The translations under genes were made by a program, and so were the position numbers. Under the pieces are notes generated by a model. That model did no database searches. It saw only the letters and a program-made list of their open reading frames with translations, and was not told the DNA's origin. DNA of 64,000 nt from an uncultured Solirubrobacterales bacterium (GTDB lineage Bacteria > Actinomycetota > Thermoleophilia > Solirubrobacterales > 70-9), in assembly GCA_963817945.1 (NCBI GenBank), contig CAWFQH010000005.1, forward strand, positions 117,257-181,256. The letters are read 5' to 3'. Of this stretch, positions 1-64,000 are shown in pieces (position 1 is the first letter of the stretch; the number at the start of each line of letters is the position of its first letter).

Positions 1-8673: not shown

Positions 8674-9429
8674 ATGCCTTGGGTAGAGACCGAATCTCTC
8701 AGTTTTACGGCCCGCCACGACAGCGGCGACACAGCCTTCGCCGAGCGGACGCTCGACCGCATGGAGGACCTGCGGCTGCGACTGGAGGACCGTTTCGAGA
8801 TCGCGCCGGGGGGGGTCACTGTGGTGATTCACACCAACCCGGCGCTGCTGACGATGGCTCACCCGTTCCTGCCCGCCGCGCGCTGGTCGGCTGCGCCGGC
8901 AGGGCGGCGCTACCTGGCGGGCTGGGCGATGGCCAGCGAGCTGCATGTCCTCAACGATCTGCACATGGAGCGGCGTGCCGCCGGTGACGATTCGAGGGAG
9001 GCGCTGTGCGGAACCGCCGAGCGTCTCTATGCGCAGCTGGTCGTAGCTGCCAACAACCCCGACCTGCCACCGTCCTGGACGCCCCGTCGCTTCGCCCGTT
9101 ACCTCAGCTGGGCCTGGCTGGTCGAGGGCGCCGCCCAGTACTTCGCCCGCCAGTGCGGCCTCTACCGAGCCGCCGTGATCCGCCGCCTGCGCGAGAGCGC
9201 GCGTCCCTCCTTCCCGCCCTCGCGCCGCGATGCGGTGATCCTCGGCGGCACCCTCTTCGACCTGCTCGAGGCCGAACGGGGCGCCGATGCCTGCGTTCGC
9301 CTCGCGCTGCAGCTGCACCCCGAGGGCGCCCGCTCGACTCTCGAAGCAGCCTTCGAAGCGCCCGCCGCCGAGATCGAGGAAGCCTGGCGCGGCTACCTGC
9401 GCGAAACAGCGCGGCCGCTCGCGGTCTAG
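8674..9429 (+). CDS. hypothetical protein
   Basis: 251 aa ORF with high GC3. Its ATG directly abuts the right arm of the palindromic element. No family recognised. Confidence 0.55.
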   Translation: MPWVETESLSFTARHDSGDTAFAERTLDRMEDLRLRLEDRFEIAPGGVTVVIHTNPALLTMAHPFLPAARWSAAPAGRRYLAGWAMASELHVLNDLHMERRAAGDDSREALCGTAERLYAQLVVAANNPDLPPSWTPRRFARYLSWAWLVEGAAQYFARQCGLYRAAVIRRLRESARPSFPPSRRDAVILGGTLFDLLEAERGADACVRLALQLHPEGARSTLEAAFEAPAAEIEEAWRGYLRETARPLAV

Positions 9430-10091
9430 GCCCGAGGGTCTTCGAAGGGGGCAGTCCAGACCTCACCTCGGTGCGTTCTCTCGAGGCCGATCCAGAGGGA
9501 GTTCATTGCCGTGGCCACCACCCTCTCGCGAGGGACGGCCGGATGCTCCGACCACCAGACGGCGAGGCCCTGCAGGACGCCACGTAGGACCACCCAAGCC
9601 ATCTCCAACCCCTCAGCGTCGGCTGCGCCGGCGACGTTCTCCGATCCGGGCTCGGCGACGAACAGCTGCATCACCGCCGCTTTGCTGCGCTCCGCAACCT
9701 CCCGGTGCACCGGCTCGATCTCCGGGTCGCCGACCCCGTCGCGGAAAAGCACCCTGCCGGCGAAGGGATGGGCTTCGACGTAGGCAAACCAGGCGTCACA
9801 GGAACGCGCTATCCGCACGCCGAGGGGATCCGTGCCGGCCAGGTGCTGGCGCCAGACCTGGCGCAGTTCGGCGAAGTGCCGCTCCAATAGGTCCCGGTAA
9901 AGATCAACCTTGGAAGGAAAGTGTTCATAGACGACCGGCGGAGTCACCTCCGACCGCCGTGCGATCTCCGCCATCGAGGCCCCGCGGTACCCGCGCTCGG
10001 CAAAGAGCTCGGTGGCCGCGGCGACAATCACCTCGCGCCGAGCCTCCGCCGTAAGCCTTTGCCGGGGTTCGCGAGCAGCCTCCGTTGACAA
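9426..10091 (-). CDS. TetR/AcrR family transcriptional regulator
   Basis: N-terminal HTH AATELFAERGYRGASMAEIARRSEVTPPVVYEHFPSKVDLY. Confidence 0.9.
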   Translation of the reverse strand: MSTEAAREPRQRLTAEARREVIVAAATELFAERGYRGASMAEIARRSEVTPPVVYEHFPSKVDLYRDLLERHFAELRQVWRQHLAGTDPLGVRIARSCDAWFAYVEAHPFAGRVLFRDGVGDPEIEPVHREVAERSKAAVMQLFVAEPGSENVAGAADAEGLEMAWVVLRGVLQGLAVWWSEHPAVPRERVVATAMNSLWIGLERTHRGEVWTAPFEDPRA

Positions 10092-10138
10092 CTTATTCCT
10101 CCTTAGGTACGGTCCCTAATCACCCTTAGGTTAGCGCC
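10092..10138. promoter_or_regulatory. divergent intergenic region with TTAGG/CCTAA repeats (candidate TetR operator)
   Basis: cctTTAGGtacggtcCCTAAtcacccTTAGGttagc lies between the TetR gene and the divergent 10139 gene. Confidence 0.3.
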
Positions 10139-10810
10139 ATGATCGTCTCCGTCCACATCGCCGACGTCGGCTTACTTCGTGCCCCGCGTCTTCTGCTGAA
10201 ACGCGGCGGCGCATCCTCTCCCGGATCGCTTTACGCGGAGCCAGTGACGACGGCACCGCTGAGCACGAGGGTCTTACCGCGGCCCATGCTGGGTCGCCTT
10301 GGTCTGATCGCCGCCTGGCAGGACGACGCCGCGCTGGACCGGTTCCTGCGCGAGGACCCCTGGGCGGAGCAGCTCGCGGGGGGCTGGCACGTACGACTGG
10401 AACCGCTGCGGGTGTTCGGATCGTGGGCGCAGATGCCGGGCCTGCCGTCGCGGGAGCTCCCGGTCGACGACGACGAGCCGGTCGTCGTGCTCACTCTGGG
10501 GCGGTTGCGCTTGAACCGAGCGTGGCCGTTCCTGCGGAGTGCCGCGGCGGCCGAAGCCGCCGCTGTCGACGACGAGGCGATGATCGCCTCCACCGGCCTC
10601 GCCCGGCCCCCGCATCTCGTTTCCACCTTCTCGATTTGGCGCAGCGCCGCCGAGATGCGCCGCTATGCCTTCGGCAAATCGGGCGCGCACCAAGCGGCGG
10701 TCAAGGCCGACCGCGAGCGTCCCTTCCATCACGAATCAGCGTTCATACGCTTCCGCCCGTACGCCTCGCACGGCAGCTGGGACGGCCGCGACCCACTGGC
10801 GACGATCTAG
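10139..10810 (+). CDS. CrtA-like protein (family often annotated spheroidene monooxygenase), function uncertain
   Basis: GLIAAWQDDAALDRFL...GGWHVRLEPLR...DDEPVVVLTLGRLR...LVSTFSIWRSAAEMRRYA...RPFHHESAFIRFRPY resembles that actinobacterial family. Divergent from the TetR gene. Confidence 0.55.
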   Translation: MIVSVHIADVGLLRAPRLLLKRGGASSPGSLYAEPVTTAPLSTRVLPRPMLGRLGLIAAWQDDAALDRFLREDPWAEQLAGGWHVRLEPLRVFGSWAQMPGLPSRELPVDDDEPVVVLTLGRLRLNRAWPFLRSAAAAEAAAVDDEAMIASTGLARPPHLVSTFSIWRSAAEMRRYAFGKSGAHQAAVKADRERPFHHESAFIRFRPYASHGSWDGRDPLATI

Positions 10811-11038
10811 TCAGGTGACGCCCGGCGTGCCCTCGAGCACTTCGCGCGCCTGCTCGACGAGCTCCTCAGCGACGAGGATCTGACGCGGGCCGGCGGCAAG
10901 GAAGTCGGGAACGTCGAAGCCCGCCTCCCGCTTGACCATGCTGGGGATGCCGTGCGCGGTCAGCAGGCCCTGAATCATTTCTGCCTCCGGCTGCTGCTGC
11001 GCGAAGGCGACCTTGACCAGCTTGCCGCTACCCGACAA
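10811..11038 (-). CDS. DUF2007 (putative signal-transducing) domain protein
   Basis: LVKVAFAQQQPEAEMIQGLLTAHGIPSMVK...GPRQILVAEELVEQAREVLE. The likely TTG start at 11038 overlaps the end of mec by 11 nt. Confidence 0.55.
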   Translation of the reverse strand: MSGSGKLVKVAFAQQQPEAEMIQGLLTAHGIPSMVKREAGFDVPDFLAAGPRQILVAEELVEQAREVLEGTPGVT

Positions 11039-11423
11039 CGAGCTCAGCCTCCGAGATCTTGCCCTCACGAATCCAGAAGCCCTTCACCTCGGGCGCGCCG
11101 GCGTCCGCCAGCGAGGCGATCAGGTAGACCGCGTCGGGCCAGCCGGCCAGGTTGACGTCGGTCTGCGAGGGATAGGCGGGGCTCTTGGTGTGCGAGTGGT
11201 AGATGCCGACCAGATCCTCCCCCGCCCCTTCGATCTCCTGCATCAGCCGAAACTGCTCCTTCGCGTCGATCGAGTAACGAAACGGACTGGCCTCGGCATT
11301 CGCGGCCCGGTACACCGTCCGCGCCTCCCCATCGGCGCCCCCCACCATCCCGCAGCACTCGTTCGGCAGGTCCTCGCGCGCGTGCGCGACGATCTCGTCG
11401 ATCAGGGACTGGGCTATTCGCAT
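11028..11423 (-). CDS. mec: JAMM/MPN+ metalloprotease Mec (CysO-cysteine peptidase)
   Basis: Internal ATG 11423 of ORF 11028..11597. ECCGMVGG...GIYHSHTKSPAYPSQTD is the JAMM H-x-H-x7-S-x2-D motif. It lies directly downstream of cysM. Confidence 0.85.
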   Translation of the reverse strand: MRIAQSLIDEIVAHAREDLPNECCGMVGGADGEARTVYRAANAEASPFRYSIDAKEQFRLMQEIEGAGEDLVGIYHSHTKSPAYPSQTDVNLAGWPDAVYLIASLADAGAPEVKGFWIREGKISEAELVVG

Positions 11424-11439
11424 ACCGAGCCTGCGGCGA

Positions 11440-12420
11440 CTACCACCAGACGGTGGAATCCAGGTTCTCGATCTCGTCGACTGGCTTGGTGTAGACGCCG
11501 GAGGAAAGGTACTTCCAGCCGTCGTCGGGGATGAGGAAGACGACGTTGCCGGCATCGAGCTCATCGCCGATGCGGACGGCGATGCGGGCGATCGCACCAG
11601 AGGAGACGCCGGCGAAGACGCCCTCCTCGTCGAGCAGCTTGCGGGTCCAGACGATCGCGTCGCGGTTGGAGACCATGATCTTGCGGTCGAAGAGGGAGAT
11701 GTCGATGATCGGCGGGATGAAGCCGTCGTCGAGCGAGCGCAGGCCGTGGACCAGCTCGCCCTGCATCGGCTCGGCGGCGACGATCAGCGTCTCCGAGTTG
11801 TGCTCCTTGAGCCGGCGGCCGTTGCCCATCAGGGTGCCCCCGGTGCCGAGGCCTCCGACAAACGCGGTGACCTCGTCCAGCTCTTCGAGGATCTCGACTG
11901 CAGTGCCGTTGTAATGCGCGAGCGGGTTCGCCTCGTTGCCGTACTGGTAAGGCATGTAATAGCGTGAGTCCTCGGCCATCTCCAGCGCCACCTCGACGGC
12001 GCCGTTGGAGCCCTTGGCGCCCTCGGAGTAGACGATCTCCGCCCCGTACATCTCCAGCAGCTGGGTGCGCTCGGAGGTGACGTTGTCGGGCATCACGACC
12101 TTCAGCGGGTAGCCCTTGCGGCGACAGATCATCGCCAGCGAGATGCCGGTGTTGCCCGAGGTCGGCTCGAGGATCGTCTGACCCGGCTCGATCGCGCCCT
12201 CGGCCTCGGCCGCCTCGATCATCGACTTGGCGACGCGGTCCTTGACCGAGCCGGTGGGGTTGCGGCCCTCGAGCTTGGCGTAGATGCGAACGCCGGGCTT
12301 GGGAGAGAGGCGCGGCAGCTCGACCAGCGGCGTGTTGCCGATCGACTCGACGACGTTGCCGAAGCGGCCCCCGCAGGGTCGGTTTAGCAGCTCTCCCGAC
12401 ACTTCAAAAAGTATAGCCAT
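11440..12420 (-). CDS. cysM: PLP-dependent cysteine synthase (CysM-type; start ATG 12420 or GTG 12402)
   Basis: SIGNTPLVEL...NPTGSVKDR...TSGNTGISLA...GGLGTGGT motifs of the fold-type II PLP cysteine synthase family. Confidence 0.9.
   Translation of the reverse strand: MAILFEVSGELLNRPCGGRFGNVVESIGNTPLVELPRLSPKPGVRIYAKLEGRNPTGSVKDRVAKSMIEAAEAEGAIEPGQTILEPTSGNTGISLAMICRRKGYPLKVVMPDNVTSERTQLLEMYGAEIVYSEGAKGSNGAVEVALEMAEDSRYYMPYQYGNEANPLAHYNGTAVEILEELDEVTAFVGGLGTGGTLMGNGRRLKEHNSETLIVAAEPMQGELVHGLRSLDDGFIPPIIDISLFDRKIMVSNRDAIVWTRKLLDEEGVFAGVSSGAIARIAVRIGDELDAGNVVFLIPDDGWKYLSSGVYTKPVDEIENLDSTVWW
12401..12417 (-). promoter_or_regulatory. 17-nt motif GCTATACTTTTTGAAGT (minus strand) with a TANNNT -10-like box, at the cysM start
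   Basis: Identical 17-mer to 14037-14053. TATACT lies 7 nt before in-frame GTG 12402, compatible with a leaderless transcript. Confidence 0.4.
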
Positions 12421-12427
12421 GGGCCGT

Positions 12428-12528
12428 TGAAGCGGCGAGAATCAAGCCTGCCGAGGACGCAGGGAGCGTGGCGTGCTCCGCACGCGAGCGACCGAGGACG
12501 CTGGCAGGCGCCGGTTATCGCCGCTTCA
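12428..12528. repeat. imperfect palindromic intergenic element, copy 3 of 3 (between cysO and cysM)
   Basis: Outer stem tgaagcggcga / tcgccgcttca, second stem gcctgcc / ggcaggc, central hairpin gcgtgc-tcc-gcacgc. It shares ggacgcagggag and gaccgaggacgc with the other copies. The right arm contains the cysO stop codon. Confidence 0.65.
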
Positions 12529-12798
12529 GCCGCCGGCCATGGCGGGGAGGATGACAACGGTGTCGCCGTCGGAGACGGAGGTCTCGAGGCCGTCCAAAAC
12601 CCGTACGTCCTCGTCGTTGAGGTAGACGTTGACGTAGCGGTTGAGGTCACCGTCGGCGCCAAACAGCTGCTCCTCCGTGCCGGGATGCTCCGCCGTCAGC
12701 GCTCGTAGCACCTCGCCCACGTTGCCGCCGGAAGCCTCGACCTCAGATTGCCCGCCAGTGTGTGACTGCAGCACTTTTGGAATACGAATGGTCGCCAT
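12526..12798 (-). CDS. cysO: MoaD/ThiS-family sulfur carrier protein (CysO-like), C-terminal GG
   Basis: 90 aa ending ...TVVILPAMAGG. Located between a ThiF-rhodanese E1 and cysM/mec. Confidence 0.85.
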   Translation of the reverse strand: MATIRIPKVLQSHTGGQSEVEASGGNVGEVLRALTAEHPGTEEQLFGADGDLNRYVNVYLNDEDVRVLDGLETSVSDGDTVVILPAMAGG

Positions 12799-12841
12799 CA
12801 GGACGCGATCCTAGTGAAGAGAGACAGGGCGAGGGGCTAGC

Positions 12842-14002
12842 TCAGCCGGCGCAGAAGAGCTCGTAGTCGGGGAACTTGCCCAGGTCCTCGTCGGCGATCT
12901 GCGGCGCGTCCTCGCCGCAGATCGGGCAGTTCGGGTCGCGCCGCACCTTCAGCTCGGTGAAGCGGGTCCCGAGCGCCTCGAAGAGGAGCAGCCGACCGAT
13001 CAGCGGCTCGCCGATCCCGAGCACCAGCTTCAGCACCTCGTTGGCCTGCAGCAGGCCCATCGTGCCGGCCATCGCCCCGAGCACGCCGTTGGCCGAGCAG
13101 CTCGGCGCCAGCTCCGCCGGCGGCGGCGTCGGGTAGAGGCAGCGGTAGCAAGGCCCCTCGAAAGGCACAAAGGTCGAGATCTGGCCATCAAAGCTGAGGA
13201 TCGAGGCGGAGACGACCGGCTTGCGCAGCCGCACCGAGGCGTCGTTGAGCAGGTAGCGGGTGGGGAAGTTGTCGGCACCGTCGACGATCACGTCGTACTG
13301 GCTGATGATCTCGACGATGTTGGAGGCGTCGAGGCGGCCTTGGTGCTCGACCACGTTCACGTCTGGGTTGAGGGCCTCGATCGTCCGCCGCGCCGACTCG
13401 GTCTTCGGCATGCCGATCCGCTCGGTGTTGTGGATCACTTGCCGCTGCAGGTTGGAGGCGTCGACGACGTCGTCATCGACCAAGCCCATCGTGCCGATGC
13501 CAGCCGCGGCGAGGTAGAGAGCGGTCGGCGCGCCGAGCCCGCCGGCGCCGACCAGCAGCACCTTCGCGTTCAGCATCTTCAGCTGGCCGTCGACCCCCAC
13601 CTCCGGCAGCAGGGTGTGGCGCGAGTAGCGATCGCGCTGCTCGGGGGTCATGCCGCTTGCGGCGACGACGGGGAGCCCCTGCTCTTGCCAGGCGAGGATC
13701 CCGCCGGCCATCGAGGCGACGTTTTCGTAGCCGAGCGCCTGCATCTGCTCCGCCGCCTTGTAGGAGCGGTTGCCGCTGCGGCAGTAGAGAATCGTGCGAG
13801 CCGATTTGTCGGGGGCGGCTGCGGCGATCTCGTCGCCGAGGAGGCCAGGCGGGACCAGCTTGCCGTTCTCGAGGTGGGCCTCCTGGTACTCGTGCGGCTC
13901 GCGCGTGTCGATCAGGACGATGTCGCCGCCCTCGATCTCCGCCGCGGCCTCGAATGGCTCGATCTCCTCGATCTGCTGCTTAGTCTGCGTCTCAGGCGCC
14001 AT
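12842..14002 (-). CDS. rhodanese-ThiF/MoeB fusion (MoeZ-like adenylyltransferase/sulfurtransferase), rhodanese domain N-terminal
   Basis: Rhodanese active-site loop YCRSGNRS near residue 75, then the ThiF nucleotide loop VLLVGAGGLGAP and Zn-site cysteines CYRC...CPIC. Confidence 0.9.
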   Translation of the reverse strand: MAPETQTKQQIEEIEPFEAAAEIEGGDIVLIDTREPHEYQEAHLENGKLVPPGLLGDEIAAAAPDKSARTILYCRSGNRSYKAAEQMQALGYENVASMAGGILAWQEQGLPVVAASGMTPEQRDRYSRHTLLPEVGVDGQLKMLNAKVLLVGAGGLGAPTALYLAAAGIGTMGLVDDDVVDASNLQRQVIHNTERIGMPKTESARRTIEALNPDVNVVEHQGRLDASNIVEIISQYDVIVDGADNFPTRYLLNDASVRLRKPVVSASILSFDGQISTFVPFEGPCYRCLYPTPPPAELAPSCSANGVLGAMAGTMGLLQANEVLKLVLGIGEPLIGRLLLFEALGTRFTELKVRRDPNCPICGEDAPQIADEDLGKFPDYELFCAG

Positions 14003-14036
14003 GCTTCGTAAATCCCCCGAATTCGGATCGGCTTTT

Positions 14037-14053
14037 ACTTCAAAAAGTATAGC
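14037..14053 (-). promoter_or_regulatory. 17-nt motif GCTATACTTTTTGAAGT (minus strand), about 35 nt upstream of the MoeZ-like start
   Basis: Identical to 12401-12417. Followed by a short leader with GGGGGA about 10 nt before ATG 14002. Confidence 0.4.
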
Positions 14054-14238
14054 GGGGATGCTCGGGGGCCAGGGCCGTGTTCTGCGCCACGCCTCCCGTC
14101 GCCACCACGCCCGTCAGTCCGAAGTTTGGGAACCCTTCTGTCCGATCCGGCAATCCGGAGTCTTTTAGCGTCGCGCTTGTGCTACCCAGGGGGGGCAATG
14201 GCAACAAGGGGGGCGCACCGAAGCGTTGAGGAGATCGA

Positions 14239-14427
14239 GTGGCAGGCGAAAACCCGCTGCCCCGCCTCCGTCGGATAAGAGACGAAATCCGCCGCATAGA
14301 CGCACTTATTCCCCAGCGCGATCGCCTGATCCGTCAGGCCGTCGAGCAGGGGTATTCGGAGCGACAAATCGCAAAAGCGGCGGGCGTCCATCACACCCGC
14401 GTCAACCAGATCAAGCATAGTCGCTAA
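14239..14427 (+). CDS. small helical protein with C-terminal HTH
   Basis: 62 aa; ...QGYSERQIAKAAGVHHTRVNQIKHSR resembles a sigma-region-4/HTH tail. Same architecture as the element-borne ORF 41801..42022. Confidence 0.45.
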   Translation: MAGENPLPRLRRIRDEIRRIDALIPQRDRLIRQAVEQGYSERQIAKAAGVHHTRVNQIKHSR

Positions 14428-14437
14428 GCGCTTTTTG

Positions 14438-14469
14438 CCAGCGCCCTCGCCCGAGGGCGAGGGCGCTGG
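14438..14469 (+). terminator. 14-bp perfect stem-loop downstream of the small HTH gene
   Basis: ccagcgccctcgcc-cgag-ggcgagggcgctgg, 11 nt after the stop. No U-tract follows it. Confidence 0.4.
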
Positions 14470-14652
14470 GACGCAGTGTCGGGCCCTGCCTAGCGCTTTT
14501 CCTAGCGCCCCCGCACTGCGGCTTCATCTCCGGCCCTAGGTTGGCAACCCTGCCGTTGCGGCCCTCGAAGGCGACTTTGGCGCGGTTCTTGCCCGCACAG
14601 AGGTTGCGGCGCTTGTTTGCGGGGAGATTTGGGCTCGTGGCCGGGCGCCCAT

Positions 14653-14690
14653 AAGGACCGAAGGCCCGCTTTCGCGGGCCTTCGGTCCTT
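14653..14690 (-). terminator. 17-bp perfect stem-loop downstream of htpX
   Basis: aaggaccgaaggcccgc-tttc-gcgggccttcggtcctt, 14 nt beyond the htpX stop. No clear U-tract. Confidence 0.5.
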
Positions 14691-14703
14691 AGATGTTGGC
14701 TGT

Positions 14704-15564
14704 TCAGCCGAGGCTGGGCCGCATCTGGCGCAGTCGCTTCACCCGCTCCTCGATCGGCGGGTGAGTCGAGAAGAGGCCCGCGATGCCCCCGGCCTTGAAG
14801 GGCTTGACGATGTAGAGGGGCTCGGCCGCCTGGTTGACCTGCATCGGGATCGCCTGGGCCCCCTGCTCGAGGCGCAGGAGGGCGCTGGCGAGGGACTCCG
14901 GGTTGCCGCAGATCTGGGCGCCGCCGGCGTCGGCCGCGTACTCACGCTGACGCGAGATCGAAAGCTGGATGATCGAGGCCGCGATCGGGGCCAGCAAGAC
15001 CATCGCCAGCGAGGCGACGAGGCTGAGCGGCGACTCGTCGTCGCCACCGAACCACATCATCATGTAGGCGAGATAGGTGATGGCGGCGCCGATCGCCGCG
15101 GCGACTGACTGGATCAGGATGTCGCGGTGCTGGATGTGGGCGAGCTCGTGGGCGAGGACGCCGCGCAGCTCGTCCTCGGAGAGCAGTTTGGTGATCCCCT
15201 GCGTCACCGCCACCGCCGAGTGCTTCGGGTTGCGGCCGGTAGCGAAGGCGTTGGGCTGGTCCTGCGGGATCATGTAAAGGCGCGGCATCGGCAGGCCGGC
15301 GCGCGTCGTCAGTTCGCGCACGATCTGGTAGAGCCGCGGCGCTTCGGACTCGTCGATCGGCTTGGCCCCGCTCATCTTCAAGGCCAGCTTGTCGCTGAAG
15401 AAGTAGGAGCCCAGATTGATCAGGAGGGCGATGAAGAGGAAGACGCCCGCCGTGCTCGGGCCGCCGATCAACGCACCGATCAGGACCAGCAGGCCAGAAA
15501 GCGAGGCCAGCAGGATGGTCGTGCGCAGGGTGGCGCCCCAGGTGGACTGCTTGGTGGTGGTCAT
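14704..15564 (-). CDS. htpX: M48 zinc metalloprotease HtpX
   Basis: HELAHIQHRD (HExxH), four TM segments and typical HtpX length. Confidence 0.9.
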   Translation of the reverse strand: MTTTKQSTWGATLRTTILLASLSGLLVLIGALIGGPSTAGVFLFIALLINLGSYFFSDKLALKMSGAKPIDESEAPRLYQIVRELTTRAGLPMPRLYMIPQDQPNAFATGRNPKHSAVAVTQGITKLLSEDELRGVLAHELAHIQHRDILIQSVAAAIGAAITYLAYMMMWFGGDDESPLSLVASLAMVLLAPIAASIIQLSISRQREYAADAGGAQICGNPESLASALLRLEQGAQAIPMQVNQAAEPLYIVKPFKAGGIAGLFSTHPPIEERVKRLRQMRPSLG

Positions 15565-15668
15565 CGCATAGCTCCTGTTCGAGTTTCGGACAGCCTTGAA
15601 ATGCGGTCCTGAAAGTATTCCGCCACCCGGCCGAATCCCCTATAGGGGACAACCCCTATTCTCGCCCT

Positions 15669-16526
15669 GTGACGACCCTGGTCATCGTCGCGCTTGCGGT
15701 TCTCGCGGCGGTCCTCGCCCTCAGCCTCGTGCGGCTCCAGCGTCGCTTCGCGCCGCTGGAGAGCCTGATCGAGGAGATGGAGAAGGTCGACCTGAGCCGA
15801 TCCGGGCCCGTCCTGCCCGCCTCGATCGACGGCGTCGGCGAGACCGAGGAGGTCGAGCGACTCGAGCTGGCCTTCCTGCGGATGATGCGGCGCCTCGAGG
15901 CGGAGCGCTTGCGCGCCGGCAGCGCCGCCCTGCGGGCGCAAGAGCAGGAGCGGGCGCGGGTGGCACGCGACCTACACGACGAGGTGAACCAGTCACTTAC
16001 GGGTCTACTGCTGCGACTGGAGGCGGTGCGTGAGGGCGCGCCACCGGAGCTGAGGCCCGAACTGGATGCGACTAAGGCAGTGGCCAACCAGGCGATGCTG
16101 GAGCTGCTCTCGCTGGCTCGGCAGCTGCGGCCTACCGCGCTCGACGACCTCGGCCTCGCTGCCGCAATCGCCGGCCAGGTCGAGCAGATCGCCGCAGCCG
16201 GATTCGTCGCCGAGCTTGAGGCCGACGGCGACTTCTCCGACCTCAACGACGACGTGCAGCTGGTCGTCTACCGCGTCGCCCAGGAGGCCCTCTCCAACGC
16301 AACCCGGCACAGCGAGGCGACGCGCATCGACGTAGGCCTGAGGCGCACCGAGAGCGGTGTCGAGCTGGAGGTCGCCGACGACGGCGCCGGCTTCGCCTTC
16401 GACCGGTCCGAGCAGGGGCTGGGAATCGCCGGGATGCGGGAGCGAGCGCTGCTCGTCGGCGGCGAGCTGACGATCGAGTCGCGGCCGGAGCAGGGCACCA
16501 CCGTCCGCCTCTCGATCAGGGCCTAG
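15669..16526 (+). CDS. sensor histidine kinase (HisKA_3/NarL-partner type)
   Basis: One N-terminal TM segment, H-box RVARDLHDEVNQSL, ATPase boxes EALSNATRHS and DDGAGF...GLGIAGMRERA. Confidence 0.85.
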   Translation: MTTLVIVALAVLAAVLALSLVRLQRRFAPLESLIEEMEKVDLSRSGPVLPASIDGVGETEEVERLELAFLRMMRRLEAERLRAGSAALRAQEQERARVARDLHDEVNQSLTGLLLRLEAVREGAPPELRPELDATKAVANQAMLELLSLARQLRPTALDDLGLAAAIAGQVEQIAAAGFVAELEADGDFSDLNDDVQLVVYRVAQEALSNATRHSEATRIDVGLRRTESGVELEVADDGAGFAFDRSEQGLGIAGMRERALLVGGELTIESRPEQGTTVRLSIRA

Positions 16527-17473
16527 CAAGCGATACCCCGGCCTGGTCCGGCCGAGCGACCGAGGACAGTCGCGACGGTCTCCGCCACCCGGTGGGCCTC
16601 CTCGTTCACCTGCCGTTCCGAGACTCGCAGGACCTCATAGCCGAGGCGCTTCAGCTCCAGGTCTCGCTCTCGGTCCTCCTGGTAGGCGAGTCGTCCGCGG
16701 TGGTAGAGGTAGCTGTCGGTTTCGACCACAAGCCGCTGATCTCGCCAGAAGAAGTCGACGAGGTGCTGACCGATGCGGACGTTGACCTCGGGACGAGGCA
16801 ACCGATGGCGCCGGCACAACCCCAGGAAGTCCCCCTCCAGATCGCTGCGCGTACGATCCCAACCGCTTTCCTCGCCAATCGGCAGGCCGAGCACGTTCGC
16901 CTGTCGAACTGCCCTTCGCAGCTCGCCCGGTGATATGGCGCCCGACCAGCCCCGTGAGGTTGCGTTTCGCAGGTCGAAGATGGTCCGGGCAGGTGTGGTG
17001 ACTGGGATTCCACGATGCAGCGTCACCCCTGAGGACGCAAGGGACCGCGAGCGGTGGATGCGGATGCCTGGGCGCCTGGCCTTCGCCCCTCGTCCGCCGG
17101 CAAGCACGTGGACCGGCCCATCCGTCATTGGCAACAGCTCCCAGAGCGATGCAGCGCTGCGATGGCTCACCGCCGCCCCCCAGTACTCGAGAACGAATCT
17201 GCTCTCCCCAGCGGGACCGCCGCCCACCGCAAGCACGGCAGCGAGGTAACGACCGTCCGGCGACAGAGCTGGATGACCAACCGCATAGACGCCTCGGTGC
17301 ACGCGATGCAGGCGGCCCGAGTTGAGCCGTGCGCGGATCGCTCCTTCGCCCATTTCCAATCGGCGGAGCTGTCTTGCCGAGACCACCCCTTGCTGCCTTT
17401 CCGCGATCTCGGCGATCACACGGTCAGGTGGGGCGACTTTCCGATCCATTGCATCGGTAAGTCGCCCCGCCAC
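16523..17473 (-). CDS. DUF559 (Vsr-like endonuclease fold) protein with AbiEi-like N-terminal domain
   Basis: N-terminal GVVSARQLRRLEMGEGAIRARLNSGRLHRVHRGVYAVG. C-terminal LVVETDSYLYHRGRLAYQEDRERDLELKRLGYEVLRV. Confidence 0.75.
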   Translation of the reverse strand: MAGRLTDAMDRKVAPPDRVIAEIAERQQGVVSARQLRRLEMGEGAIRARLNSGRLHRVHRGVYAVGHPALSPDGRYLAAVLAVGGGPAGESRFVLEYWGAAVSHRSAASLWELLPMTDGPVHVLAGGRGAKARRPGIRIHRSRSLASSGVTLHRGIPVTTPARTIFDLRNATSRGWSGAISPGELRRAVRQANVLGLPIGEESGWDRTRSDLEGDFLGLCRRHRLPRPEVNVRIGQHLVDFFWRDQRLVVETDSYLYHRGRLAYQEDRERDLELKRLGYEVLRVSERQVNEEAHRVAETVATVLGRSAGPGRGIAC

Positions 17474-17525
17474 GGTTCTCTCCCCAGCTCAGCGGGATCT
17501 CTTCGCTAGCTGGGAGACTGGGCGG

Positions 17526-18155
17526 ATGCGGGTGTTGATCGCGGACGACCATGGAATTGTCCGGTCTGGGTTACGTCTGCTCTTGGAGCGCCAGCCCGAC
17601 ATCGAGGTGGTCGGCGAGGCCGCCGACGGCGCCGAGGCGCGCGAGCTGGCCGTCCGCGAGCGCCCGGACCTGGCGATCCTCGACGTGAAGATGCCGAAAC
17701 TGACCGGCCTGCAGGCGACTCGAGAGATCCGCCAGCAAGCGCCGGAGACGGCGGTGCTGATCCTCTCCATGCACGACGACGAGCGCTACCTGTTCGAGGC
17801 GCTAAAGGCCGGTGCCTCGGGCTACGTGCTGAAGGCGCAGGCCGACACCGAGCTACTGGAGGCGATCCGCGCGGTCGAGCGCGGCGAGCCGTTTCTGACG
17901 CCGGAGGCGCAGCGGGCGCTGATCAAGGACGTGCTGGAGCGGGGCTCGACCGGCGAGGAGGAGCTGACGCCGCGCGAGGAGGAGATCGTCAAGCTGGTCG
18001 CCGAGGCGCACACGACCAAGCAGATCGCCGGCATCCTCCATCTCTCCGAGAAGACGGTCGAGAACCACCGGGCCAACGCGATGCGTAAGCTCGGGATGCG
18101 CGACCGGGTCGAGCTCGTCCGCTACGCGATCCGCCGCGGTTTGATCGAGCCATGA
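17526..18155 (+). CDS. NarL/LuxR-family response regulator
   Basis: Internal ATG 17526 of ORF 17322..18155. MRVLIADDHGIVR...DLAILDVKMPKLTG plus the LuxR HTH LTPREEEIVKLVAEAHTTKQIAGILHLSEKTVENHR. Confidence 0.9.
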   Translation: MRVLIADDHGIVRSGLRLLLERQPDIEVVGEAADGAEARELAVRERPDLAILDVKMPKLTGLQATREIRQQAPETAVLILSMHDDERYLFEALKAGASGYVLKAQADTELLEAIRAVERGEPFLTPEAQRALIKDVLERGSTGEEELTPREEEIVKLVAEAHTTKQIAGILHLSEKTVENHRANAMRKLGMRDRVELVRYAIRRGLIEP

Positions 18156-19606
18156 ACGACTTCCAGGAGAAACGCTGGCAGGCGCTGGTCCTCCTCTGCT
18201 CGGCGCAGTTCGTCGTCGTCCTCGACGCCTCGATCGTCAACGTGGCGCTGCCCTCGATCGGCGAGGCGCTCGACTTCTCGCAGGGCAACCTGCCCTGGGT
18301 CGTCAACGCCTACGTCCTCACCTTCGGCGGCTTCCTGCTGCTAGGGGGCCGCACGGCGGACCTGCTCGGTCGCCGTCGTGTCTTCATGGCCGGGCTGCTC
18401 GTGGTGGCGGTCGCGTCCCTCCTGGCCGGCTTCGCGGCGACCGAGGGCCAGCTGATCGCCGCCCGCGCCGCCCAGGGGCTTGGCGCCGCGATCATCTCGC
18501 CCTCGGCACTGTCGATCGTCACCACCACCTTCAAGGACGGCTCAGAGCGCAACAAGGCGCTCGGCGTCTGGGGCGCCGTCGCCGGCTCCGGTGGCGCCGC
18601 GGGCGTGCTGCTCGGGGGCATCCTCACCGACGGCCTCGGCTGGGAGTGGGTGCTGTGGGTGAACGTGCCGGTCAGCCTTATCGCCTTGGCGCTGGCACCC
18701 CGGCTGATCGCCGAAAGTCGAGCCGAGTCCGAGCGGCGGGTCTTCGACGTGGCCGGAGCGGTCACCGTGACCGCCGCGCTCTCGATCCTGGTCTACGCCC
18801 TGGTCGACGCCAACGACGCCGGCTGGGGCTCAACCCAGACGCTTGGCCTGATCGCGCTCTCCGCCCTCCTGCTGGCTGCCTTCGTCGCGATCGAGTTGCG
18901 CACGCCGAAACCGCTGATGCCGTTCTCGATCTTCCGCATCCGCACGCTGACGGGGGCCAACGTCGTTGGGCTGCTGGTCGGCGCCTCGCTCTTCTCGATG
19001 TTCTTCTTCATCTCCCTCTACATGCAGCAGGTGCTCGGCTACAGCGCGATCCACGCCGGCCTCTCCTACCTGCCGCTGGCGCTGCTGATCATGGCTTCGG
19101 CGGGGATCGCCTCCCAGCTCGTGACCAAGATTGGCTACAAGCCGGTGCTGGCGATCGGCCTGCTCTTCATCGTCGTCGGCCTGACCTGGTTCAGCCAGGT
19201 CTCGGTCGGGGGCGGCTTCACTACCGACATCCTCGGCCCCTCGCTTTTCGCCGCCGCCGGCCTCGGCTTCGCCTTCGTGACGACGACCATCGCCGCCGTC
19301 TCCGGCGTCGAGGAGAGCGAGGCCGGCCTCGCAAGCGGCCTGATCAACACCTCGCAGCAGATCGGCGGCGCCCTCGGCCTGGCGGTGCTCTCGACCGTGG
19401 CGATCTCGCGCACCGAAGATCTGACTTCCCCGGGAACCCCTCCCTCCCTCGACGCCCTTACCGAGGGCTTCCAGTCCGCCTTCCTGGGCGGCGCGGGCAT
19501 CGCCCTGCTCGGTTTCGTGCTGACGCTGGTCTTGATCCGCGGCAGGGACAGCCGTGCCCACGTCGAGCTCGGTCAGGCGGAGGCGACGGAGAGGGTCTCG
19601 GCCTGA
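18152..19606 (+). CDS. MFS transporter, DHA2 (14-TMS drug:H+ antiporter) type
   Basis: About 14 hydrophobic segments, LDASIVNVALPSI and GGRTADLLGRRRVF motifs. 4-nt overlap with the response regulator stop. Confidence 0.9.
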   Translation: MNDFQEKRWQALVLLCSAQFVVVLDASIVNVALPSIGEALDFSQGNLPWVVNAYVLTFGGFLLLGGRTADLLGRRRVFMAGLLVVAVASLLAGFAATEGQLIAARAAQGLGAAIISPSALSIVTTTFKDGSERNKALGVWGAVAGSGGAAGVLLGGILTDGLGWEWVLWVNVPVSLIALALAPRLIAESRAESERRVFDVAGAVTVTAALSILVYALVDANDAGWGSTQTLGLIALSALLLAAFVAIELRTPKPLMPFSIFRIRTLTGANVVGLLVGASLFSMFFFISLYMQQVLGYSAIHAGLSYLPLALLIMASAGIASQLVTKIGYKPVLAIGLLFIVVGLTWFSQVSVGGGFTTDILGPSLFAAAGLGFAFVTTTIAAVSGVEESEAGLASGLINTSQQIGGALGLAVLSTVAISRTEDLTSPGTPPSLDALTEGFQSAFLGGAGIALLGFVLTLVLIRGRDSRAHVELGQAEATERVSA

Positions 19607-19655
19607 GGGTCGCAGCGCCTTCGCATAACCGACCCCTTCAGTAGGATTTAGCCAT

Positions 19656-20135
19656 ATGTTGTTTTCGACGAAGGCGGAGTACGGCGTGCGCCTGATGGTC
19701 GAGCTGGGTCGCCAGCCCGACACGGCGCCGATCTCGCTCAGCGCCGTGGCCGAGGCCGAGCGGCTGCCGCTCTCCTACCTCGAGCACCTCGTCGCCAAGC
19801 TCCGCAAGGCCGGCCTCGTCACCTCGACCCGGGGCGCGCACGGCGGCTACAGCCTCGCCAAGCCCGCCACGGAGATCACGCTTGACACCGTGGTCGAGGC
19901 ACTGGAAGGCCAGATTGCACCGATGGAGTGCTTCCACGAGACTCCCGAGGGCAAGGTCCTCTGCTCGCACGAAGGCGACGTCGGTCACGACGCGTGCGCG
20001 ACGAAGCTGCTCTGGACCCGGGTCCAGGGCGGCGTCACCAAGGCGCTGGCCGGGACCACGCTGGCCGAGCTGGTCGAGTTCTCCGGCAGGGAGAGCTCGC
20101 CCGCGAAGGCCGAGCCGGTCGGCAGCGCCGCCTAA
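19656..20135 (+). CDS. Rrf2 family transcriptional regulator (SUF-associated)
   Basis: MLFSTKAEYGVRLMVELG...LPLSYLEHLVAKLRKAGLVTSTRGAHGGYSLA, with a Cys cluster C..C......C downstream. Confidence 0.85.
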   Translation: MLFSTKAEYGVRLMVELGRQPDTAPISLSAVAEAERLPLSYLEHLVAKLRKAGLVTSTRGAHGGYSLAKPATEITLDTVVEALEGQIAPMECFHETPEGKVLCSHEGDVGHDACATKLLWTRVQGGVTKALAGTTLAELVEFSGRESSPAKAEPVGSAA

Positions 20136-20163
20136 ACACCCCTGGAAAAAGAACGGAGTCACA

Positions 20164-20934
20164 TTGGCTGAGCTGGAGATACGCAACCTGCACGTCAGCG
20201 CCGAGGGCAAGGAGATCCTCCGTGGCCTCGACCTCGACGTCGAGAAGGGCAAGGTGCACGCCCTGATGGGTCCGAACGGGTCGGGCAAGTCGACCCTGGC
20301 CAACGCGATCATGGGCCACCCATCGCTCGAGGTCACCGACGGCACGATCGTCTTCAAGGGCGAGGACCTGACCGAGGCCGACCCCGACGAGCGCTCCCGT
20401 GCCGGCCTCTTCATGGCCTTCCAGTATCCGGTTGCGATCCCCGGCGTCTCGGTCAGCAAGTACCTGCGGATGATCCTCAACGCTCGCCGCGAGGCGCAGG
20501 GCGAAAGCGAGATCAAGATCAAAGAGTTCGCCAAGGTCGCCCAGGAGGCGATGGAGCTGGCGAACATCCCCAAAGACTTCTCCAGCCGCTACCTCAACGA
20601 TGGCTTCTCCGGCGGCGAGAAGAAGCGGATGGAGCTGCTGCAGCTGGCCCTGCTGCGGCCCGAGATCGCGGTGCTCGACGAGACCGACTCCGGCCTCGAC
20701 ATCGACGCGCTGCGGACCGTCGCCGACGGCGTCAACAAGTTCGCCGGTCCCGACATGGGCGTCCTGATCATCACCCACTACCAGCGCATCCTGCACATGG
20801 TCAAGCCCGACTCCGTCCATGTCATGTTCGAGGGACGGATCGTCAAAGAGGGCGGCCCGGAGCTGGTCTCCCTGCTCGAGGAGAAGGGCTACGGCTGGAT
20901 CCGCGAGGAGGTTGAGGCGGGAGCCTCGGCGTAG
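20164..20934 (+). CDS. sufC: Fe-S cluster assembly ATPase SufC
   Basis: TTG 20164 within ORF 19882..20934. Walker A GPNGSGKST, signature FSGGEKKR, Walker B AVLDETDSGLD. Confidence 0.9.
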   Translation: MAELEIRNLHVSAEGKEILRGLDLDVEKGKVHALMGPNGSGKSTLANAIMGHPSLEVTDGTIVFKGEDLTEADPDERSRAGLFMAFQYPVAIPGVSVSKYLRMILNARREAQGESEIKIKEFAKVAQEAMELANIPKDFSSRYLNDGFSGGEKKRMELLQLALLRPEIAVLDETDSGLDIDALRTVADGVNKFAGPDMGVLIITHYQRILHMVKPDSVHVMFEGRIVKEGGPELVSLLEEKGYGWIREEVEAGASA

Positions 20935-20938
20935 CGAG

Positions 20939-22866
<1,928 letters not shown>

Positions 22867-22919
22867 GGCCCACGGCCTTCGCCAGGCGCGGCAACCGCTG
22901 CGCTAGCCTCGCTGCTCAT

Positions 22920-23345
22920 ATGGACGAGTTGTATCGCGAGCAGATCCTCGAGCACTACAAGCGGCCGCACAACTTCGGGCGGCTGGAGGAGCCGGACCTG
23001 GAGTTCGACGACTCGAACCCGTTCTGCGGCGACGAGCAGCACGTCATGCTGCGGCTAGACGAGGAGGGGCGCGTGGCCGAGGTCGCCTTCGAGGGCCAAG
23101 GCTGCGCGATCTCGACCGCGGCCACCTCGCTGATGACCGACGAGCTGGTCGGCAAGACGCGCGAGGAGCTGCTGCGGCTGCCGAAGGAGTTCGTCCTCGA
23201 CCTGCTCGGGATCGAGATCTCAGCGACGCGAATGAAGTGCGCGATGCTCGGGCTCAAGGTCGTCAAGGGCGCCAGCCTCGGTGCGCCGGCCGAATGGGAG
23301 GACGAGGGAGAGACCGGCGACCCGTCCCAGGCGGCCGCGCTTTAG
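22920..23345 (+). CDS. sufU: SufU/IscU-like Fe-S scaffold/sulfur acceptor
   Basis: Internal ATG 22920. LYREQILEHYKRPHNFG...NPFCGDE...GQGCAISTA...MKCAMLG carries the conserved cysteines. Confidence 0.85.
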   Translation: MDELYREQILEHYKRPHNFGRLEEPDLEFDDSNPFCGDEQHVMLRLDEEGRVAEVAFEGQGCAISTAATSLMTDELVGKTREELLRLPKEFVLDLLGIEISATRMKCAMLGLKVVKGASLGAPAEWEDEGETGDPSQAAAL

Positions 23346-23358
23346 CCCTCCCCGGGCG

Positions 23359-23406
23359 ACGCATCCGACATTCGCCACAGCGGAGTGCGGTGGATGTCGG
23401 ATGCGT
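23359..23406. terminator. 13-bp inverted repeat between convergent sufU and the VOC gene
   Basis: acgcatccgacat-N22-atgtcggatgcgt. Confidence 0.4.
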
Positions 23407-23433
23407 GCGGCTCGACTGGGGCTGGCGCGCTCG

Positions 23434-24228
23434 CTAGCCCGACTGCATCGCCGGGTCCGGCTGAATCACGGCGAAGAAAGCGCCCCACGGGTCTTTGATC
23501 ACCGCGATGCGGCCCACTTCGGCGATGTCGAAGGGGCCTGCGGGGATCTCCCCGCCGTTCTCCTTGGCCGTCTCCACGGTCGCCTCGATGTCCTCCACCG
23601 CGAAGTAAACGAGCCAGTGGGCCGGAATCTCGGCCGGGACCCGATCGGTGATGTCGAGCAGGCCGCCGACGGTGTCCTCGCCGAGGACGATGGCCGTGTA
23701 GGCGCCGGTCCCCTCGTACTCTTTCTCCTCGAACGACCAGCCGAAAACCTCGCCGTAAAAGGATTTGGCCGCCTCAGGGTCGCGCGTGTTGAGCTCGTTC
23801 CAGCTCATCGCGCCGGGCTCGCCGACGACGTCGGCGCCGTTGTTGCGACCTGGCTGCCAGAGACCGAGAGCGGCTCCGGTCGGATCGACGATGAAAGCCA
23901 TGCGACCGTAATCGAGCACGTCCATCGGCTCGAACATCGCGCTGCCTCCTGCCTCCTTCGCCCTGGCAACGGTGCCATCGACGTCCTCCACGCAGACGTA
24001 GCTCGACCAAGCGGGCGGCTGACCCTCTTCCATCAGCTTCATCACGCCGCCGATGGTGCTGTCACCGCGCTGCGCGGTGCGGTAGCCGCCGGTCTGCTCG
24101 GCGTTATCGTCTTCTTTCAGCGTCCAGCCGAAGAGGGCGCCGTAGAACTCGCCAGCGTCGTCCTGATCCGGCGTGCCGAGGTCGATCCAGCAGAAGGTGC
24201 CGGGCTTGTAACTGGTCTTTACGCTCAT
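23434..24228 (-). CDS. two-domain VOC (glyoxalase/bleomycin-resistance fold) protein
   Basis: ATG 24228 preceded by AAGGAG. Duplicated FYGALFGW / FYGEVFGW modules with W..Y..V.D motifs. Confidence 0.8.
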   Translation of the reverse strand: MSVKTSYKPGTFCWIDLGTPDQDDAGEFYGALFGWTLKEDDNAEQTGGYRTAQRGDSTIGGVMKLMEEGQPPAWSSYVCVEDVDGTVARAKEAGGSAMFEPMDVLDYGRMAFIVDPTGAALGLWQPGRNNGADVVGEPGAMSWNELNTRDPEAAKSFYGEVFGWSFEEKEYEGTGAYTAIVLGEDTVGGLLDITDRVPAEIPAHWLVYFAVEDIEATVETAKENGGEIPAGPFDIAEVGRIAVIKDPWGAFFAVIQPDPAMQSG

Positions 24229-24399
24229 GGTCGCTCCTTGCGTCGAAGGTGGTCTCGTCAACCAAGACCGATCCTCGGTCCGAATCTAATCGGTCCGCCG
24301 CGCCGGCCCGTTAAAATCCGACTTAAGAAGTAGGATTAAGTCGCAACCCGCACTAGCGACGGCGAAAGCAGAGCCGACCGTCGAGGAGCAGCACACCTC

Positions 24400-24726
24400 A
24401 TGCCAGATACCGCAGGAACCTCCATCCCCGTCTGCCCGCTCGCCGAGCTGCCGCCCGGAAGCATGCGCCTGATCGAGCACGACGGCGCCAAGATCGGCGT
24501 CTTCAACTGCGACGGCGCGCTCTACGCGATCGAGGACCGCTGCTCGCACGACGACGGGCCGCTCGCCGAGGGCGAGTTCGACGCCTCGACCTGCACGGTC
24601 GAGTGCCCACGGCACGGCTCGCTCTTCGACCTGACCACCGGCAGGCCGAAGACGCTTCCCGCCTATGCTCCGGTGCGGACGTTCACGACGGCCGTCGTGG
24701 ACGACACCATCGTCTTGGAGGTCTGA
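24400..24726 (+). CDS. Rieske [2Fe-2S] ferredoxin (SUF-associated)
   Basis: CSHDDGPL...CPRHGSLF (CxH...CxxH). Confidence 0.85.
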
Positions 24727-26164
24727 TCGCCATGGCAACGCCAGAGGCAGTCGCAGAGAAAGAGAGCTCGCCGGCATCAACGCCGACTACAAGGAGAAGT
24801 TCGGCTTCCACGATCCGGAGACCGGCTACGCCTACAAAGCCCCGAAGGGGCTCTCGCGCGAAGTGGTCGAGTCGATCTCCGAGTACAAGGACGAGCCGCA
24901 GTGGATGCGGGACTTCCGGCTGAAGGCGCTCGAACACTTCGAAAATCGCCCGACCCCGAACTGGGGCGGCAACCTCGGCCAGATCGACTTCGAAGACATC
25001 CATTACTTCGTCCGCGCCTCCGAAAAGAACAGCCGCGACTGGGACGAGGTCCCGGAGGACATCAAGAACACCTTCGACCGGCTCGGCATCCCCGAGGCGG
25101 AGCGCAAATTCCTCTCCGGGGTTGGCGCCCAGTACGAGTCGGAGGTCGTCTACCACCAGGTCAACGAGAAGCTCGAGGCCCAGGGCGTGATCTTCACCGA
25201 CATGGACACGGCGCTGCGCGAGCACGAGGACCTGGTCCGCGAGTACTGGGCGACGATCATCCCGCCTAACGACAACAAACTGGCGGCGCTCAACTCGGCC
25301 GTCTGGTCGGGCGGCTCCTTCGTCTACGTGCCAGCCGGGGTCAAGGTCGAGATGCCGCTGCAGGCCTACTTCCGGATCAACACGGAGAACATGGGGCAGT
25401 TCGAGCGGACGCTGATCATCGCCGAGGAGGGCTCCGACGTCCACTACATCGAGGGCTGCACGGCGCCCGTCTACTCGACCGACTCGCTGCACTCCGCGGT
25501 GGTCGAGATCATGGCTAAGCCCAGCTCGCGAGTCCGCTACACGACCGTCCAGAACTGGTCGCAGAACGTCTACAACCTGGTCACCAAGCGGGCCGTCGCC
25601 CAGGAGAAGGCGACGATGGAGTGGGTCGACTGCAACCTCGGCTCGAAACTGACGATGAAGTACCCCTCGATCTACCTGCTCGGCCCCGAGGCGCACGGCG
25701 AGATCCTCTCGATCGCCTTTGCCGGCGAGGGCCAGCACCAGGACGCCGGCGGCAAGATCATCCACGCGGCGCCGCGCACCTCGTCCTCGATCTTCTCCAA
25801 GTCGATCTCCAAGGACGGTGGGCGCAGCACCTACCGCGGCCTGCTCGAGGTGGCTGACGGGGCGACCGAGTCGCGTTCCAAGGTCGTCTGCGACGCGCTG
25901 CTGCTCGACGAGGACTCACGCTCGGACACCTACCCGACGATCCGGATCGGCGAGAACGACGCCGACGTCGGCCACGAGGCGACCGTCTCCAAGATCGGCG
26001 ACGAGCAGGTTTTCTACCTGCAGAGCCACGGGCTCGACGAGGAGGAGGCCTCGAAGATGATCGTCAACGGCTTCATCGAGCCGGTCACCAAGGAGCTGCC
26101 AATGGAGTACGCGGTCGAGCTCAACCGCCTGATCGAGCTGCAGATGGAGGGCTCGATTGGCTGA
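24665..26164 (+). CDS. sufB: Fe-S cluster assembly protein SufB (5' end uncertain; possible frameshift after ATG 24732)
   Basis: ...YKEKFGFHD...[16 protein letters not shown]...[23 protein letters not shown]...[22 protein letters not shown]. Confidence 0.9.
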
Positions 26165-27266
26165 GCTGGTGACGCTCCCACCCCTTCCGGACCAGAAGAC
26201 GAAGGGGTGGGAATTCACCGACCTCTCAAGCCTCGACCTCGACGCCTACGAGCCCGCACCGGCAAGCGCCTCGATCGAGGCGGCCGAAGGGGCGACCGTG
26301 CTGCGGCTGGGGGAGGCGGTCGAATCCCGTCCGGAGCTGGTCGAGGGACGGCTGGGCGCCCTGGTGCCGGGTGACGATCCCTTCGTCGCCCGCAACGACG
26401 CCGCCTGGCGCGACGGCGTGCTCGTCCACGTGGCGGCCGGCGTCAAGCTGGCCGAGCCGATCCGGATCGAGCTGCCGCTCGACCAGGACGGCGCTGCGAT
26501 CTTCTGGCGGACGCTGGTCGTCCTCGAGGAGGGCGCCGAGGCCGAGGTTTGGGAGCACAGCACCTCCGCTGGCGACGAGACCGACGCCGTGCTCAACTCG
26601 GTGGTCGAGCTGCACGTCGGCCAGGCCGCGACGCTGCGCTACGTCAGCACCCAGGACATCTCGGAGCGGGCCTGGATCTTCGCCACCCAGCGGGCACAGA
26701 TTCAGCGCGACGCCCGGCTCGATTGGACCGCGCTCGGGTTCGGCTCCGGCCGCGGCAAGGTGAGGATGGAGACCAACCTCGCGGGGCAGGGCTCCGAGGC
26801 GCGGGTGACCGGCGGCTACGCCGGCGCCGCCGGGCAGCACCTCGACTACGACACGACCCAGGAGCACGCCGCCCCCAACACGTTCTCCGACCTCGCCTTC
26901 CGCGGCGTCCTCGCCGCTGGCGCCACCGCCGTCTGGCGGGGGATGATCCGCGTCGACCCCGGCGCGCAGGGAACCGACGCCTTCCAGGTGAGCCGCAACC
27001 TGCTGCTTTCCCCTGACGCCCACGCCGACTCGATCCCGGGCCTCGAGATCGAAGCCGACGACGTCCGCTGCACCCACGCCGCGGCGATCGCGCAGATCGA
27101 CCGCGACCAGCTCTTCTACCTGACCTCGCGCGGGCTCGACCCGGCCGAGGCGAAGCAGCTGATCGTCGAGGGCTTCCTCGAGTCGCTGGTCGAGCGACTC
27201 GCCGAGGGGCCGGTGCGCGACGAGGTCTCGGCGGCGCTCGAGCAGCGACTCAGCGAGATCCTCTAG
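26157..27266 (+). CDS. sufD: Fe-S cluster assembly protein SufD
   Basis: Overlaps the sufB stop. ...[24 protein letters not shown]...[23 protein letters not shown] is typical of SufD. Confidence 0.85.
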
Positions 27267-27328
27267 ACCGTCTCACGCCGTACGCCCGGCTCACGCGGTA
27301 GCCCCGCCCTCGCGGGTAGCTGCAGGAA

Positions 27329-28327
27329 ATGGGCTACCGACTCGGCTTCGCGGTCAAGGTGCTGGGCGCCGGCGGCCTGCCGTCACACGACACTCGGCGA
27401 TGGCAGTCCGGGCCGCACCTCCGCGTCTCACTGGAACGGCTGGAGGCAATCTTCGACCACCTCGATACCGAGGACATGCGGATGTATCGGATGGCCTCGA
27501 ACCTCGTCCCGTACGGCAGTCATCCCGACATGCCGCAGTTCCACGGACAGGTGGAGGAATGCGTCGAGGGCCTCGCCGCTTTCGGCGAGCGCGCCCGCGC
27601 CGCGGACCTGCGGCTCTCCCTCCATCCCGGCCAGTACGTCGTCCTCAACTCGGAGAAACCGCAGTTGCGCTTGGCGGCGGCGGCCGAGCTGGAGCTGCAG
27701 GCATCGGTCCTGGACGCGATGGGCATGGGCCCCGAGGCCGTCGTGGTCATTCACGTCGGCAGCGGCGCGGGCGGGAGGGCGGCGGCCAGGGATCGGTTCC
27801 TCGCCGGCTTCGAGAGGCTCGCCGAACCAACCCAGCGCCGGCTCGTCGTCGAGAACGACGACAGCCGCTTCGGGCTTGCGGACGTTCTGGAGATTTCACG
27901 GCACACCGGACTGCGGGTCGTCTGGGACGCGCTCCATCACCGCTGTCACGACCCGGAGCGGATCCCGGCCGGCGAGGCGCTGATGATGGCGCTCGCGACG
28001 TGGCCGGCGGGTGTCACGCCCAAGATCCACTGTTCATCGCCACGCACCGCGGTCGAGGAGCGAAAGGTGCGCAAGGGGCGCCGGGTCGAGCGCCGCATCG
28101 TGCTGCCACCGCTGCGAGCCCATGCCGACCTGATCGACCCGGTCAGCTTTGAGGCCTTTCTGCGCGGGCCGGCTGCAGGCCTGGAGCTCGACGTGATGCT
28201 GGAGGCCAAGGCCAAGGACCTTGCTCTTGTCCGGTTGCGCGAGCAGCTCATTGAACGCGGCTTCGTCTGGCGGGACGGGAAGCTGCTTGACGACGGCGAA
28301 GCGAGCCGGGTAGAGATCGCGCTCTAG
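27329..28327 (+). CDS. uvsE: UV damage endonuclease UvsE/UVDE
   Basis: MGYRLGFAVKVLG...MYRMASNLVPYGSHP...LSLHPGQYVVLNS...LVVENDD. Confidence 0.85.
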   Translation: MGYRLGFAVKVLGAGGLPSHDTRRWQSGPHLRVSLERLEAIFDHLDTEDMRMYRMASNLVPYGSHPDMPQFHGQVEECVEGLAAFGERARAADLRLSLHPGQYVVLNSEKPQLRLAAAAELELQASVLDAMGMGPEAVVVIHVGSGAGGRAAARDRFLAGFERLAEPTQRRLVVENDDSRFGLADVLEISRHTGLRVVWDALHHRCHDPERIPAGEALMMALATWPAGVTPKIHCSSPRTAVEERKVRKGRRVERRIVLPPLRAHADLIDPVSFEAFLRGPAAGLELDVMLEAKAKDLALVRLREQLIERGFVWRDGKLLDDGEASRVEIAL

Positions 28328-28449
28328 TCGCGACGCCTTCGCTCGATGAGCGTCGTCCGCACGATCGAGCCGAGCACAATCAGCACCGGCGGCACGTAGA
28401 GCAGCCAGAGCCAGTGGCTGACATGGGCAAGCGGGAGCAAAGTGGCCAT
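28324..28449 (-). CDS. candidate 41-aa single-TM small protein (possibly leaderless)
   Basis: MATLLPLAHVSHWLWLLYVPPVLIVLGSIVRTTLIERRRRD. GC3 is about 85%, like the real genes here. A TATTTT box lies 6 nt before the ATG. Too short for the ORF track. Confidence 0.35.
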   Translation of the reverse strand: MATLLPLAHVSHWLWLLYVPPVLIVLGSIVRTTLIERRRRD

Positions 28450-28650
28450 CTCTTAAAAATAAGGCCGCCGGCGTGGGAGGGCGTCGGCGACCTTGGGATG
28501 CAGCTATGAAAGGAACAAGATGAGTCGCAACCTCACGGCGGGTCCATCACTGGGGGGGTGACAGCCCATTGGCGCTAGCCGCGTCTCGGTACGGGATTAC
28601 CCGCGGTTTGCTTGCGGCAAACTACGAGTTTCGATCGCTCCGTAAGCAGG

Positions 28651-30045
28651 CTAGGAGTTGGCCACCGAGAGCAGGTAGAGGCCAAAGCAGGTGAAGGCCA
28701 CCATCACCGCCAACATCCAGTACTGCGAGCGAGCCGCCTCTCGGTAGTCGCCCCAGTAGGCAGTGGCGCGATCGTGGGCCAAGGTGAGCCCAATCACGTG
28801 GCCGACCACGAGCGCGCCCACCTGCACGTACCAAATCGCGTTGGCGCTGAGGACCGTGTAGTCGATTCCGCCCGAGGCGGTGCCGAAGAGGTCGGTGTCG
28901 GCGGTCCCCAGGGGATCCGAGAGCAAGTAAGTGAACTGCGCCTGCTCCTGGAAGACGAAGAGGCTGAAGTAGTGAGCGATGAGGTAGGCGAGGGCGATCG
29001 GGATCAGGGTGTGGGCAAAGCCCGAGAAGAGCCGTTTCAGCGCGGGCGCGCGGCCGACGCTGGCCATCCCCCGCACGCCGATCAGGTAGACGAGCCAGAC
29101 TCCCACCAGGCAGAGCAGCATGAAGAGGGTCGCACTGAGCCGGGCGGCGGTCAGCGTAGCCAGGCCGGTGTCCGCGAACCACTCGAAGACGCTTTCGAGT
29201 GCGCCCTGGAACGCTCCCTCCTGGCCGCCGTCGAAGCTGGTCGTGGCGATAGAGGCGATCACGAGCGCCGCGGATCCGGGCACCGTCGCCCAGCGCGTCG
29301 CCGCCGAGAACGGCTTCCGCCGGCCAAGCCGGCCGTCCTCGGTTCCGAAACAGCCGAGCTGCGAGAACATGCCGAAGTAGACCGAGAAGATCTCGCCCCG
29401 CTCGCACCACTCCTCGGCGCCAAACAGGGCCATCATCGCCAGCGTGTAGGCGGTGTAGATGAGGGTGGCGACAGCGGTGGTCTCCGGCGAGAGGCCAACG
29501 GCGACGCCGCTGCCTGGCCCGTAGACGATCTCCAGCCAGACGACAGCGACGAGGCCGACCGCCGCCGGCCAGCGGCCCAGCCTCTCCGGATAGGCGATGT
29601 GAGCCGGGCGCTGGCCGGCGAGAGTCGTGAAAGCGCCTCCCACAGCTCGCCCGATCGCCCGCCACGGATTGAAGGGCTTGAAGACGTTGCCCAGTACGGC
29701 GCTCAGCACCGGGAAGCCGAGCCATACCGTGACGAAGGCGAAGGTGATCGCGAAGTTGCGATCGGCGGCTTCCGTCCCTCGCAGCCCTGCGTAGACCGTG
29801 ACTGCCAAGAGGAAGACGCCGAGCAGGCCGCAGAGGACCTGCGCCGGCGCTCCCAGCAGCGCTTTCGAGAACCCAGCCCCGAGGGGGCGCCAGTGGTCCC
29901 CCTCGAAGCGGGGCTGGCGCCAGCCGACCGAGAGCGCGAAGAAGGAGACGATCAGGACGATCGAAGCCCCCCAGGCGAACAGCCATTCTGGGATCGGCAG
30001 ATCCTGGCGCCCGGCCAGCGCGTGTGCGTAAGGCAGCAGGCTCAC
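28651..30045 (-). CDS. polytopic integral membrane protein, function unknown
   Basis: 464 aa with at least 10 hydrophobic segments. 4-nt overlap with the upstream 147-aa gene. The plus-strand ORF 28612..30174 is its shadow. Confidence 0.7.
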   Translation of the reverse strand: MSLLPYAHALAGRQDLPIPEWLFAWGASIVLIVSFFALSVGWRQPRFEGDHWRPLGAGFSKALLGAPAQVLCGLLGVFLLAVTVYAGLRGTEAADRNFAITFAFVTVWLGFPVLSAVLGNVFKPFNPWRAIGRAVGGAFTTLAGQRPAHIAYPERLGRWPAAVGLVAVVWLEIVYGPGSGVAVGLSPETTAVATLIYTAYTLAMMALFGAEEWCERGEIFSVYFGMFSQLGCFGTEDGRLGRRKPFSAATRWATVPGSAALVIASIATTSFDGGQEGAFQGALESVFEWFADTGLATLTAARLSATLFMLLCLVGVWLVYLIGVRGMASVGRAPALKRLFSGFAHTLIPIALAYLIAHYFSLFVFQEQAQFTYLLSDPLGTADTDLFGTASGGIDYTVLSANAIWYVQVGALVVGHVIGLTLAHDRATAYWGDYREAARSQYWMLAVMVAFTCFGLYLLSVANS

Positions 30046-30485
30046 GGCTCTATCTGCAGCTCCGCAACCTCTTCACCACTCCCGTGCAGCTCCGCCTCGA
30101 ACACGCCTTCAATCGTCGCCGGGAAATCGAACTTCGCAACACGGCCGGGCCCAACCTCTTTCTCGACGTCGTAGCCGTGGACGTGGACCTCGTCGTCGGT
30201 ATTCGCGCGCACGACGAAGCGGATGCGGTCGCCCGCGTCGAAGCTGAGCCGGGTGACCCCGCCGACGGGTTTGCCGTTCTTGACAACGATGGCGGGGATC
30301 GACGGCTCGGCCGGCTTCGCCTCTTTGCCGCCTGACCCGGTGCCGTTCGACTCGGCCCTCGTGGGAGCCCCAGCGCTCAGGTGATCTTCGCCGCTTTCGT
30401 CGTCTTTCAGCACGAGAAGCAGCACGACTGCCGCAGCCACCACCGCAATGCCCAACGCTACTCGGCCTACGAGACTCGATTGCAT
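30042..30485 (-). CDS. membrane-anchored secreted protein with beta-sandwich (cupredoxin-like?) C-domain, function unknown
   Basis: N-terminal TM/signal anchor, low-complexity linker, then IVVKNGKPVGGV...GDRIRFVVRANTDDEVHVHGYD... Confidence 0.55.
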   Translation of the reverse strand: MQSSLVGRVALGIAVVAAAVVLLLVLKDDESGEDHLSAGAPTRAESNGTGSGGKEAKPAEPSIPAIVVKNGKPVGGVTRLSFDAGDRIRFVVRANTDDEVHVHGYDVEKEVGPGRVAKFDFPATIEGVFEAELHGSGEEVAELQIEP

Positions 30486-30565
30486 CGTTCGCTCCTTTGC
30501 TCACGGCGCAGGCGCGGCCTGCGCTCAGGTTGCCGCGACCGACGGTCGCGGCGCTCGATGGGTGA

Positions 30566-30808
30566 CTAAGGAGCGAGCGGCGGCGGGCGCTGGGCGAGGC
30601 GGAAAGCGATCAGAAGGCCACCGCGGATCGCGGTGAGGTCAGGGGCCCAGGGCCGTATCTCACGCGAGGCGGGTCTTGTCCGAACGTGAGATCGTGAGGC
30701 GATCCGCTCGGCGAGCCGCATCGCGGCGCCGTGTCCCGGGTAGCGACCGCACAGCAACAGGCCCAGGAGCAGCAACAGCGGAACGACTGCGATCAGGAAC
30801 TCGATCAT
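30566..30808 (-). CDS. small membrane protein, function unknown
   Basis: 80 aa; MIEFLIAVVPLLLLLGLLLCG TM segment. First gene of the apparent minus-strand operon. Confidence 0.4.
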   Translation of the reverse strand: MIEFLIAVVPLLLLLGLLLCGRYPGHGAAMRLAERIASRSHVRTRPASREIRPWAPDLTAIRGGLLIAFRLAQRPPPLAP

Positions 30809-30858
30809 CGCTCGTACAAGCTAGCGCAGAGATTTAGCGGCGGCTAAAGGGCTGAACC

Positions 30859-30889
30859 GCAGTTGACCACCCATACGGTGGTCAACTGC
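30859..30889. promoter_or_regulatory. 13-bp perfect inverted repeat (operator or terminator)
   Basis: gcagttgaccacc-catac-ggtggtcaactgc, between the end of the TenA/CADD-like gene and the start of the membrane operon. Confidence 0.4.
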
Positions 30890-30934
30890 ATCGCACCCCC
30901 CTGGGCAACCCGCGGACGGGCCGAGGCGATGGGA

Positions 30935-31558
30935 CTAAACGGCGATGACACCGTCGAGGAGGCGCCAATTCGCCTTGAAAGCCGACTCGGCGGCGGCGAC
31001 TAGGGCGTCTGGGTCGGCGTCGGCCAGGTGGGCCTCGATCAGCGCCCGACCCTCAGCCGCGTGGTCGACGTCGGCCTTCTCGTGGACGCGGAAGTACTCG
31101 TTGCCGGGGCCGTCACCGATGCCGTAATGGGCGGCCAGACCCACGCGCTTGGTCTGGGAGATCGCCGGCTGGCCGCTCTCGATCGCGTAGAGGCGGACGA
31201 GCTGCGCGAGCCGGTCGTCGGCAGCGGTCCAGGCATCGACGCACTCCTTGGTCTCAGCCGTCGGCGCCGCGGCGACCTCGCCGCCGACCGCCTCGACAAA
31301 GCCATCCCAGAGGGCGATGTGGGACTCCTCCTCCTCGGCGTGGCGGCGCAGCTCGGCGCGCTCGTCGGCCGGCGCGGACTCGGCTACGGAAGCGCTCAGG
31401 CGGGCGATGGCGGCGGTGGCGTGACGGTACTGGCCGGAGTAGGCAGCAAGCTCCTCGCGGCTCAGCTCACCCATCGACCAACGCTGGTAGAAGGGGTGCT
31501 CGAGCACGTTCCAGCGCTCGCGGGCCTGCTCGATCTTCTGCCAGACGTCGTTGCTCAC
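30935..31558 (-). CDS. TenA/PqqC/CADD-like haem-oxygenase-fold iron enzyme
   Basis: GTG 31558 preceded by AAGGAG. HPFYQRW..GELSREELAAYSGQYRH...EEEESHIALWDGF... is typical of this family. Confidence 0.65.
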   Translation of the reverse strand: MSNDVWQKIEQARERWNVLEHPFYQRWSMGELSREELAAYSGQYRHATAAIARLSASVAESAPADERAELRRHAEEEESHIALWDGFVEAVGGEVAAAPTAETKECVDAWTAADDRLAQLVRLYAIESGQPAISQTKRVGLAAHYGIGDGPGNEYFRVHEKADVDHAAEGRALIEAHLADADPDALVAAAESAFKANWRLLDGVIAV

Positions 31559-31638
31559 CTGAGTCTCCTTCTTGGTCGCGAGTGCTGAGGCGGCCAGGAT
31601 AACGTCCCGGCGACGACGGATCGGATCCGTCGCCCTAG

Positions 31639-32460
31639 ATGCGGCCAGACCGAGACGAAATCGCGGCACCCGACCTGCCCGAAGGCCTGACTTGGGTCGG
31701 CGAGGAGCCGCAGTCGATGCCGGCATTGACGGCCGCTGGACCGGCCTTGGTCCTGTTTCTCGACTTCGCCCAGCTCAACAGCGCCCGCACCCTGCCCTAC
31801 GTCGCCGAGTGGGCGCGCCGCTATGGGGAGCACGGGCTGCGGACGATCGGCGTGCAGGCGCCGCGCTTTCCGTTCGGCGCTGACCCTGCAGCGGTGGCGG
31901 CCGGTCTCGAGCGTCTCGGCGTCGACTTCCCGGTCGCGATCGACGCCGAGCACGATCTCTGGCACGCCTACGGCTGCACGGGTTGGCCGAGCCTCTTCCT
32001 CTGGCGCCAAGGCGGTGCCCTCGCCTGGTTCCACTTCGGCGAGGGGGAATACGAGGCAACCGAGGAGGCGATCCAGGCCGAGCTGCGCGAGCAGGACGCG
32101 CTGCGCGAGCTGCCGACCCCGATGGCTCCCCTGCGCGCCACCGACGCCCCCGAGGCGCGGGTGATGCCGCCGAGCGAAGAGCTGTTTCCCGGCGGATCGT
32201 GGGAGCGCCCGTGGATCGGCGGCGATGACGGCGAGCAACTCGAGGTCCCCTACGAGGCCGGCGGCGCCTTCACCACCGTCGAGGGACGCGGCGAGGTCCT
32301 TGTAGAGCTCGACGGCGAGCCGGCCGGCGTGGTCGTCATCGACGGCCCTGCGCTCTACCCGCTCGCTGAGCACGAACGCCACGAGGCGCACGAGCTCGTC
32401 CTGCGCCCCTCCGCCGGGCTCCGCATCTGGTCAGTCAGCTTCGCGGCCGGGATGCCTTAG
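31639..32460 (+). CDS. thioredoxin-fold (redoxin/DipZ C-terminal-like) protein lacking the CXXC motif
   Basis: [20 protein letters not shown]...[14 protein letters not shown]... The redoxin layout is present, with LNSA where CxxC is expected. Confidence 0.55.
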
Positions 32461-33428
32461 GCCTGCGCCGCCAGCTCCTGGCGGATCTCCTTGGGGAGCA
32501 TGAAGCGCACGTCCTCATGGACGGTGCGCAGCTCGGAGACGTCGTCGGCGCCGCGCTCGCGGAAAAACTCGATCAGACGCTCGACCAGCTCCTCGGGGGC
32601 ACTGGCCCCAGAGGTGATGCCGACCGTCTCCACGCCCTGCAGCCACTCCTCCTGGACCTGGGTGTGGTTGTCGATCAGGTGCGATTCAGCGCCGTGCTCG
32701 CGGGCGACCTCGACCAACCGGTTCGAGTTGGAGGAGTTGGTGGAGCCGATCACCAGCACCAGCTCACACTCGCGGGCCAGCTGCTTGACGGCGATCTGGC
32801 GGTTGGTCGTCGCGTAACAGATGTCGTCGGACTTGGGGCTGACGATCGCCGGGAACTTGGCTCGCAGCGCGGTGATGATCTCGGTCGTCTCGTCGACCGA
32901 GAGCGTCGTCTGGGTGATCAGCGCGACGCGCTCGGGGTCTGGCAGCTCCAGGTGCTCGACCTCCTCGGCAGTCTGCACGAGGACGATGCTGCCCGGCGCC
33001 TCTCCCATCGTCCCTTCGACCTCCTCATGGCCGGCGTGGCCGACCATGACGATCGTGTAGCCGTCGGCGGCGAAACGGCGCGCCTCGACGTGGACCTTGG
33101 TGACGAGCGGGCAGGTGGCATCGATCGTGCGCAGGCGCCGGGCGGCGGCGTTCTCATGCACCGCCGGGGCGACTCCGTGGGCGGAGAAGACGACCAGCTC
33201 GCCCTCCGGCACTTCGGTCTCTTCCTCGACGAATATCGCGCCCCGCTTCGCGAGTTCCTCGACGACATGCTTGTTGTGGACGATCTCCTTGCGCACGTAG
33301 ACGGGGGCGCCGTGGAGGTCGAGCGCCTTTTCAACGGTCTCGACGGCGCGGTCGACTCCGGCGCAGTAGCCACGCGGCGCGGCAAGGAGCACCCGCTTCG
33401 GGGCGACGGCGGTCGTACTCATCCCCAT
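32457..33428 (-). CDS. ispH: 4-hydroxy-3-methylbut-2-enyl diphosphate reductase
   Basis: [12 protein letters not shown]...VHNKHVV...SAHGV...CPLVTKVH...[11 protein letters not shown]...TTLS...ICYATTNRQ. Confidence 0.92.
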
Positions 33429-33502
33429 CAGGGTACCGGTGGGCGGCTTGCGGCCGGGACGGCGAGCCGATCCGCGCGGCGCCAGCGGGCTAGCCTGTCG
33501 GC

Positions 33503-34918
33503 ATGAGCACCGCAGGCGACCATCTGCAGCGACTAACCGCGGTCGACGCCTCGTTCCTGACCAACGAGAGCTCGTCCAGCCACATGCACATTGGCGGCAT
33601 CCTCATCTTCGAGGGCCCGCCACCGCTCTACGTCGATCTGGTCGAGCACGTACGCGGGCGCCTGCAACAGGTGCCGCGCTTCCGGCAATGCATCGTGGAG
33701 CCGCCGCTGGAGGCCGGACGGCCACTCTGGGCCGACGACGTCAACTTCAACCTCAGGTACCACATCCGCCACACGGCGCTGCCCGAACCGGGCGGCGAGG
33801 CGCAGCTGAAGCGGCTTGCGGGCCGCGTCTTCTCGCAGCAGCTCGACCGCTCCAAGCCGCTCTGGGAGATGTGGCTGGTGCAGGGCCTCGAGCGGGATCG
33901 CTTCGCGATCCTGACCAAGACCCACCACGCGATGGTCGACGGCATCTCTGGCGTCGACATCGGGACCGTCCTCTTCGACCTCGAGCCGGTGCCCGGGCCG
34001 ACCCGGGTCGACGACGGTTGGGTGCCCCAGCCGGCCCCCTCGACCCGACACCTACTGGCGCGGGGCGCGACCGACGCAGTCGCGGCGCCGGTGAAGCTGG
34101 CCGAGCGAGCGGCGGGTGCGCTGCGCCATCCCGAGAGCGCGGCGCGGCGCGCGGTGGAGACACTAGAGGCACTCAGCGAGGTCGTCGGTGCCCTCGCCGA
34201 CCCCGCGCCCGACGTGCCGCTCAACCAGCCGATCGGCCCGCATCGCCGCTTCACCTGGGCGCGCTCGGAGCTGGCGATCTTCAAACGGATCAAGGACACC
34301 TTCGGGGGAACGGTCAACGACGTGGTCCTCGCCGTCGTCACCGGGGCCCTGCGCAACTGGCTGCAGACCCGCGGCATTCGCACCGAGGGACTGGAGCTGC
34401 GGGCGCTGGTGCCGGTCTCGATTCGCAGCGAAGACGAGCGCGGCGAGCTGGGCAACAAACTGACGGCGATGCGCGCGCCGCTGCCGGTCTATGTCGAGGA
34501 CCCGGTGCGGCGGCTGCGGGTTGTGAGCGAGCAGATGGAGGGCCTGAAGCGCTCCAAGCAGGCGCTGGGAGCCGAGGTGATAGCCCGCTTCAACGACTTC
34601 GCGCCCCCCACCCTGCTCGCCCAGGCCGCGCGGATCAACTTTTCGACCCGGCTCTTCAACTTGATCGTCACCAACGTTCCCGGCCCGCAGATCCCCCTCT
34701 ACGTGCTCGGCCGCGAGCTGCAGGAGGTCTTCCCCGTCGCCTTCCTGCCGCCCAGCCACGCGCTGGCGGTGGCGATCATGAGCTACAACGGGCGCATCTG
34801 CTTCGGCCTGCTGGCCGACTACGACTCGATGGAGGACGTCGAAACCGTCGCCCGCGGCATCGAGGAGTCGCTGGCCGAGCTCGAGGAGGCCGCCTCCGCC
34901 GCCGCAGCCCCCGCCTGA
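33503..34918 (+). CDS. wax ester synthase/diacylglycerol acyltransferase (WS/DGAT)
   Basis: Catalytic [10 protein letters not shown], plus NDVVLAVV and TNVPGP motifs. Confidence 0.9.
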
Positions 34919-34958
34919 GCGCCGCCGGCCGGCCGGGTCCCCCCACTAGGGTTGAGCC

Positions 34959-35432
34959 GTGGCCCTTCTAGTCGCCCTCTTCATCGTCGTCCCGATCGTC
35001 GAGCTGTACGTGATCATCCAGGTCGGCCAGGCGATCGGCGTCGTGCCGACGCTGCTCCTGCTCCTCGCCGACGCCATCCTCGGCTCGCTCCTCCTGCGCC
35101 ACCAGGGCCGCGGCGCCTGGCGCCGCTTCAACGAGGCGCTCGCGCAACGTCGCTTCCCTGGCCGCGAGGTGGCCGACGGAGCCTTGATCATCGTTGGCGG
35201 CACTCTGCTGCTGACGCCGGGCTTCGTCACCGACCTCGTCGGCCTGCTCCTGCTGATTCCACCAACGCGGGCGATGGCCGGCCGTCTCCTCCGCTCCGTC
35301 TTCGCCCGCCGCTTCCTTGTCGTCGGCCTCGGAGACCGCGCCATGCGCACCGGCGGAAGCCCGCGGAGCTACGACTACGACGGCACCGCCGAGGAGGTCG
35401 AAGCCGAGGACCGGGAGCTGCGCGGTCGCTGA
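34959..35432 (+). CDS. fxsA: FxsA family membrane protein
   Basis: VPIVELYVIIQVGQAIG...LLLTPGFVTDLVGLLLLIPPTR. Confidence 0.8.
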   Translation: MALLVALFIVVPIVELYVIIQVGQAIGVVPTLLLLLADAILGSLLLRHQGRGAWRRFNEALAQRRFPGREVADGALIIVGGTLLLTPGFVTDLVGLLLLIPPTRAMAGRLLRSVFARRFLVVGLGDRAMRTGGSPRSYDYDGTAEEVEAEDRELRGR

Positions 35433-35442
35433 CCGCGACTGC

Positions 35443-36183
35443 CTACCGGAATTCGACCCATTCTTCTTCTTCGGGTTCGCCCCAGGCTTCTTCCCCGCCT
35501 TCTTCTTCTTCCCAGTCTTCTTCGCCCCAGCCATCTTCTTCCACGATGACCGTCCGCGACGATTCAGTCGTCTGCGACTGAACGGGCGTGGTCGTGGGAG
35601 TCGCCGGCGGAGGTGCGGACTTGACCGGTGGGCAGGTGCATCCTCCTGTTGAAGTGTCCGAGGCGGAGGACGTAACTGGCAATCCGGATTCGGTTGAGCT
35701 CGCTTCGGCACCCGAGCCGCTCGTCGCCAGTATTTGGGCCTCACCCCGATCGGGCTCGGGATCCGTCTGGCTATCGCTCTTCCGGCGAGCCTTCTTCGTC
35801 GATTCGCCCTGCGCCTTGACGCTCGCGTTCGGCGTCTCCGGGGGCGCCACCTCGCCCAGCACCTTCTCTTGCTCGGCCAGATAGACAGGCGAGAAGATCA
35901 TGTTGACGCTCACAAGGAGCCCCAGCACCGTGGAGGCTGCAACGGGCCGGCGAACGCCAGGACGCCTGCGGCTCTCCGAAACGAGAACCAAAAGGCTGAT
36001 CGCAAGACCGATTCCTCCCACAGCAATCGCCAGGCGCGGAGAGAGGAGATCGTTCAACCAGGAAGTGCGGCGATAAAAGATCTCTGCCGCGTCGGGGACC
36101 GTGAGCAGATACGCGATCCCGGCGAGCAACGTCGAGAAGCCGATGACCGAGGCAACTGCGAGTTTGCTCAAGTTCTCACGCAT
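35443..36183 (-). CDS. membrane protein with Ser/Thr/Pro-rich linker and highly acidic Trp-containing tail
   Basis: ATG 36183 within ORF 35443..36273. Three TM segments, C-terminal EEDGWGEEDWEEEEGGEEAWGEPEEEEWVEF. Confidence 0.5.
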   Translation of the reverse strand: MRENLSKLAVASVIGFSTLLAGIAYLLTVPDAAEIFYRRTSWLNDLLSPRLAIAVGGIGLAISLLVLVSESRRRPGVRRPVAASTVLGLLVSVNMIFSPVYLAEQEKVLGEVAPPETPNASVKAQGESTKKARRKSDSQTDPEPDRGEAQILATSGSGAEASSTESGLPVTSSASDTSTGGCTCPPVKSAPPPATPTTTPVQSQTTESSRTVIVEEDGWGEEDWEEEEGGEEAWGEPEEEEWVEFR

Positions 36184-36260
36184 ATCTACACTGGTACGCG
36201 AGCCTACTTCTCGCCTGCGGGCGCAGAATGTGAGGGCGGTCACATAGGCGTGGCTCCGTC

Positions 36261-36302
36261 GCCTAGAAGCCAAGCGCGAACTTGGCGTCCTCGGACATCA
36301 TC
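36261..36302. repeat. att copy A (duplicate of the sufT 3' end)
   Basis: gcctagaagccaagcgcgaacttggcgtcctcggacatcatc is identical to 40207-40248 and has one mismatch to 49200-49241. Confidence 0.85.
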
Positions 36303-36631
36303 ACAAGCAGCGTAGTAGGCGATCTTCCTGCAAGTCGCCAGTTTTACCCAGCGTGGGAATGCGGGCGGGGATGGCGGCCTGCGGAATCCATTTCGAATAG
36401 CCGTAGTGCTTCGGGTGGCGCTAGCGCAGTAATCGCCGCTCCCTGCGAGAAGCCGCTCTCCCGCCGCCAACGCGTGAGTCGCATCATGAATCAGGGTCGG
36501 GCTCGGAATTTTCCTGCTCGCCGGAAACCCGTCCTGCCCAGCCCCCTCCCGACAGCTTTCCTAAGGAGTCGTCAAACTAACATATATGTGGTGGTTGAAC
36601 TGTCCGAGTCGCGGGAGGCTGCCATGCCCCC

Positions 36632-36865
36632 GTGCCGCAGCCGAGCCTTGCCCAAATTGGAGCCGCGATTCGCAGCCTTCGCAAGGAGCGCAAAATGAGC
36701 ATCGAGGCGCTCGCCGCCGAGGCAGATATGCACCCCTATTCGGTCTCTCGGATCGAACGCGGCGAGCAGAATCCAAGCTGGATCACGCTGGTAAGCCTCG
36801 CCGACGCGCTCGATGTGGACGTGATGGAGCTGGTCCGGCTCGCCGGCAAACGGCCTCGCTCTTAG
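36632..36865 (+). CDS. XRE-family HTH regulator
   Basis: IGAAIRSLRKERKMSIEALAAEADMHPYSVSRIERGEQNPSWITLVSLADAL. Confidence 0.75.
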   Translation: MPQPSLAQIGAAIRSLRKERKMSIEALAAEADMHPYSVSRIERGEQNPSWITLVSLADALDVDVMELVRLAGKRPRS

Positions 36866-37261
36866 CGCGCAATCGAGGAGGACTTGACCTCACAAGAGGA
36901 CCACCGCCCAAGCGATCACGTCGCGAAGTGGGCCGATCCCAGCCCCAAGCCAAAAGGACCCGAGATCGGCCCGTTACAGGCACCCGGTTAGGAGTGCTTG
37001 GCGATCAGCACGCTCATAAAGACGTGCGACGTTTGCGCGATCTTCATCGCTTTCTCACCTCCCTCCGTGGTCCGCTCCGGCGAGGCTCGCCGGGGCGGAC
37101 CACGTTAGTGGAGAAAATTCAACCAACCGCGCCTTCTTGATCGCCAACGGTTTCTTGAGCGTCAGCGGGTTCCTGACTGAGGGAGGCGCCTGGGGACAGA
37201 GGCTGCCTTTATGCTCAGGGCTTGCTGACTACCTGTAGACAACATGACTAGGAATTGAGAA

Positions 37262-38563
37262 ATGACCGAGGAGACGGCGATAGCAGCGCTCGGGCGCATT
37301 CGGAGAAAGCACCCGAATGTGGAGGAGTCGGCTAGCTCGTCACTTGGCCATCGCATCCGCGTCGAAATCCGCGCGGCCCTCCACGAAGGCCCGGCCACCG
37401 CGTCGCAGCTCGCCGAGATGATCGAGCAGCCGACGACGACCGTTGAACGACACATCAAGAGGATGCTCAAGGACGGCAGCATCGACATCGCACAAAGCGA
37501 GAAGGTCGGCAACCTCCGTCGGCACTACTACTCCGTAGTCAAACTGCCCTTCTTCTCCGACGCCGCTATGGCCGCCATGACGGAGGATGAGAGACACACG
37601 GTCTACGCGCTGATAGTGCAAGCAGCGTCGGCAGAGGCGATGGCGTCACTGTGGGCCGGCAAGATCGCTCGTGATCGTCGTGTCTTCCTGGCCTGGACTC
37701 GAATCCAACTCGACCGGCTAGGCCGGGAGAAATTGGCTGAGGAGGAAGCTGGGTCATGGGACCGGAAGATGGGCATCGCCGCCCGAGCGGCCATCCGATT
37801 GACGGAGGCTGGCGAGGAGGGAACTACTTACGTCATAACGTCCTTCGCCTATGAGCGAAGTCGCACTTCGGCGCCCGAACCCTTATCAGTGACTGAGTCA
37901 CCAGCCAAGGAGAAGGACGGAGCCGCTGTGCTGCGCGGGTGGGGGAGGAAGAGGCGAAGCCTTGAGGAATCGGTCAGCGCCTCGCTTGGCCATCAGCTCC
38001 GGGTCGAAATCCGCGCCGCACTACACGAAGGGCCTGCCACTGCATCACAGCTCGCAAAGACTCTCCACCAGCCACTCAATGCCATCGATTACCACGTCAA
38101 GGAGTTGCTCAGGGATGGGTGCATCGACGTCGCCAAAACGGAGCAGGGAGGCAACAACGCCGATCAGACCTACTACTCCGTGGTCCAGCTGCCCTTCTTC
38201 TCCGACGACGAGATGGCGGCCATGACGGAAGATGAGCGGCAGACGATCTACGCAATGATCGTGCAGGCAGCGTCGGCAGAGGCATTGGCTTCGCTGTGGG
38301 CGCGCAAGATCGCCCGCGATCCTCGCTCTTTTATGACCTGGACCCCGATCCAGCTCGATAAGCAGGGCCGCGAAGAGTTGGCCGACGAGGAAGCAGAGTC
38401 ATGGAACCGGAAGATCGAGATAGAGATCCAAGCCGCCAACCGACTAGCCAAAACGGGTGAGGACGGCGTGACCTACGTGATTACCTCGTTTGGCTACGAG
38501 CGAAGTCGTACGTCTGCACCAGAGCCTCTAGACAAGGATGCGCTGGCGTCCCGCAAACCTTGA
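37262..38563 (+). CDS. internally duplicated ArsR-like winged-helix protein (two ~200-aa modules)
   Basis: Residues about 22-214 and 236-425 align with each other: SLGH.[IL]RVEIRAALHEGPATASQLA...YYSVV.LPFFSD..MAAMTEDER...IVQAASAEA.ASLWA.KIARD...YVITSF.YERSRTSAPEPL. Confidence 0.7.
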   Translation: MTEETAIAALGRIRRKHPNVEESASSSLGHRIRVEIRAALHEGPATASQLAEMIEQPTTTVERHIKRMLKDGSIDIAQSEKVGNLRRHYYSVVKLPFFSDAAMAAMTEDERHTVYALIVQAASAEAMASLWAGKIARDRRVFLAWTRIQLDRLGREKLAEEEAGSWDRKMGIAARAAIRLTEAGEEGTTYVITSFAYERSRTSAPEPLSVTESPAKEKDGAAVLRGWGRKRRSLEESVSASLGHQLRVEIRAALHEGPATASQLAKTLHQPLNAIDYHVKELLRDGCIDVAKTEQGGNNADQTYYSVVQLPFFSDDEMAAMTEDERQTIYAMIVQAASAEALASLWARKIARDPRSFMTWTPIQLDKQGREELADEEAESWNRKIEIEIQAANRLAKTGEDGVTYVITSFGYERSRTSAPEPLDKDALASRKP

Positions 38564-38779
38564 TCGACAGTCGGAATTTGATCGACCCTCGCCTCTTGTT
38601 CGCCCACCACATCTAGTTCGAGAAGTGGGTACAGACTTATCCGTTCCTCTTTGTAACTGTCCACTATTCAACCAGAACCGATCGCTCGGAAATCTGATGG
38701 GCGGTCGCACCGTGAAATGTGTGTGGACAGCGCCTCTTGTCTTCCCCGCGTTCTCGGTGGACGCAGAAAGGGATGGGCA

Positions 38780-39508
38780 ATGGCAAAGCGCAGAAGCAAG
38801 AAGAAGCGCCAGGTGGTCAATCAGCAATTCATCAAAGCGCTCGCGCACGAGCTTCGAGTCGAAATCCTCGGCATCCTCACCGAACGGATGGCGAGCCCGA
38901 ACGAACTCGCCACGATGCTCGATGAAGGGCTGAGCCAGGTCAGCTACCACGTCAAAGTCCTCAAGGACTATGGGCTCATCACCCTCATCAAAACCGAGCC
39001 GCGCCGGGGTGCGGTCGAGCATTACTACCGCGCCACGGCCAGCACTCTGCTTCCGGCCCAGGAGTGGCGCGGAATTCACGGCGGGCTGCGGACGGCAGTC
39101 GGCGCGAGCCTGGCGAGCGAACTGTTCGACGGACTCGCGGACGCCGTAGAGGCGAACAAGCTGACGGAGGCGGACACCCACATCGGACGGATGCCTCTCG
39201 TCCTCGACGCAGAGGGATGGGAGAACGTCAGGGCAAACGCCGAGTGGTTCACGAAGGAAGTCGAAATAGAGCAGCGGGAGTCTGCGGCGCGGGTGGCAAA
39301 AGCCAACGGGAACGCGGGCGCCGTCAAGGGCTACACGGTCGGCGTCCTCGCCTTCGAGGACAGCCGCGACCTCTCGAAAGGCAAGGCAAAGCGAGCCAAG
39401 CAGTCCAAATCCGCGTCGGCGAACGGTAAGAAGGCGACGACTAAGAGCAACGGAGCGAGCAGGAGTCGCAAAGGCGGCAAACGGAAGGCCAAAGCCATTG
39501 GCAGGTAG
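38780..39508 (+). CDS. ArsR-like winged-helix protein with Lys/Arg-rich tail (paralogue of the preceding modules)
   Basis: ATG 38780. LAHELRVEILGILTERMASPNELATMLDEGLSQVSYHVKVLKDYGLI...HYYRA, C-terminal KGKAKRAKQSKS...RKGGKRKAKA. Confidence 0.7.
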   Translation: MAKRRSKKKRQVVNQQFIKALAHELRVEILGILTERMASPNELATMLDEGLSQVSYHVKVLKDYGLITLIKTEPRRGAVEHYYRATASTLLPAQEWRGIHGGLRTAVGASLASELFDGLADAVEANKLTEADTHIGRMPLVLDAEGWENVRANAEWFTKEVEIEQRESAARVAKANGNAGAVKGYTVGVLAFEDSRDLSKGKAKRAKQSKSASANGKKATTKSNGASRSRKGGKRKAKAIGR

Positions 39509-39836
39509 CGCCCAGCGGTCGAGTCCGAGCGCCCAAGGTCAGGACGTGTCCACGCCGGCCCAATACAACGTGGCGACCGTTGAAGCCTTGATCCTCGAAC
39601 TCGCCGCCAAACCCCACCCTCGACCTGTGACGGCGGAGGAGCTAGCGAGGGAGGTGATCTGCGACCCCGACGACGAGCGCGAGAAGGCGACGTTCGAGCA
39701 TGCAATCCGCCGCTTGCGTGAGGTTGGTCTGTTCGATGACGGGGACGACAAGATCGTGGAGCCGACACCAGCAGGGTTGCGCGCCGTCGCTGTTCTCAAC
39801 CCGCCCGCCACCGCCCGGACCTACCCGCAGAACTAG
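39498..39836 (+). CDS. hypothetical protein, probable small winged-helix protein
   Basis: VEALILELAAKPHPRPVTAEELAREV...AIRRLREVGLFDD. The pattern resembles ORF 41013..41333 in the adjacent element. The start is uncertain. Confidence 0.4.
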   Translation: MAGSAQRSSPSAQGQDVSTPAQYNVATVEALILELAAKPHPRPVTAEELAREVICDPDDEREKATFEHAIRRLREVGLFDDGDDKIVEPTPAGLRAVAVLNPPATARTYPQN

Positions 39837-39933
39837 CACCGCGGGGCGAGCAGTCAAGGGCGCTTGCGCCCGACCCCCGCAGGGGGTTGACGGCCGCCCG
39901 AGCGGTGCTTCAAGCACCGGTAGGTCGGGGTGC

Positions 39934-40200
39934 TCACCGGCCGATGCTGAGTCCCCGATCGATGCTGCGCGCCCTCGATGCGAACTGCCCGATGCCCAGG
40001 ATGCGCTGCGCTTCCTGCAACCGCTGCCGAGCTAGCTGTTGGCGCAGGCTTGTCCCGTCTCTGCACCTCGTGGCCGAGCGCTTTCTTCGGGTCACGATTC
40101 TGTTCCGCGGGCGAAAGGCCTCGATGTCGGCGACCGTGCGGTCCCATGCCTTCCCCTTTGCCGGGTCGCTTGGCCTCTCCCCAGCCTCTGTGAGCCCGCA
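39934..40200 (-). pseudogene. 3' fragment of a TrwC-type relaxase gene
   Basis: ...GERPSDPAKGKAWDRTVADIEAFR...LQEAQRILGIGQFASRARSIDRGLSIGR* parallels the last ~85 codons of the intact relaxase. The nucleotide repeat 39813-40184 matches 42711-43088. Confidence 0.75.
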
Positions 40201-40250
40201 ATCCGTGCCTAGAAGCCAAGCGCGAACTTGGCGTCCTCGGACATCATCTC
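40195..40250. repeat. att copy B (junction between the two elements)
   Basis: cccgcaatccgtgcctagaagccaagcgcgaacttggcgtcctcggacatcatctc; 54 of 56 nt identical to 49188-49243. Confidence 0.85.
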
Positions 40251-40300
40251 GCGGAAGGCTGAGCGCAACGGCCCTGCAAATCTGCAACTTCTGCTCGCCA

Positions 40301-40320
40301 TGGGGACAGCGGTGGGGACG
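40301..40320. repeat. TGGGGACAG-type direct repeats (candidate integrase arm sites), left arm of the intact element
   Basis: tggggacagcggtggggacg; 19 of 20 nt match to 49129-49148. Confidence 0.45.
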
Positions 40321-40321
40321 C

Positions 40322-40888
40322 TCACTGCAATTGAACTTGGATTTTGAGGCTGTCGTCTGGCTTCTGGGTGATCACCGAAACGAGATAGCGGGGATGGAGT
40401 GGCGGGTGCTGGATGACCACGCCACCGTTCTGAGTTATCTCGCTCATGCTCTGCGCATTGATCGAGGCGGGCACGTCCGGCCGCACAGCGATCTCTCGCA
40501 CAGAGGTCCCCTCTACCGCCGCGGCAAACTCTCCCGCGGCGTACTGATCGATGAGATCAACCGCCACAACAGTCTCAAATCCCTCGTCGGTCGGTACGTC
40601 ACGGGAAAGCATGTGCGCATTGAGGGACGGCTGTGGGGCCACAATGTTGAGCTGCCCGACATTCGTGCCTCCCGACTGCCCATGCGTCGTGATATTGATC
40701 GACTTGTCGTCTGCCACCGCATCGCTCCCTCTAGTAGCTCGAACCTTCCAGGCCAGCCCAAGGAAAGCAAAACCGCCGATGCTCAGCACCCAGCCCAAAG
40801 CCCCCCACAGGCCGGTCCCTGGCATGGCAATCAGCGTAATTCCCGCGCTCTCGCAGGCTAGAAATATCCCGATGTATCCCCAAAACAT
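40322..40888 (-). CDS. membrane protein, function unknown
   Basis: 188 aa with two N-terminal TM segments, then a soluble domain. No family recognised. Confidence 0.5.
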   Translation of the reverse strand: MFWGYIGIFLACESAGITLIAMPGTGLWGALGWVLSIGGFAFLGLAWKVRATRGSDAVADDKSINITTHGQSGGTNVGQLNIVAPQPSLNAHMLSRDVPTDEGFETVVAVDLIDQYAAGEFAAAVEGTSVREIAVRPDVPASINAQSMSEITQNGGVVIQHPPLHPRYLVSVITQKPDDSLKIQVQLQ

Positions 40889-40917
40889 CGGGCGAGCGTA
40901 ACCCCCTCAGGTCAAGG

Positions 40918-41012
40918 CAGCGGTTTCTCGGAGGCCGAGGCAGGACGGGGGTGCCCTGACCTTGCGGCACCCCCTCCTCCCTGCGAGAGCCCCGGCCTCC
41001 GAGAAACCGCTG
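40918..41012. repeat. nested long inverted repeat (20-bp perfect outer arms, 9-bp inner stem)
   Basis: cagcggtttctcggaggccg ... cggcctccgagaaaccgctg, with inner gggggtgcc / ggcaccccc. Confidence 0.6.
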
Positions 41013-41333
41013 TCATCGTGCCATCCATCCATTCCATCCGCTCAGCCGCATGACGTGAAGCGCGGGACGACTTGGCAGGACGAGGTGGCCGTTGCTGTGC
41101 AGCAAGCCGGCCTCGACCAGATCGCGAACGGCGCGGGCGAGTGCCATCCCGCCAACCAGATCGGCCGGGTTCTCGAACAGCTCGCAAGCCAGCGCCGGGA
41201 AGGTCAGCAGCACCGGGTATTCGCGCAGGATCATTGCGAGGACGACCCGCTGCATTTCGCGATCCGTGGTGAAGGTCAACGATGGAGCGCGGCGTTGCCG
41301 GCGACGCCATGCGCCGGCCCCGCTTCGCCACAT
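41013..41333 (-). CDS. hypothetical protein, probable winged-helix
   Basis: ATG overlaps the upstream stop (TGATG). VLAMILREYPVLLTFPALACEL...AVRDLVEAGLLHSNG. Confidence 0.45.
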   Translation of the reverse strand: MWRSGAGAWRRRQRRAPSLTFTTDREMQRVVLAMILREYPVLLTFPALACELFENPADLVGGMALARAVRDLVEAGLLHSNGHLVLPSRPALHVMRLSGWNGWMAR

Positions 41334-41686
41334 CAAGCCCGTGCCTCCCGGAGGTGATCCAGCAAGCTCTTGAGAGCGTCGTGGCTGGCGGCCACCTCTG
41401 CGTAGTTGCCCTCCCGGTCATGCGTTTCGGCGGCGGCTTCGATGCAGGTTCGCGCCGTCTCGTCAGGGAGGACGATGTGTCCCGTCGCTAGGCCGACCAG
41501 CATCCGCTCGTATGCTTGGGCCTCTTGGCGCACTGCCTCGGGACTCTCCAGTCGGTCGGGGTCCTCCAGGTCTTGCCGAATCCCCAATAGCCAACTCCGA
41601 AGCCGGTCACGCAGGATCGAAATGTGATCGAGGGGAAGGTCGAGAGACACCAACCGCTCGCCGCCCGTAGGGTTCTCTTCAGCCAT
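41333..41686 (-). CDS. hypothetical protein
   Basis: 117 aa helical acidic protein, translationally coupled to the next gene. Confidence 0.45.
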   Translation of the reverse strand: MAEENPTGGERLVSLDLPLDHISILRDRLRSWLLGIRQDLEDPDRLESPEAVRQEAQAYERMLVGLATGHIVLPDETARTCIEAAAETHDREGNYAEVAASHDALKSLLDHLREARA

Positions 41687-41771
41687 GAGGAGCCACGTCT
41701 CCTTGTGGTCAGGCGGCCCGTCGTGTTACCCCACGGCGGGTCGCCGCTTATGTCTTGGCAGTCAGCCTAGC

Positions 41772-41801
41772 ATGTTTGTGGGGTACATACCCCACAAACA
41801 T
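41772..41801. promoter_or_regulatory. 30-bp perfect palindrome (operator or nick-region candidate)
   Basis: atgtttgtggggta-ca-taccccacaaacat, in an AT-richer gap between the small HTH gene and the 41686 operon. Confidence 0.5.
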
Positions 41802-42022
41802 CAATCACCGCGGATGATTTCCGCGACGTGGCTGAAGTTGAGACCAGCCTCATCGGCGATTTCGCGGACGGTTAGACCGTCCTTCTGCGCCTGCGCGAAT
41901 CGCTCGCGGCGGGCGGCGCGTGCCTTCGCGCGTTCGCGTTGAACACGTTCTTGGGCGCGTTCAAACTCAGCCTGAGCGTGGCGCACGTCGGTTCGCGCCT
42001 TCTGCTTCGGGTCGCTCGGCAT
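41801..42022 (-). CDS. small helical protein with C-terminal HTH
   Basis: 73 aa; the Arg/Glu/Ala helix is followed by DGLTVREIADEAGLNFSHVAEIIRGD. Confidence 0.5.
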   Translation of the reverse strand: MPSDPKQKARTDVRHAQAEFERAQERVQRERAKARAARRERFAQAQKDGLTVREIADEAGLNFSHVAEIIRGD

Positions 42023-42063
42023 CTACGCAGACTATTCGCCGAGCCCAGGGGTACGTTTCGTCG

Positions 42064-42357
42064 ATGACCGATCCGTTCATCCGCCCGCTCTCTGACGACG
42101 CGCGCATTCTGATCGAGTTCGAGGGCCGCCCACTGGAGCGCTACGCGATCATGCTCCAGCTACGGATCGAGGATTACTGGCAGACGATTCGCCTCTTCGA
42201 CAATGCCCACGGAGACCACGATATGCACCGCTACACTGGAAGCGAGAAGCAGCCTGCGGAGCGGTTTGCCGAGGGGGCTGTCAACGAGATCGCACCTCAA
42301 GCAATCGATTTTCTGATCGACCACTGGAAAGCAATCGCGGACTCATGGAGAGGCTAG
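42064..42357 (+). CDS. hypothetical protein
   Basis: ATG 42064 within ORF 41920..42357. ...RLFDNAHGDHDMHRY... His-rich motif. No secure family assignment. Confidence 0.45.
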   Translation: MTDPFIRPLSDDARILIEFEGRPLERYAIMLQLRIEDYWQTIRLFDNAHGDHDMHRYTGSEKQPAERFAEGAVNEIAPQAIDFLIDHWKAIADSWRG

Positions 42358-42695
42358 AGCGCAGCAAGTTCACCCGAGCTGGCGAAATCGCCAACGAGCG
42401 ATTGGTCGAGGCTGTGCTCGAACCTGATCGCTATCCCGAGGGAACCACCTTCATCGCTGCCGATCAAGAGAGCTTCGGCGCGATACTCGCCGAGGCCGTG
42501 GCAGAGCATCGGCCGGTCGCAATCGTCTACTCCGATGGCCGCGAGATCGTTGCCGCGCCCCGAGGTGGCGCACTCGCCTTCTTCGAGCATCTGCTGACCC
42601 GCCGACGCGAGCCCATGCACGGCACTCCGGCCGTGCCGCTGCCCGCCGACTATCAGGTCGAGATCAGGGACCCCGAGGCGCTTGCCGCCGCCTGA
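42345..42695 (+). CDS. hypothetical protein
   Basis: 116 aa. Overlaps the preceding ORF by 13 nt, so the two may form a two-gene module. Confidence 0.45.
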   Translation: MERLERSKFTRAGEIANERLVEAVLEPDRYPEGTTFIAADQESFGAILAEAVAEHRPVAIVYSDGREIVAAPRGGALAFFEHLLTRRREPMHGTPAVPLPADYQVEIRDPEALAAA

Positions 42696-42832
42696 TCGCT
42701 GCGCTTCCTCGCCCGACCTACCCGCAGAACTAGCATCGCGAGGGCGGCAGTCAAGGGCGCTTTTGCGCCCGACCCCCGCAGGGGGTTGACGGCCGCCCGA
42801 GCGGTGCTTCAATCGCCGGTAGGTCGGGGGCC

Positions 42833-45800
42833 TTACCGGCCGATGCTGAGTCCCCTATCGATGCTGCGCCCTCTCGACGCGAACTGCCCGATGCCCAGGA
42901 TGCGCTGTGCTTCCCGCAACCGAAGCTGGGTTAGCTGCTGGCGCTGGCGCTCGGCGCTCCTCTGCACCTCGCGGCCGAGCGCTTTCTTCGGGTCGCTGAT
43001 TCCATTCCGAAGGCGAAAGCCCTCAATGTCGCCGACCGCGCGATCCCATGCCTTCCCTTTCGCTGGATCGCTTGGCCTCTCCCCCAGCTCGTTCTTGATG
43101 TAGGCAGGTGGCGAGACGCGGGCGGCCGTGGCCGCTAGCCGCTCTCGCTCAGAGAGGACCTGATCGGCAACGGCGAACTCTCGCCGGGCGGCGTCACCAG
43201 GGGGCGGGATTTGGGCAAGCTCGGCCTGAAGGGGCTGAAGGTGGGCGTCGGCGCGCGCCTCCATCTCCTCGGCTCCTGCCAACTCCTGACGGCGAAGCTG
43301 CCGCAGGCGGAAGGGCATCGCCTCCGCCGCCTCTCGGCGCACCTGAGCGCGATCAAAGTGCTCGTGGACCCGTTCGATCTGATCCTTGAGCGCGGCATGG
43401 CGCTCCTCGCCGCCCCGCTCTCGATCTGCTGCCCTCTCAAGCTCCGTGTGCCTGGCGACCAGCTCCTCGGTCGGCAGGCCGGCGAACTGCGAGCGCAGCG
43501 CCGCGTCGTGGGCAGCGAGCTGCGCGCGGTCGCGCTCGGCGGCTTCGGCGATATGCGGGATGCCCTCCCGCAGGTGTGGAGATTCCGGTGCGATCTCCTC
43601 GCGGTGGGTCTGAATCTCGGGCGTGGCGTAGATGAACGTCTCCTCGCGGCTGCGCGAGGCGGCGACGTAAAGCTCCTGCTTGTCCATCGAGGGGTCGGCG
43701 GCGACGAAGGCTCGATCAACGGTCGTGCCCTGCGCTGAGTAGGTCGTCACCGCGTAGGCGTGTTCGAGCGCGGGAGCGTCGGAATGCGGGTTGGTCTGGG
43801 CGAGGTAGTCGGCTCCGACTTTGACCGCCTTGGCCTGGTCGATGCCTTCGAGGACGACACGGCGCTCGGCGGCGTCGACCTCGGCGATGCGCCAGCGCTC
43901 GCGGTTGAAGACCTCGGCCTCTCGGTCGTTGACGCGGGTGATGACGAGATCGCCGGCGGCGAAGCGGGCCTCCCCCACCTCGATCTCTTGCGTTCCGAGC
44001 GCATCGGACTGGCGTCGGACCTCCCGCGCGATCTCATTGAGCCGCCTGACCTCGGCGTTCTGTTTGGCGATCATCACGGCGTCCTCGCCTCGCTCGAAGG
44101 ACTCGTGCCAGTCACGGACCATCGCCACGCGGCGCTCCTCGGCGTTCGGGGCGACCGTGACGCGCTCCTGTGAGCGGTAGAGGCTCAGCGCGTCGCGGCC
44201 CTCGCCATCCCTGATCCGCTTCGCCGCATCGCGGTCGAGCTCGTGACGGTGGCGGATCACCTCGTCAAGGTGGATCGGGTCGGTGCGTTCGGCGAGCGCC
44301 CGGAACAGCCCGCCCGCCTCGATCTCGCCAAGCTGCTCGGGATCGCCGACGAGGACGAGCTTTGCTCCGGCCGCCTCGGCGTGGGAGACGAGCCGCGCCA
44401 GGGTGGCCGAGTCCACCATCCCGGCCTCGTCGATCAGGAGGACCGATTCGTGCGGCAAGCCCTCGCCGCTTTCGTGCTCGGCGCGGTCGAGCCGCAGGAG
44501 CAAGCTGGCGACCGTCGTAGCGGGCAGCCCGTCCGACTGCATGACCTGCGCCGCTCGCCAGGTCGGCGCTGCCGCGCGCAGCTCGATCCCGGCCTGCGCC
44601 CAGCCCTCGGCTGCGGCGACGATGGCGAAGGTCTTGCCGCTGCCCGCCTCGCCGATCACCACGGCGACTCCCTCGGGGCTCGTCAGGAGGCGACGGATCA
44701 TCTCGCGCTGGTCGTCCTTCAAGGTCGGGCGAGCGCCGATCACGCGCGCCGCGATCAGCTCCCCCGCTGGCGTCGGTCCCTGCGCTCGCATCCCCCCGGC
44801 GGCGGCCAGCGCCTCGCGCTCAAGCTCCCAGATGCGCCGGGTCGTATAGCGGGGGCCTTTGGCCGTCTCCGCGATCTGGATCACGGAACCGGAGGCGAGG
44901 AAGGCGTCGGCCAGCCGCTCGACCTCTGCGCCGGGTGCGCCCTGAGGCAGCGAGTCGGCGACGGCCTGGATTGCCTCGCGGCGGTCGAAGTGGGATGCCG
45001 ATGCCGTGACGGCACAGCCAAGCTGAACCTCCGAAACAGTCGGGGCCTCGGCGCTGCCGATCTTCAGCGCCGCCTCTCCGTCGAAGGTGCGCGCGATCGT
45101 CTCGCGGTCCAAGCCGATCTCCTCTGCCTTCGATCGCCACCGCGCCAGCAGCTCGCCGTGCCCGACGTCGCGCTCCTTCGGCTGTCGCGTCGTCAGCGCC
45201 GCAACCTGCATCGAGCGGGCCGAGGCGTCTGCGCCCGTCGCCTCGAGTATCTGTTGGCGGCGGGTCGAGAAGGCCCGTAGGTGCTCGTCGGCGAAGCCTG
45301 CGATCTCGGCGATGCCTTTGCGGGTCGGCTGCCACTCGACACCGAGACGGCGGGTCAGCTCGTGGCGAAGGTGCGCCTCGTAGATGTAGCTGGCGGTCTT
45401 GGCGTGGTCGTAGATCGCGGGGTGGTAGAGGCGCGTCCAGCGGCCGTCCGGTCCCTTCGTCGCGTTGGCGACGAGGACGTGGGTGTGGAGCTGCGGATCG
45501 CCCGCGCGGGAGGAGCGGTGGAGGTAGCCGGCCGCCAGGTAGCCGTTGCCGTGGACGAACTCCGAGCCGCCCGCTCCCCTGCGGGTCCAGCACGCCTCGC
45601 GCTGCATGTAGTCGAGCGCAGCTCCTACCGCTTCGCGGTGGGCGGCTTTGACCTCGACGGCGGCGGCGGGCCCGCCCAAGCCCCAGAGCAGAGAGACGGA
45701 CTTGGGAGCCGAGAAGGTGAGATCGAAGCCGGGGACCGATCCGCTCGACGGGACGCCGCGCATCCCGACCAGCGGCTCGCCGTCGACTGGGTTGCGGCCC

Positions 45801-45982
45801 GTGAGCATCGCTTCGAGCTGCGCCGCCTCGACCTCGCCGGAGAGGCCCAGGTCTTTGGCGGCGTCGCCGAGCCATTCCCCGGCGACCTCGCCCTCGCCGG
45901 AGTAGTAGTCCTCAGCGCCTTCGGCGACCTTTTCAAGGTAGTAGCGCTCCTGTCCTATGCCGAGCTTGCCGATTGAGAGCAT
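42833..45982 (-). CDS. MOBF-type relaxase (TrwC/TraI) fused to a RecD-like helicase
   Basis: N-terminal MLSIGKLG...YY, FDLTFSAPKSVS, GDPQLHTHVLVANATKG (His triad). Helicase Walker A VIGEAGSGKT, LLIDEAGMV, TTYSAQGTT. Confidence 0.9.
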   Translation of the reverse strand: MLSIGKLGIGQERYYLEKVAEGAEDYYSGEGEVAGEWLGDAAKDLGLSGEVEAAQLEAMLTGRNPVDGEPLVGMRGVPSSGSVPGFDLTFSAPKSVSLLWGLGGPAAAVEVKAAHREAVGAALDYMQREACWTRRGAGGSEFVHGNGYLAAGYLHRSSRAGDPQLHTHVLVANATKGPDGRWTRLYHPAIYDHAKTASYIYEAHLRHELTRRLGVEWQPTRKGIAEIAGFADEHLRAFSTRRQQILEATGADASARSMQVAALTTRQPKERDVGHGELLARWRSKAEEIGLDRETIARTFDGEAALKIGSAEAPTVSEVQLGCAVTASASHFDRREAIQAVADSLPQGAPGAEVERLADAFLASGSVIQIAETAKGPRYTTRRIWELEREALAAAGGMRAQGPTPAGELIAARVIGARPTLKDDQREMIRRLLTSPEGVAVVIGEAGSGKTFAIVAAAEGWAQAGIELRAAAPTWRAAQVMQSDGLPATTVASLLLRLDRAEHESGEGLPHESVLLIDEAGMVDSATLARLVSHAEAAGAKLVLVGDPEQLGEIEAGGLFRALAERTDPIHLDEVIRHRHELDRDAAKRIRDGEGRDALSLYRSQERVTVAPNAEERRVAMVRDWHESFERGEDAVMIAKQNAEVRRLNEIAREVRRQSDALGTQEIEVGEARFAAGDLVITRVNDREAEVFNRERWRIAEVDAAERRVVLEGIDQAKAVKVGADYLAQTNPHSDAPALEHAYAVTTYSAQGTTVDRAFVAADPSMDKQELYVAASRSREETFIYATPEIQTHREEIAPESPHLREGIPHIAEAAERDRAQLAAHDAALRSQFAGLPTEELVARHTELERAADRERGGEERHAALKDQIERVHEHFDRAQVRREAAEAMPFRLRQLRRQELAGAEEMEARADAHLQPLQAELAQIPPPGDAARREFAVADQVLSERERLAATAARVSPPAYIKNELGERPSDPAKGKAWDRAVGDIEGFRLRNGISDPKKALGREVQRSAERQRQQLTQLRLREAQRILGIGQFASRGRSIDRGLSIGR

Positions 45983-46105
45983 CCACGGGGTATGTCCGTG
46001 GAGAGGACCGGCGCGAATCCCCGGGGGCGCTCGCGAAAGTTTTCGGACGTATCCGATGCAAGCGGCCGATGCAAACGACTTCCTCGGTGGACAACAGGAC
46101 TAGAA

Positions 46106-46393
46106 ATGCCAAACCGCCCTTCACCCCCTCGCCTCGGCCTGACCATCGAGGAGGCTGCCGAAGCCGTCGGCATGAGCGAGTCGTCGTTCAAGCGCCACGT
46201 CCAGCCGGAGCTTCGGATCGTCCGTCGCGGAAGCCTGCGGATCATCCCCATCCCGGAGATCGAGAGATGGCTCGAAAGCAGCGCCACGCTAGCTGGAGCG
46301 GTTAGAGCAGCGTCTAGAATGACGCAGACAAAAAAGCGCCCCCGCGCCGTAGGAGCGGCCGGGGGCATGGCCCATAGAGAGGAAGCTCCATGA
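46106..46393 (+). CDS. xis: excisionase/MerR-superfamily HTH DNA-binding protein
   Basis: ATG 46106. LTIEEAAEAVGMSESSFKRHV...LRIIPIPEIERWL. Its stop overlaps the integrase ATG. Confidence 0.7.
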   Translation: MPNRPSPPRLGLTIEEAAEAVGMSESSFKRHVQPELRIVRRGSLRIIPIPEIERWLESSATLAGAVRAASRMTQTKKRPRAVGAAGGMAHREEAP

Positions 46394-47532
46394 GCAGCAA
46401 GAAGCGTAGTCCGGCCCTTCAAGGGATCGAAGTCCGAACGGACGCGAAGGGTCAGAAACGATACAGGGGGACCGTCAGCGACAAGATCGCGGGCAGGCAT
46501 CTGCGGGGACCGTGGACCGGATCGCTGGCCGAGGCACGGTCCTGGCGCGTGGACGCGCAAGCGCGCCTACAGGCAGGGACCCTCTCGGCCGCTACCGGGC
46601 CGACCGTCACCGAGGCAGCAGAGCAGTTCATCGCGGATATGCAGTCGGACACGCTCCGGCAGAAGGGCGGGCACCTCTACAAGCCGAGCACCGTCCAGGG
46701 ATACGAGCGCGATCTGACCAAGTACGCCCTGCCAGAGCTGGGGTCGAAGCGGATTAGCCGTCTACAGCGCCCCGAGCTTCAACGCTGGGTCGATGGGCTG
46801 ACGACGCCGGAGAGATCGCCGTCCACGATCAGGAACATCGTCGCCGCGCTGCGGGCCTTGATCGGCTTCGCGGAACTGCGCGGGTGGGTCCATGTGAATC
46901 CCTGCAACGGACTTCGACTTCCGGCAGGGCAGAAGGCGCGGGACCGAATTGCCTCCCCTCCCGAAGCGGAAAAGCTGATCGCAGCGATGCGTCCCAAGGA
47001 CCGGGCGACGCTTGGCCTCGCCGTCTACGCCGGTCTACGACTCGGCGAGCTGCTTGCGCTCGACGTTGCCGCCGTCGATCCTGATGGCGGCTGGATTCAC
47101 GTTCACCGGAGCTGGGATCGCGGGACCAAGCAGTTCATCCCAACGAAGTCCCGCAAGCCGCGCAGCGTGCCGATCATCGACAAGCTCGCCGTCCTCCTAA
47201 CCGACCATTTCGTCCTGCTCGATCACCCGAGCAACGGATTGCTCTTTCCAAGTTCAAACAACCCCGAGTGGCCGACCGACCCCGGCATCCTGCGCCGCCG
47301 CATACACGCGCGCTGGAAGAAGGCGGGCCTGAAACCGCTCGGCTTCCACGAGGGCCGTCACACCTACGCCAGCATCGGGATCGCCGCCGGGCTGAACCCC
47401 AAGACCCTGAGCACCTACCTCGGCCACGCGACGATCACGATCACCCTCGACCGCTACGGCCACCTGATGCCGGGCAGCGAGGTTGAAGCGCGGGCAATGT
47501 TGGATCGCTACCTCGATAGCTCAGTCTCCTAG
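46390..47532 (+). CDS. int: tyrosine-type site-specific integrase
   Basis: ...GLRLGELLAL...HEGRHTYAS...LGHATITITLDRYGHLM (R..H-x-x-R..Y catalytic residues). Confidence 0.92.
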   Translation: MSSKKRSPALQGIEVRTDAKGQKRYRGTVSDKIAGRHLRGPWTGSLAEARSWRVDAQARLQAGTLSAATGPTVTEAAEQFIADMQSDTLRQKGGHLYKPSTVQGYERDLTKYALPELGSKRISRLQRPELQRWVDGLTTPERSPSTIRNIVAALRALIGFAELRGWVHVNPCNGLRLPAGQKARDRIASPPEAEKLIAAMRPKDRATLGLAVYAGLRLGELLALDVAAVDPDGGWIHVHRSWDRGTKQFIPTKSRKPRSVPIIDKLAVLLTDHFVLLDHPSNGLLFPSSNNPEWPTDPGILRRRIHARWKKAGLKPLGFHEGRHTYASIGIAAGLNPKTLSTYLGHATITITLDRYGHLMPGSEVEARAMLDRYLDSSVS

Positions 47533-47661
47533 TTCAACCCTCTGCGTATGGCCTACGCGGGCTTGAAACTGCCCTCCAAGGGAGACAGCCTGCGCGTCTA
47601 GATATCGCCGGAGCGCTGCAACGATAGGATCGGCCGTCGGGCACCGAGGCACGACGAAAAC

Positions 47662-47937
47662 ATGGTCTACATCTATAAAGTCAAGATGACTTCCGGTGGC
47701 AGCAATCACAGCCACATCGCCGCCGTAAAATGGAAAAACCCGGACAGCGGAAAATCCGGTGAATCAACTCAACAAACGATGGTTGAGTGGATTTCCAAGA
47801 AAAATGGGTCCGCTTACGTCTGTGGCGACCATGCCCACATAGCGAAAGTGGGCGTAGTTAAAGGCAATCCGCCATATATCCGCACCTTCGCAGACGGATC
47901 GTGGAGCGACAACCTCCTCAATCTACCTCGATATTGA
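47662..47937 (+). CDS. DUF3892-like small protein
   Basis: 91 aa; ...HSHIAAVKW...PPYIRTFADGSWSDNLLNLPRY matches my recollection of the DUF3892 C-terminal signature. Local GC is about 50% against about 70% background. Confidence 0.65.
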   Translation: MVYIYKVKMTSGGSNHSHIAAVKWKNPDSGKSGESTQQTMVEWISKKNGSAYVCGDHAHIAKVGVVKGNPPYIRTFADGSWSDNLLNLPRY

Positions 47938-47961
47938 GACCTTCTGCGCGGTCGGTCATCC

Positions 47962-48846
47962 TTGACCGCGAATTCGATGCGCTTCCTACGCCGAAGAAGC
48001 CGATCATCAAAGAAGGAGCAAGCGCCTCCGCTACTGGCCTACCCCTATTACGTCGACAGCCGCGGTCTCCGTGGTCTCGCGGACTCCCTCGCGATCGAGC
48101 TGCCAACGATTCGCGAAAAGAAGAAGTCCGGTCGAGTGGGTGCTCAAACTCATGGCGTCGGGGCTGAGCGGGGCTGGGAAGAGGGACGAGAGCTAGAAGG
48201 ACATATCCATCTGAATGTGCTTGCTGAGCAGCTAAGGCGGAGCGCGGCGGCACGGGAGATCATTGATGTCCTGAGCTTGATCCCCCAGGTTCACGACCGT
48301 GGCATTCTCGACGCTGCAATAAGCCACATGCAAAACATGCCTCCCGATGACCTATCCGATGATCTATCTGAGCGCCTGCAATCGGCCTACGAGACCGCAC
48401 GGGTCCGCGAGATGGCCTTAGCCAAGCAACTGGAGCTGCAACAGGTCGCCGCACAAAACCAGCTCGTGATTCTCAGAGGGACGTTTGAGGCCGTCACGGA
48501 GGGAGACTGTTCCTGCGTCAGGCTGACCCACCTTGAGCCTTCGGAGGTCGTAGCCGAGAGCGTTGATATTCCAGAGGCCGAGGCCGTAGCCGGGGTCGCA
48601 GAGATGCCGATGCCCGAAGACGTTGGGATCGAGGCGGTACTCCCCGCAGATGATGCGTTCACCGCAGACGGCCGCGAGCGCCTAAATCGGGGTGCCCCGT
48701 TTTATGGTCGGCTGATCGGCCACAGCGCTAGCTTTGACTCAAACAGCGGCATCCTGACCTGCTCGGCATATGCCGTATGGGGTATGCCGCGACCAGCCGA
48801 GCTTCTCGCCCACCCTCGCCATTACGATTTTCTGGAGGGAAAATGA
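47962..48846 (+). CDS. hypothetical protein (cargo gene 2; alternative start ATG 47977)
   Basis: 294 aa, reduced GC. No family recognised. Confidence 0.55.
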   Translation: MTANSMRFLRRRSRSSKKEQAPPLLAYPYYVDSRGLRGLADSLAIELPTIREKKKSGRVGAQTHGVGAERGWEEGRELEGHIHLNVLAEQLRRSAAAREIIDVLSLIPQVHDRGILDAAISHMQNMPPDDLSDDLSERLQSAYETARVREMALAKQLELQQVAAQNQLVILRGTFEAVTEGDCSCVRLTHLEPSEVVAESVDIPEAEAVAGVAEMPMPEDVGIEAVLPADDAFTADGRERLNRGAPFYGRLIGHSASFDSNSGILTCSAYAVWGMPRPAELLAHPRHYDFLEGK

Positions 48847-49100
48847 ACTTCGACGGCGCTGTCATTCGAGAGCAGGGGGTCACGTTCGCCATAGCCGTTG
48901 TCAGGCGCGGTGTCCTCGCGGCTCCCGTCGAACGCGACAAAACTCTGAGCTACTTTCAGGGCTTCTTCGGCGGGATACCCGTGGTCCTGATGGAGCAAGA
49001 CCACAACGGCGTTCCGACTTGGTACGGGCGTCCCGACTTGACGCGCTTTCTGCAAAACGTGCCGGTCGACACTATTCCCTGGAAGCGCTACTCAGCGTAG
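48843..49100 (+). CDS. hypothetical protein (cargo gene 3)
   Basis: ATG 48843 overlaps the previous stop (ATGA). 85 aa: MNFDGAVIREQGVTFAIAVV... No family recognised. Confidence 0.5.
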   Translation: MNFDGAVIREQGVTFAIAVVRRGVLAAPVERDKTLSYFQGFFGGIPVVLMEQDHNGVPTWYGRPDLTRFLQNVPVDTIPWKRYSA

Positions 49101-49128
49101 CGTTAACGCCCATTGGCTAGGTTCCTCG

Positions 49129-49160
49129 TGGGGACAGCCGTGGGGACGGGATGGGGACAG
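49129..49160. repeat. three TGGGGAC(A/G)G direct repeats (candidate integrase arm sites), right arm of the intact element
   Basis: tggggacagccgtggggacgggatggggacag, 40-70 nt from att copy C. Confidence 0.45.
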
Positions 49161-49187
49161 AACTGACCCCCGCTGACCCCTTATGAC

Positions 49188-49243
49188 CCCGCAATCCCTG
49201 CCTAGAAGCCCAGCGCGAACTTGGCGTCCTCGGACATCATCTC
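49188..49243. repeat. att copy C (functional 3' end of sufT)
   Basis: cccgcaatccctgcctagaagcccagcgcgaacttggcgtcctcggacatcatctc. Contains the sufT stop and its last 13 codons. Confidence 0.85.
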
Positions 49244-49519
49244 CGGGGACCAGGGGGGGTCGAAGACCATCTTCGGGTGGACGGCGCTGACGCCGGGGAG
49301 GTCGCCGACGAACTCCTTCATCTGCTCGGAGACCTGGGGGCCGATCGGACAGGCGGGAGTGGTCAGGGTGAAGGTGACGTAGACGTCCTCGTTCTCGATC
49401 TCGACGTCGTAGACGAGGCCGAGCGAGACGAAGTCGAGCCCCAGCTCGGGGTCGATCACCTCCTCGAGGGCCTCCATGACGTCGTCCTCGGTCAGCACCT
49501 CGGTTTGGTTCTCAGGCAT
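49202..49519 (-). CDS. sufT: DUF59/SufT-like Fe-S assembly protein
   Basis: ATG 49519 within ORF 49202..49879. VMEALEEVIDPELGLDFVSLGLVY...TLTTPACPIGPQV. Confidence 0.85.
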   Translation of the reverse strand: MPENQTEVLTEDDVMEALEEVIDPELGLDFVSLGLVYDVEIENEDVYVTFTLTTPACPIGPQVSEQMKEFVGDLPGVSAVHPKMVFDPPWSPEMMSEDAKFALGF

Positions 49520-50072
49520 CGGCCAATGGTAGCCGGGCCGGGCCCTGCGGCGAGAGGGGATCCGCTGGAGGCCCGTCGGCCGGATGCAGCTCCAGCTGCC
49601 ACCAGCCGACGTCTCGCCAAGCGCCGGCCTTCCAGCCGATCCTGCGGTAGATGCCGACCGGGACGAAACCGAGGTCCTCGTGCAGGGCGACGCTGGCCTC
49701 GTTGGGCAAGGTGATGCCGGCGCAGGCGACGTGGAAGCCCTGCTGCCGCAGGCGCAGCAGGAGCTCGGTGTAGAGAGCCCGGCCGTAGCCCCTGCCGCGC
49801 CTGTCCTCCGCCACGTAGACCGAGACGTCGATAGCCCAGCGGTAGGCCGGACGCGAGCGGTGCGGGTAGGCGTAGGCATAGGCGACGACCTTACGGTCGA
49901 GCTCAGCGACTACCCAGAGGTGAGTGGCCATCGTCTGAGCGATGCGTTCCGCGAACTGGGTTGCGGTCGGCGCCGCCTCCTCGAAGGAGGTCGCTCCTTC
50001 CAACACGTGGGGGGCGTAGATCGCAGCGCAGGCAGCCCCGTCGGCCTCCGGGTCGGCGGTGCGGATGGTCAT
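49512..50072 (-). CDS. GNAT family N-acetyltransferase (phosphinothricin acetyltransferase-like)
   Basis: ATG 50072. ...YVAEDRRGRGYGRALYTELL...NEASVALHEDLGFVPVG. Overlaps the sufT start by 8 nt. Confidence 0.8.
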   Translation of the reverse strand: MTIRTADPEADGAACAAIYAPHVLEGATSFEEAAPTATQFAERIAQTMATHLWVVAELDRKVVAYAYAYPHRSRPAYRWAIDVSVYVAEDRRGRGYGRALYTELLLRLRQQGFHVACAGITLPNEASVALHEDLGFVPVGIYRRIGWKAGAWRDVGWWQLELHPADGPPADPLSPQGPARLPLADA

Positions 50073-50105
50073 CGGCTCGCCATCGGTCACTAGGCTGCCG
50101 AGCTT

Positions 50106-50501
50106 ATGAGCGCAGGCGACGGCCAGATCCAGCGGCGCTCGATTGGCATCGTCTTCTCCGACGGTGGCCTGCTGGCGCTGAGCGCGTCCCGACCGCAGGG
50201 GGCGGGCGGGCACGGCGAGGAGCAGGTCAGTGCCGTCCTCTGCGACCCCGACGGAGCGCCGGTCGAGGTCTCCGAGGTGCTGCTCTCGACCGAGTACGGC
50301 GACGACGGGGTGCAGCGTCGGGCGACGCTGGAGCTTTGGGTCGACGGCGAGGACGGACAGCCGCTACGCGGCGCTGGGACCCTGATCAGCGCCGCCAAGG
50401 TCCGTCAGGAGGGCCTGACCGCCGACATCGCCTTCTTCCGCTGGTCGCTCGAGGGTCGCGAGGGCCTCGGTCACTACGAGGTGGTCCGCGCCAGTGGCTG
50501 A
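50106..50501 (+). CDS. hypothetical protein
   Basis: 131 aa with high GC3. Overlaps the HAD gene start by 8 nt. Confidence 0.4.
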   Translation: MSAGDGQIQRRSIGIVFSDGGLLALSASRPQGAGGHGEEQVSAVLCDPDGAPVEVSEVLLSTEYGDDGVQRRATLELWVDGEDGQPLRGAGTLISAAKVRQEGLTADIAFFRWSLEGREGLGHYEVVRASG

Positions 50502-51138
50502 GGGGAATGGCATCGAGGCGGTCATCTCCGACTTCGGCGGGGTGCTGACGACGCCGCTGATCCAGTCCTTCATGGCCTTCCAGGACAGGACCGGGATCAC
50601 CACGGAGATGCTGGGCAAGGGGATGCAGGCCGCCACCGAGGCGAACGGCGAAAACCCGCTCTTCCAGATGGAGCGGGGCGAGATAACCGAGGTCGCCTTC
50701 CTCGAGCAGCTGAGCGACAGCCTCGAGCCGCTGCTCGGCCACCGACCCGAGATGCACCGCTTCAAAGAGATCTACTTCGAGGCGCTGGAGCCGAACCCGC
50801 CGATGATCGACCTGATGCGGGAGCTGAAGGGGAGCGGCTATCGAATGGCGATGCTGACCAACAACGTCAAGGAGTGGGAGCCGCTCTGGCGCTCGATGCT
50901 GCCCGTCGACGAGATCTTCGAGCTCGTGGTCGATTCCGGCTTCGTCGGCTGCCGCAAGCCGGAATCCCGCATCTACGCGCTCACCCTCGAACGGATCGGC
51001 CTACCAGCCGAGGCCTGTCTCTTCGTCGACGACGTGCTGGTCAACTGCGAAGGAGCCCGCAAGGCCGGCATCGAGGCCGTCCACTTCCAGGACAACGAAC
51101 AGGCGACGGTGGAGGTTCGCGCTCGCCTGGAGAACTAA
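50494..51138 (+). CDS. HAD-superfamily hydrolase
   Basis: Motif I VISDFGGVL, TNN and the C-terminal FVDD motif. Confidence 0.85.
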   Translation: MAEGNGIEAVISDFGGVLTTPLIQSFMAFQDRTGITTEMLGKGMQAATEANGENPLFQMERGEITEVAFLEQLSDSLEPLLGHRPEMHRFKEIYFEALEPNPPMIDLMRELKGSGYRMAMLTNNVKEWEPLWRSMLPVDEIFELVVDSGFVGCRKPESRIYALTLERIGLPAEACLFVDDVLVNCEGARKAGIEAVHFQDNEQATVEVRARLEN

Positions 51139-51250
51139 TCAGGCCGCGCAGGTCGGGGGATGCAGGGAGGACGACGAGGGGAGCGCACTCTCGTGCGTGA
51201 CCCGAGGAGTCCGACCGAAGACCCCGAGATGCGCGGCCTGATTAGTTCTC
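51130..51250. repeat. imperfect palindromic intergenic element, copy 2 of 3
   Basis: 21-bp perfect terminal inverted repeat gagaactaatcaggccgcgca / tgcgcggcctgattagttctc spanning the stop codons of both convergent genes. The core closely matches copy 1. Confidence 0.7.
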
Positions 51251-51697
51251 GGAGCCGGCGCGGTCCCAGACGTAGAGCTCGACCGCCTCGACCGCGAGCT
51301 CCATCAGGCGCGGCGAGGAGAGCATGTCGAGGACCAGCTCGAGCGCGTCCTCCTCGGTGAGGCCAGCGTCGACCGCCTCCTCGCCGCGGAAGCCGGCGGC
51401 CAGCTTCAGGGCCTCGCGGCGGTTGTCGCCGAGCGAGCCGAAGGCGCCCATGAGGAAGTCGCGGTTGGGGAGCGGCTGGCCCAGCTCAAGCGAGCCGTGC
51501 CAGGCGGCGAGCATCGAGAGGTCGTGCTCGTCCAGCTCCGAGAGCGCTTTTGCGTAGTGGACTTCGAGCTCCTGGTCGGGGATCTCGTCGACCCAGGCGC
51601 GAACCGCCTCGCCGAGTAGCTGGCGACGGGCCTCGCGACCGATCGAGTCGGCGATGGCACGGATGGCGTCGGCTGGATCTACGAAGCAGAGGGACAT
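51242..51697 (-). CDS. hypothetical protein
   Basis: ATG 51697 within ORF 51242..52525. The upstream extension is Arg/Pro-rich shadow of the plus-strand gene. Confidence 0.5.
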   Translation of the reverse strand: MSLCFVDPADAIRAIADSIGREARRQLLGEAVRAWVDEIPDQELEVHYAKALSELDEHDLSMLAAWHGSLELGQPLPNRDFLMGAFGSLGDNRREALKLAAGFRGEEAVDAGLTEEDALELVLDMLSSPRLMELAVEAVELYVWDRAGSEN

Positions 51698-51828
51698 TCG
51701 CTGTGGCCAATCTAGAGAGGGCTCAAGACGGCAAAGCCGGGCGCGGATTTGCCGCAATTGCGGCCTTCCCGGCGCTGCCTCGGTCGCCGGGCGCGCGCCG
51801 GAGGCCGACCTATGCTGGAACGTCCGCG

Positions 51829-54800
51829 ATGCCGCTGAAGCTGATCCATGGACCGCCCAACTCGGGCCGCGCCGGCCTGATTCGGAAGCGGTTCGATGCG
51901 GCGTTGGACCGCGACCCCGTCCTCGTCGTCCCCACCCTGGACGACGTCTACGCGTTCGAGCGCGAGCTGTGCGAGCGCGGCGCCATCCTGGGAGGGACGG
52001 CGACGACCTTCCGCGGGCTCTTCCGGGCAGTGGCAGTCGCCGGGGGGGCGCCGCCTGCGGGCGAGCTGACACCAGCCCAGCGGCTGCGGGCGATCTCGAT
52101 CGCGATCGAGGAGCGACGAGAGATGCTCGGGCCACTGCGGCGCTCTGCCGGCCGGCCCGGATTCGCACTCGCCTTTGAGCGCCTGCTGGATGAGCTGCAG
52201 GCAGCGGGAATCGAGCCGGCCGCAGTCGAGGGCGGCGCCGGAACGCTCGAGGGCTCCGCCTACCTCGGCGACCTCGTCTCCCTCTTTGCCGGCTACGTCG
52301 AGATCCGCGATCGCCTCGGCCGCACCGATTCGCACGGCGTCGCCCGGCAGGCGATCGCGGTCCTGTACGAAGGGGGCACGCCGTGGCGCCGGCCGGTCTT
52401 CCTCTACGGGCTCGACGACCTGACGGCGAACCAGTTCGAGCTGATCGAGGCGCTGGCTCGTTCGGTTGAGGTGACCCTCGCCCTTCCATACGAGGAGGGC
52501 AGTGGCGCTCTGGCCGCACGCGCATCCCTGCTGGAGCGCCTGCGGGCGCTCGGAGCTGCCGAGGAGACGCGCACCGCGCCCGATCCGGCCAACACCCCCA
52601 ATCCGCTGCTCTTCCACCTTGAGCGCAGCTTCGGCACCCCCGACCCCGGCCGCCGTGAGCCAGGCCCCGGGCTGACGATCCTGCGCTCTGCCGGCGAGCG
52701 CGGCGAAGCCGAGTCGATCGGGGCCGAGGTCGCGAAGCTGGTCGCGGGCGGGGCCGATCCGGGCGAGGTCGCGATCGTCGTACGCGATCCCGAGCGACGC
52801 GGGCCCCTTCTCGCCTCGGTGCTCGAGGGCTACGGCGTAGCGGTGGCGCTGGAGGCAGAGCTGCCGGTCGCCGCCACCTCGGTGGGCGGCACCCTGCTGG
52901 CGCTGCTGGCGGCGACGCGACCGCAAGGCACGACCGGCGATCTGCTCCGCTTCATGCGCGGGCCCTCGGCCCTACCGCGGGGACAGGTCGACTGGTTCGA
53001 GCGCGCCCTGCGCAGGCGGCGTCTGCGAACCGCGGCCGCCGGCCTCGAGCTGTGGCGGGACCGCCACGAGTCGGTTCCCGGCGACATCGCACGGGTTGAG
53101 GAGGCGGCTGAGCGCGGGCCTGCCCAGCTAGCAGCCACGCTCGGGCGGCTCGCGGTGACGATGGCCGGGCGCCCTCTGCGAGGCGAGGGCGACGGCCCGT
53201 CGCCGGGTCCACAGGACTGGACCGAGCTGCGCGCGGCGGCGGCGATCTCGACCGCGCTCTCAGAGCTGGCCGAGCCCGCTGCGCTGGCGCCCGCCGCCGA
53301 GCAGCTGGCCGCCACGGTCGAAGCGATTCGCTTTCGCGCTTGGAGCGGCCCTGTCGAGGGACGGGTACGGATTGCCAGCCCCTACGCGCTGCGCGCCGCC
53401 CGCTTCGACCACGTCTTCGTCGCCTCGCTGCAGGAGGGCGAGTTCCCGCGCGCCGAACGGGGCGGCGACCCCTTCCTCTCGGACTCGCAACGGGAATCGC
53501 TCGGCCTCGACCGGCGGCGCGAGGGCGAGCTCGAGGAGCGCTACCTCTTCCACGCCTGCCTGGCCCTCCCCCGCCAGAGCCTCTTCCTCTCCTACCGCGA
53601 CAGCGACGAAAATGGGGTCGCCGAGCAACGCTCGCCGTTGTTGGGTGAAATCCGGCGCCTGCTCGATCCGCCCCCTACCCCCGATGAGCCCGACACGGTC
53701 GAAGCCGCGATCGTCCGCGGGCGCAATCTGGCGCAGGTCGTCCATTGCATCGCCGAGGCGCCTTCCGAAGGGGAGCTGGCACGAGCCGTTGCCGCCCACG
53801 GCGCAGACGCAGATGCCGCCGCCTTGCTCGCCGCGGCAGCGGTCGGCGAACCGGCAGCGGGGCGGGTCGCCGCCCGGGTCGAGGCGGGACGAGCGGCGGA
53901 GGCGGCCGCAAGGGCGCCGGGCCCACTGGCGAACCCGGCCGTGATCGAGGCCCTCGCCGCGGTCCCGGCCCATGGTGGCACCACCCTCGAGGGGTTCGAC
54001 CTCTGCTCCTACCGCTGGTTCGTATCGCACGAGCTGCGCCCGCAGCCGCTGGATCCGGCTCCCGACCCACTCCTGCAGGGCGGGCTCATGCACGCCGTCC
54101 TCCACCGCCTCTACACCGATCATCCCGGCGGCGACGCCCTCCCCCGCCCCGCCTCGCTGCCCGCTTGGAACGAGCGCGGCCGCGCCCTTGTCGCCGAGAC
54201 GGCGGCCGCCTTCGAGCTGGGCGATAGCCCGGCCGAGCGGGCGATCGTCCGCCGGGTCGAAGGCTTGCTGGCCCGCTTTCTCGCTGAGGAGTCGGGCCGC
54301 GAGGCGCGCTTTCAACCGTGGCTCCTGGAGGCCGGATTCGGCGGCGAAGAGGGGAATCAGCAGCCGGCCCTGGAGATCGACGGATGGCGCCTGCACGGGG
54401 CGATCGACCGGGTCGACCGCGACGAGCGCGGCCGGGCGCTGGTCCTCGACTACAAGCTTGCGGGCGCGGTGACGCCGCGCGGCAAGCTGGAGGAGCAGGC
54501 GAAGCTGCAGCTGCAGCTCTACCTGATCGCCGTCGCCGAGCTCTGGGGCGCGGAGCCGGCCGGCGCCCTCTACCACCCGTTGCGCGGCACCTCGGCACGA
54601 CGGCCGCGGGGCCTTGTGCTCGACGAGGTCGCTGAGGGTCTCGCCGGCTTTGGGCTCGCCCGTACCGACCTGGTCGATCACGAGGGGTTCGAGGAGCTGC
54701 TGGCCGACGCCCGCCGACGGGCCGGCGAGATCGTCGCCCGCATGCGCCGGGGGGATATCCGGCGCGACCCCGGTCCGCGCCGCGGGCTGCGCGGTCACGG

Positions 54801-54891
54801 CATCTGCCCCCCCTTCTGCGACTTCGCGCCGATCTGCCGCCGCGACCGGGCGCCGGTCGAGCCGCGCGAGGAGGAGGCGGAGGAGCGATGA
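51829..54891 (+). CDS. AddB-like helicase-nuclease subunit (PD-(D/E)XK nuclease with C-terminal Cys cluster)
   Basis: ATG 51829. N-terminal GPPNSGRAG P-loop. C-terminal ...LVLDYK...CPPFCDFAPIC. Confidence 0.8.
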   Translation: MPLKLIHGPPNSGRAGLIRKRFDAALDRDPVLVVPTLDDVYAFERELCERGAILGGTATTFRGLFRAVAVAGGAPPAGELTPAQRLRAISIAIEERREMLGPLRRSAGRPGFALAFERLLDELQAAGIEPAAVEGGAGTLEGSAYLGDLVSLFAGYVEIRDRLGRTDSHGVARQAIAVLYEGGTPWRRPVFLYGLDDLTANQFELIEALARSVEVTLALPYEEGSGALAARASLLERLRALGAAEETRTAPDPANTPNPLLFHLERSFGTPDPGRREPGPGLTILRSAGERGEAESIGAEVAKLVAGGADPGEVAIVVRDPERRGPLLASVLEGYGVAVALEAELPVAATSVGGTLLALLAATRPQGTTGDLLRFMRGPSALPRGQVDWFERALRRRRLRTAAAGLELWRDRHESVPGDIARVEEAAERGPAQLAATLGRLAVTMAGRPLRGEGDGPSPGPQDWTELRAAAAISTALSELAEPAALAPAAEQLAATVEAIRFRAWSGPVEGRVRIASPYALRAARFDHVFVASLQEGEFPRAERGGDPFLSDSQRESLGLDRRREGELEERYLFHACLALPRQSLFLSYRDSDENGVAEQRSPLLGEIRRLLDPPPTPDEPDTVEAAIVRGRNLAQVVHCIAEAPSEGELARAVAAHGADADAAALLAAAAVGEPAAGRVAARVEAGRAAEAAARAPGPLANPAVIEALAAVPAHGGTTLEGFDLCSYRWFVSHELRPQPLDPAPDPLLQGGLMHAVLHRLYTDHPGGDALPRPASLPAWNERGRALVAETAAAFELGDSPAERAIVRRVEGLLARFLAEESGREARFQPWLLEAGFGGEEGNQQPALEIDGWRLHGAIDRVDRDERGRALVLDYKLAGAVTPRGKLEEQAKLQLQLYLIAVAELWGAEPAGALYHPLRGTSARRPRGLVLDEVAEGLAGFGLARTDLVDHEGFEELLADARRRAGEIVARMRRGDIRRDPGPRRGLRGHGICPPFCDFAPICRRDRAPVEPREEEAEER

Positions 54892-57800
54892 GCCAGCGGG
54901 TGCCCACTCCCGAACAGGCGGTCGCGATCTCTGCCCGCGGGCGCGACGTGCTGGTCGAGGCCGGCGCCGGCAGCGGCAAGACCGGCGTCATGGTCGACCG
55001 CTACTGCCGTCTGGTCTGCGAGGAGGGCATCTCGCCCGACGCCGTCCTCGCCTTCACCTTCACCGACAAGGCCGCCGCCGAGCTGCGGCAGCGGATCCGC
55101 GCGGAGATCGAGTGGCGTGCCGAGGCCGGCTCCGAGCGCGCCCGCGAGTTGCTGGCCGGAATCGGCGCCACCTGGGTGACGACGATCCACGGCTTCTGCA
55201 ACCGGCTGCTGGGCGGGCACCCGGTGGCGGCCGGACTCGACCCTCGCTTCCGCGTGCTCGACGCCGCTGAGACGGAGCGACTCGCGCGCGACGCCTTCGA
55301 GGAGGCGCTCGAGGACTTCCTGGTGGAGGAAAACGACGGCGACCACGAGCGGACGATCGCCGCCTTCGACGTCGCCGGCCTGAGGGCGATGGTGATCGGC
55401 GCCCACGCCGAGCTGCGCAGCCGCGGAATCGCCGAGCCACGATTGCCCGGGCCACCGGCGACGGACGTCGGCGCGGTCCTGCGTCGGGCCGCCGACGCGG
55501 CGGTTACGACGCTGGAGGAGCTGAAGCCGACCAACCCCAACCGCGAGCTGGTGGAGCACGCCCTCGCTGTGTTGGGCGACGGAGCCGCCGAGCCGCCGAG
55601 CCTGGACGAGCTGACGGCGCTGCGCAGCGATAGCTCCGCCCATTCGATGAGCGCGTACTGCGAGGCAATGGAAGCGGCGGTCGCGGCGGTCGCCGAGGCG
55701 GGCGAGGGCGGCGAGGCGTACCGCCACGTCGCCGTCCTGCTGGAGCTGTTCGGCGAGCGCTTCGACGCCGCCAAGCGGCGCCGGGCCGCGATCGACTTCG
55801 AGGACCTGCAGATCCTCGCCGCGCGACTGCTCGAGCGCGGCGAGCCGGGAGCCGCTTACCGGAGCCGCTTCAGTCACCTCCTGGTCGACGAGTTCCAGGA
55901 CACCAACCGACTGCAGCTGCGGCTGATCGAGGCCCTGCGCGGCCCCGGCAGCGCGCTGGTCGTGGTCGGCGACGAGCTGCAATCGATCTACGGCTTCCGC
56001 CACGCCGACCTCGATGTCTTCCGTCGCCAGCGGGCCGCGATCGAAGCCAGTCCCGACGCCGAAGCGATGTCGCTGAGCGGCAACTTCCGTTCGCGGCCCG
56101 AGCTGATCGGTGCCGTCAACCTGCTCGGGCGAACGTTGCTGGGAGACGCGTTCAGACCGCTACACGTGGGTGCGCTGCCGGAGCACGAGGAGCCCGTAGG
56201 AGGCGGGCCCGCGGTGGAGCTACTCCTCAGCGGGCGCGACGGCTGGGACGCGGAGGAGATCGACCTGGAAGCAGCGACCGACGCGACGACCCCGCCCAGC
56301 CAGCTGGCCGAGGCGCGCTTCGTCGCCGCCCGCCTGCGGGCCCTTGCCGACGCCGGTGTCGACCGTGGCGGCATGGTCGTCCTGCTGCGCGCCTTCACCC
56401 ACCTCGACGCCTACGAGGACTCGCTCGAACGGGTGGGGCTGCGCCCCTACGTGGTGGGCGGCCGCGGCTACTGGTCCCAGCAGCAGGTAGCCGACGTCTG
56501 CGCGCTGCTGGCGACGATCGCCAACCCGCTCGACGACCAGGCGCTGTTCGGGGCGCTCGCCTCGCCCGCCTGCGCGGTCGCGCCGGACACGCTCTGGCTG
56601 TTGCGCGCCGCCTGCGGGCGCGGCCGTCACATCTGGCCCGCGCTGGAGCGGCTGTCGGGGCGCGAGGGGGTCGAGCTCGACGACGACACCTGGCTCGACC
56701 GGATCCCGGCCCCCGAGCAGGGCCTGCTGCGCGGCTTCGCGACAACCGTCGAGGCGCTGCGCGAGCGGGCGCCTCGCCTACCCCTCGCCGAGCTGATCGA
56801 CGCGGCCGTCAGCGAGACGCGCTACGACCTGGCGGTGCTCAGCCGCGCCGCCGGCGAGGCTCGCTTTGCCAACGTCCGCAAGCTGATGCGCCTCGCCGCC
56901 GAGTTCGAGGCCAGCGAGAGGCGCGACCTGCGCGGCCTGCTCGACTTTCTCGCCGCCCGCGCCGACGGCGACGTCGACGCGCAGGCGGCGACCGCGGTGG
57001 AGGGGCACGACGGGGTGCGGATCATGACCGTCCACAGCGCCAAGGGCCTCGAGTTCGACGTCGTCGCCGTGCCGGGGCTCTCGCGGCGGCTGCTGGCCGG
57101 CTCGCGGGCGCCGTTGCTGAGCATCGGCAACGAGGCTGAGCCGCGGGTCGGGATGCAGCTGCGCCGCCTCGGTGCCCCCTCCGTCAACCTCTACAGCTAC
57201 ACGGAGCTGCGTGAGGAAGCGCAGCGGCGCGAAGCCGAGGAGGAGCTACGCCTCTTCCACGTCGCCGCCACGCGCGCCCGCGAGCGCCTGATCTTGAGCG
57301 GGGTGATCAAGCCGCAAGCCGGCTCGAGCAACGGCTCCGGCACGCCGGCGATCGAGCGCATCGTCGAGGGACTGGGGGTCGACCGCGAGCAGGACTCGAC
57401 GCTCTCCGTCCCCGCGCCCGATCCGCGCGAGGGGCTGGCAGCGACCTTCGAGCCCTCCCAGATCGGGGTCAGCGTAAGCCTTGCCTCCTCTGAGCGGGCG
57501 GCAGAGCTGACCGCTCGCAGGCGCGAGGACGGCGTGGTGCGAGAGCCCGGCAAGGGCTCGGCGCCGCTGCTTCACCGACGCCGAGCGACGGCGCCGAACC
57601 GACCCCTCTCCTACACGGCCCTGGCCGGCTACGAGGCCTGCGGCTACCGCTTTCAGATGGAACACCTGCTCGGCCTCCCCAGCTCAGTTCGACGTTTGTC
57701 AAACATGCTGCGACAAACGTCGAACTCGGCAGCGGCAGAACCGGATGGCGTGGGACAGGCGGAGGGGGCCGCGCGGGGGGCCGCCGTCCACTCGCTGTTG

Positions 57801-58490
57801 GAGTGGAGCCAGGCGCACGGGTGGAGCGAGCCGCCGCCGGACGTGCTCACCGCGCACGCGACTGCGGCCGGGCTGGAGCCCGACGCCGTGGCGGGCGCGG
57901 ACCTGCTGGGACCGTTGCGCGCCTGGCTCGGGTCCAGTCTCCTCGCCGGCCGCATCGCGACGGGCAGTCCGACCGTGCGCGCAGAGGTTCCCTTCCTGCT
58001 GCGGATCGCGACGACGGACGGCGACGGATCGTCGGGCGACGGCGGCGGCCTCTCCTCGATCCTGCGCGGCTCTCTCGACCTCCTCGTCGAGCGCGAGGGC
58101 GAGCCGCCCCTGGTGGTCGACTACAAGACCGACCGGCTCAACGGCGCCGCCCCAGCCGATCGCGCTGCCGATTACACCGTGCAGCGCGATATCTATGCCC
58201 TCGCCGTCGCCGAAGCGCGCCAGGCCGCTGAGGTCGAGGTCGCCTACGTCTTCCTCGAGCGGCCCGAGGAGCCGGTGCTGCGGACGCTGGACGCGACCGA
58301 GATCAAGGCGGGGCAGGAGCGCCTCTCGGCGACGATCGAACGGATCGGGAGGGGCGATTTCCCCCCGGCCCCGCCCGAGCGCCGCGACTGGTCCCTCTGC
58401 GAGGGCTGCCCAGCGCTCGGACGGCTCTGTTCGGGCCCGGATGCCTCGCCGGGCGCCTACGAAGACCAGTCGCTGTCGGCACCTGCGTAG
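54888..58490 (+). CDS. UvrD/AddA-type ATP-dependent helicase with C-terminal RecB-like nuclease
   Basis: EAGAGSGKT, LLVDEFQDTN, VGDELQSIYGFRHA, TVHSAKGLEFD, C-terminal LVVDYKTD...CEGCPALGRLC. 4-nt overlap with the previous gene. Confidence 0.9.
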   Translation: MSQRVPTPEQAVAISARGRDVLVEAGAGSGKTGVMVDRYCRLVCEEGISPDAVLAFTFTDKAAAELRQRIRAEIEWRAEAGSERARELLAGIGATWVTTIHGFCNRLLGGHPVAAGLDPRFRVLDAAETERLARDAFEEALEDFLVEENDGDHERTIAAFDVAGLRAMVIGAHAELRSRGIAEPRLPGPPATDVGAVLRRAADAAVTTLEELKPTNPNRELVEHALAVLGDGAAEPPSLDELTALRSDSSAHSMSAYCEAMEAAVAAVAEAGEGGEAYRHVAVLLELFGERFDAAKRRRAAIDFEDLQILAARLLERGEPGAAYRSRFSHLLVDEFQDTNRLQLRLIEALRGPGSALVVVGDELQSIYGFRHADLDVFRRQRAAIEASPDAEAMSLSGNFRSRPELIGAVNLLGRTLLGDAFRPLHVGALPEHEEPVGGGPAVELLLSGRDGWDAEEIDLEAATDATTPPSQLAEARFVAARLRALADAGVDRGGMVVLLRAFTHLDAYEDSLERVGLRPYVVGGRGYWSQQQVADVCALLATIANPLDDQALFGALASPACAVAPDTLWLLRAACGRGRHIWPALERLSGREGVELDDDTWLDRIPAPEQGLLRGFATTVEALRERAPRLPLAELIDAAVSETRYDLAVLSRAAGEARFANVRKLMRLAAEFEASERRDLRGLLDFLAARADGDVDAQAATAVEGHDGVRIMTVHSAKGLEFDVVAVPGLSRRLLAGSRAPLLSIGNEAEPRVGMQLRRLGAPSVNLYSYTELREEAQRREAEEELRLFHVAATRARERLILSGVIKPQAGSSNGSGTPAIERIVEGLGVDREQDSTLSVPAPDPREGLAATFEPSQIGVSVSLASSERAAELTARRREDGVVREPGKGSAPLLHRRRATAPNRPLSYTALAGYEACGYRFQMEHLLGLPSSVRRLSNMLRQTSNSAAAEPDGVGQAEGAARGAAVHSLLEWSQAHGWSEPPPDVLTAHATAAGLEPDAVAGADLLGPLRAWLGSSLLAGRIATGSPTVRAEVPFLLRIATTDGDGSSGDGGGLSSILRGSLDLLVEREGEPPLVVDYKTDRLNGAAPADRAADYTVQRDIYALAVAEARQAAEVEVAYVFLERPEEPVLRTLDATEIKAGQERLSATIERIGRGDFPPAPPERRDWSLCEGCPALGRLCSGPDASPGAYEDQSLSAPA

Positions 58491-59236
58491 CGCAGCGATC
58501 CCGGCGTGTCGAGGTCCTCGCCGCTCTCCAGCAGGGTCTTCAGGCCGGAGAGGATCATCGGCCAGCCGCCGAAGAGTTCGTCGTTGGCTCCCTCGGGGAG
58601 CTGGTCGTGGGTGACGGTGAGCCGGCAGGAGGTCCCAACCGGCTCGATCTCCCAGGTCACACGCGAGGTCCCTTCGGCCTTGACCTGATCGCTCCACAGA
58701 GCGGTGAAGCTCTGCACGAGGCGGCGTGGCGGGTCGACCTCCAGGTTCTCGCCCTGCGAGATCGCGATGCCAGCCCCCGCGTGCACCGCCTCGTAGCTTG
58801 ACCCTGGGCTCCAGTCAGAGGACACGCCGACCCCGAACGAGTAGCGCTGCCTCATCTCGGTGTTGACGATCGCCTCCCAGAGTCGCTCTGGCGTCGTCTT
58901 GACATAGATCTCAAACACTTTCTCCATGGTTCTCTCCTCGAGTTCGTTCTTGAGGTCGCTGAGCGTCGCCGCCCAGGGCTCGGCGTACTTGCTCACCCAG
59001 CGGTCGTGGACGAGCCGGATCGGGACGGGGTTGAGGAAGTGGAGCTTCTCGCGGCCGCGCTTACGCGTAACCACGAGGTGCGCCTCCTCCAGCACCTTCA
59101 GATGCTTCATCACGCCGAAACGCGACATCGGCACCTCGCCCTCCAGTTCGCTCAGCGTCTGCCCGTCGCGCTCGAAGAGACGATCGAGCAGGCTGCGCCG
59201 AGTCGGATCCGCAAGCGCCTTGAAGACCTCGTCCAT
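58457..59236 (-). CDS. ArsR-family HTH fused to SRPBCC/AHSA1 domain
   Basis: FKALADPTRRSLLDRL...LSELEGEVPMSRFGVMKHLKVLEEAHLV, then an Aha1/SRPBCC-like C-domain. Its 3' end overlaps the helicase gene by 34 nt. Confidence 0.85.
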   Translation of the reverse strand: MDEVFKALADPTRRSLLDRLFERDGQTLSELEGEVPMSRFGVMKHLKVLEEAHLVVTRKRGREKLHFLNPVPIRLVHDRWVSKYAEPWAATLSDLKNELEERTMEKVFEIYVKTTPERLWEAIVNTEMRQRYSFGVGVSSDWSPGSSYEAVHAGAGIAISQGENLEVDPPRRLVQSFTALWSDQVKAEGTSRVTWEIEPVGTSCRLTVTHDQLPEGANDELFGGWPMILSGLKTLLESGEDLDTPGSLRYAGADSDWSS

Positions 59237-59306
59237 GGTCGAGGAGTATATGTTACCTTTTGGTCACATGTCAACCAGACGCGCATCTGCGGCTGCACCC
59301 GAGGCC

Positions 59307-59849
59307 TCAGGCGAGGTACTTCCCGACCAGCTGCTCGATCGTCCCCTTGGTCCGCATCGTGGTCGGACCGAGCAGCTCCGCAATCGCCTTCGTGTTGAGG
59401 GTGGAGTCGCGCGTTCCCCCGCTCGGCAGCCAGTAGAGCTCGCGGGCGCCGCGAGCCAGAAGGTCCCGCTCGGTGGCCAGCGCCAGCGCTTGCGACCACT
59501 TCGCCGCCGACGGCTTCGCGTCGAGCAGCGACACCTGCAGCTTTCCCTTCGAGGCCGCGACGAGCTTGCGATCGAAGGGTTCGTGGGCGGCGATCGCCCG
59601 CAGCTCGTCCGCGCCGCGGACGAAGACCATCGACTCCCAGCCCAGCGACTCGACAAAGGCCCGTTCGATCCGCCCCGCAAGCTTGGCCCGCGGCTCGCGG
59701 TCGGCCTCGAAGACGACGTTGCCGCTGCTGCGAAAGGTCGCGACGTCCTCGAAACCGATCTCCTCGAACAGCGACCGCAGCTGGGCCGAGCTGACCCGGC
59801 GTCGCGGTCCCAGGTTGACCCCCCGCAGGAAGGCGGCGTGCTTCGACAC
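59307..59849 (-). CDS. DUF1697 family protein
   Basis: HAAFLRGVNLGPRRRVSSAQLRSLFEEIGFEDVATFRSSGNVVF. Confidence 0.8.
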   Translation of the reverse strand: MSKHAAFLRGVNLGPRRRVSSAQLRSLFEEIGFEDVATFRSSGNVVFEADREPRAKLAGRIERAFVESLGWESMVFVRGADELRAIAAHEPFDRKLVAASKGKLQVSLLDAKPSAAKWSQALALATERDLLARGARELYWLPSGGTRDSTLNTKAIAELLGPTTMRTKGTIEQLVGKYLA

Positions 59850-59936
59850 GCCGGCAACGGTAACCGCCGATTAATTTCGGCGACTACGAGCGTCTATAGG
59901 TTTTGAGAGCAACCAGCCGAGAAAGGATTCGTCCGA

Positions 59937-62087
59937 ATGACCCGCCAGCTAGCCCGCCTCGCCGACATCGCCTACCGCCGCCGCGGCCGCATGGTCCTTG
60001 CCTGGATCGTCTCCACGATCGTGATCATCGGCCTTGGCTCATCGCTCGCCGGCGAGTACGAAGCCGACTACAACACGCCGGGATCGGAGTCGAAGGCGGC
60101 GAGCGAGCTCACCGAAAGGGAGTTCGGTGGATACTCCGGCCAGGAAGTATTCGTCGTCTGGGAGGCCGAGGACGGCGCCATGAGCCCGGCGGCGAAAGAG
60201 CGCGTCGACGCTTTCCTCGCCGAGGCCTCGCAAATCGACGATGTCGAGGAAGCGACGCAGGTCCGCGTCTCTGACGACGGCTCGATCGCCACCACGACGC
60301 TGCCCCTGACCGTCCCCGGCTGGGAGGTCCCCAAAGAGGACGGCGAAAAGCTGGTCGCCGCGGCCGAGGACAACAGCGGCGGCGGGCTTGAGATCAAGCT
60401 GGGCGGGGATCCGATCTACCGGACCCAGGAAGGGGCCAGCCCCGAGGGGGTCGGCCTGCTCGGCGCCGCGATCGTCCTGCTGATCGCCTTCGGCTCCATC
60501 GTCGCCGCCGGCCTGCCGCTGGCGATCGCGATCATCGGCCTCGGCATTACCGGTGGCGGGCTGATCGCGCTGCTCGCCAACGTGATCGCGGTGCCGGACT
60601 GGACGCTTGCGGTCGCGGGCCTGATCGGGATCGGGGTCGGGATCGACTACGCCCTCCTCGTGCTGACCCGCTTCCGGACGGCGTTGAGAGACGGCAAGGA
60701 CCGGCACGACGCGGTGATCGAGGCGATCACCACCGCCGGCCGCAGCGTGATCATCGCCGGCTGCACGGTGGTGATTGCCGTCCTCGGGCTTTTCCTCACC
60801 GGCCTCCCCTACATGTACGGGGTGGCGATCTCGGCCTCGCTCGCGGTGCTGGTCGTGATGCTGGCTGCGGTGACCCTGCTGCCGGCGCTGCTCTCCTACC
60901 TCGGCCCGAAGGTCGACCGGCTGCGCATTCCGCTGCTCGGACGGGGGTTGGCGAAGTCCGAAGGCGACGGCGAATCGCCCGCCGCCCGCTGGAGCCACGC
61001 CGTCCAGCGGCGCCCTTGGACGGCCGCGATCGTCGGTACGGCGGTACTGCTGGCGCTGGCCGCGCCGGCGCTCGGCATGCGGCTCGGCTTCCCCGACGCC
61101 GGCAACGACCCGTCGGACACGATGACCCGCCAGTCCTACGACCTGATGTCCGAGGGCTTTGGACCTGGCTCCAACGGCCCGATCGTGATCGCGGCCGAAC
61201 TGCCCGATCCCGCCGCCCGCAGCGACGTCGACAACCTGGTGAGCGGCCTGCGAGCCGATCCAGGGGTCGACTTCGTGCAGAACCCGGTGTTCAACGAAGA
61301 TGGCGATGCGGCGCTGATCACGGCGATCCCCACCACCTCCCCCCAGGACGAGGCGACGCAGGACCTGGTCAAGCGGGTGCGCGAGACGATCGTGCCCGAG
61401 GCCCTGTCGGGAACGGGGGTCGTCGCCGAGGTGGGTGGCCTCAACGCGGCGCTCGAGGACCAAAGCGACTACATGGTCGACCGCATGCCCCTCTTCATCG
61501 GCGGGGTCGTCGGGCTCTCCTTCCTGCTCCTGCTGATCGCCTTCCACTCACCGCTGATCTCGCTGAAGGCGGGGATCATGAACCTGCTCTCGGTGAGCGC
61601 CGCCTACGGCGTGATGACGCTGGTCGCCCAGGGCGGCGCGGTCGGTGAACTGATCGGCATCGACCACGAGGTACCGATAGCGCCGTTCATGCCCGTGATG
61701 ATGTTCGCGATCCTCTTCGGCCTCTCGATGGACTACGAGGTCTTCCTGATCTCGCGCATCCGCGAGGAGTATCTGAAGGACGGCGACACCCGGCGGGCAG
61801 TCGCCGACGGCCTGGCCAAGACGGCTCGGGTGATCACGGCGGCGGCCGCGATCATGGTCGTCGTCTTCCTCGCTTTCGTTGCCTCGCCGGAAGTGTTCCT
61901 GAAGCTGTTCGGGATCGGCCTCGCCTCGGCGATCTTCCTCGACGCCACCGTCGTGCGAATGGTCCTCGTGCCGGCGGTGATGCAGCTGCTCGACCACCGC
62001 AACTGGTGGATTCCAAGCTGGCTGGAGCGGATCCTGCCGCGGCTCGACGTCGAGCGGGTCGCGGTCGGTACCGAGGGCAGGCCTTAG
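59937..62087 (+). CDS. MMPL/RND-superfamily membrane transporter
   Basis: 716 aa with the 1+5 TM / loop / 1+5 TM layout; GIDYALLVLTRF and GLSMDYEVFLISRIREEY. Confidence 0.9.
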   Translation: MTRQLARLADIAYRRRGRMVLAWIVSTIVIIGLGSSLAGEYEADYNTPGSESKAASELTEREFGGYSGQEVFVVWEAEDGAMSPAAKERVDAFLAEASQIDDVEEATQVRVSDDGSIATTTLPLTVPGWEVPKEDGEKLVAAAEDNSGGGLEIKLGGDPIYRTQEGASPEGVGLLGAAIVLLIAFGSIVAAGLPLAIAIIGLGITGGGLIALLANVIAVPDWTLAVAGLIGIGVGIDYALLVLTRFRTALRDGKDRHDAVIEAITTAGRSVIIAGCTVVIAVLGLFLTGLPYMYGVAISASLAVLVVMLAAVTLLPALLSYLGPKVDRLRIPLLGRGLAKSEGDGESPAARWSHAVQRRPWTAAIVGTAVLLALAAPALGMRLGFPDAGNDPSDTMTRQSYDLMSEGFGPGSNGPIVIAAELPDPAARSDVDNLVSGLRADPGVDFVQNPVFNEDGDAALITAIPTTSPQDEATQDLVKRVRETIVPEALSGTGVVAEVGGLNAALEDQSDYMVDRMPLFIGGVVGLSFLLLLIAFHSPLISLKAGIMNLLSVSAAYGVMTLVAQGGAVGELIGIDHEVPIAPFMPVMMFAILFGLSMDYEVFLISRIREEYLKDGDTRRAVADGLAKTARVITAAAAIMVVVFLAFVASPEVFLKLFGIGLASAIFLDATVVRMVLVPAVMQLLDHRNWWIPSWLERILPRLDVERVAVGTEGRP

Positions 62088-62500
62088 GCTCCGCTCTCCT
62101 TCGATCCAGGTCCGACCCCCGGCGGCGCGTAGCGATGGTGGATCGCCAGCGCGTTGCCGTCGGGGTCGGCGAAGAAAGCCTGGTGGCAAACGCCGGAATC
62201 GAGGGTGTCGGCTTTGAACTCGACCCCGCGCGATTCCAGCTCTGCCCGCGCGGCGGCGGCGTCGTCGACCCGCAGCTCGATCGGGTGGCTGTTGGCCTGG
62301 AACTCGAGCCCGAAGGCGTCGGACTGCATGACCGCGATCGTCAGGTTGCCCGTCTCGAACTCGCCGGCCGGCATGTTGCCCCAGCGCTTCGAGAACGGTA
62401 GCCCGAGGACACCGCCGTAGAACTCAGCGGCAGCGTCGTAGTCCTTGGTCGCCACGGTGATGAAGTCGGTGCCGGTGATGAGCTGCGTCTCGGTGGTCAT
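62084..62500 (-). CDS. VOC (glyoxalase-fold) protein
   Basis: ATG 62500 within ORF 62084..62839. FITVATKDYDAAAEFYGGVLGL...FFADPDGNALAIHH. Confidence 0.8.
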   Translation of the reverse strand: MTTETQLITGTDFITVATKDYDAAAEFYGGVLGLPFSKRWGNMPAGEFETGNLTIAVMQSDAFGLEFQANSHPIELRVDDAAAARAELESRGVEFKADTLDSGVCHQAFFADPDGNALAIHHRYAPPGVGPGSKESGA

Positions 62501-62519
62501 GAGTGGCCCCTTTCGCCGT

Positions 62520-62991
62520 CGTACTCGTCGTGCAGGCGCCACCAACTGTACGGCGGCGATTGCGGCCTGCCAGGTGGTGATTCCTCCCATTCCTCCTGGC
62601 GGCCGAGCGGGGTCAGCGGCGCAGTTGGCCGCCCGGAAGCGCTCGGACCTGAAGACCGGGCGTCGTCGACGATGCTGAACGGGTTGAGCCCGCCGCCCCA
62701 GATCCGAGCCCCTACCTCGAAGCGTTCGCAGTTGGTCGGGTTGAGGGTGAACTGGTGGCGATCGACGTAGGCGCGGATGTCCCTTAAGGCCCGGCGAGAT
62801 AGAGCTTCCCGTGGACGTAGGTGAGCTGGGAGCCGACACCAGCCCACCGACGCCCGATCTGGGAGTTGGCCGGGCAACTCGGGGGAGGCCAGCTCGTCAC
62901 GGCCGCGCCTGCCCTGGCGGCGGCGATCTCCGCGTCGGAGCACTGGGAGACACCGGCGAGCTTCGCCACCATCCCCGGCGGCAGGGCACAT
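62520..62991 (-). pseudogene. decayed fragment of a larger (secreted/surface?) protein gene, multiple frames
   Basis: The pieces ...CPANSQIGRRWAGVGSQLTYVHGKLYLAGP and ...AYVDRHQFTLNPTNCERFEVGARIWGGGLNPFSIVDDA lie in different minus-strand frames with no plausible start. Confidence 0.35.
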
Positions 62992-63082
62992 CGAAGCGAG
63001 TCAGGTCCTGGTCGTCTCGCGTCGGGTCAGGCGCAGGCTGAGGGGCGAGTAGGCGCCGGCAGTGGCGTTGAGCGAGTCGGCG

Positions 63083-63141
63083 GATAACCCGGGGCAAAGG
63101 GCGGCGCCCCCGCAGGGGGCCGCCCTTTGCCCCGGGTTATC
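63083..63141. repeat. 59-nt near-perfect palindrome (23-bp perfect arms)
   Basis: gataacccggggcaaagggcggc-gcccccgcagggg-gccgccctttgccccgggttatc. Confidence 0.75.
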
Positions 63142-63291
63142 TGGAAGGAGGAGGTGGTGGTGACCGGGTTTTGGCTGGGGCCGCCCACGGAGTGAAGACA
63201 GCGGTCGTCGTGTGCGTACCGCAGGCCGGCGGGGCGATCAGGGGCGAGCGGCCGCCCTCTCGGAAACCGATGCGGACATCCTGATGTCGGA

Positions 63292-63877
63292 GTGGGCGCC
63301 GAGGTTCGCTCGCTGACCGAATTCGAGGAAGAAGGCGAGGCCGACTTCTCATACTTGATCTCCGGCTTGGCCCCGCTTTCGTGTCAATGCCCTCAAACAG
63401 CGAGGCACGATCTCGATTGTCTGCCGCGCGATCCCCTTCGACGTGCACACGAGCGAGCAGCTCGGCCTGCCTGATTTCGTCCGTATCCTGACCGAAGAGC
63501 AGCGGGGGTCATCCTCGTCGCCAACACTACGGGTTCGGGCAAGAGCACCACGCTGGCGGCGATGATCGACCACGGCCGCGTGCCCGCCTTCGAGGTACTC
63601 GTCATCACCGGCCGTGTACAGGATTTGATCCTCAGTCCCAACGAGACTGGCAAGATCACCGAGGTGATCGCCGAGGGCGAGTACTACGGCATGCGCACCT
63701 TCGCCCCAGTCGCTCCTGATGTACGTCATGGAAGGCAAGGTCAGTGAAGAGGTCGCGCTCGACTACGTCTCGAGCCCACTCGACTTCAGGCTGACGCTGG
63801 CCGCCAGCGTGCCAGCGGCATCGAGCAGCTCGCAACCCGTAGCGACCCTAAGTTCCCTCAACACAGGCGAGCTTTGA
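63292..63877 (+). pseudogene. pilT: decayed PilT/PilU-type twitching-motility ATPase gene
   Basis: Fragments in shifting frames: ...RFRVNALKQRGTISIVCRAIP..., ILVANTTGSGKSTTLAAMIDH (Walker A), then a jump to ...ITGRVQDLI...ITEVIAEGEYYGMRTF and QSLLMYVMEGKVSEEVALDYVSSPLDFRL. Most of the central ATPase core is missing. Confidence 0.6.
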
Positions 63878-63913
63878 TATAAACTTGTTCAATAATCGAG
63901 CAAAGGGAATGTT

Positions 63914-64000
63914 ATGTGGTGCCGTTATTTCGTTGCGACGATTGTCGTGCTCGCCGCGCTGATCGGGGCTGCCGGTTGCGGCAGTGACGCCGACGATGGA
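63914..64000 (+). CDS. putative lipoprotein, N-terminal fragment (runs off window)
   Basis: AAAGGGA 6 nt before ATG 63914. MWCRYFVATIVVLAALIGAAGCGSDADDG has a lipobox (AAGC). Confidence 0.5.
   Translation, partial: MWCRYFVATIVVLAALIGAAGCGSDADDG

Follow-up and report, generated by a model that had tools for sequence, protein, structure and literature searches.

The window, by which we mean the entire 64,000-nt stretch of DNA that we analyzed, contains three plus-strand genes (g1, g2, and g3) between a tyrosine integrase and the attR site of an integrative element (Table 1). An earlier note on this DNA had described this arrangement, and the open reading frames, the integrase domain, and the 60-nt repeat are all present. 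The carrier of the three genes is an integrative mobilizable element of about 9 kb, of the TrwC-relaxase type: besides the tyrosine integrase, it encodes a relaxase and is bounded by direct repeats that lie at a gene's 3' end. The attR repeat spans the final 42 nt of the FeS_assembly_P gene and 18 nt past its stop codon. A tRNA is ruled out as the integration target, as the window does not contain any tRNA; integration is instead into a protein-coding gene, at its 3' end.

The attL site doubles as the right end of a decayed element upstream. The third copy of the repeat is, as judged from the sequence, the mark of this decayed tandem element, which covers 36.3–40.2 kb. A remnant of the 3' end of a relaxase gene (39815-40182) is 85–90% identical to 42712-43084 (repeat families D2, D5, and D8). 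We found no further or decayed copies of the three-gene set within the window.

Table 1. Features of the element and its surroundings, with positions in the window
Feature	Position	Strand	Basis
Third, older att copy	36245-36304	.	80% match to attR, repeat family D3
attL of the intact element	40191-40250	.	95% identity to attR, repeat family D3
TrwC-type relaxase-helicase, 1049 aa	42833-45982	-	PF08751 E=6.6e-84, AAA_30 E=1.9e-54
Small HTH protein, excisionase-like, 5' of integrase	45992-46393	+	HTH_17 E=4.5e-4, below gathering score
Tyrosine integrase	46390-47532	+	PF00589 E=3.7e-19, plus SAM-like N-terminal domains
Integrase-g1 spacer, 129 bp	47533-47661	+	Sequence reading
g1, 91 aa, basic (pI 9.5)	47662-47937	+	PF13031 E=3.3e-14; phrog_8224 E=2e-12
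g2, 289 aa, rare unnamed family	47977-48846	+	Identical 289-aa database gene call (P0001)
g2/g3 ATGA stop/start overlap	48843-48846	+	GGAGGG just before; translational coupling
g3, 85 aa, phrog_23950 member	48843-49100	+	E=2.2e-21, residues 1-84 vs profile positions 1-81 of 82
attR, 60-nt direct repeat	49184-49243	.	Repeat family D3
FeS_assembly_P target gene	49202-49879	-	PF01883 E=3.1e-22

The GC content of the module is 58.2% (49.6% for g1, 60.0% for g2, and 60.1% for g3), as compared to 68.4% for the window as a whole and 69–70% for the flanks. The module is the window's lowest-GC stretch of 1.44 kb, and 0.08% of sliding windows are at or below its value. So, the low GC content that the earlier note had remarked on is real, although its range of 50–57% is slightly too low for g2 and g3. 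In all of the loci that we tested, the module's GC content is 4–7 points below that of the carrying element, which marks the module as exchangeable cargo.

Purifying selection acts on each of the three genes, with dN at 0.06–0.5 and dS above 1 or saturated, so dN/dS is far below 1. This shows that they are real genes and excludes the possibility that they are artefactual reading frames in high-GC DNA. The 4-nt overlap of g2 and g3, which was also noticed earlier, is kept in 6/6 homologous loci (L008, L009, L010, L146, and L147 are among them). The spacer upstream of g1 has no predicted σ70-like promoter and no intrinsic terminator, so g1 might be co-transcribed with the integrase. More broadly, scans of 47.3–49.4 kb for promoters and terminators, Rfam families, and inverted repeats gave results at chance level.

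The product of g1 belongs to DUF3892, as had been proposed from its C-terminal tail (...YIRTFADGSWSDNLLNLPRY). It scores 53.6 bits against PF13031 (the cut-off is 22.3 bits) and aligns to positions 2–71 of the 71 in the profile. A sequence-profile search against PDB gave no match; a hit to 8pjs was judged to be spurious, as no stretch of it is above the threshold by itself. The fold of DUF3892 is dsRBD/HPF-like, and the domain also occurs fused to Min-Wnt (Lipocone) effectors; as the partner of an effector, it was proposed to sense RNA or the ribosome (preprint 10.1101/2025.01.14.632903). Unlike in those fusions, g1 encodes a stand-alone DUF3892 protein of 91 amino acids, and g2 has no Lipocone or other Pfam signature.

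The second gene was initially read as encoding 294 amino acids, which would correspond to a TTG start at 47962 (47962-48846). The ATG at 47977 is backed by a database gene call and by the N-termini of all of the homologs, so we corrected the length to 289; the length that had been given for g3 stands. The g2 protein is acidic, with a conserved N-terminal motif (P-Y-Y-V-D..GLR.LA) and a β-rich, OB-like domain at its C-terminus. Its family is rare, with 36 proteins in a database of 5.8e9 and 48 representatives in another of 1.84e9, and a wide alignment used in a word-indexed homology search returned the close family almost exclusively. We found no match to g2 in Pfam, NCBIfam, PADLOC, or PHROGs, or by sequence profile in PDB, and none of 34 family members, distant ones included, matched Pfam or PADLOC. 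So, the earlier statement that g2 could not be placed in any family holds. Also, g2 is absent from the plasmids in PLSDB.

The AlphaFold2 model of g2 is poor (pLDDT 58 with 24 homologs). In this low-confidence model, the C-terminal domain has the topology β1-β2-β3-α-β4-β5, and the best Foldseek matches to OB folds are weak (E=2e-3 to 1e-1). Because all of these E-values are above 1e-3, the OB assignment is just a lead, and because the domain is acidic (pI 4.5), it is doubtful that it binds nucleic acids. The distant relatives of g2 are membrane-anchored. Most of them are on short contigs (L092–L094), so their gene contexts are thin; L091 comes from a plasmid-like region that also encodes an ArdC-like protein and an orphan methyltransferase.

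In contrast to g2, the third gene does belong to a family, contrary to what was first thought. This is phrog_23950, which has no annotated function. The family includes at least 382 clusters and is found in 366 species genomes (archaea included), in 43 IMG/VR contigs, and in 21 plasmids, and its members share about 50% identity across bacteria, archaea, plasmids, and prophages. In all, two of the trio's three families reach much further than the earlier note could tell. g3 has no match in Pfam, NCBIfam, or PADLOC, or by sequence profile in PDB. The AlphaFold2 model of g3 is excellent (pLDDT 95.8), and Foldseek searches with it against PDB and BFVD gave nothing significant; the best hits were to endonuclease-like folds (E=5e-3, TM ~0.45). 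We considered if g3 might be a PD-(D/E)xK nuclease and rejected this, as the strand order and the conserved residues depart from the canonical motif. Thus, the structural comparison proposed earlier gave a good model for g3 and no significant fold match for either g2 or g3. Similarly, the suggested PADLOC search was negative: apart from a single chance-level match of g1 to MTase_II (E=0.052), the three proteins do not match any model.

The three genes, with DUF3892 followed by g2 and g3, are intact together in eight independent contigs and in differing settings, as would be expected if they form a module. The pairwise distances for g1, g2, and g3 are congruent, which indicates that all three follow the same tree. 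The trio is a real, conserved unit. In a second gene order (L141 and L142), the g2 family is again tied to DUF3892, independently. The trio is on TrwC/integrase elements in the window, L008, and L146, and there is a variant on such an element in L141. In L146, the order is g3, HTH_17, integrase, and the HTH_17 gene is in a position that matches that of the small HTH gene in the window. In L010, the trio is next to a different conjugation system (T4CP and Replic_Relax), and in L009, there is no relaxase or integrase within 8 kb.

Known defense genes lie near several of these loci, as the earlier note's suggestion of a defense module would imply. ApeA HEPN is immediately upstream of the trio in L008, with a homologous protein in L012, and the neighbors in L010 include KwaA, TacAT, and HicB. 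Across the contexts that we surveyed, the defense neighbors are ApeA HEPN, KwaA, TacAT, SMODS, JAB-ThiF, DUF499, HsdM, and a Shedu-domain gene. We found no homology of the trio's proteins to ordinary metabolic or structural families. On the other hand, the trio is regularly attached to TrwC/integrase elements, so a role for the element (in addiction, establishment, or regulation) is as compatible with these observations as host defense is.

The wider g3 family has a typical setting: a DUF2188 or DUF3892 gene and a divergent pair that encodes an XRE regulator and an M78 peptidase (CapH/CapP-like). Among 80 species-level loci, the gene directly beside g3 on the same strand is DUF2188 in 22 and DUF3892 in 6, and a divergent M78 peptidase is within 3 kb upstream of g3 in 33. 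The window's element lacks this pair: no open reading frame within 40.2–49.2 kb has a Peptidase_M78 or XRE HTH domain, and a search of 41–56 kb with the M78 profile gave no match. The pair is also missing from the other seven loci that contain g2. Overall, DUF3892 and g3 have a divergent XRE and M78 pair next to them in 6/6 of the loci that lack g2 and in 0/8 of those that have it, a count that comes from a few loci that are phylogenetically clustered.

Another combination of regulator and peptidase is found near g3 as well. In rhizobial plasmids, DUF2188 and g3 are flanked by an HTH-bearing AAA ATPase and an S8 peptidase, and so is g3 in seven Bacteroidota loci. The AAA proteins from the two groups are homologous (37% identity, E=1.5e-67). 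The AAA-HTH protein and the S8 peptidase would be a second switch with the same logic as XRE and M78. The XRE/M78 pairs beside g3 could instead be immunity repressors that belong to the host element, rather than regulators of a defense cassette.

Defense cargo next to an integrase is well known: examples include rexAB beside cI in phage λ, prophage-mediated defense in mycobacteriophages, and the P2/P4 hotspots. The trio shares with these an atypical GC content, a slot between the integrase and an att site, an orientation that permits expression while the element is integrated, and content that is exchangeable among related elements. Unlike the trio, whose proteins do not match any known or candidate defense family in PADLOC, these systems have demonstrated phenotypes.

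A closer likeness comes from CapH/CapP-like pairs that lie opposite DUF2188 and DUF3892 operons, which were uncharacterized and had previously been linked to defense (Lau et al. 2022, preprint 10.1101/2022.04.27.489752, Fig. 6F). On such putative defense operons, Lau et al. refer to Burroughs & Aravind (2020, J Bacteriol 202:e00365-20). Since such operons are already in print, the module is not quite as undescribed as the earlier note had it. In the window, as in those operons, a DUF3892 gene comes first in a short operon whose products are very small, in a mobile-element or defense-island context, and in both cases the role in defense is a prediction. Beside XRE and M78 pairs, DUF2188 and DUF3892 are usually partnered by the g3 family in our survey; in 28/80 loci overall, g3 accompanies one of the two. 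The family plausibly accounts for the "hypothetical proteins" of the published operons. In contrast, the window's element has neither the XRE/M78 regulator nor DUF2188, and it does have the 289-residue g2, which is missing from all of the cassettes that are linked to XRE/M78.

Our favored reading, which we hold tentatively and at somewhat less than even odds, is that the trio is a cassette for conflicts among bacteria, phages, and mobile elements, of the defense or dormancy type, in which g2 replaces the transcriptional switch as a gate at the protein level. The trio would be the self-contained, integrase-proximal cargo of a small mobilizable TrwC/integrase element and a lineage-specific form of a widespread cassette that is built from DUF3892, DUF2188, and the g3 family. 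A divergent XRE regulator and M78 peptidase, of the CapH/CapP or ImmR/ImmA type, would silence the cassette in most phyla. The payload would be small proteins, namely the basic g1, with its fold like that of a dsRBD or a ribosome hibernation factor, and its universally conserved partner g3. Once an invader is sensed, the payload might arrest growth by hitting a conserved component of the cell (RNA or the ribosome, for instance). The cassettes of Solirubrobacterales would lack the repressor/protease switch and have g2 do the gating; the ATGA coupling might fix the ratio of g2 to g3, with g2 either keeping the payload inactive or sensing the trigger. We infer all of these biochemical steps, as well as the defense phenotype.

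Could g2 and g3 instead be an addiction module that pairs toxin and antidote in one complex, with cells that lose the element dying or ceasing to grow? As with type II toxin-antitoxin systems, two translationally coupled genes (with a conserved 4-nt overlap) lie on a mobile element, at its edge, and their products probably form a stoichiometric complex. There are toxin-antitoxin modules near L010, HigB adjoins g3 in L016 and L017, and the distant relatives of g2 have membrane anchors, like many partners of small toxins. We nevertheless think that addiction is quite improbable: neither g2 nor g3 has a recognized toxin, antitoxin, or DNA-binding domain (in Pfam, NCBIfam, or PDB), and the third gene, DUF3892, is never dropped. 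Furthermore, about 50% identity from bacteria to archaea is extraordinary conservation for an antitoxin, and g3 is mostly found without g2 or an obvious toxin-sized partner. Similarly, it seems quite unlikely that the trio does housekeeping for the element by regulating excision, integration, or transfer, for instance as a recombination directionality factor or a copy-control factor. The trio does adjoin the integrase, in the window and (via HTH_17) in L146, with no predicted terminator before g1, and it recurs in related TrwC elements. But the settings in L009 and L010, the exchangeable low-GC composition, and the fact that members of the g3 and DUF3892 families turn up alongside unrelated mobility genes, in plasmids, prophages, archaea, and chromosomal islands, all argue against this.

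Another unlikely alternative, albeit less so, is that these are small early proteins that counter host immunity or reprogram translation when the element enters a new cell. Like typical anti-defense proteins, they are tiny and have no enzyme domains; g3, DUF2188, and DUF3892 are carried by ICEs, conjugative plasmids, and prophages. Their genes often come first after an ImmR/ImmA-like pair, divergently oriented to it, as early induced operons do. The ArdC-like gene and orphan methyltransferase in L091 would also fit. However, the prophage g3 genes are on the repressor/integrase (lysogeny) strand and outside the early lytic operon: in prophage L102, the order is g3, CI-like repressor, ImmA, integrase, and 9/43 viral loci have an integrase downstream of g3 on the same strand. 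In the window, the trio adjoins the integrase and is co-oriented with it, away from the relaxase and from whichever side might plausibly hold an oriT. Also, none of the complete phage genomes in INPHARED contain g1, g2, or g3, and g3 also adjoins chromosomal defense-type genes that lack mobile-element hallmarks.

If the trio has no conflict phenotype, then it is a set of ordinary conserved hypothetical genes of mobile elements. If it does work as a conflict system, three families that are now orphans would gain a function. The apparent swap of a protease switch (XRE and M78, or AAA-HTH and S8) for g2 is a testable handle on how such cassettes are gated. The identity of about 50% between g3 proteins from Thaumarchaeota and from Rhizobium plasmids implies a universal cellular target. 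It is a long shot, but the g3 family, DUF3892, and DUF2188 might be pan-prokaryotic tiny effectors that are held by protease-gated switches (XRE and M78, or AAA-HTH and S8) or, in Solirubrobacterales, by g2 at the level of protein, and that arrest a conserved process such as translation when they are released. This would amount to a new kind of enzyme-free inducible immunity or dormancy that is common to bacteria, archaea, and their mobile elements. For the poorly studied Solirubrobacterales, the trio adds a recurrent type of cargo to their small TrwC/integrase elements.

The gene order DUF3892 (g1), g2 (a 289-aa protein) and g3 (an 85-aa protein) is found at eight contig loci, so the co-occurrence in other genomes that an earlier, sequence-only note expected of a module is borne out. 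In the window, and in identical contigs from read assemblies, the trio lies in a TrwC/integrase element at the FeS_assembly_P gene. Another TrwC/integrase element carries it in a Solirubrobacteraceae MAG (L008, the same locus as L011), and L012 is from a different Solirubrobacteraceae MAG. The trio adjoins KwaA, TacAT and HicB at L010, with a T4CP and Replic_Relax conjugation system nearby (g3 was found there via the ORF listing), and it abuts uvrC at L147. L146 has TrwC, then the trio, HTH_17, and an integrase; L009 has no mobility genes within 8 kb; and L138 is a metagenome contig. Also, at least 13 further g2 clusters have a longest contig equal in size to that of a g3 cluster, which indicates that g2 and g3 are co-located on those short contigs too. 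The 4-nt overlap of g2 and g3 is conserved at all six loci examined, and the GC content of the module is 4-7 points below its surroundings in L008, L009, L010, and L012.

Directly upstream of the trio in L008, at 6024-7559 and in the same orientation, is a gene for a protein with ApeA_NTD1 and HEPN_Apea domains. L012 has a homolog of this protein (same BLAST cluster) at the equivalent position. In some genomes, there may be a functional connection between ApeA and the trio.

Across six trio loci, dN was 0.06-0.5 for all three genes while dS was above 1 or saturated, and the genes share one pattern of pairwise distances (the window is closest to L146, and L147 is closest to L008). These comparisons show that the trio consists of real genes that were inherited together as one unit. 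A non-functional cluster of ORFs is ruled out by the selection and conservation data.

Within the window, the ATGA overlap of g2 and g3 is confirmed at 48843-48846, with GGAGGG a few bases 5' of it. The 294-aa length first given for g2 corresponds to an ORF that does exist, with a TTG start at 47962, but we favor 289 aa because an identical gene call is present in public data and because all g2 homologs begin with an equivalent M-R-(F/W/L). The GC content is 49.6% for g1, 60.0% for g2, 60.1% for g3, and 58.2% for the trio overall, as compared to a window mean of 68.4%. The trio is thus the lowest-GC 1.44-kb stretch in the window, although g2 and g3 are above the 50-57% that was originally estimated by eye.

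The coordinates of the genes and repeats confirm that the trio lies between the integrase and attR. The 60-nt direct repeat, present three times, comprises the last 42 nt of the FeS_assembly_P gene and 18 nt past its stop. Between the repeats, 40251-49183 contains the relaxase-helicase, a small HTH protein, the integrase, and the trio, and this arrangement makes the carrier an integrative mobilisable element of ~9 kb. No tRNA was found in the window, and site prediction found no promoter-like or terminator-like site between the integrase and g1. In the left half of the element, the DUF7718 protein is the only other ORF that matches any family; the other ORFs at 40.3-42.8 kb had no family match. 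The decayed copy to the left retains the 3' end of a relaxase gene and has two ArsR/HTH_20-type regulator genes. Downstream of the element and outside the cassette, two large ORFs look like an AddAB/RecBCD-type helicase-nuclease pair by their size and arrangement.

Features of the element and its flanks in the window
Feature	Position	Strand	Remarks
Decayed tandem copy	36245-40250		includes third att repeat (80% identical)
60-nt direct repeat	36245; 40191; 49184		attR is 49184-49243
Regulator gene of decayed copy	37262-38563		internal duplication of ~645 bp, 75-77% identity
Relaxase 3' remnant of decayed copy	39815-40182		85-90% identical to 42712-43084
DUF7718 protein	41920-42357		E=8.7e-6
TrwC relaxase-helicase	42833-45982		E=6.6e-84
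Small HTH protein	within 40251-49183		listed between relaxase and integrase
Tyrosine integrase	46390-47532		
Trio	47662-49100	+	
g1	47662-47937	+	91 aa, DUF3892
g2	47977-48846 (most likely)	+	289 aa
g3	48843-49100	+	85 aa
FeS_assembly_P (DUF59/SufT-like) gene	49202-49879	-	integration target, 3' end
Two large adjacent ORFs	51550-58490	+	1113 and 1200 aa

The g2 family is rare: we found 36 proteins among 5.8 billion, and an exhaustive HMMER search found 48 representatives among 1.84 billion. No member of the family had a match in Pfam, PADLOC, or the PDB. As the earlier note had reported, g2 could not be placed; it is in no family library. A hydrophobic segment is found in none of the 13 close members that we aligned (at least 50% identity, the type coupled to g3), while, among 21 distant relatives with 20-42% identity, at least 17 have an N-terminal helix that is strongly hydrophobic, with a basic stretch after it. 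The window's g2 is thus a soluble side branch in a family of membrane-anchored proteins. AF2 gave a weak model for g2 (pLDDT 58), in which the C-terminal half is OB-like in topology, with OB-fold matches that were all sub-threshold; this half is acidic (pI 4.5). We did not find g3 beside the distant relatives in the loci inspected. Beside a TrwC remnant, L141 and L142 have a g2 of the membrane type, partly decayed, with a DUF3892 gene after it, so the g2 family and DUF3892 are linked in two different architectures. At L094 (1444-3645), 4 nt separate the gene for P0172, a membrane-anchored distant relative, from a downstream gene for a Ser/Thr protein kinase, which is a partner other than g3 or DUF3892.

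The earlier note could not place g3 either, but this protein has a full-length match to phrog_23950. This PHROG is uncharacterised, and g3 is catalogued solely as an unknown PHROG, but the family is pan-prokaryotic. Its members are 85-88 aa and form at least 382 clusters; a pattern-limited scan found them in 366 species genomes, and they are also on 43 IMG/VR contigs and 21 plasmids, among which are Ri plasmids and pRL8. The species genomes include Actinomycetota, Proteobacteria, Bacteroidota, Firmicutes, Cyanobacteria, Planctomycetota, Chloroflexota, and Acidobacteriota, as well as the archaea Methanoregula, Methanoculleus, and Nitrosotalea. About 50% identity is maintained across this whole range. 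For g3, AF2 gave a confident model (pLDDT 95.8) with the strand order b-b-a-b-b-a-b, which has no significant structural match in the PDB or BFVD; the best matches are to tRNA-splicing-endonuclease and other endonuclease-like folds (E=5e-3 or weaker, TM ~0.45).

We surveyed the neighborhoods of g3 at 80 species-level loci, with ORF calls and profiles made for this analysis. A divergent M78 peptidase lies within 3 kb upstream at 33 loci, usually with an XRE HTH protein, and an M78 peptidase is nearby in another orientation at 8 more. DUF2188 is on the same strand at 22 loci, typically 10-60 bp away; DUF3892 directly adjoins g3 at 6, with 2 more having g2 in between; and a YjzC-like gene is nearby at 5. 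Other recurrent neighbors, some of them defence-type, are AAA ATPase with S8 peptidase, SMODS, JAB-ThiF, DUF499, HsdM, HigB, SMC-like ATPase, helicases, reverse transcriptase, and a WYL regulator. Prophage L102 has, in this order, a Cro-like gene (opposite strand), g3, a CI-like repressor, an ImmA-like protease, and an integrase. A same-strand integrase is downstream of g3 at 9/43 viral loci.

A homologous pair of AAA-HTH and S8 (subtilase) genes flanks g3 in two phyla, in differing orientations. On rhizobial plasmids (L144 and L145; Rhizobium pRi2659 and pRL8), the AAA (with a C-terminal HTH) and S8 pair is divergent from DUF2188-g3, and at seven Bacteroidota loci (L066, L071-L073, L075, L077, and L083) the pair precedes g3. 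The two AAA proteins are 37% identical (E=1.5e-67). By analogy to XRE+M78, this pair looks like a second "regulator plus protease" switch.

In Phenylobacterium and relatives (L002-L007), M78-XRE is divergent from DUF2188-g3 and a 94-aa gene. This cassette is embedded in one element that is present in many assemblies; its identical g3 protein occurs in 251 blocks of the indexed collection. As cargo, the element has a heavy-metal P-type ATPase and MerR, and one copy adjoins Tn7-like TnsA and Mu-type transposase genes. The family of 92-94-aa proteins that follows g3 in these elements (L002-L007 and L068, at ~6275-6561) had no Pfam match for the representative tested. It has a relative at L141 (4359-4637, - strand), beside the membrane-type g2 and DUF3892 pair (pairwise E=7e-4, with mutual retrieval in iterated profile searches). 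It is another member of a guild of tiny co-travelling proteins.

As for the trio's function, our tentative preference, held with somewhat less than even confidence, is for a conflict cassette, and we infer every biochemical step of it. The small proteins would be a payload whose activity needs restraint, the target would be RNA or the ribosome, and g2 would act as a gate at the protein level or as a sensor. g1 is a typical stand-alone DUF3892 (basic, pI 9.5). DUF3892 is known solely as a domain of unknown function. The Lipocone preprint (10.1101/2025.01.14.632903) describes its fold as a meander of three strands with a helix, like that of dsRBD and of ribosome hibernation factors, and reports fusions of DUF3892 to Min-Wnt effectors in antiviral systems that are predicted.

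The bias of these genes towards mobile elements and their position divergent from a repressor would also fit anti-defence or establishment genes, but in prophages g3 is on the lysogeny side, and the genes are absent from sequenced phage genomes; we consider this explanation unlikely. We give still less credence to an addiction module: g2 and g3 are translationally coupled at the edge of an element, as would be expected, but g3 is extremely conserved and is often solitary. We rate housekeeping for the element about as low: the trio is adjacent to the integrase, as would fit, but it also occurs where the mobility system is an unrelated one and where there is none.

The conflict cassette has a counterpart in predictions from others. 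CapH/CapP-like HTH and M78 pairs were described opposite operons of DUF2188 or DUF3892 with hypothetical proteins, as putative defence systems (10.1101/2022.04.27.489752); DUF3892 operons are predicted ones. Our survey identifies g3 as the common partner in such operons. Among DUF3892+g3 loci, which are few and related, a divergent XRE+M78 pair is present at 6/6 without g2 and 0/8 with g2. Together with the translational coupling of g2 to g3, this split suggests that g2 substitutes for the transcriptional switch. The window's cassette differs from the CapH/CapP-linked operons in that it has g2 and lacks the regulator pair; it is a new version of a predicted type of cassette.
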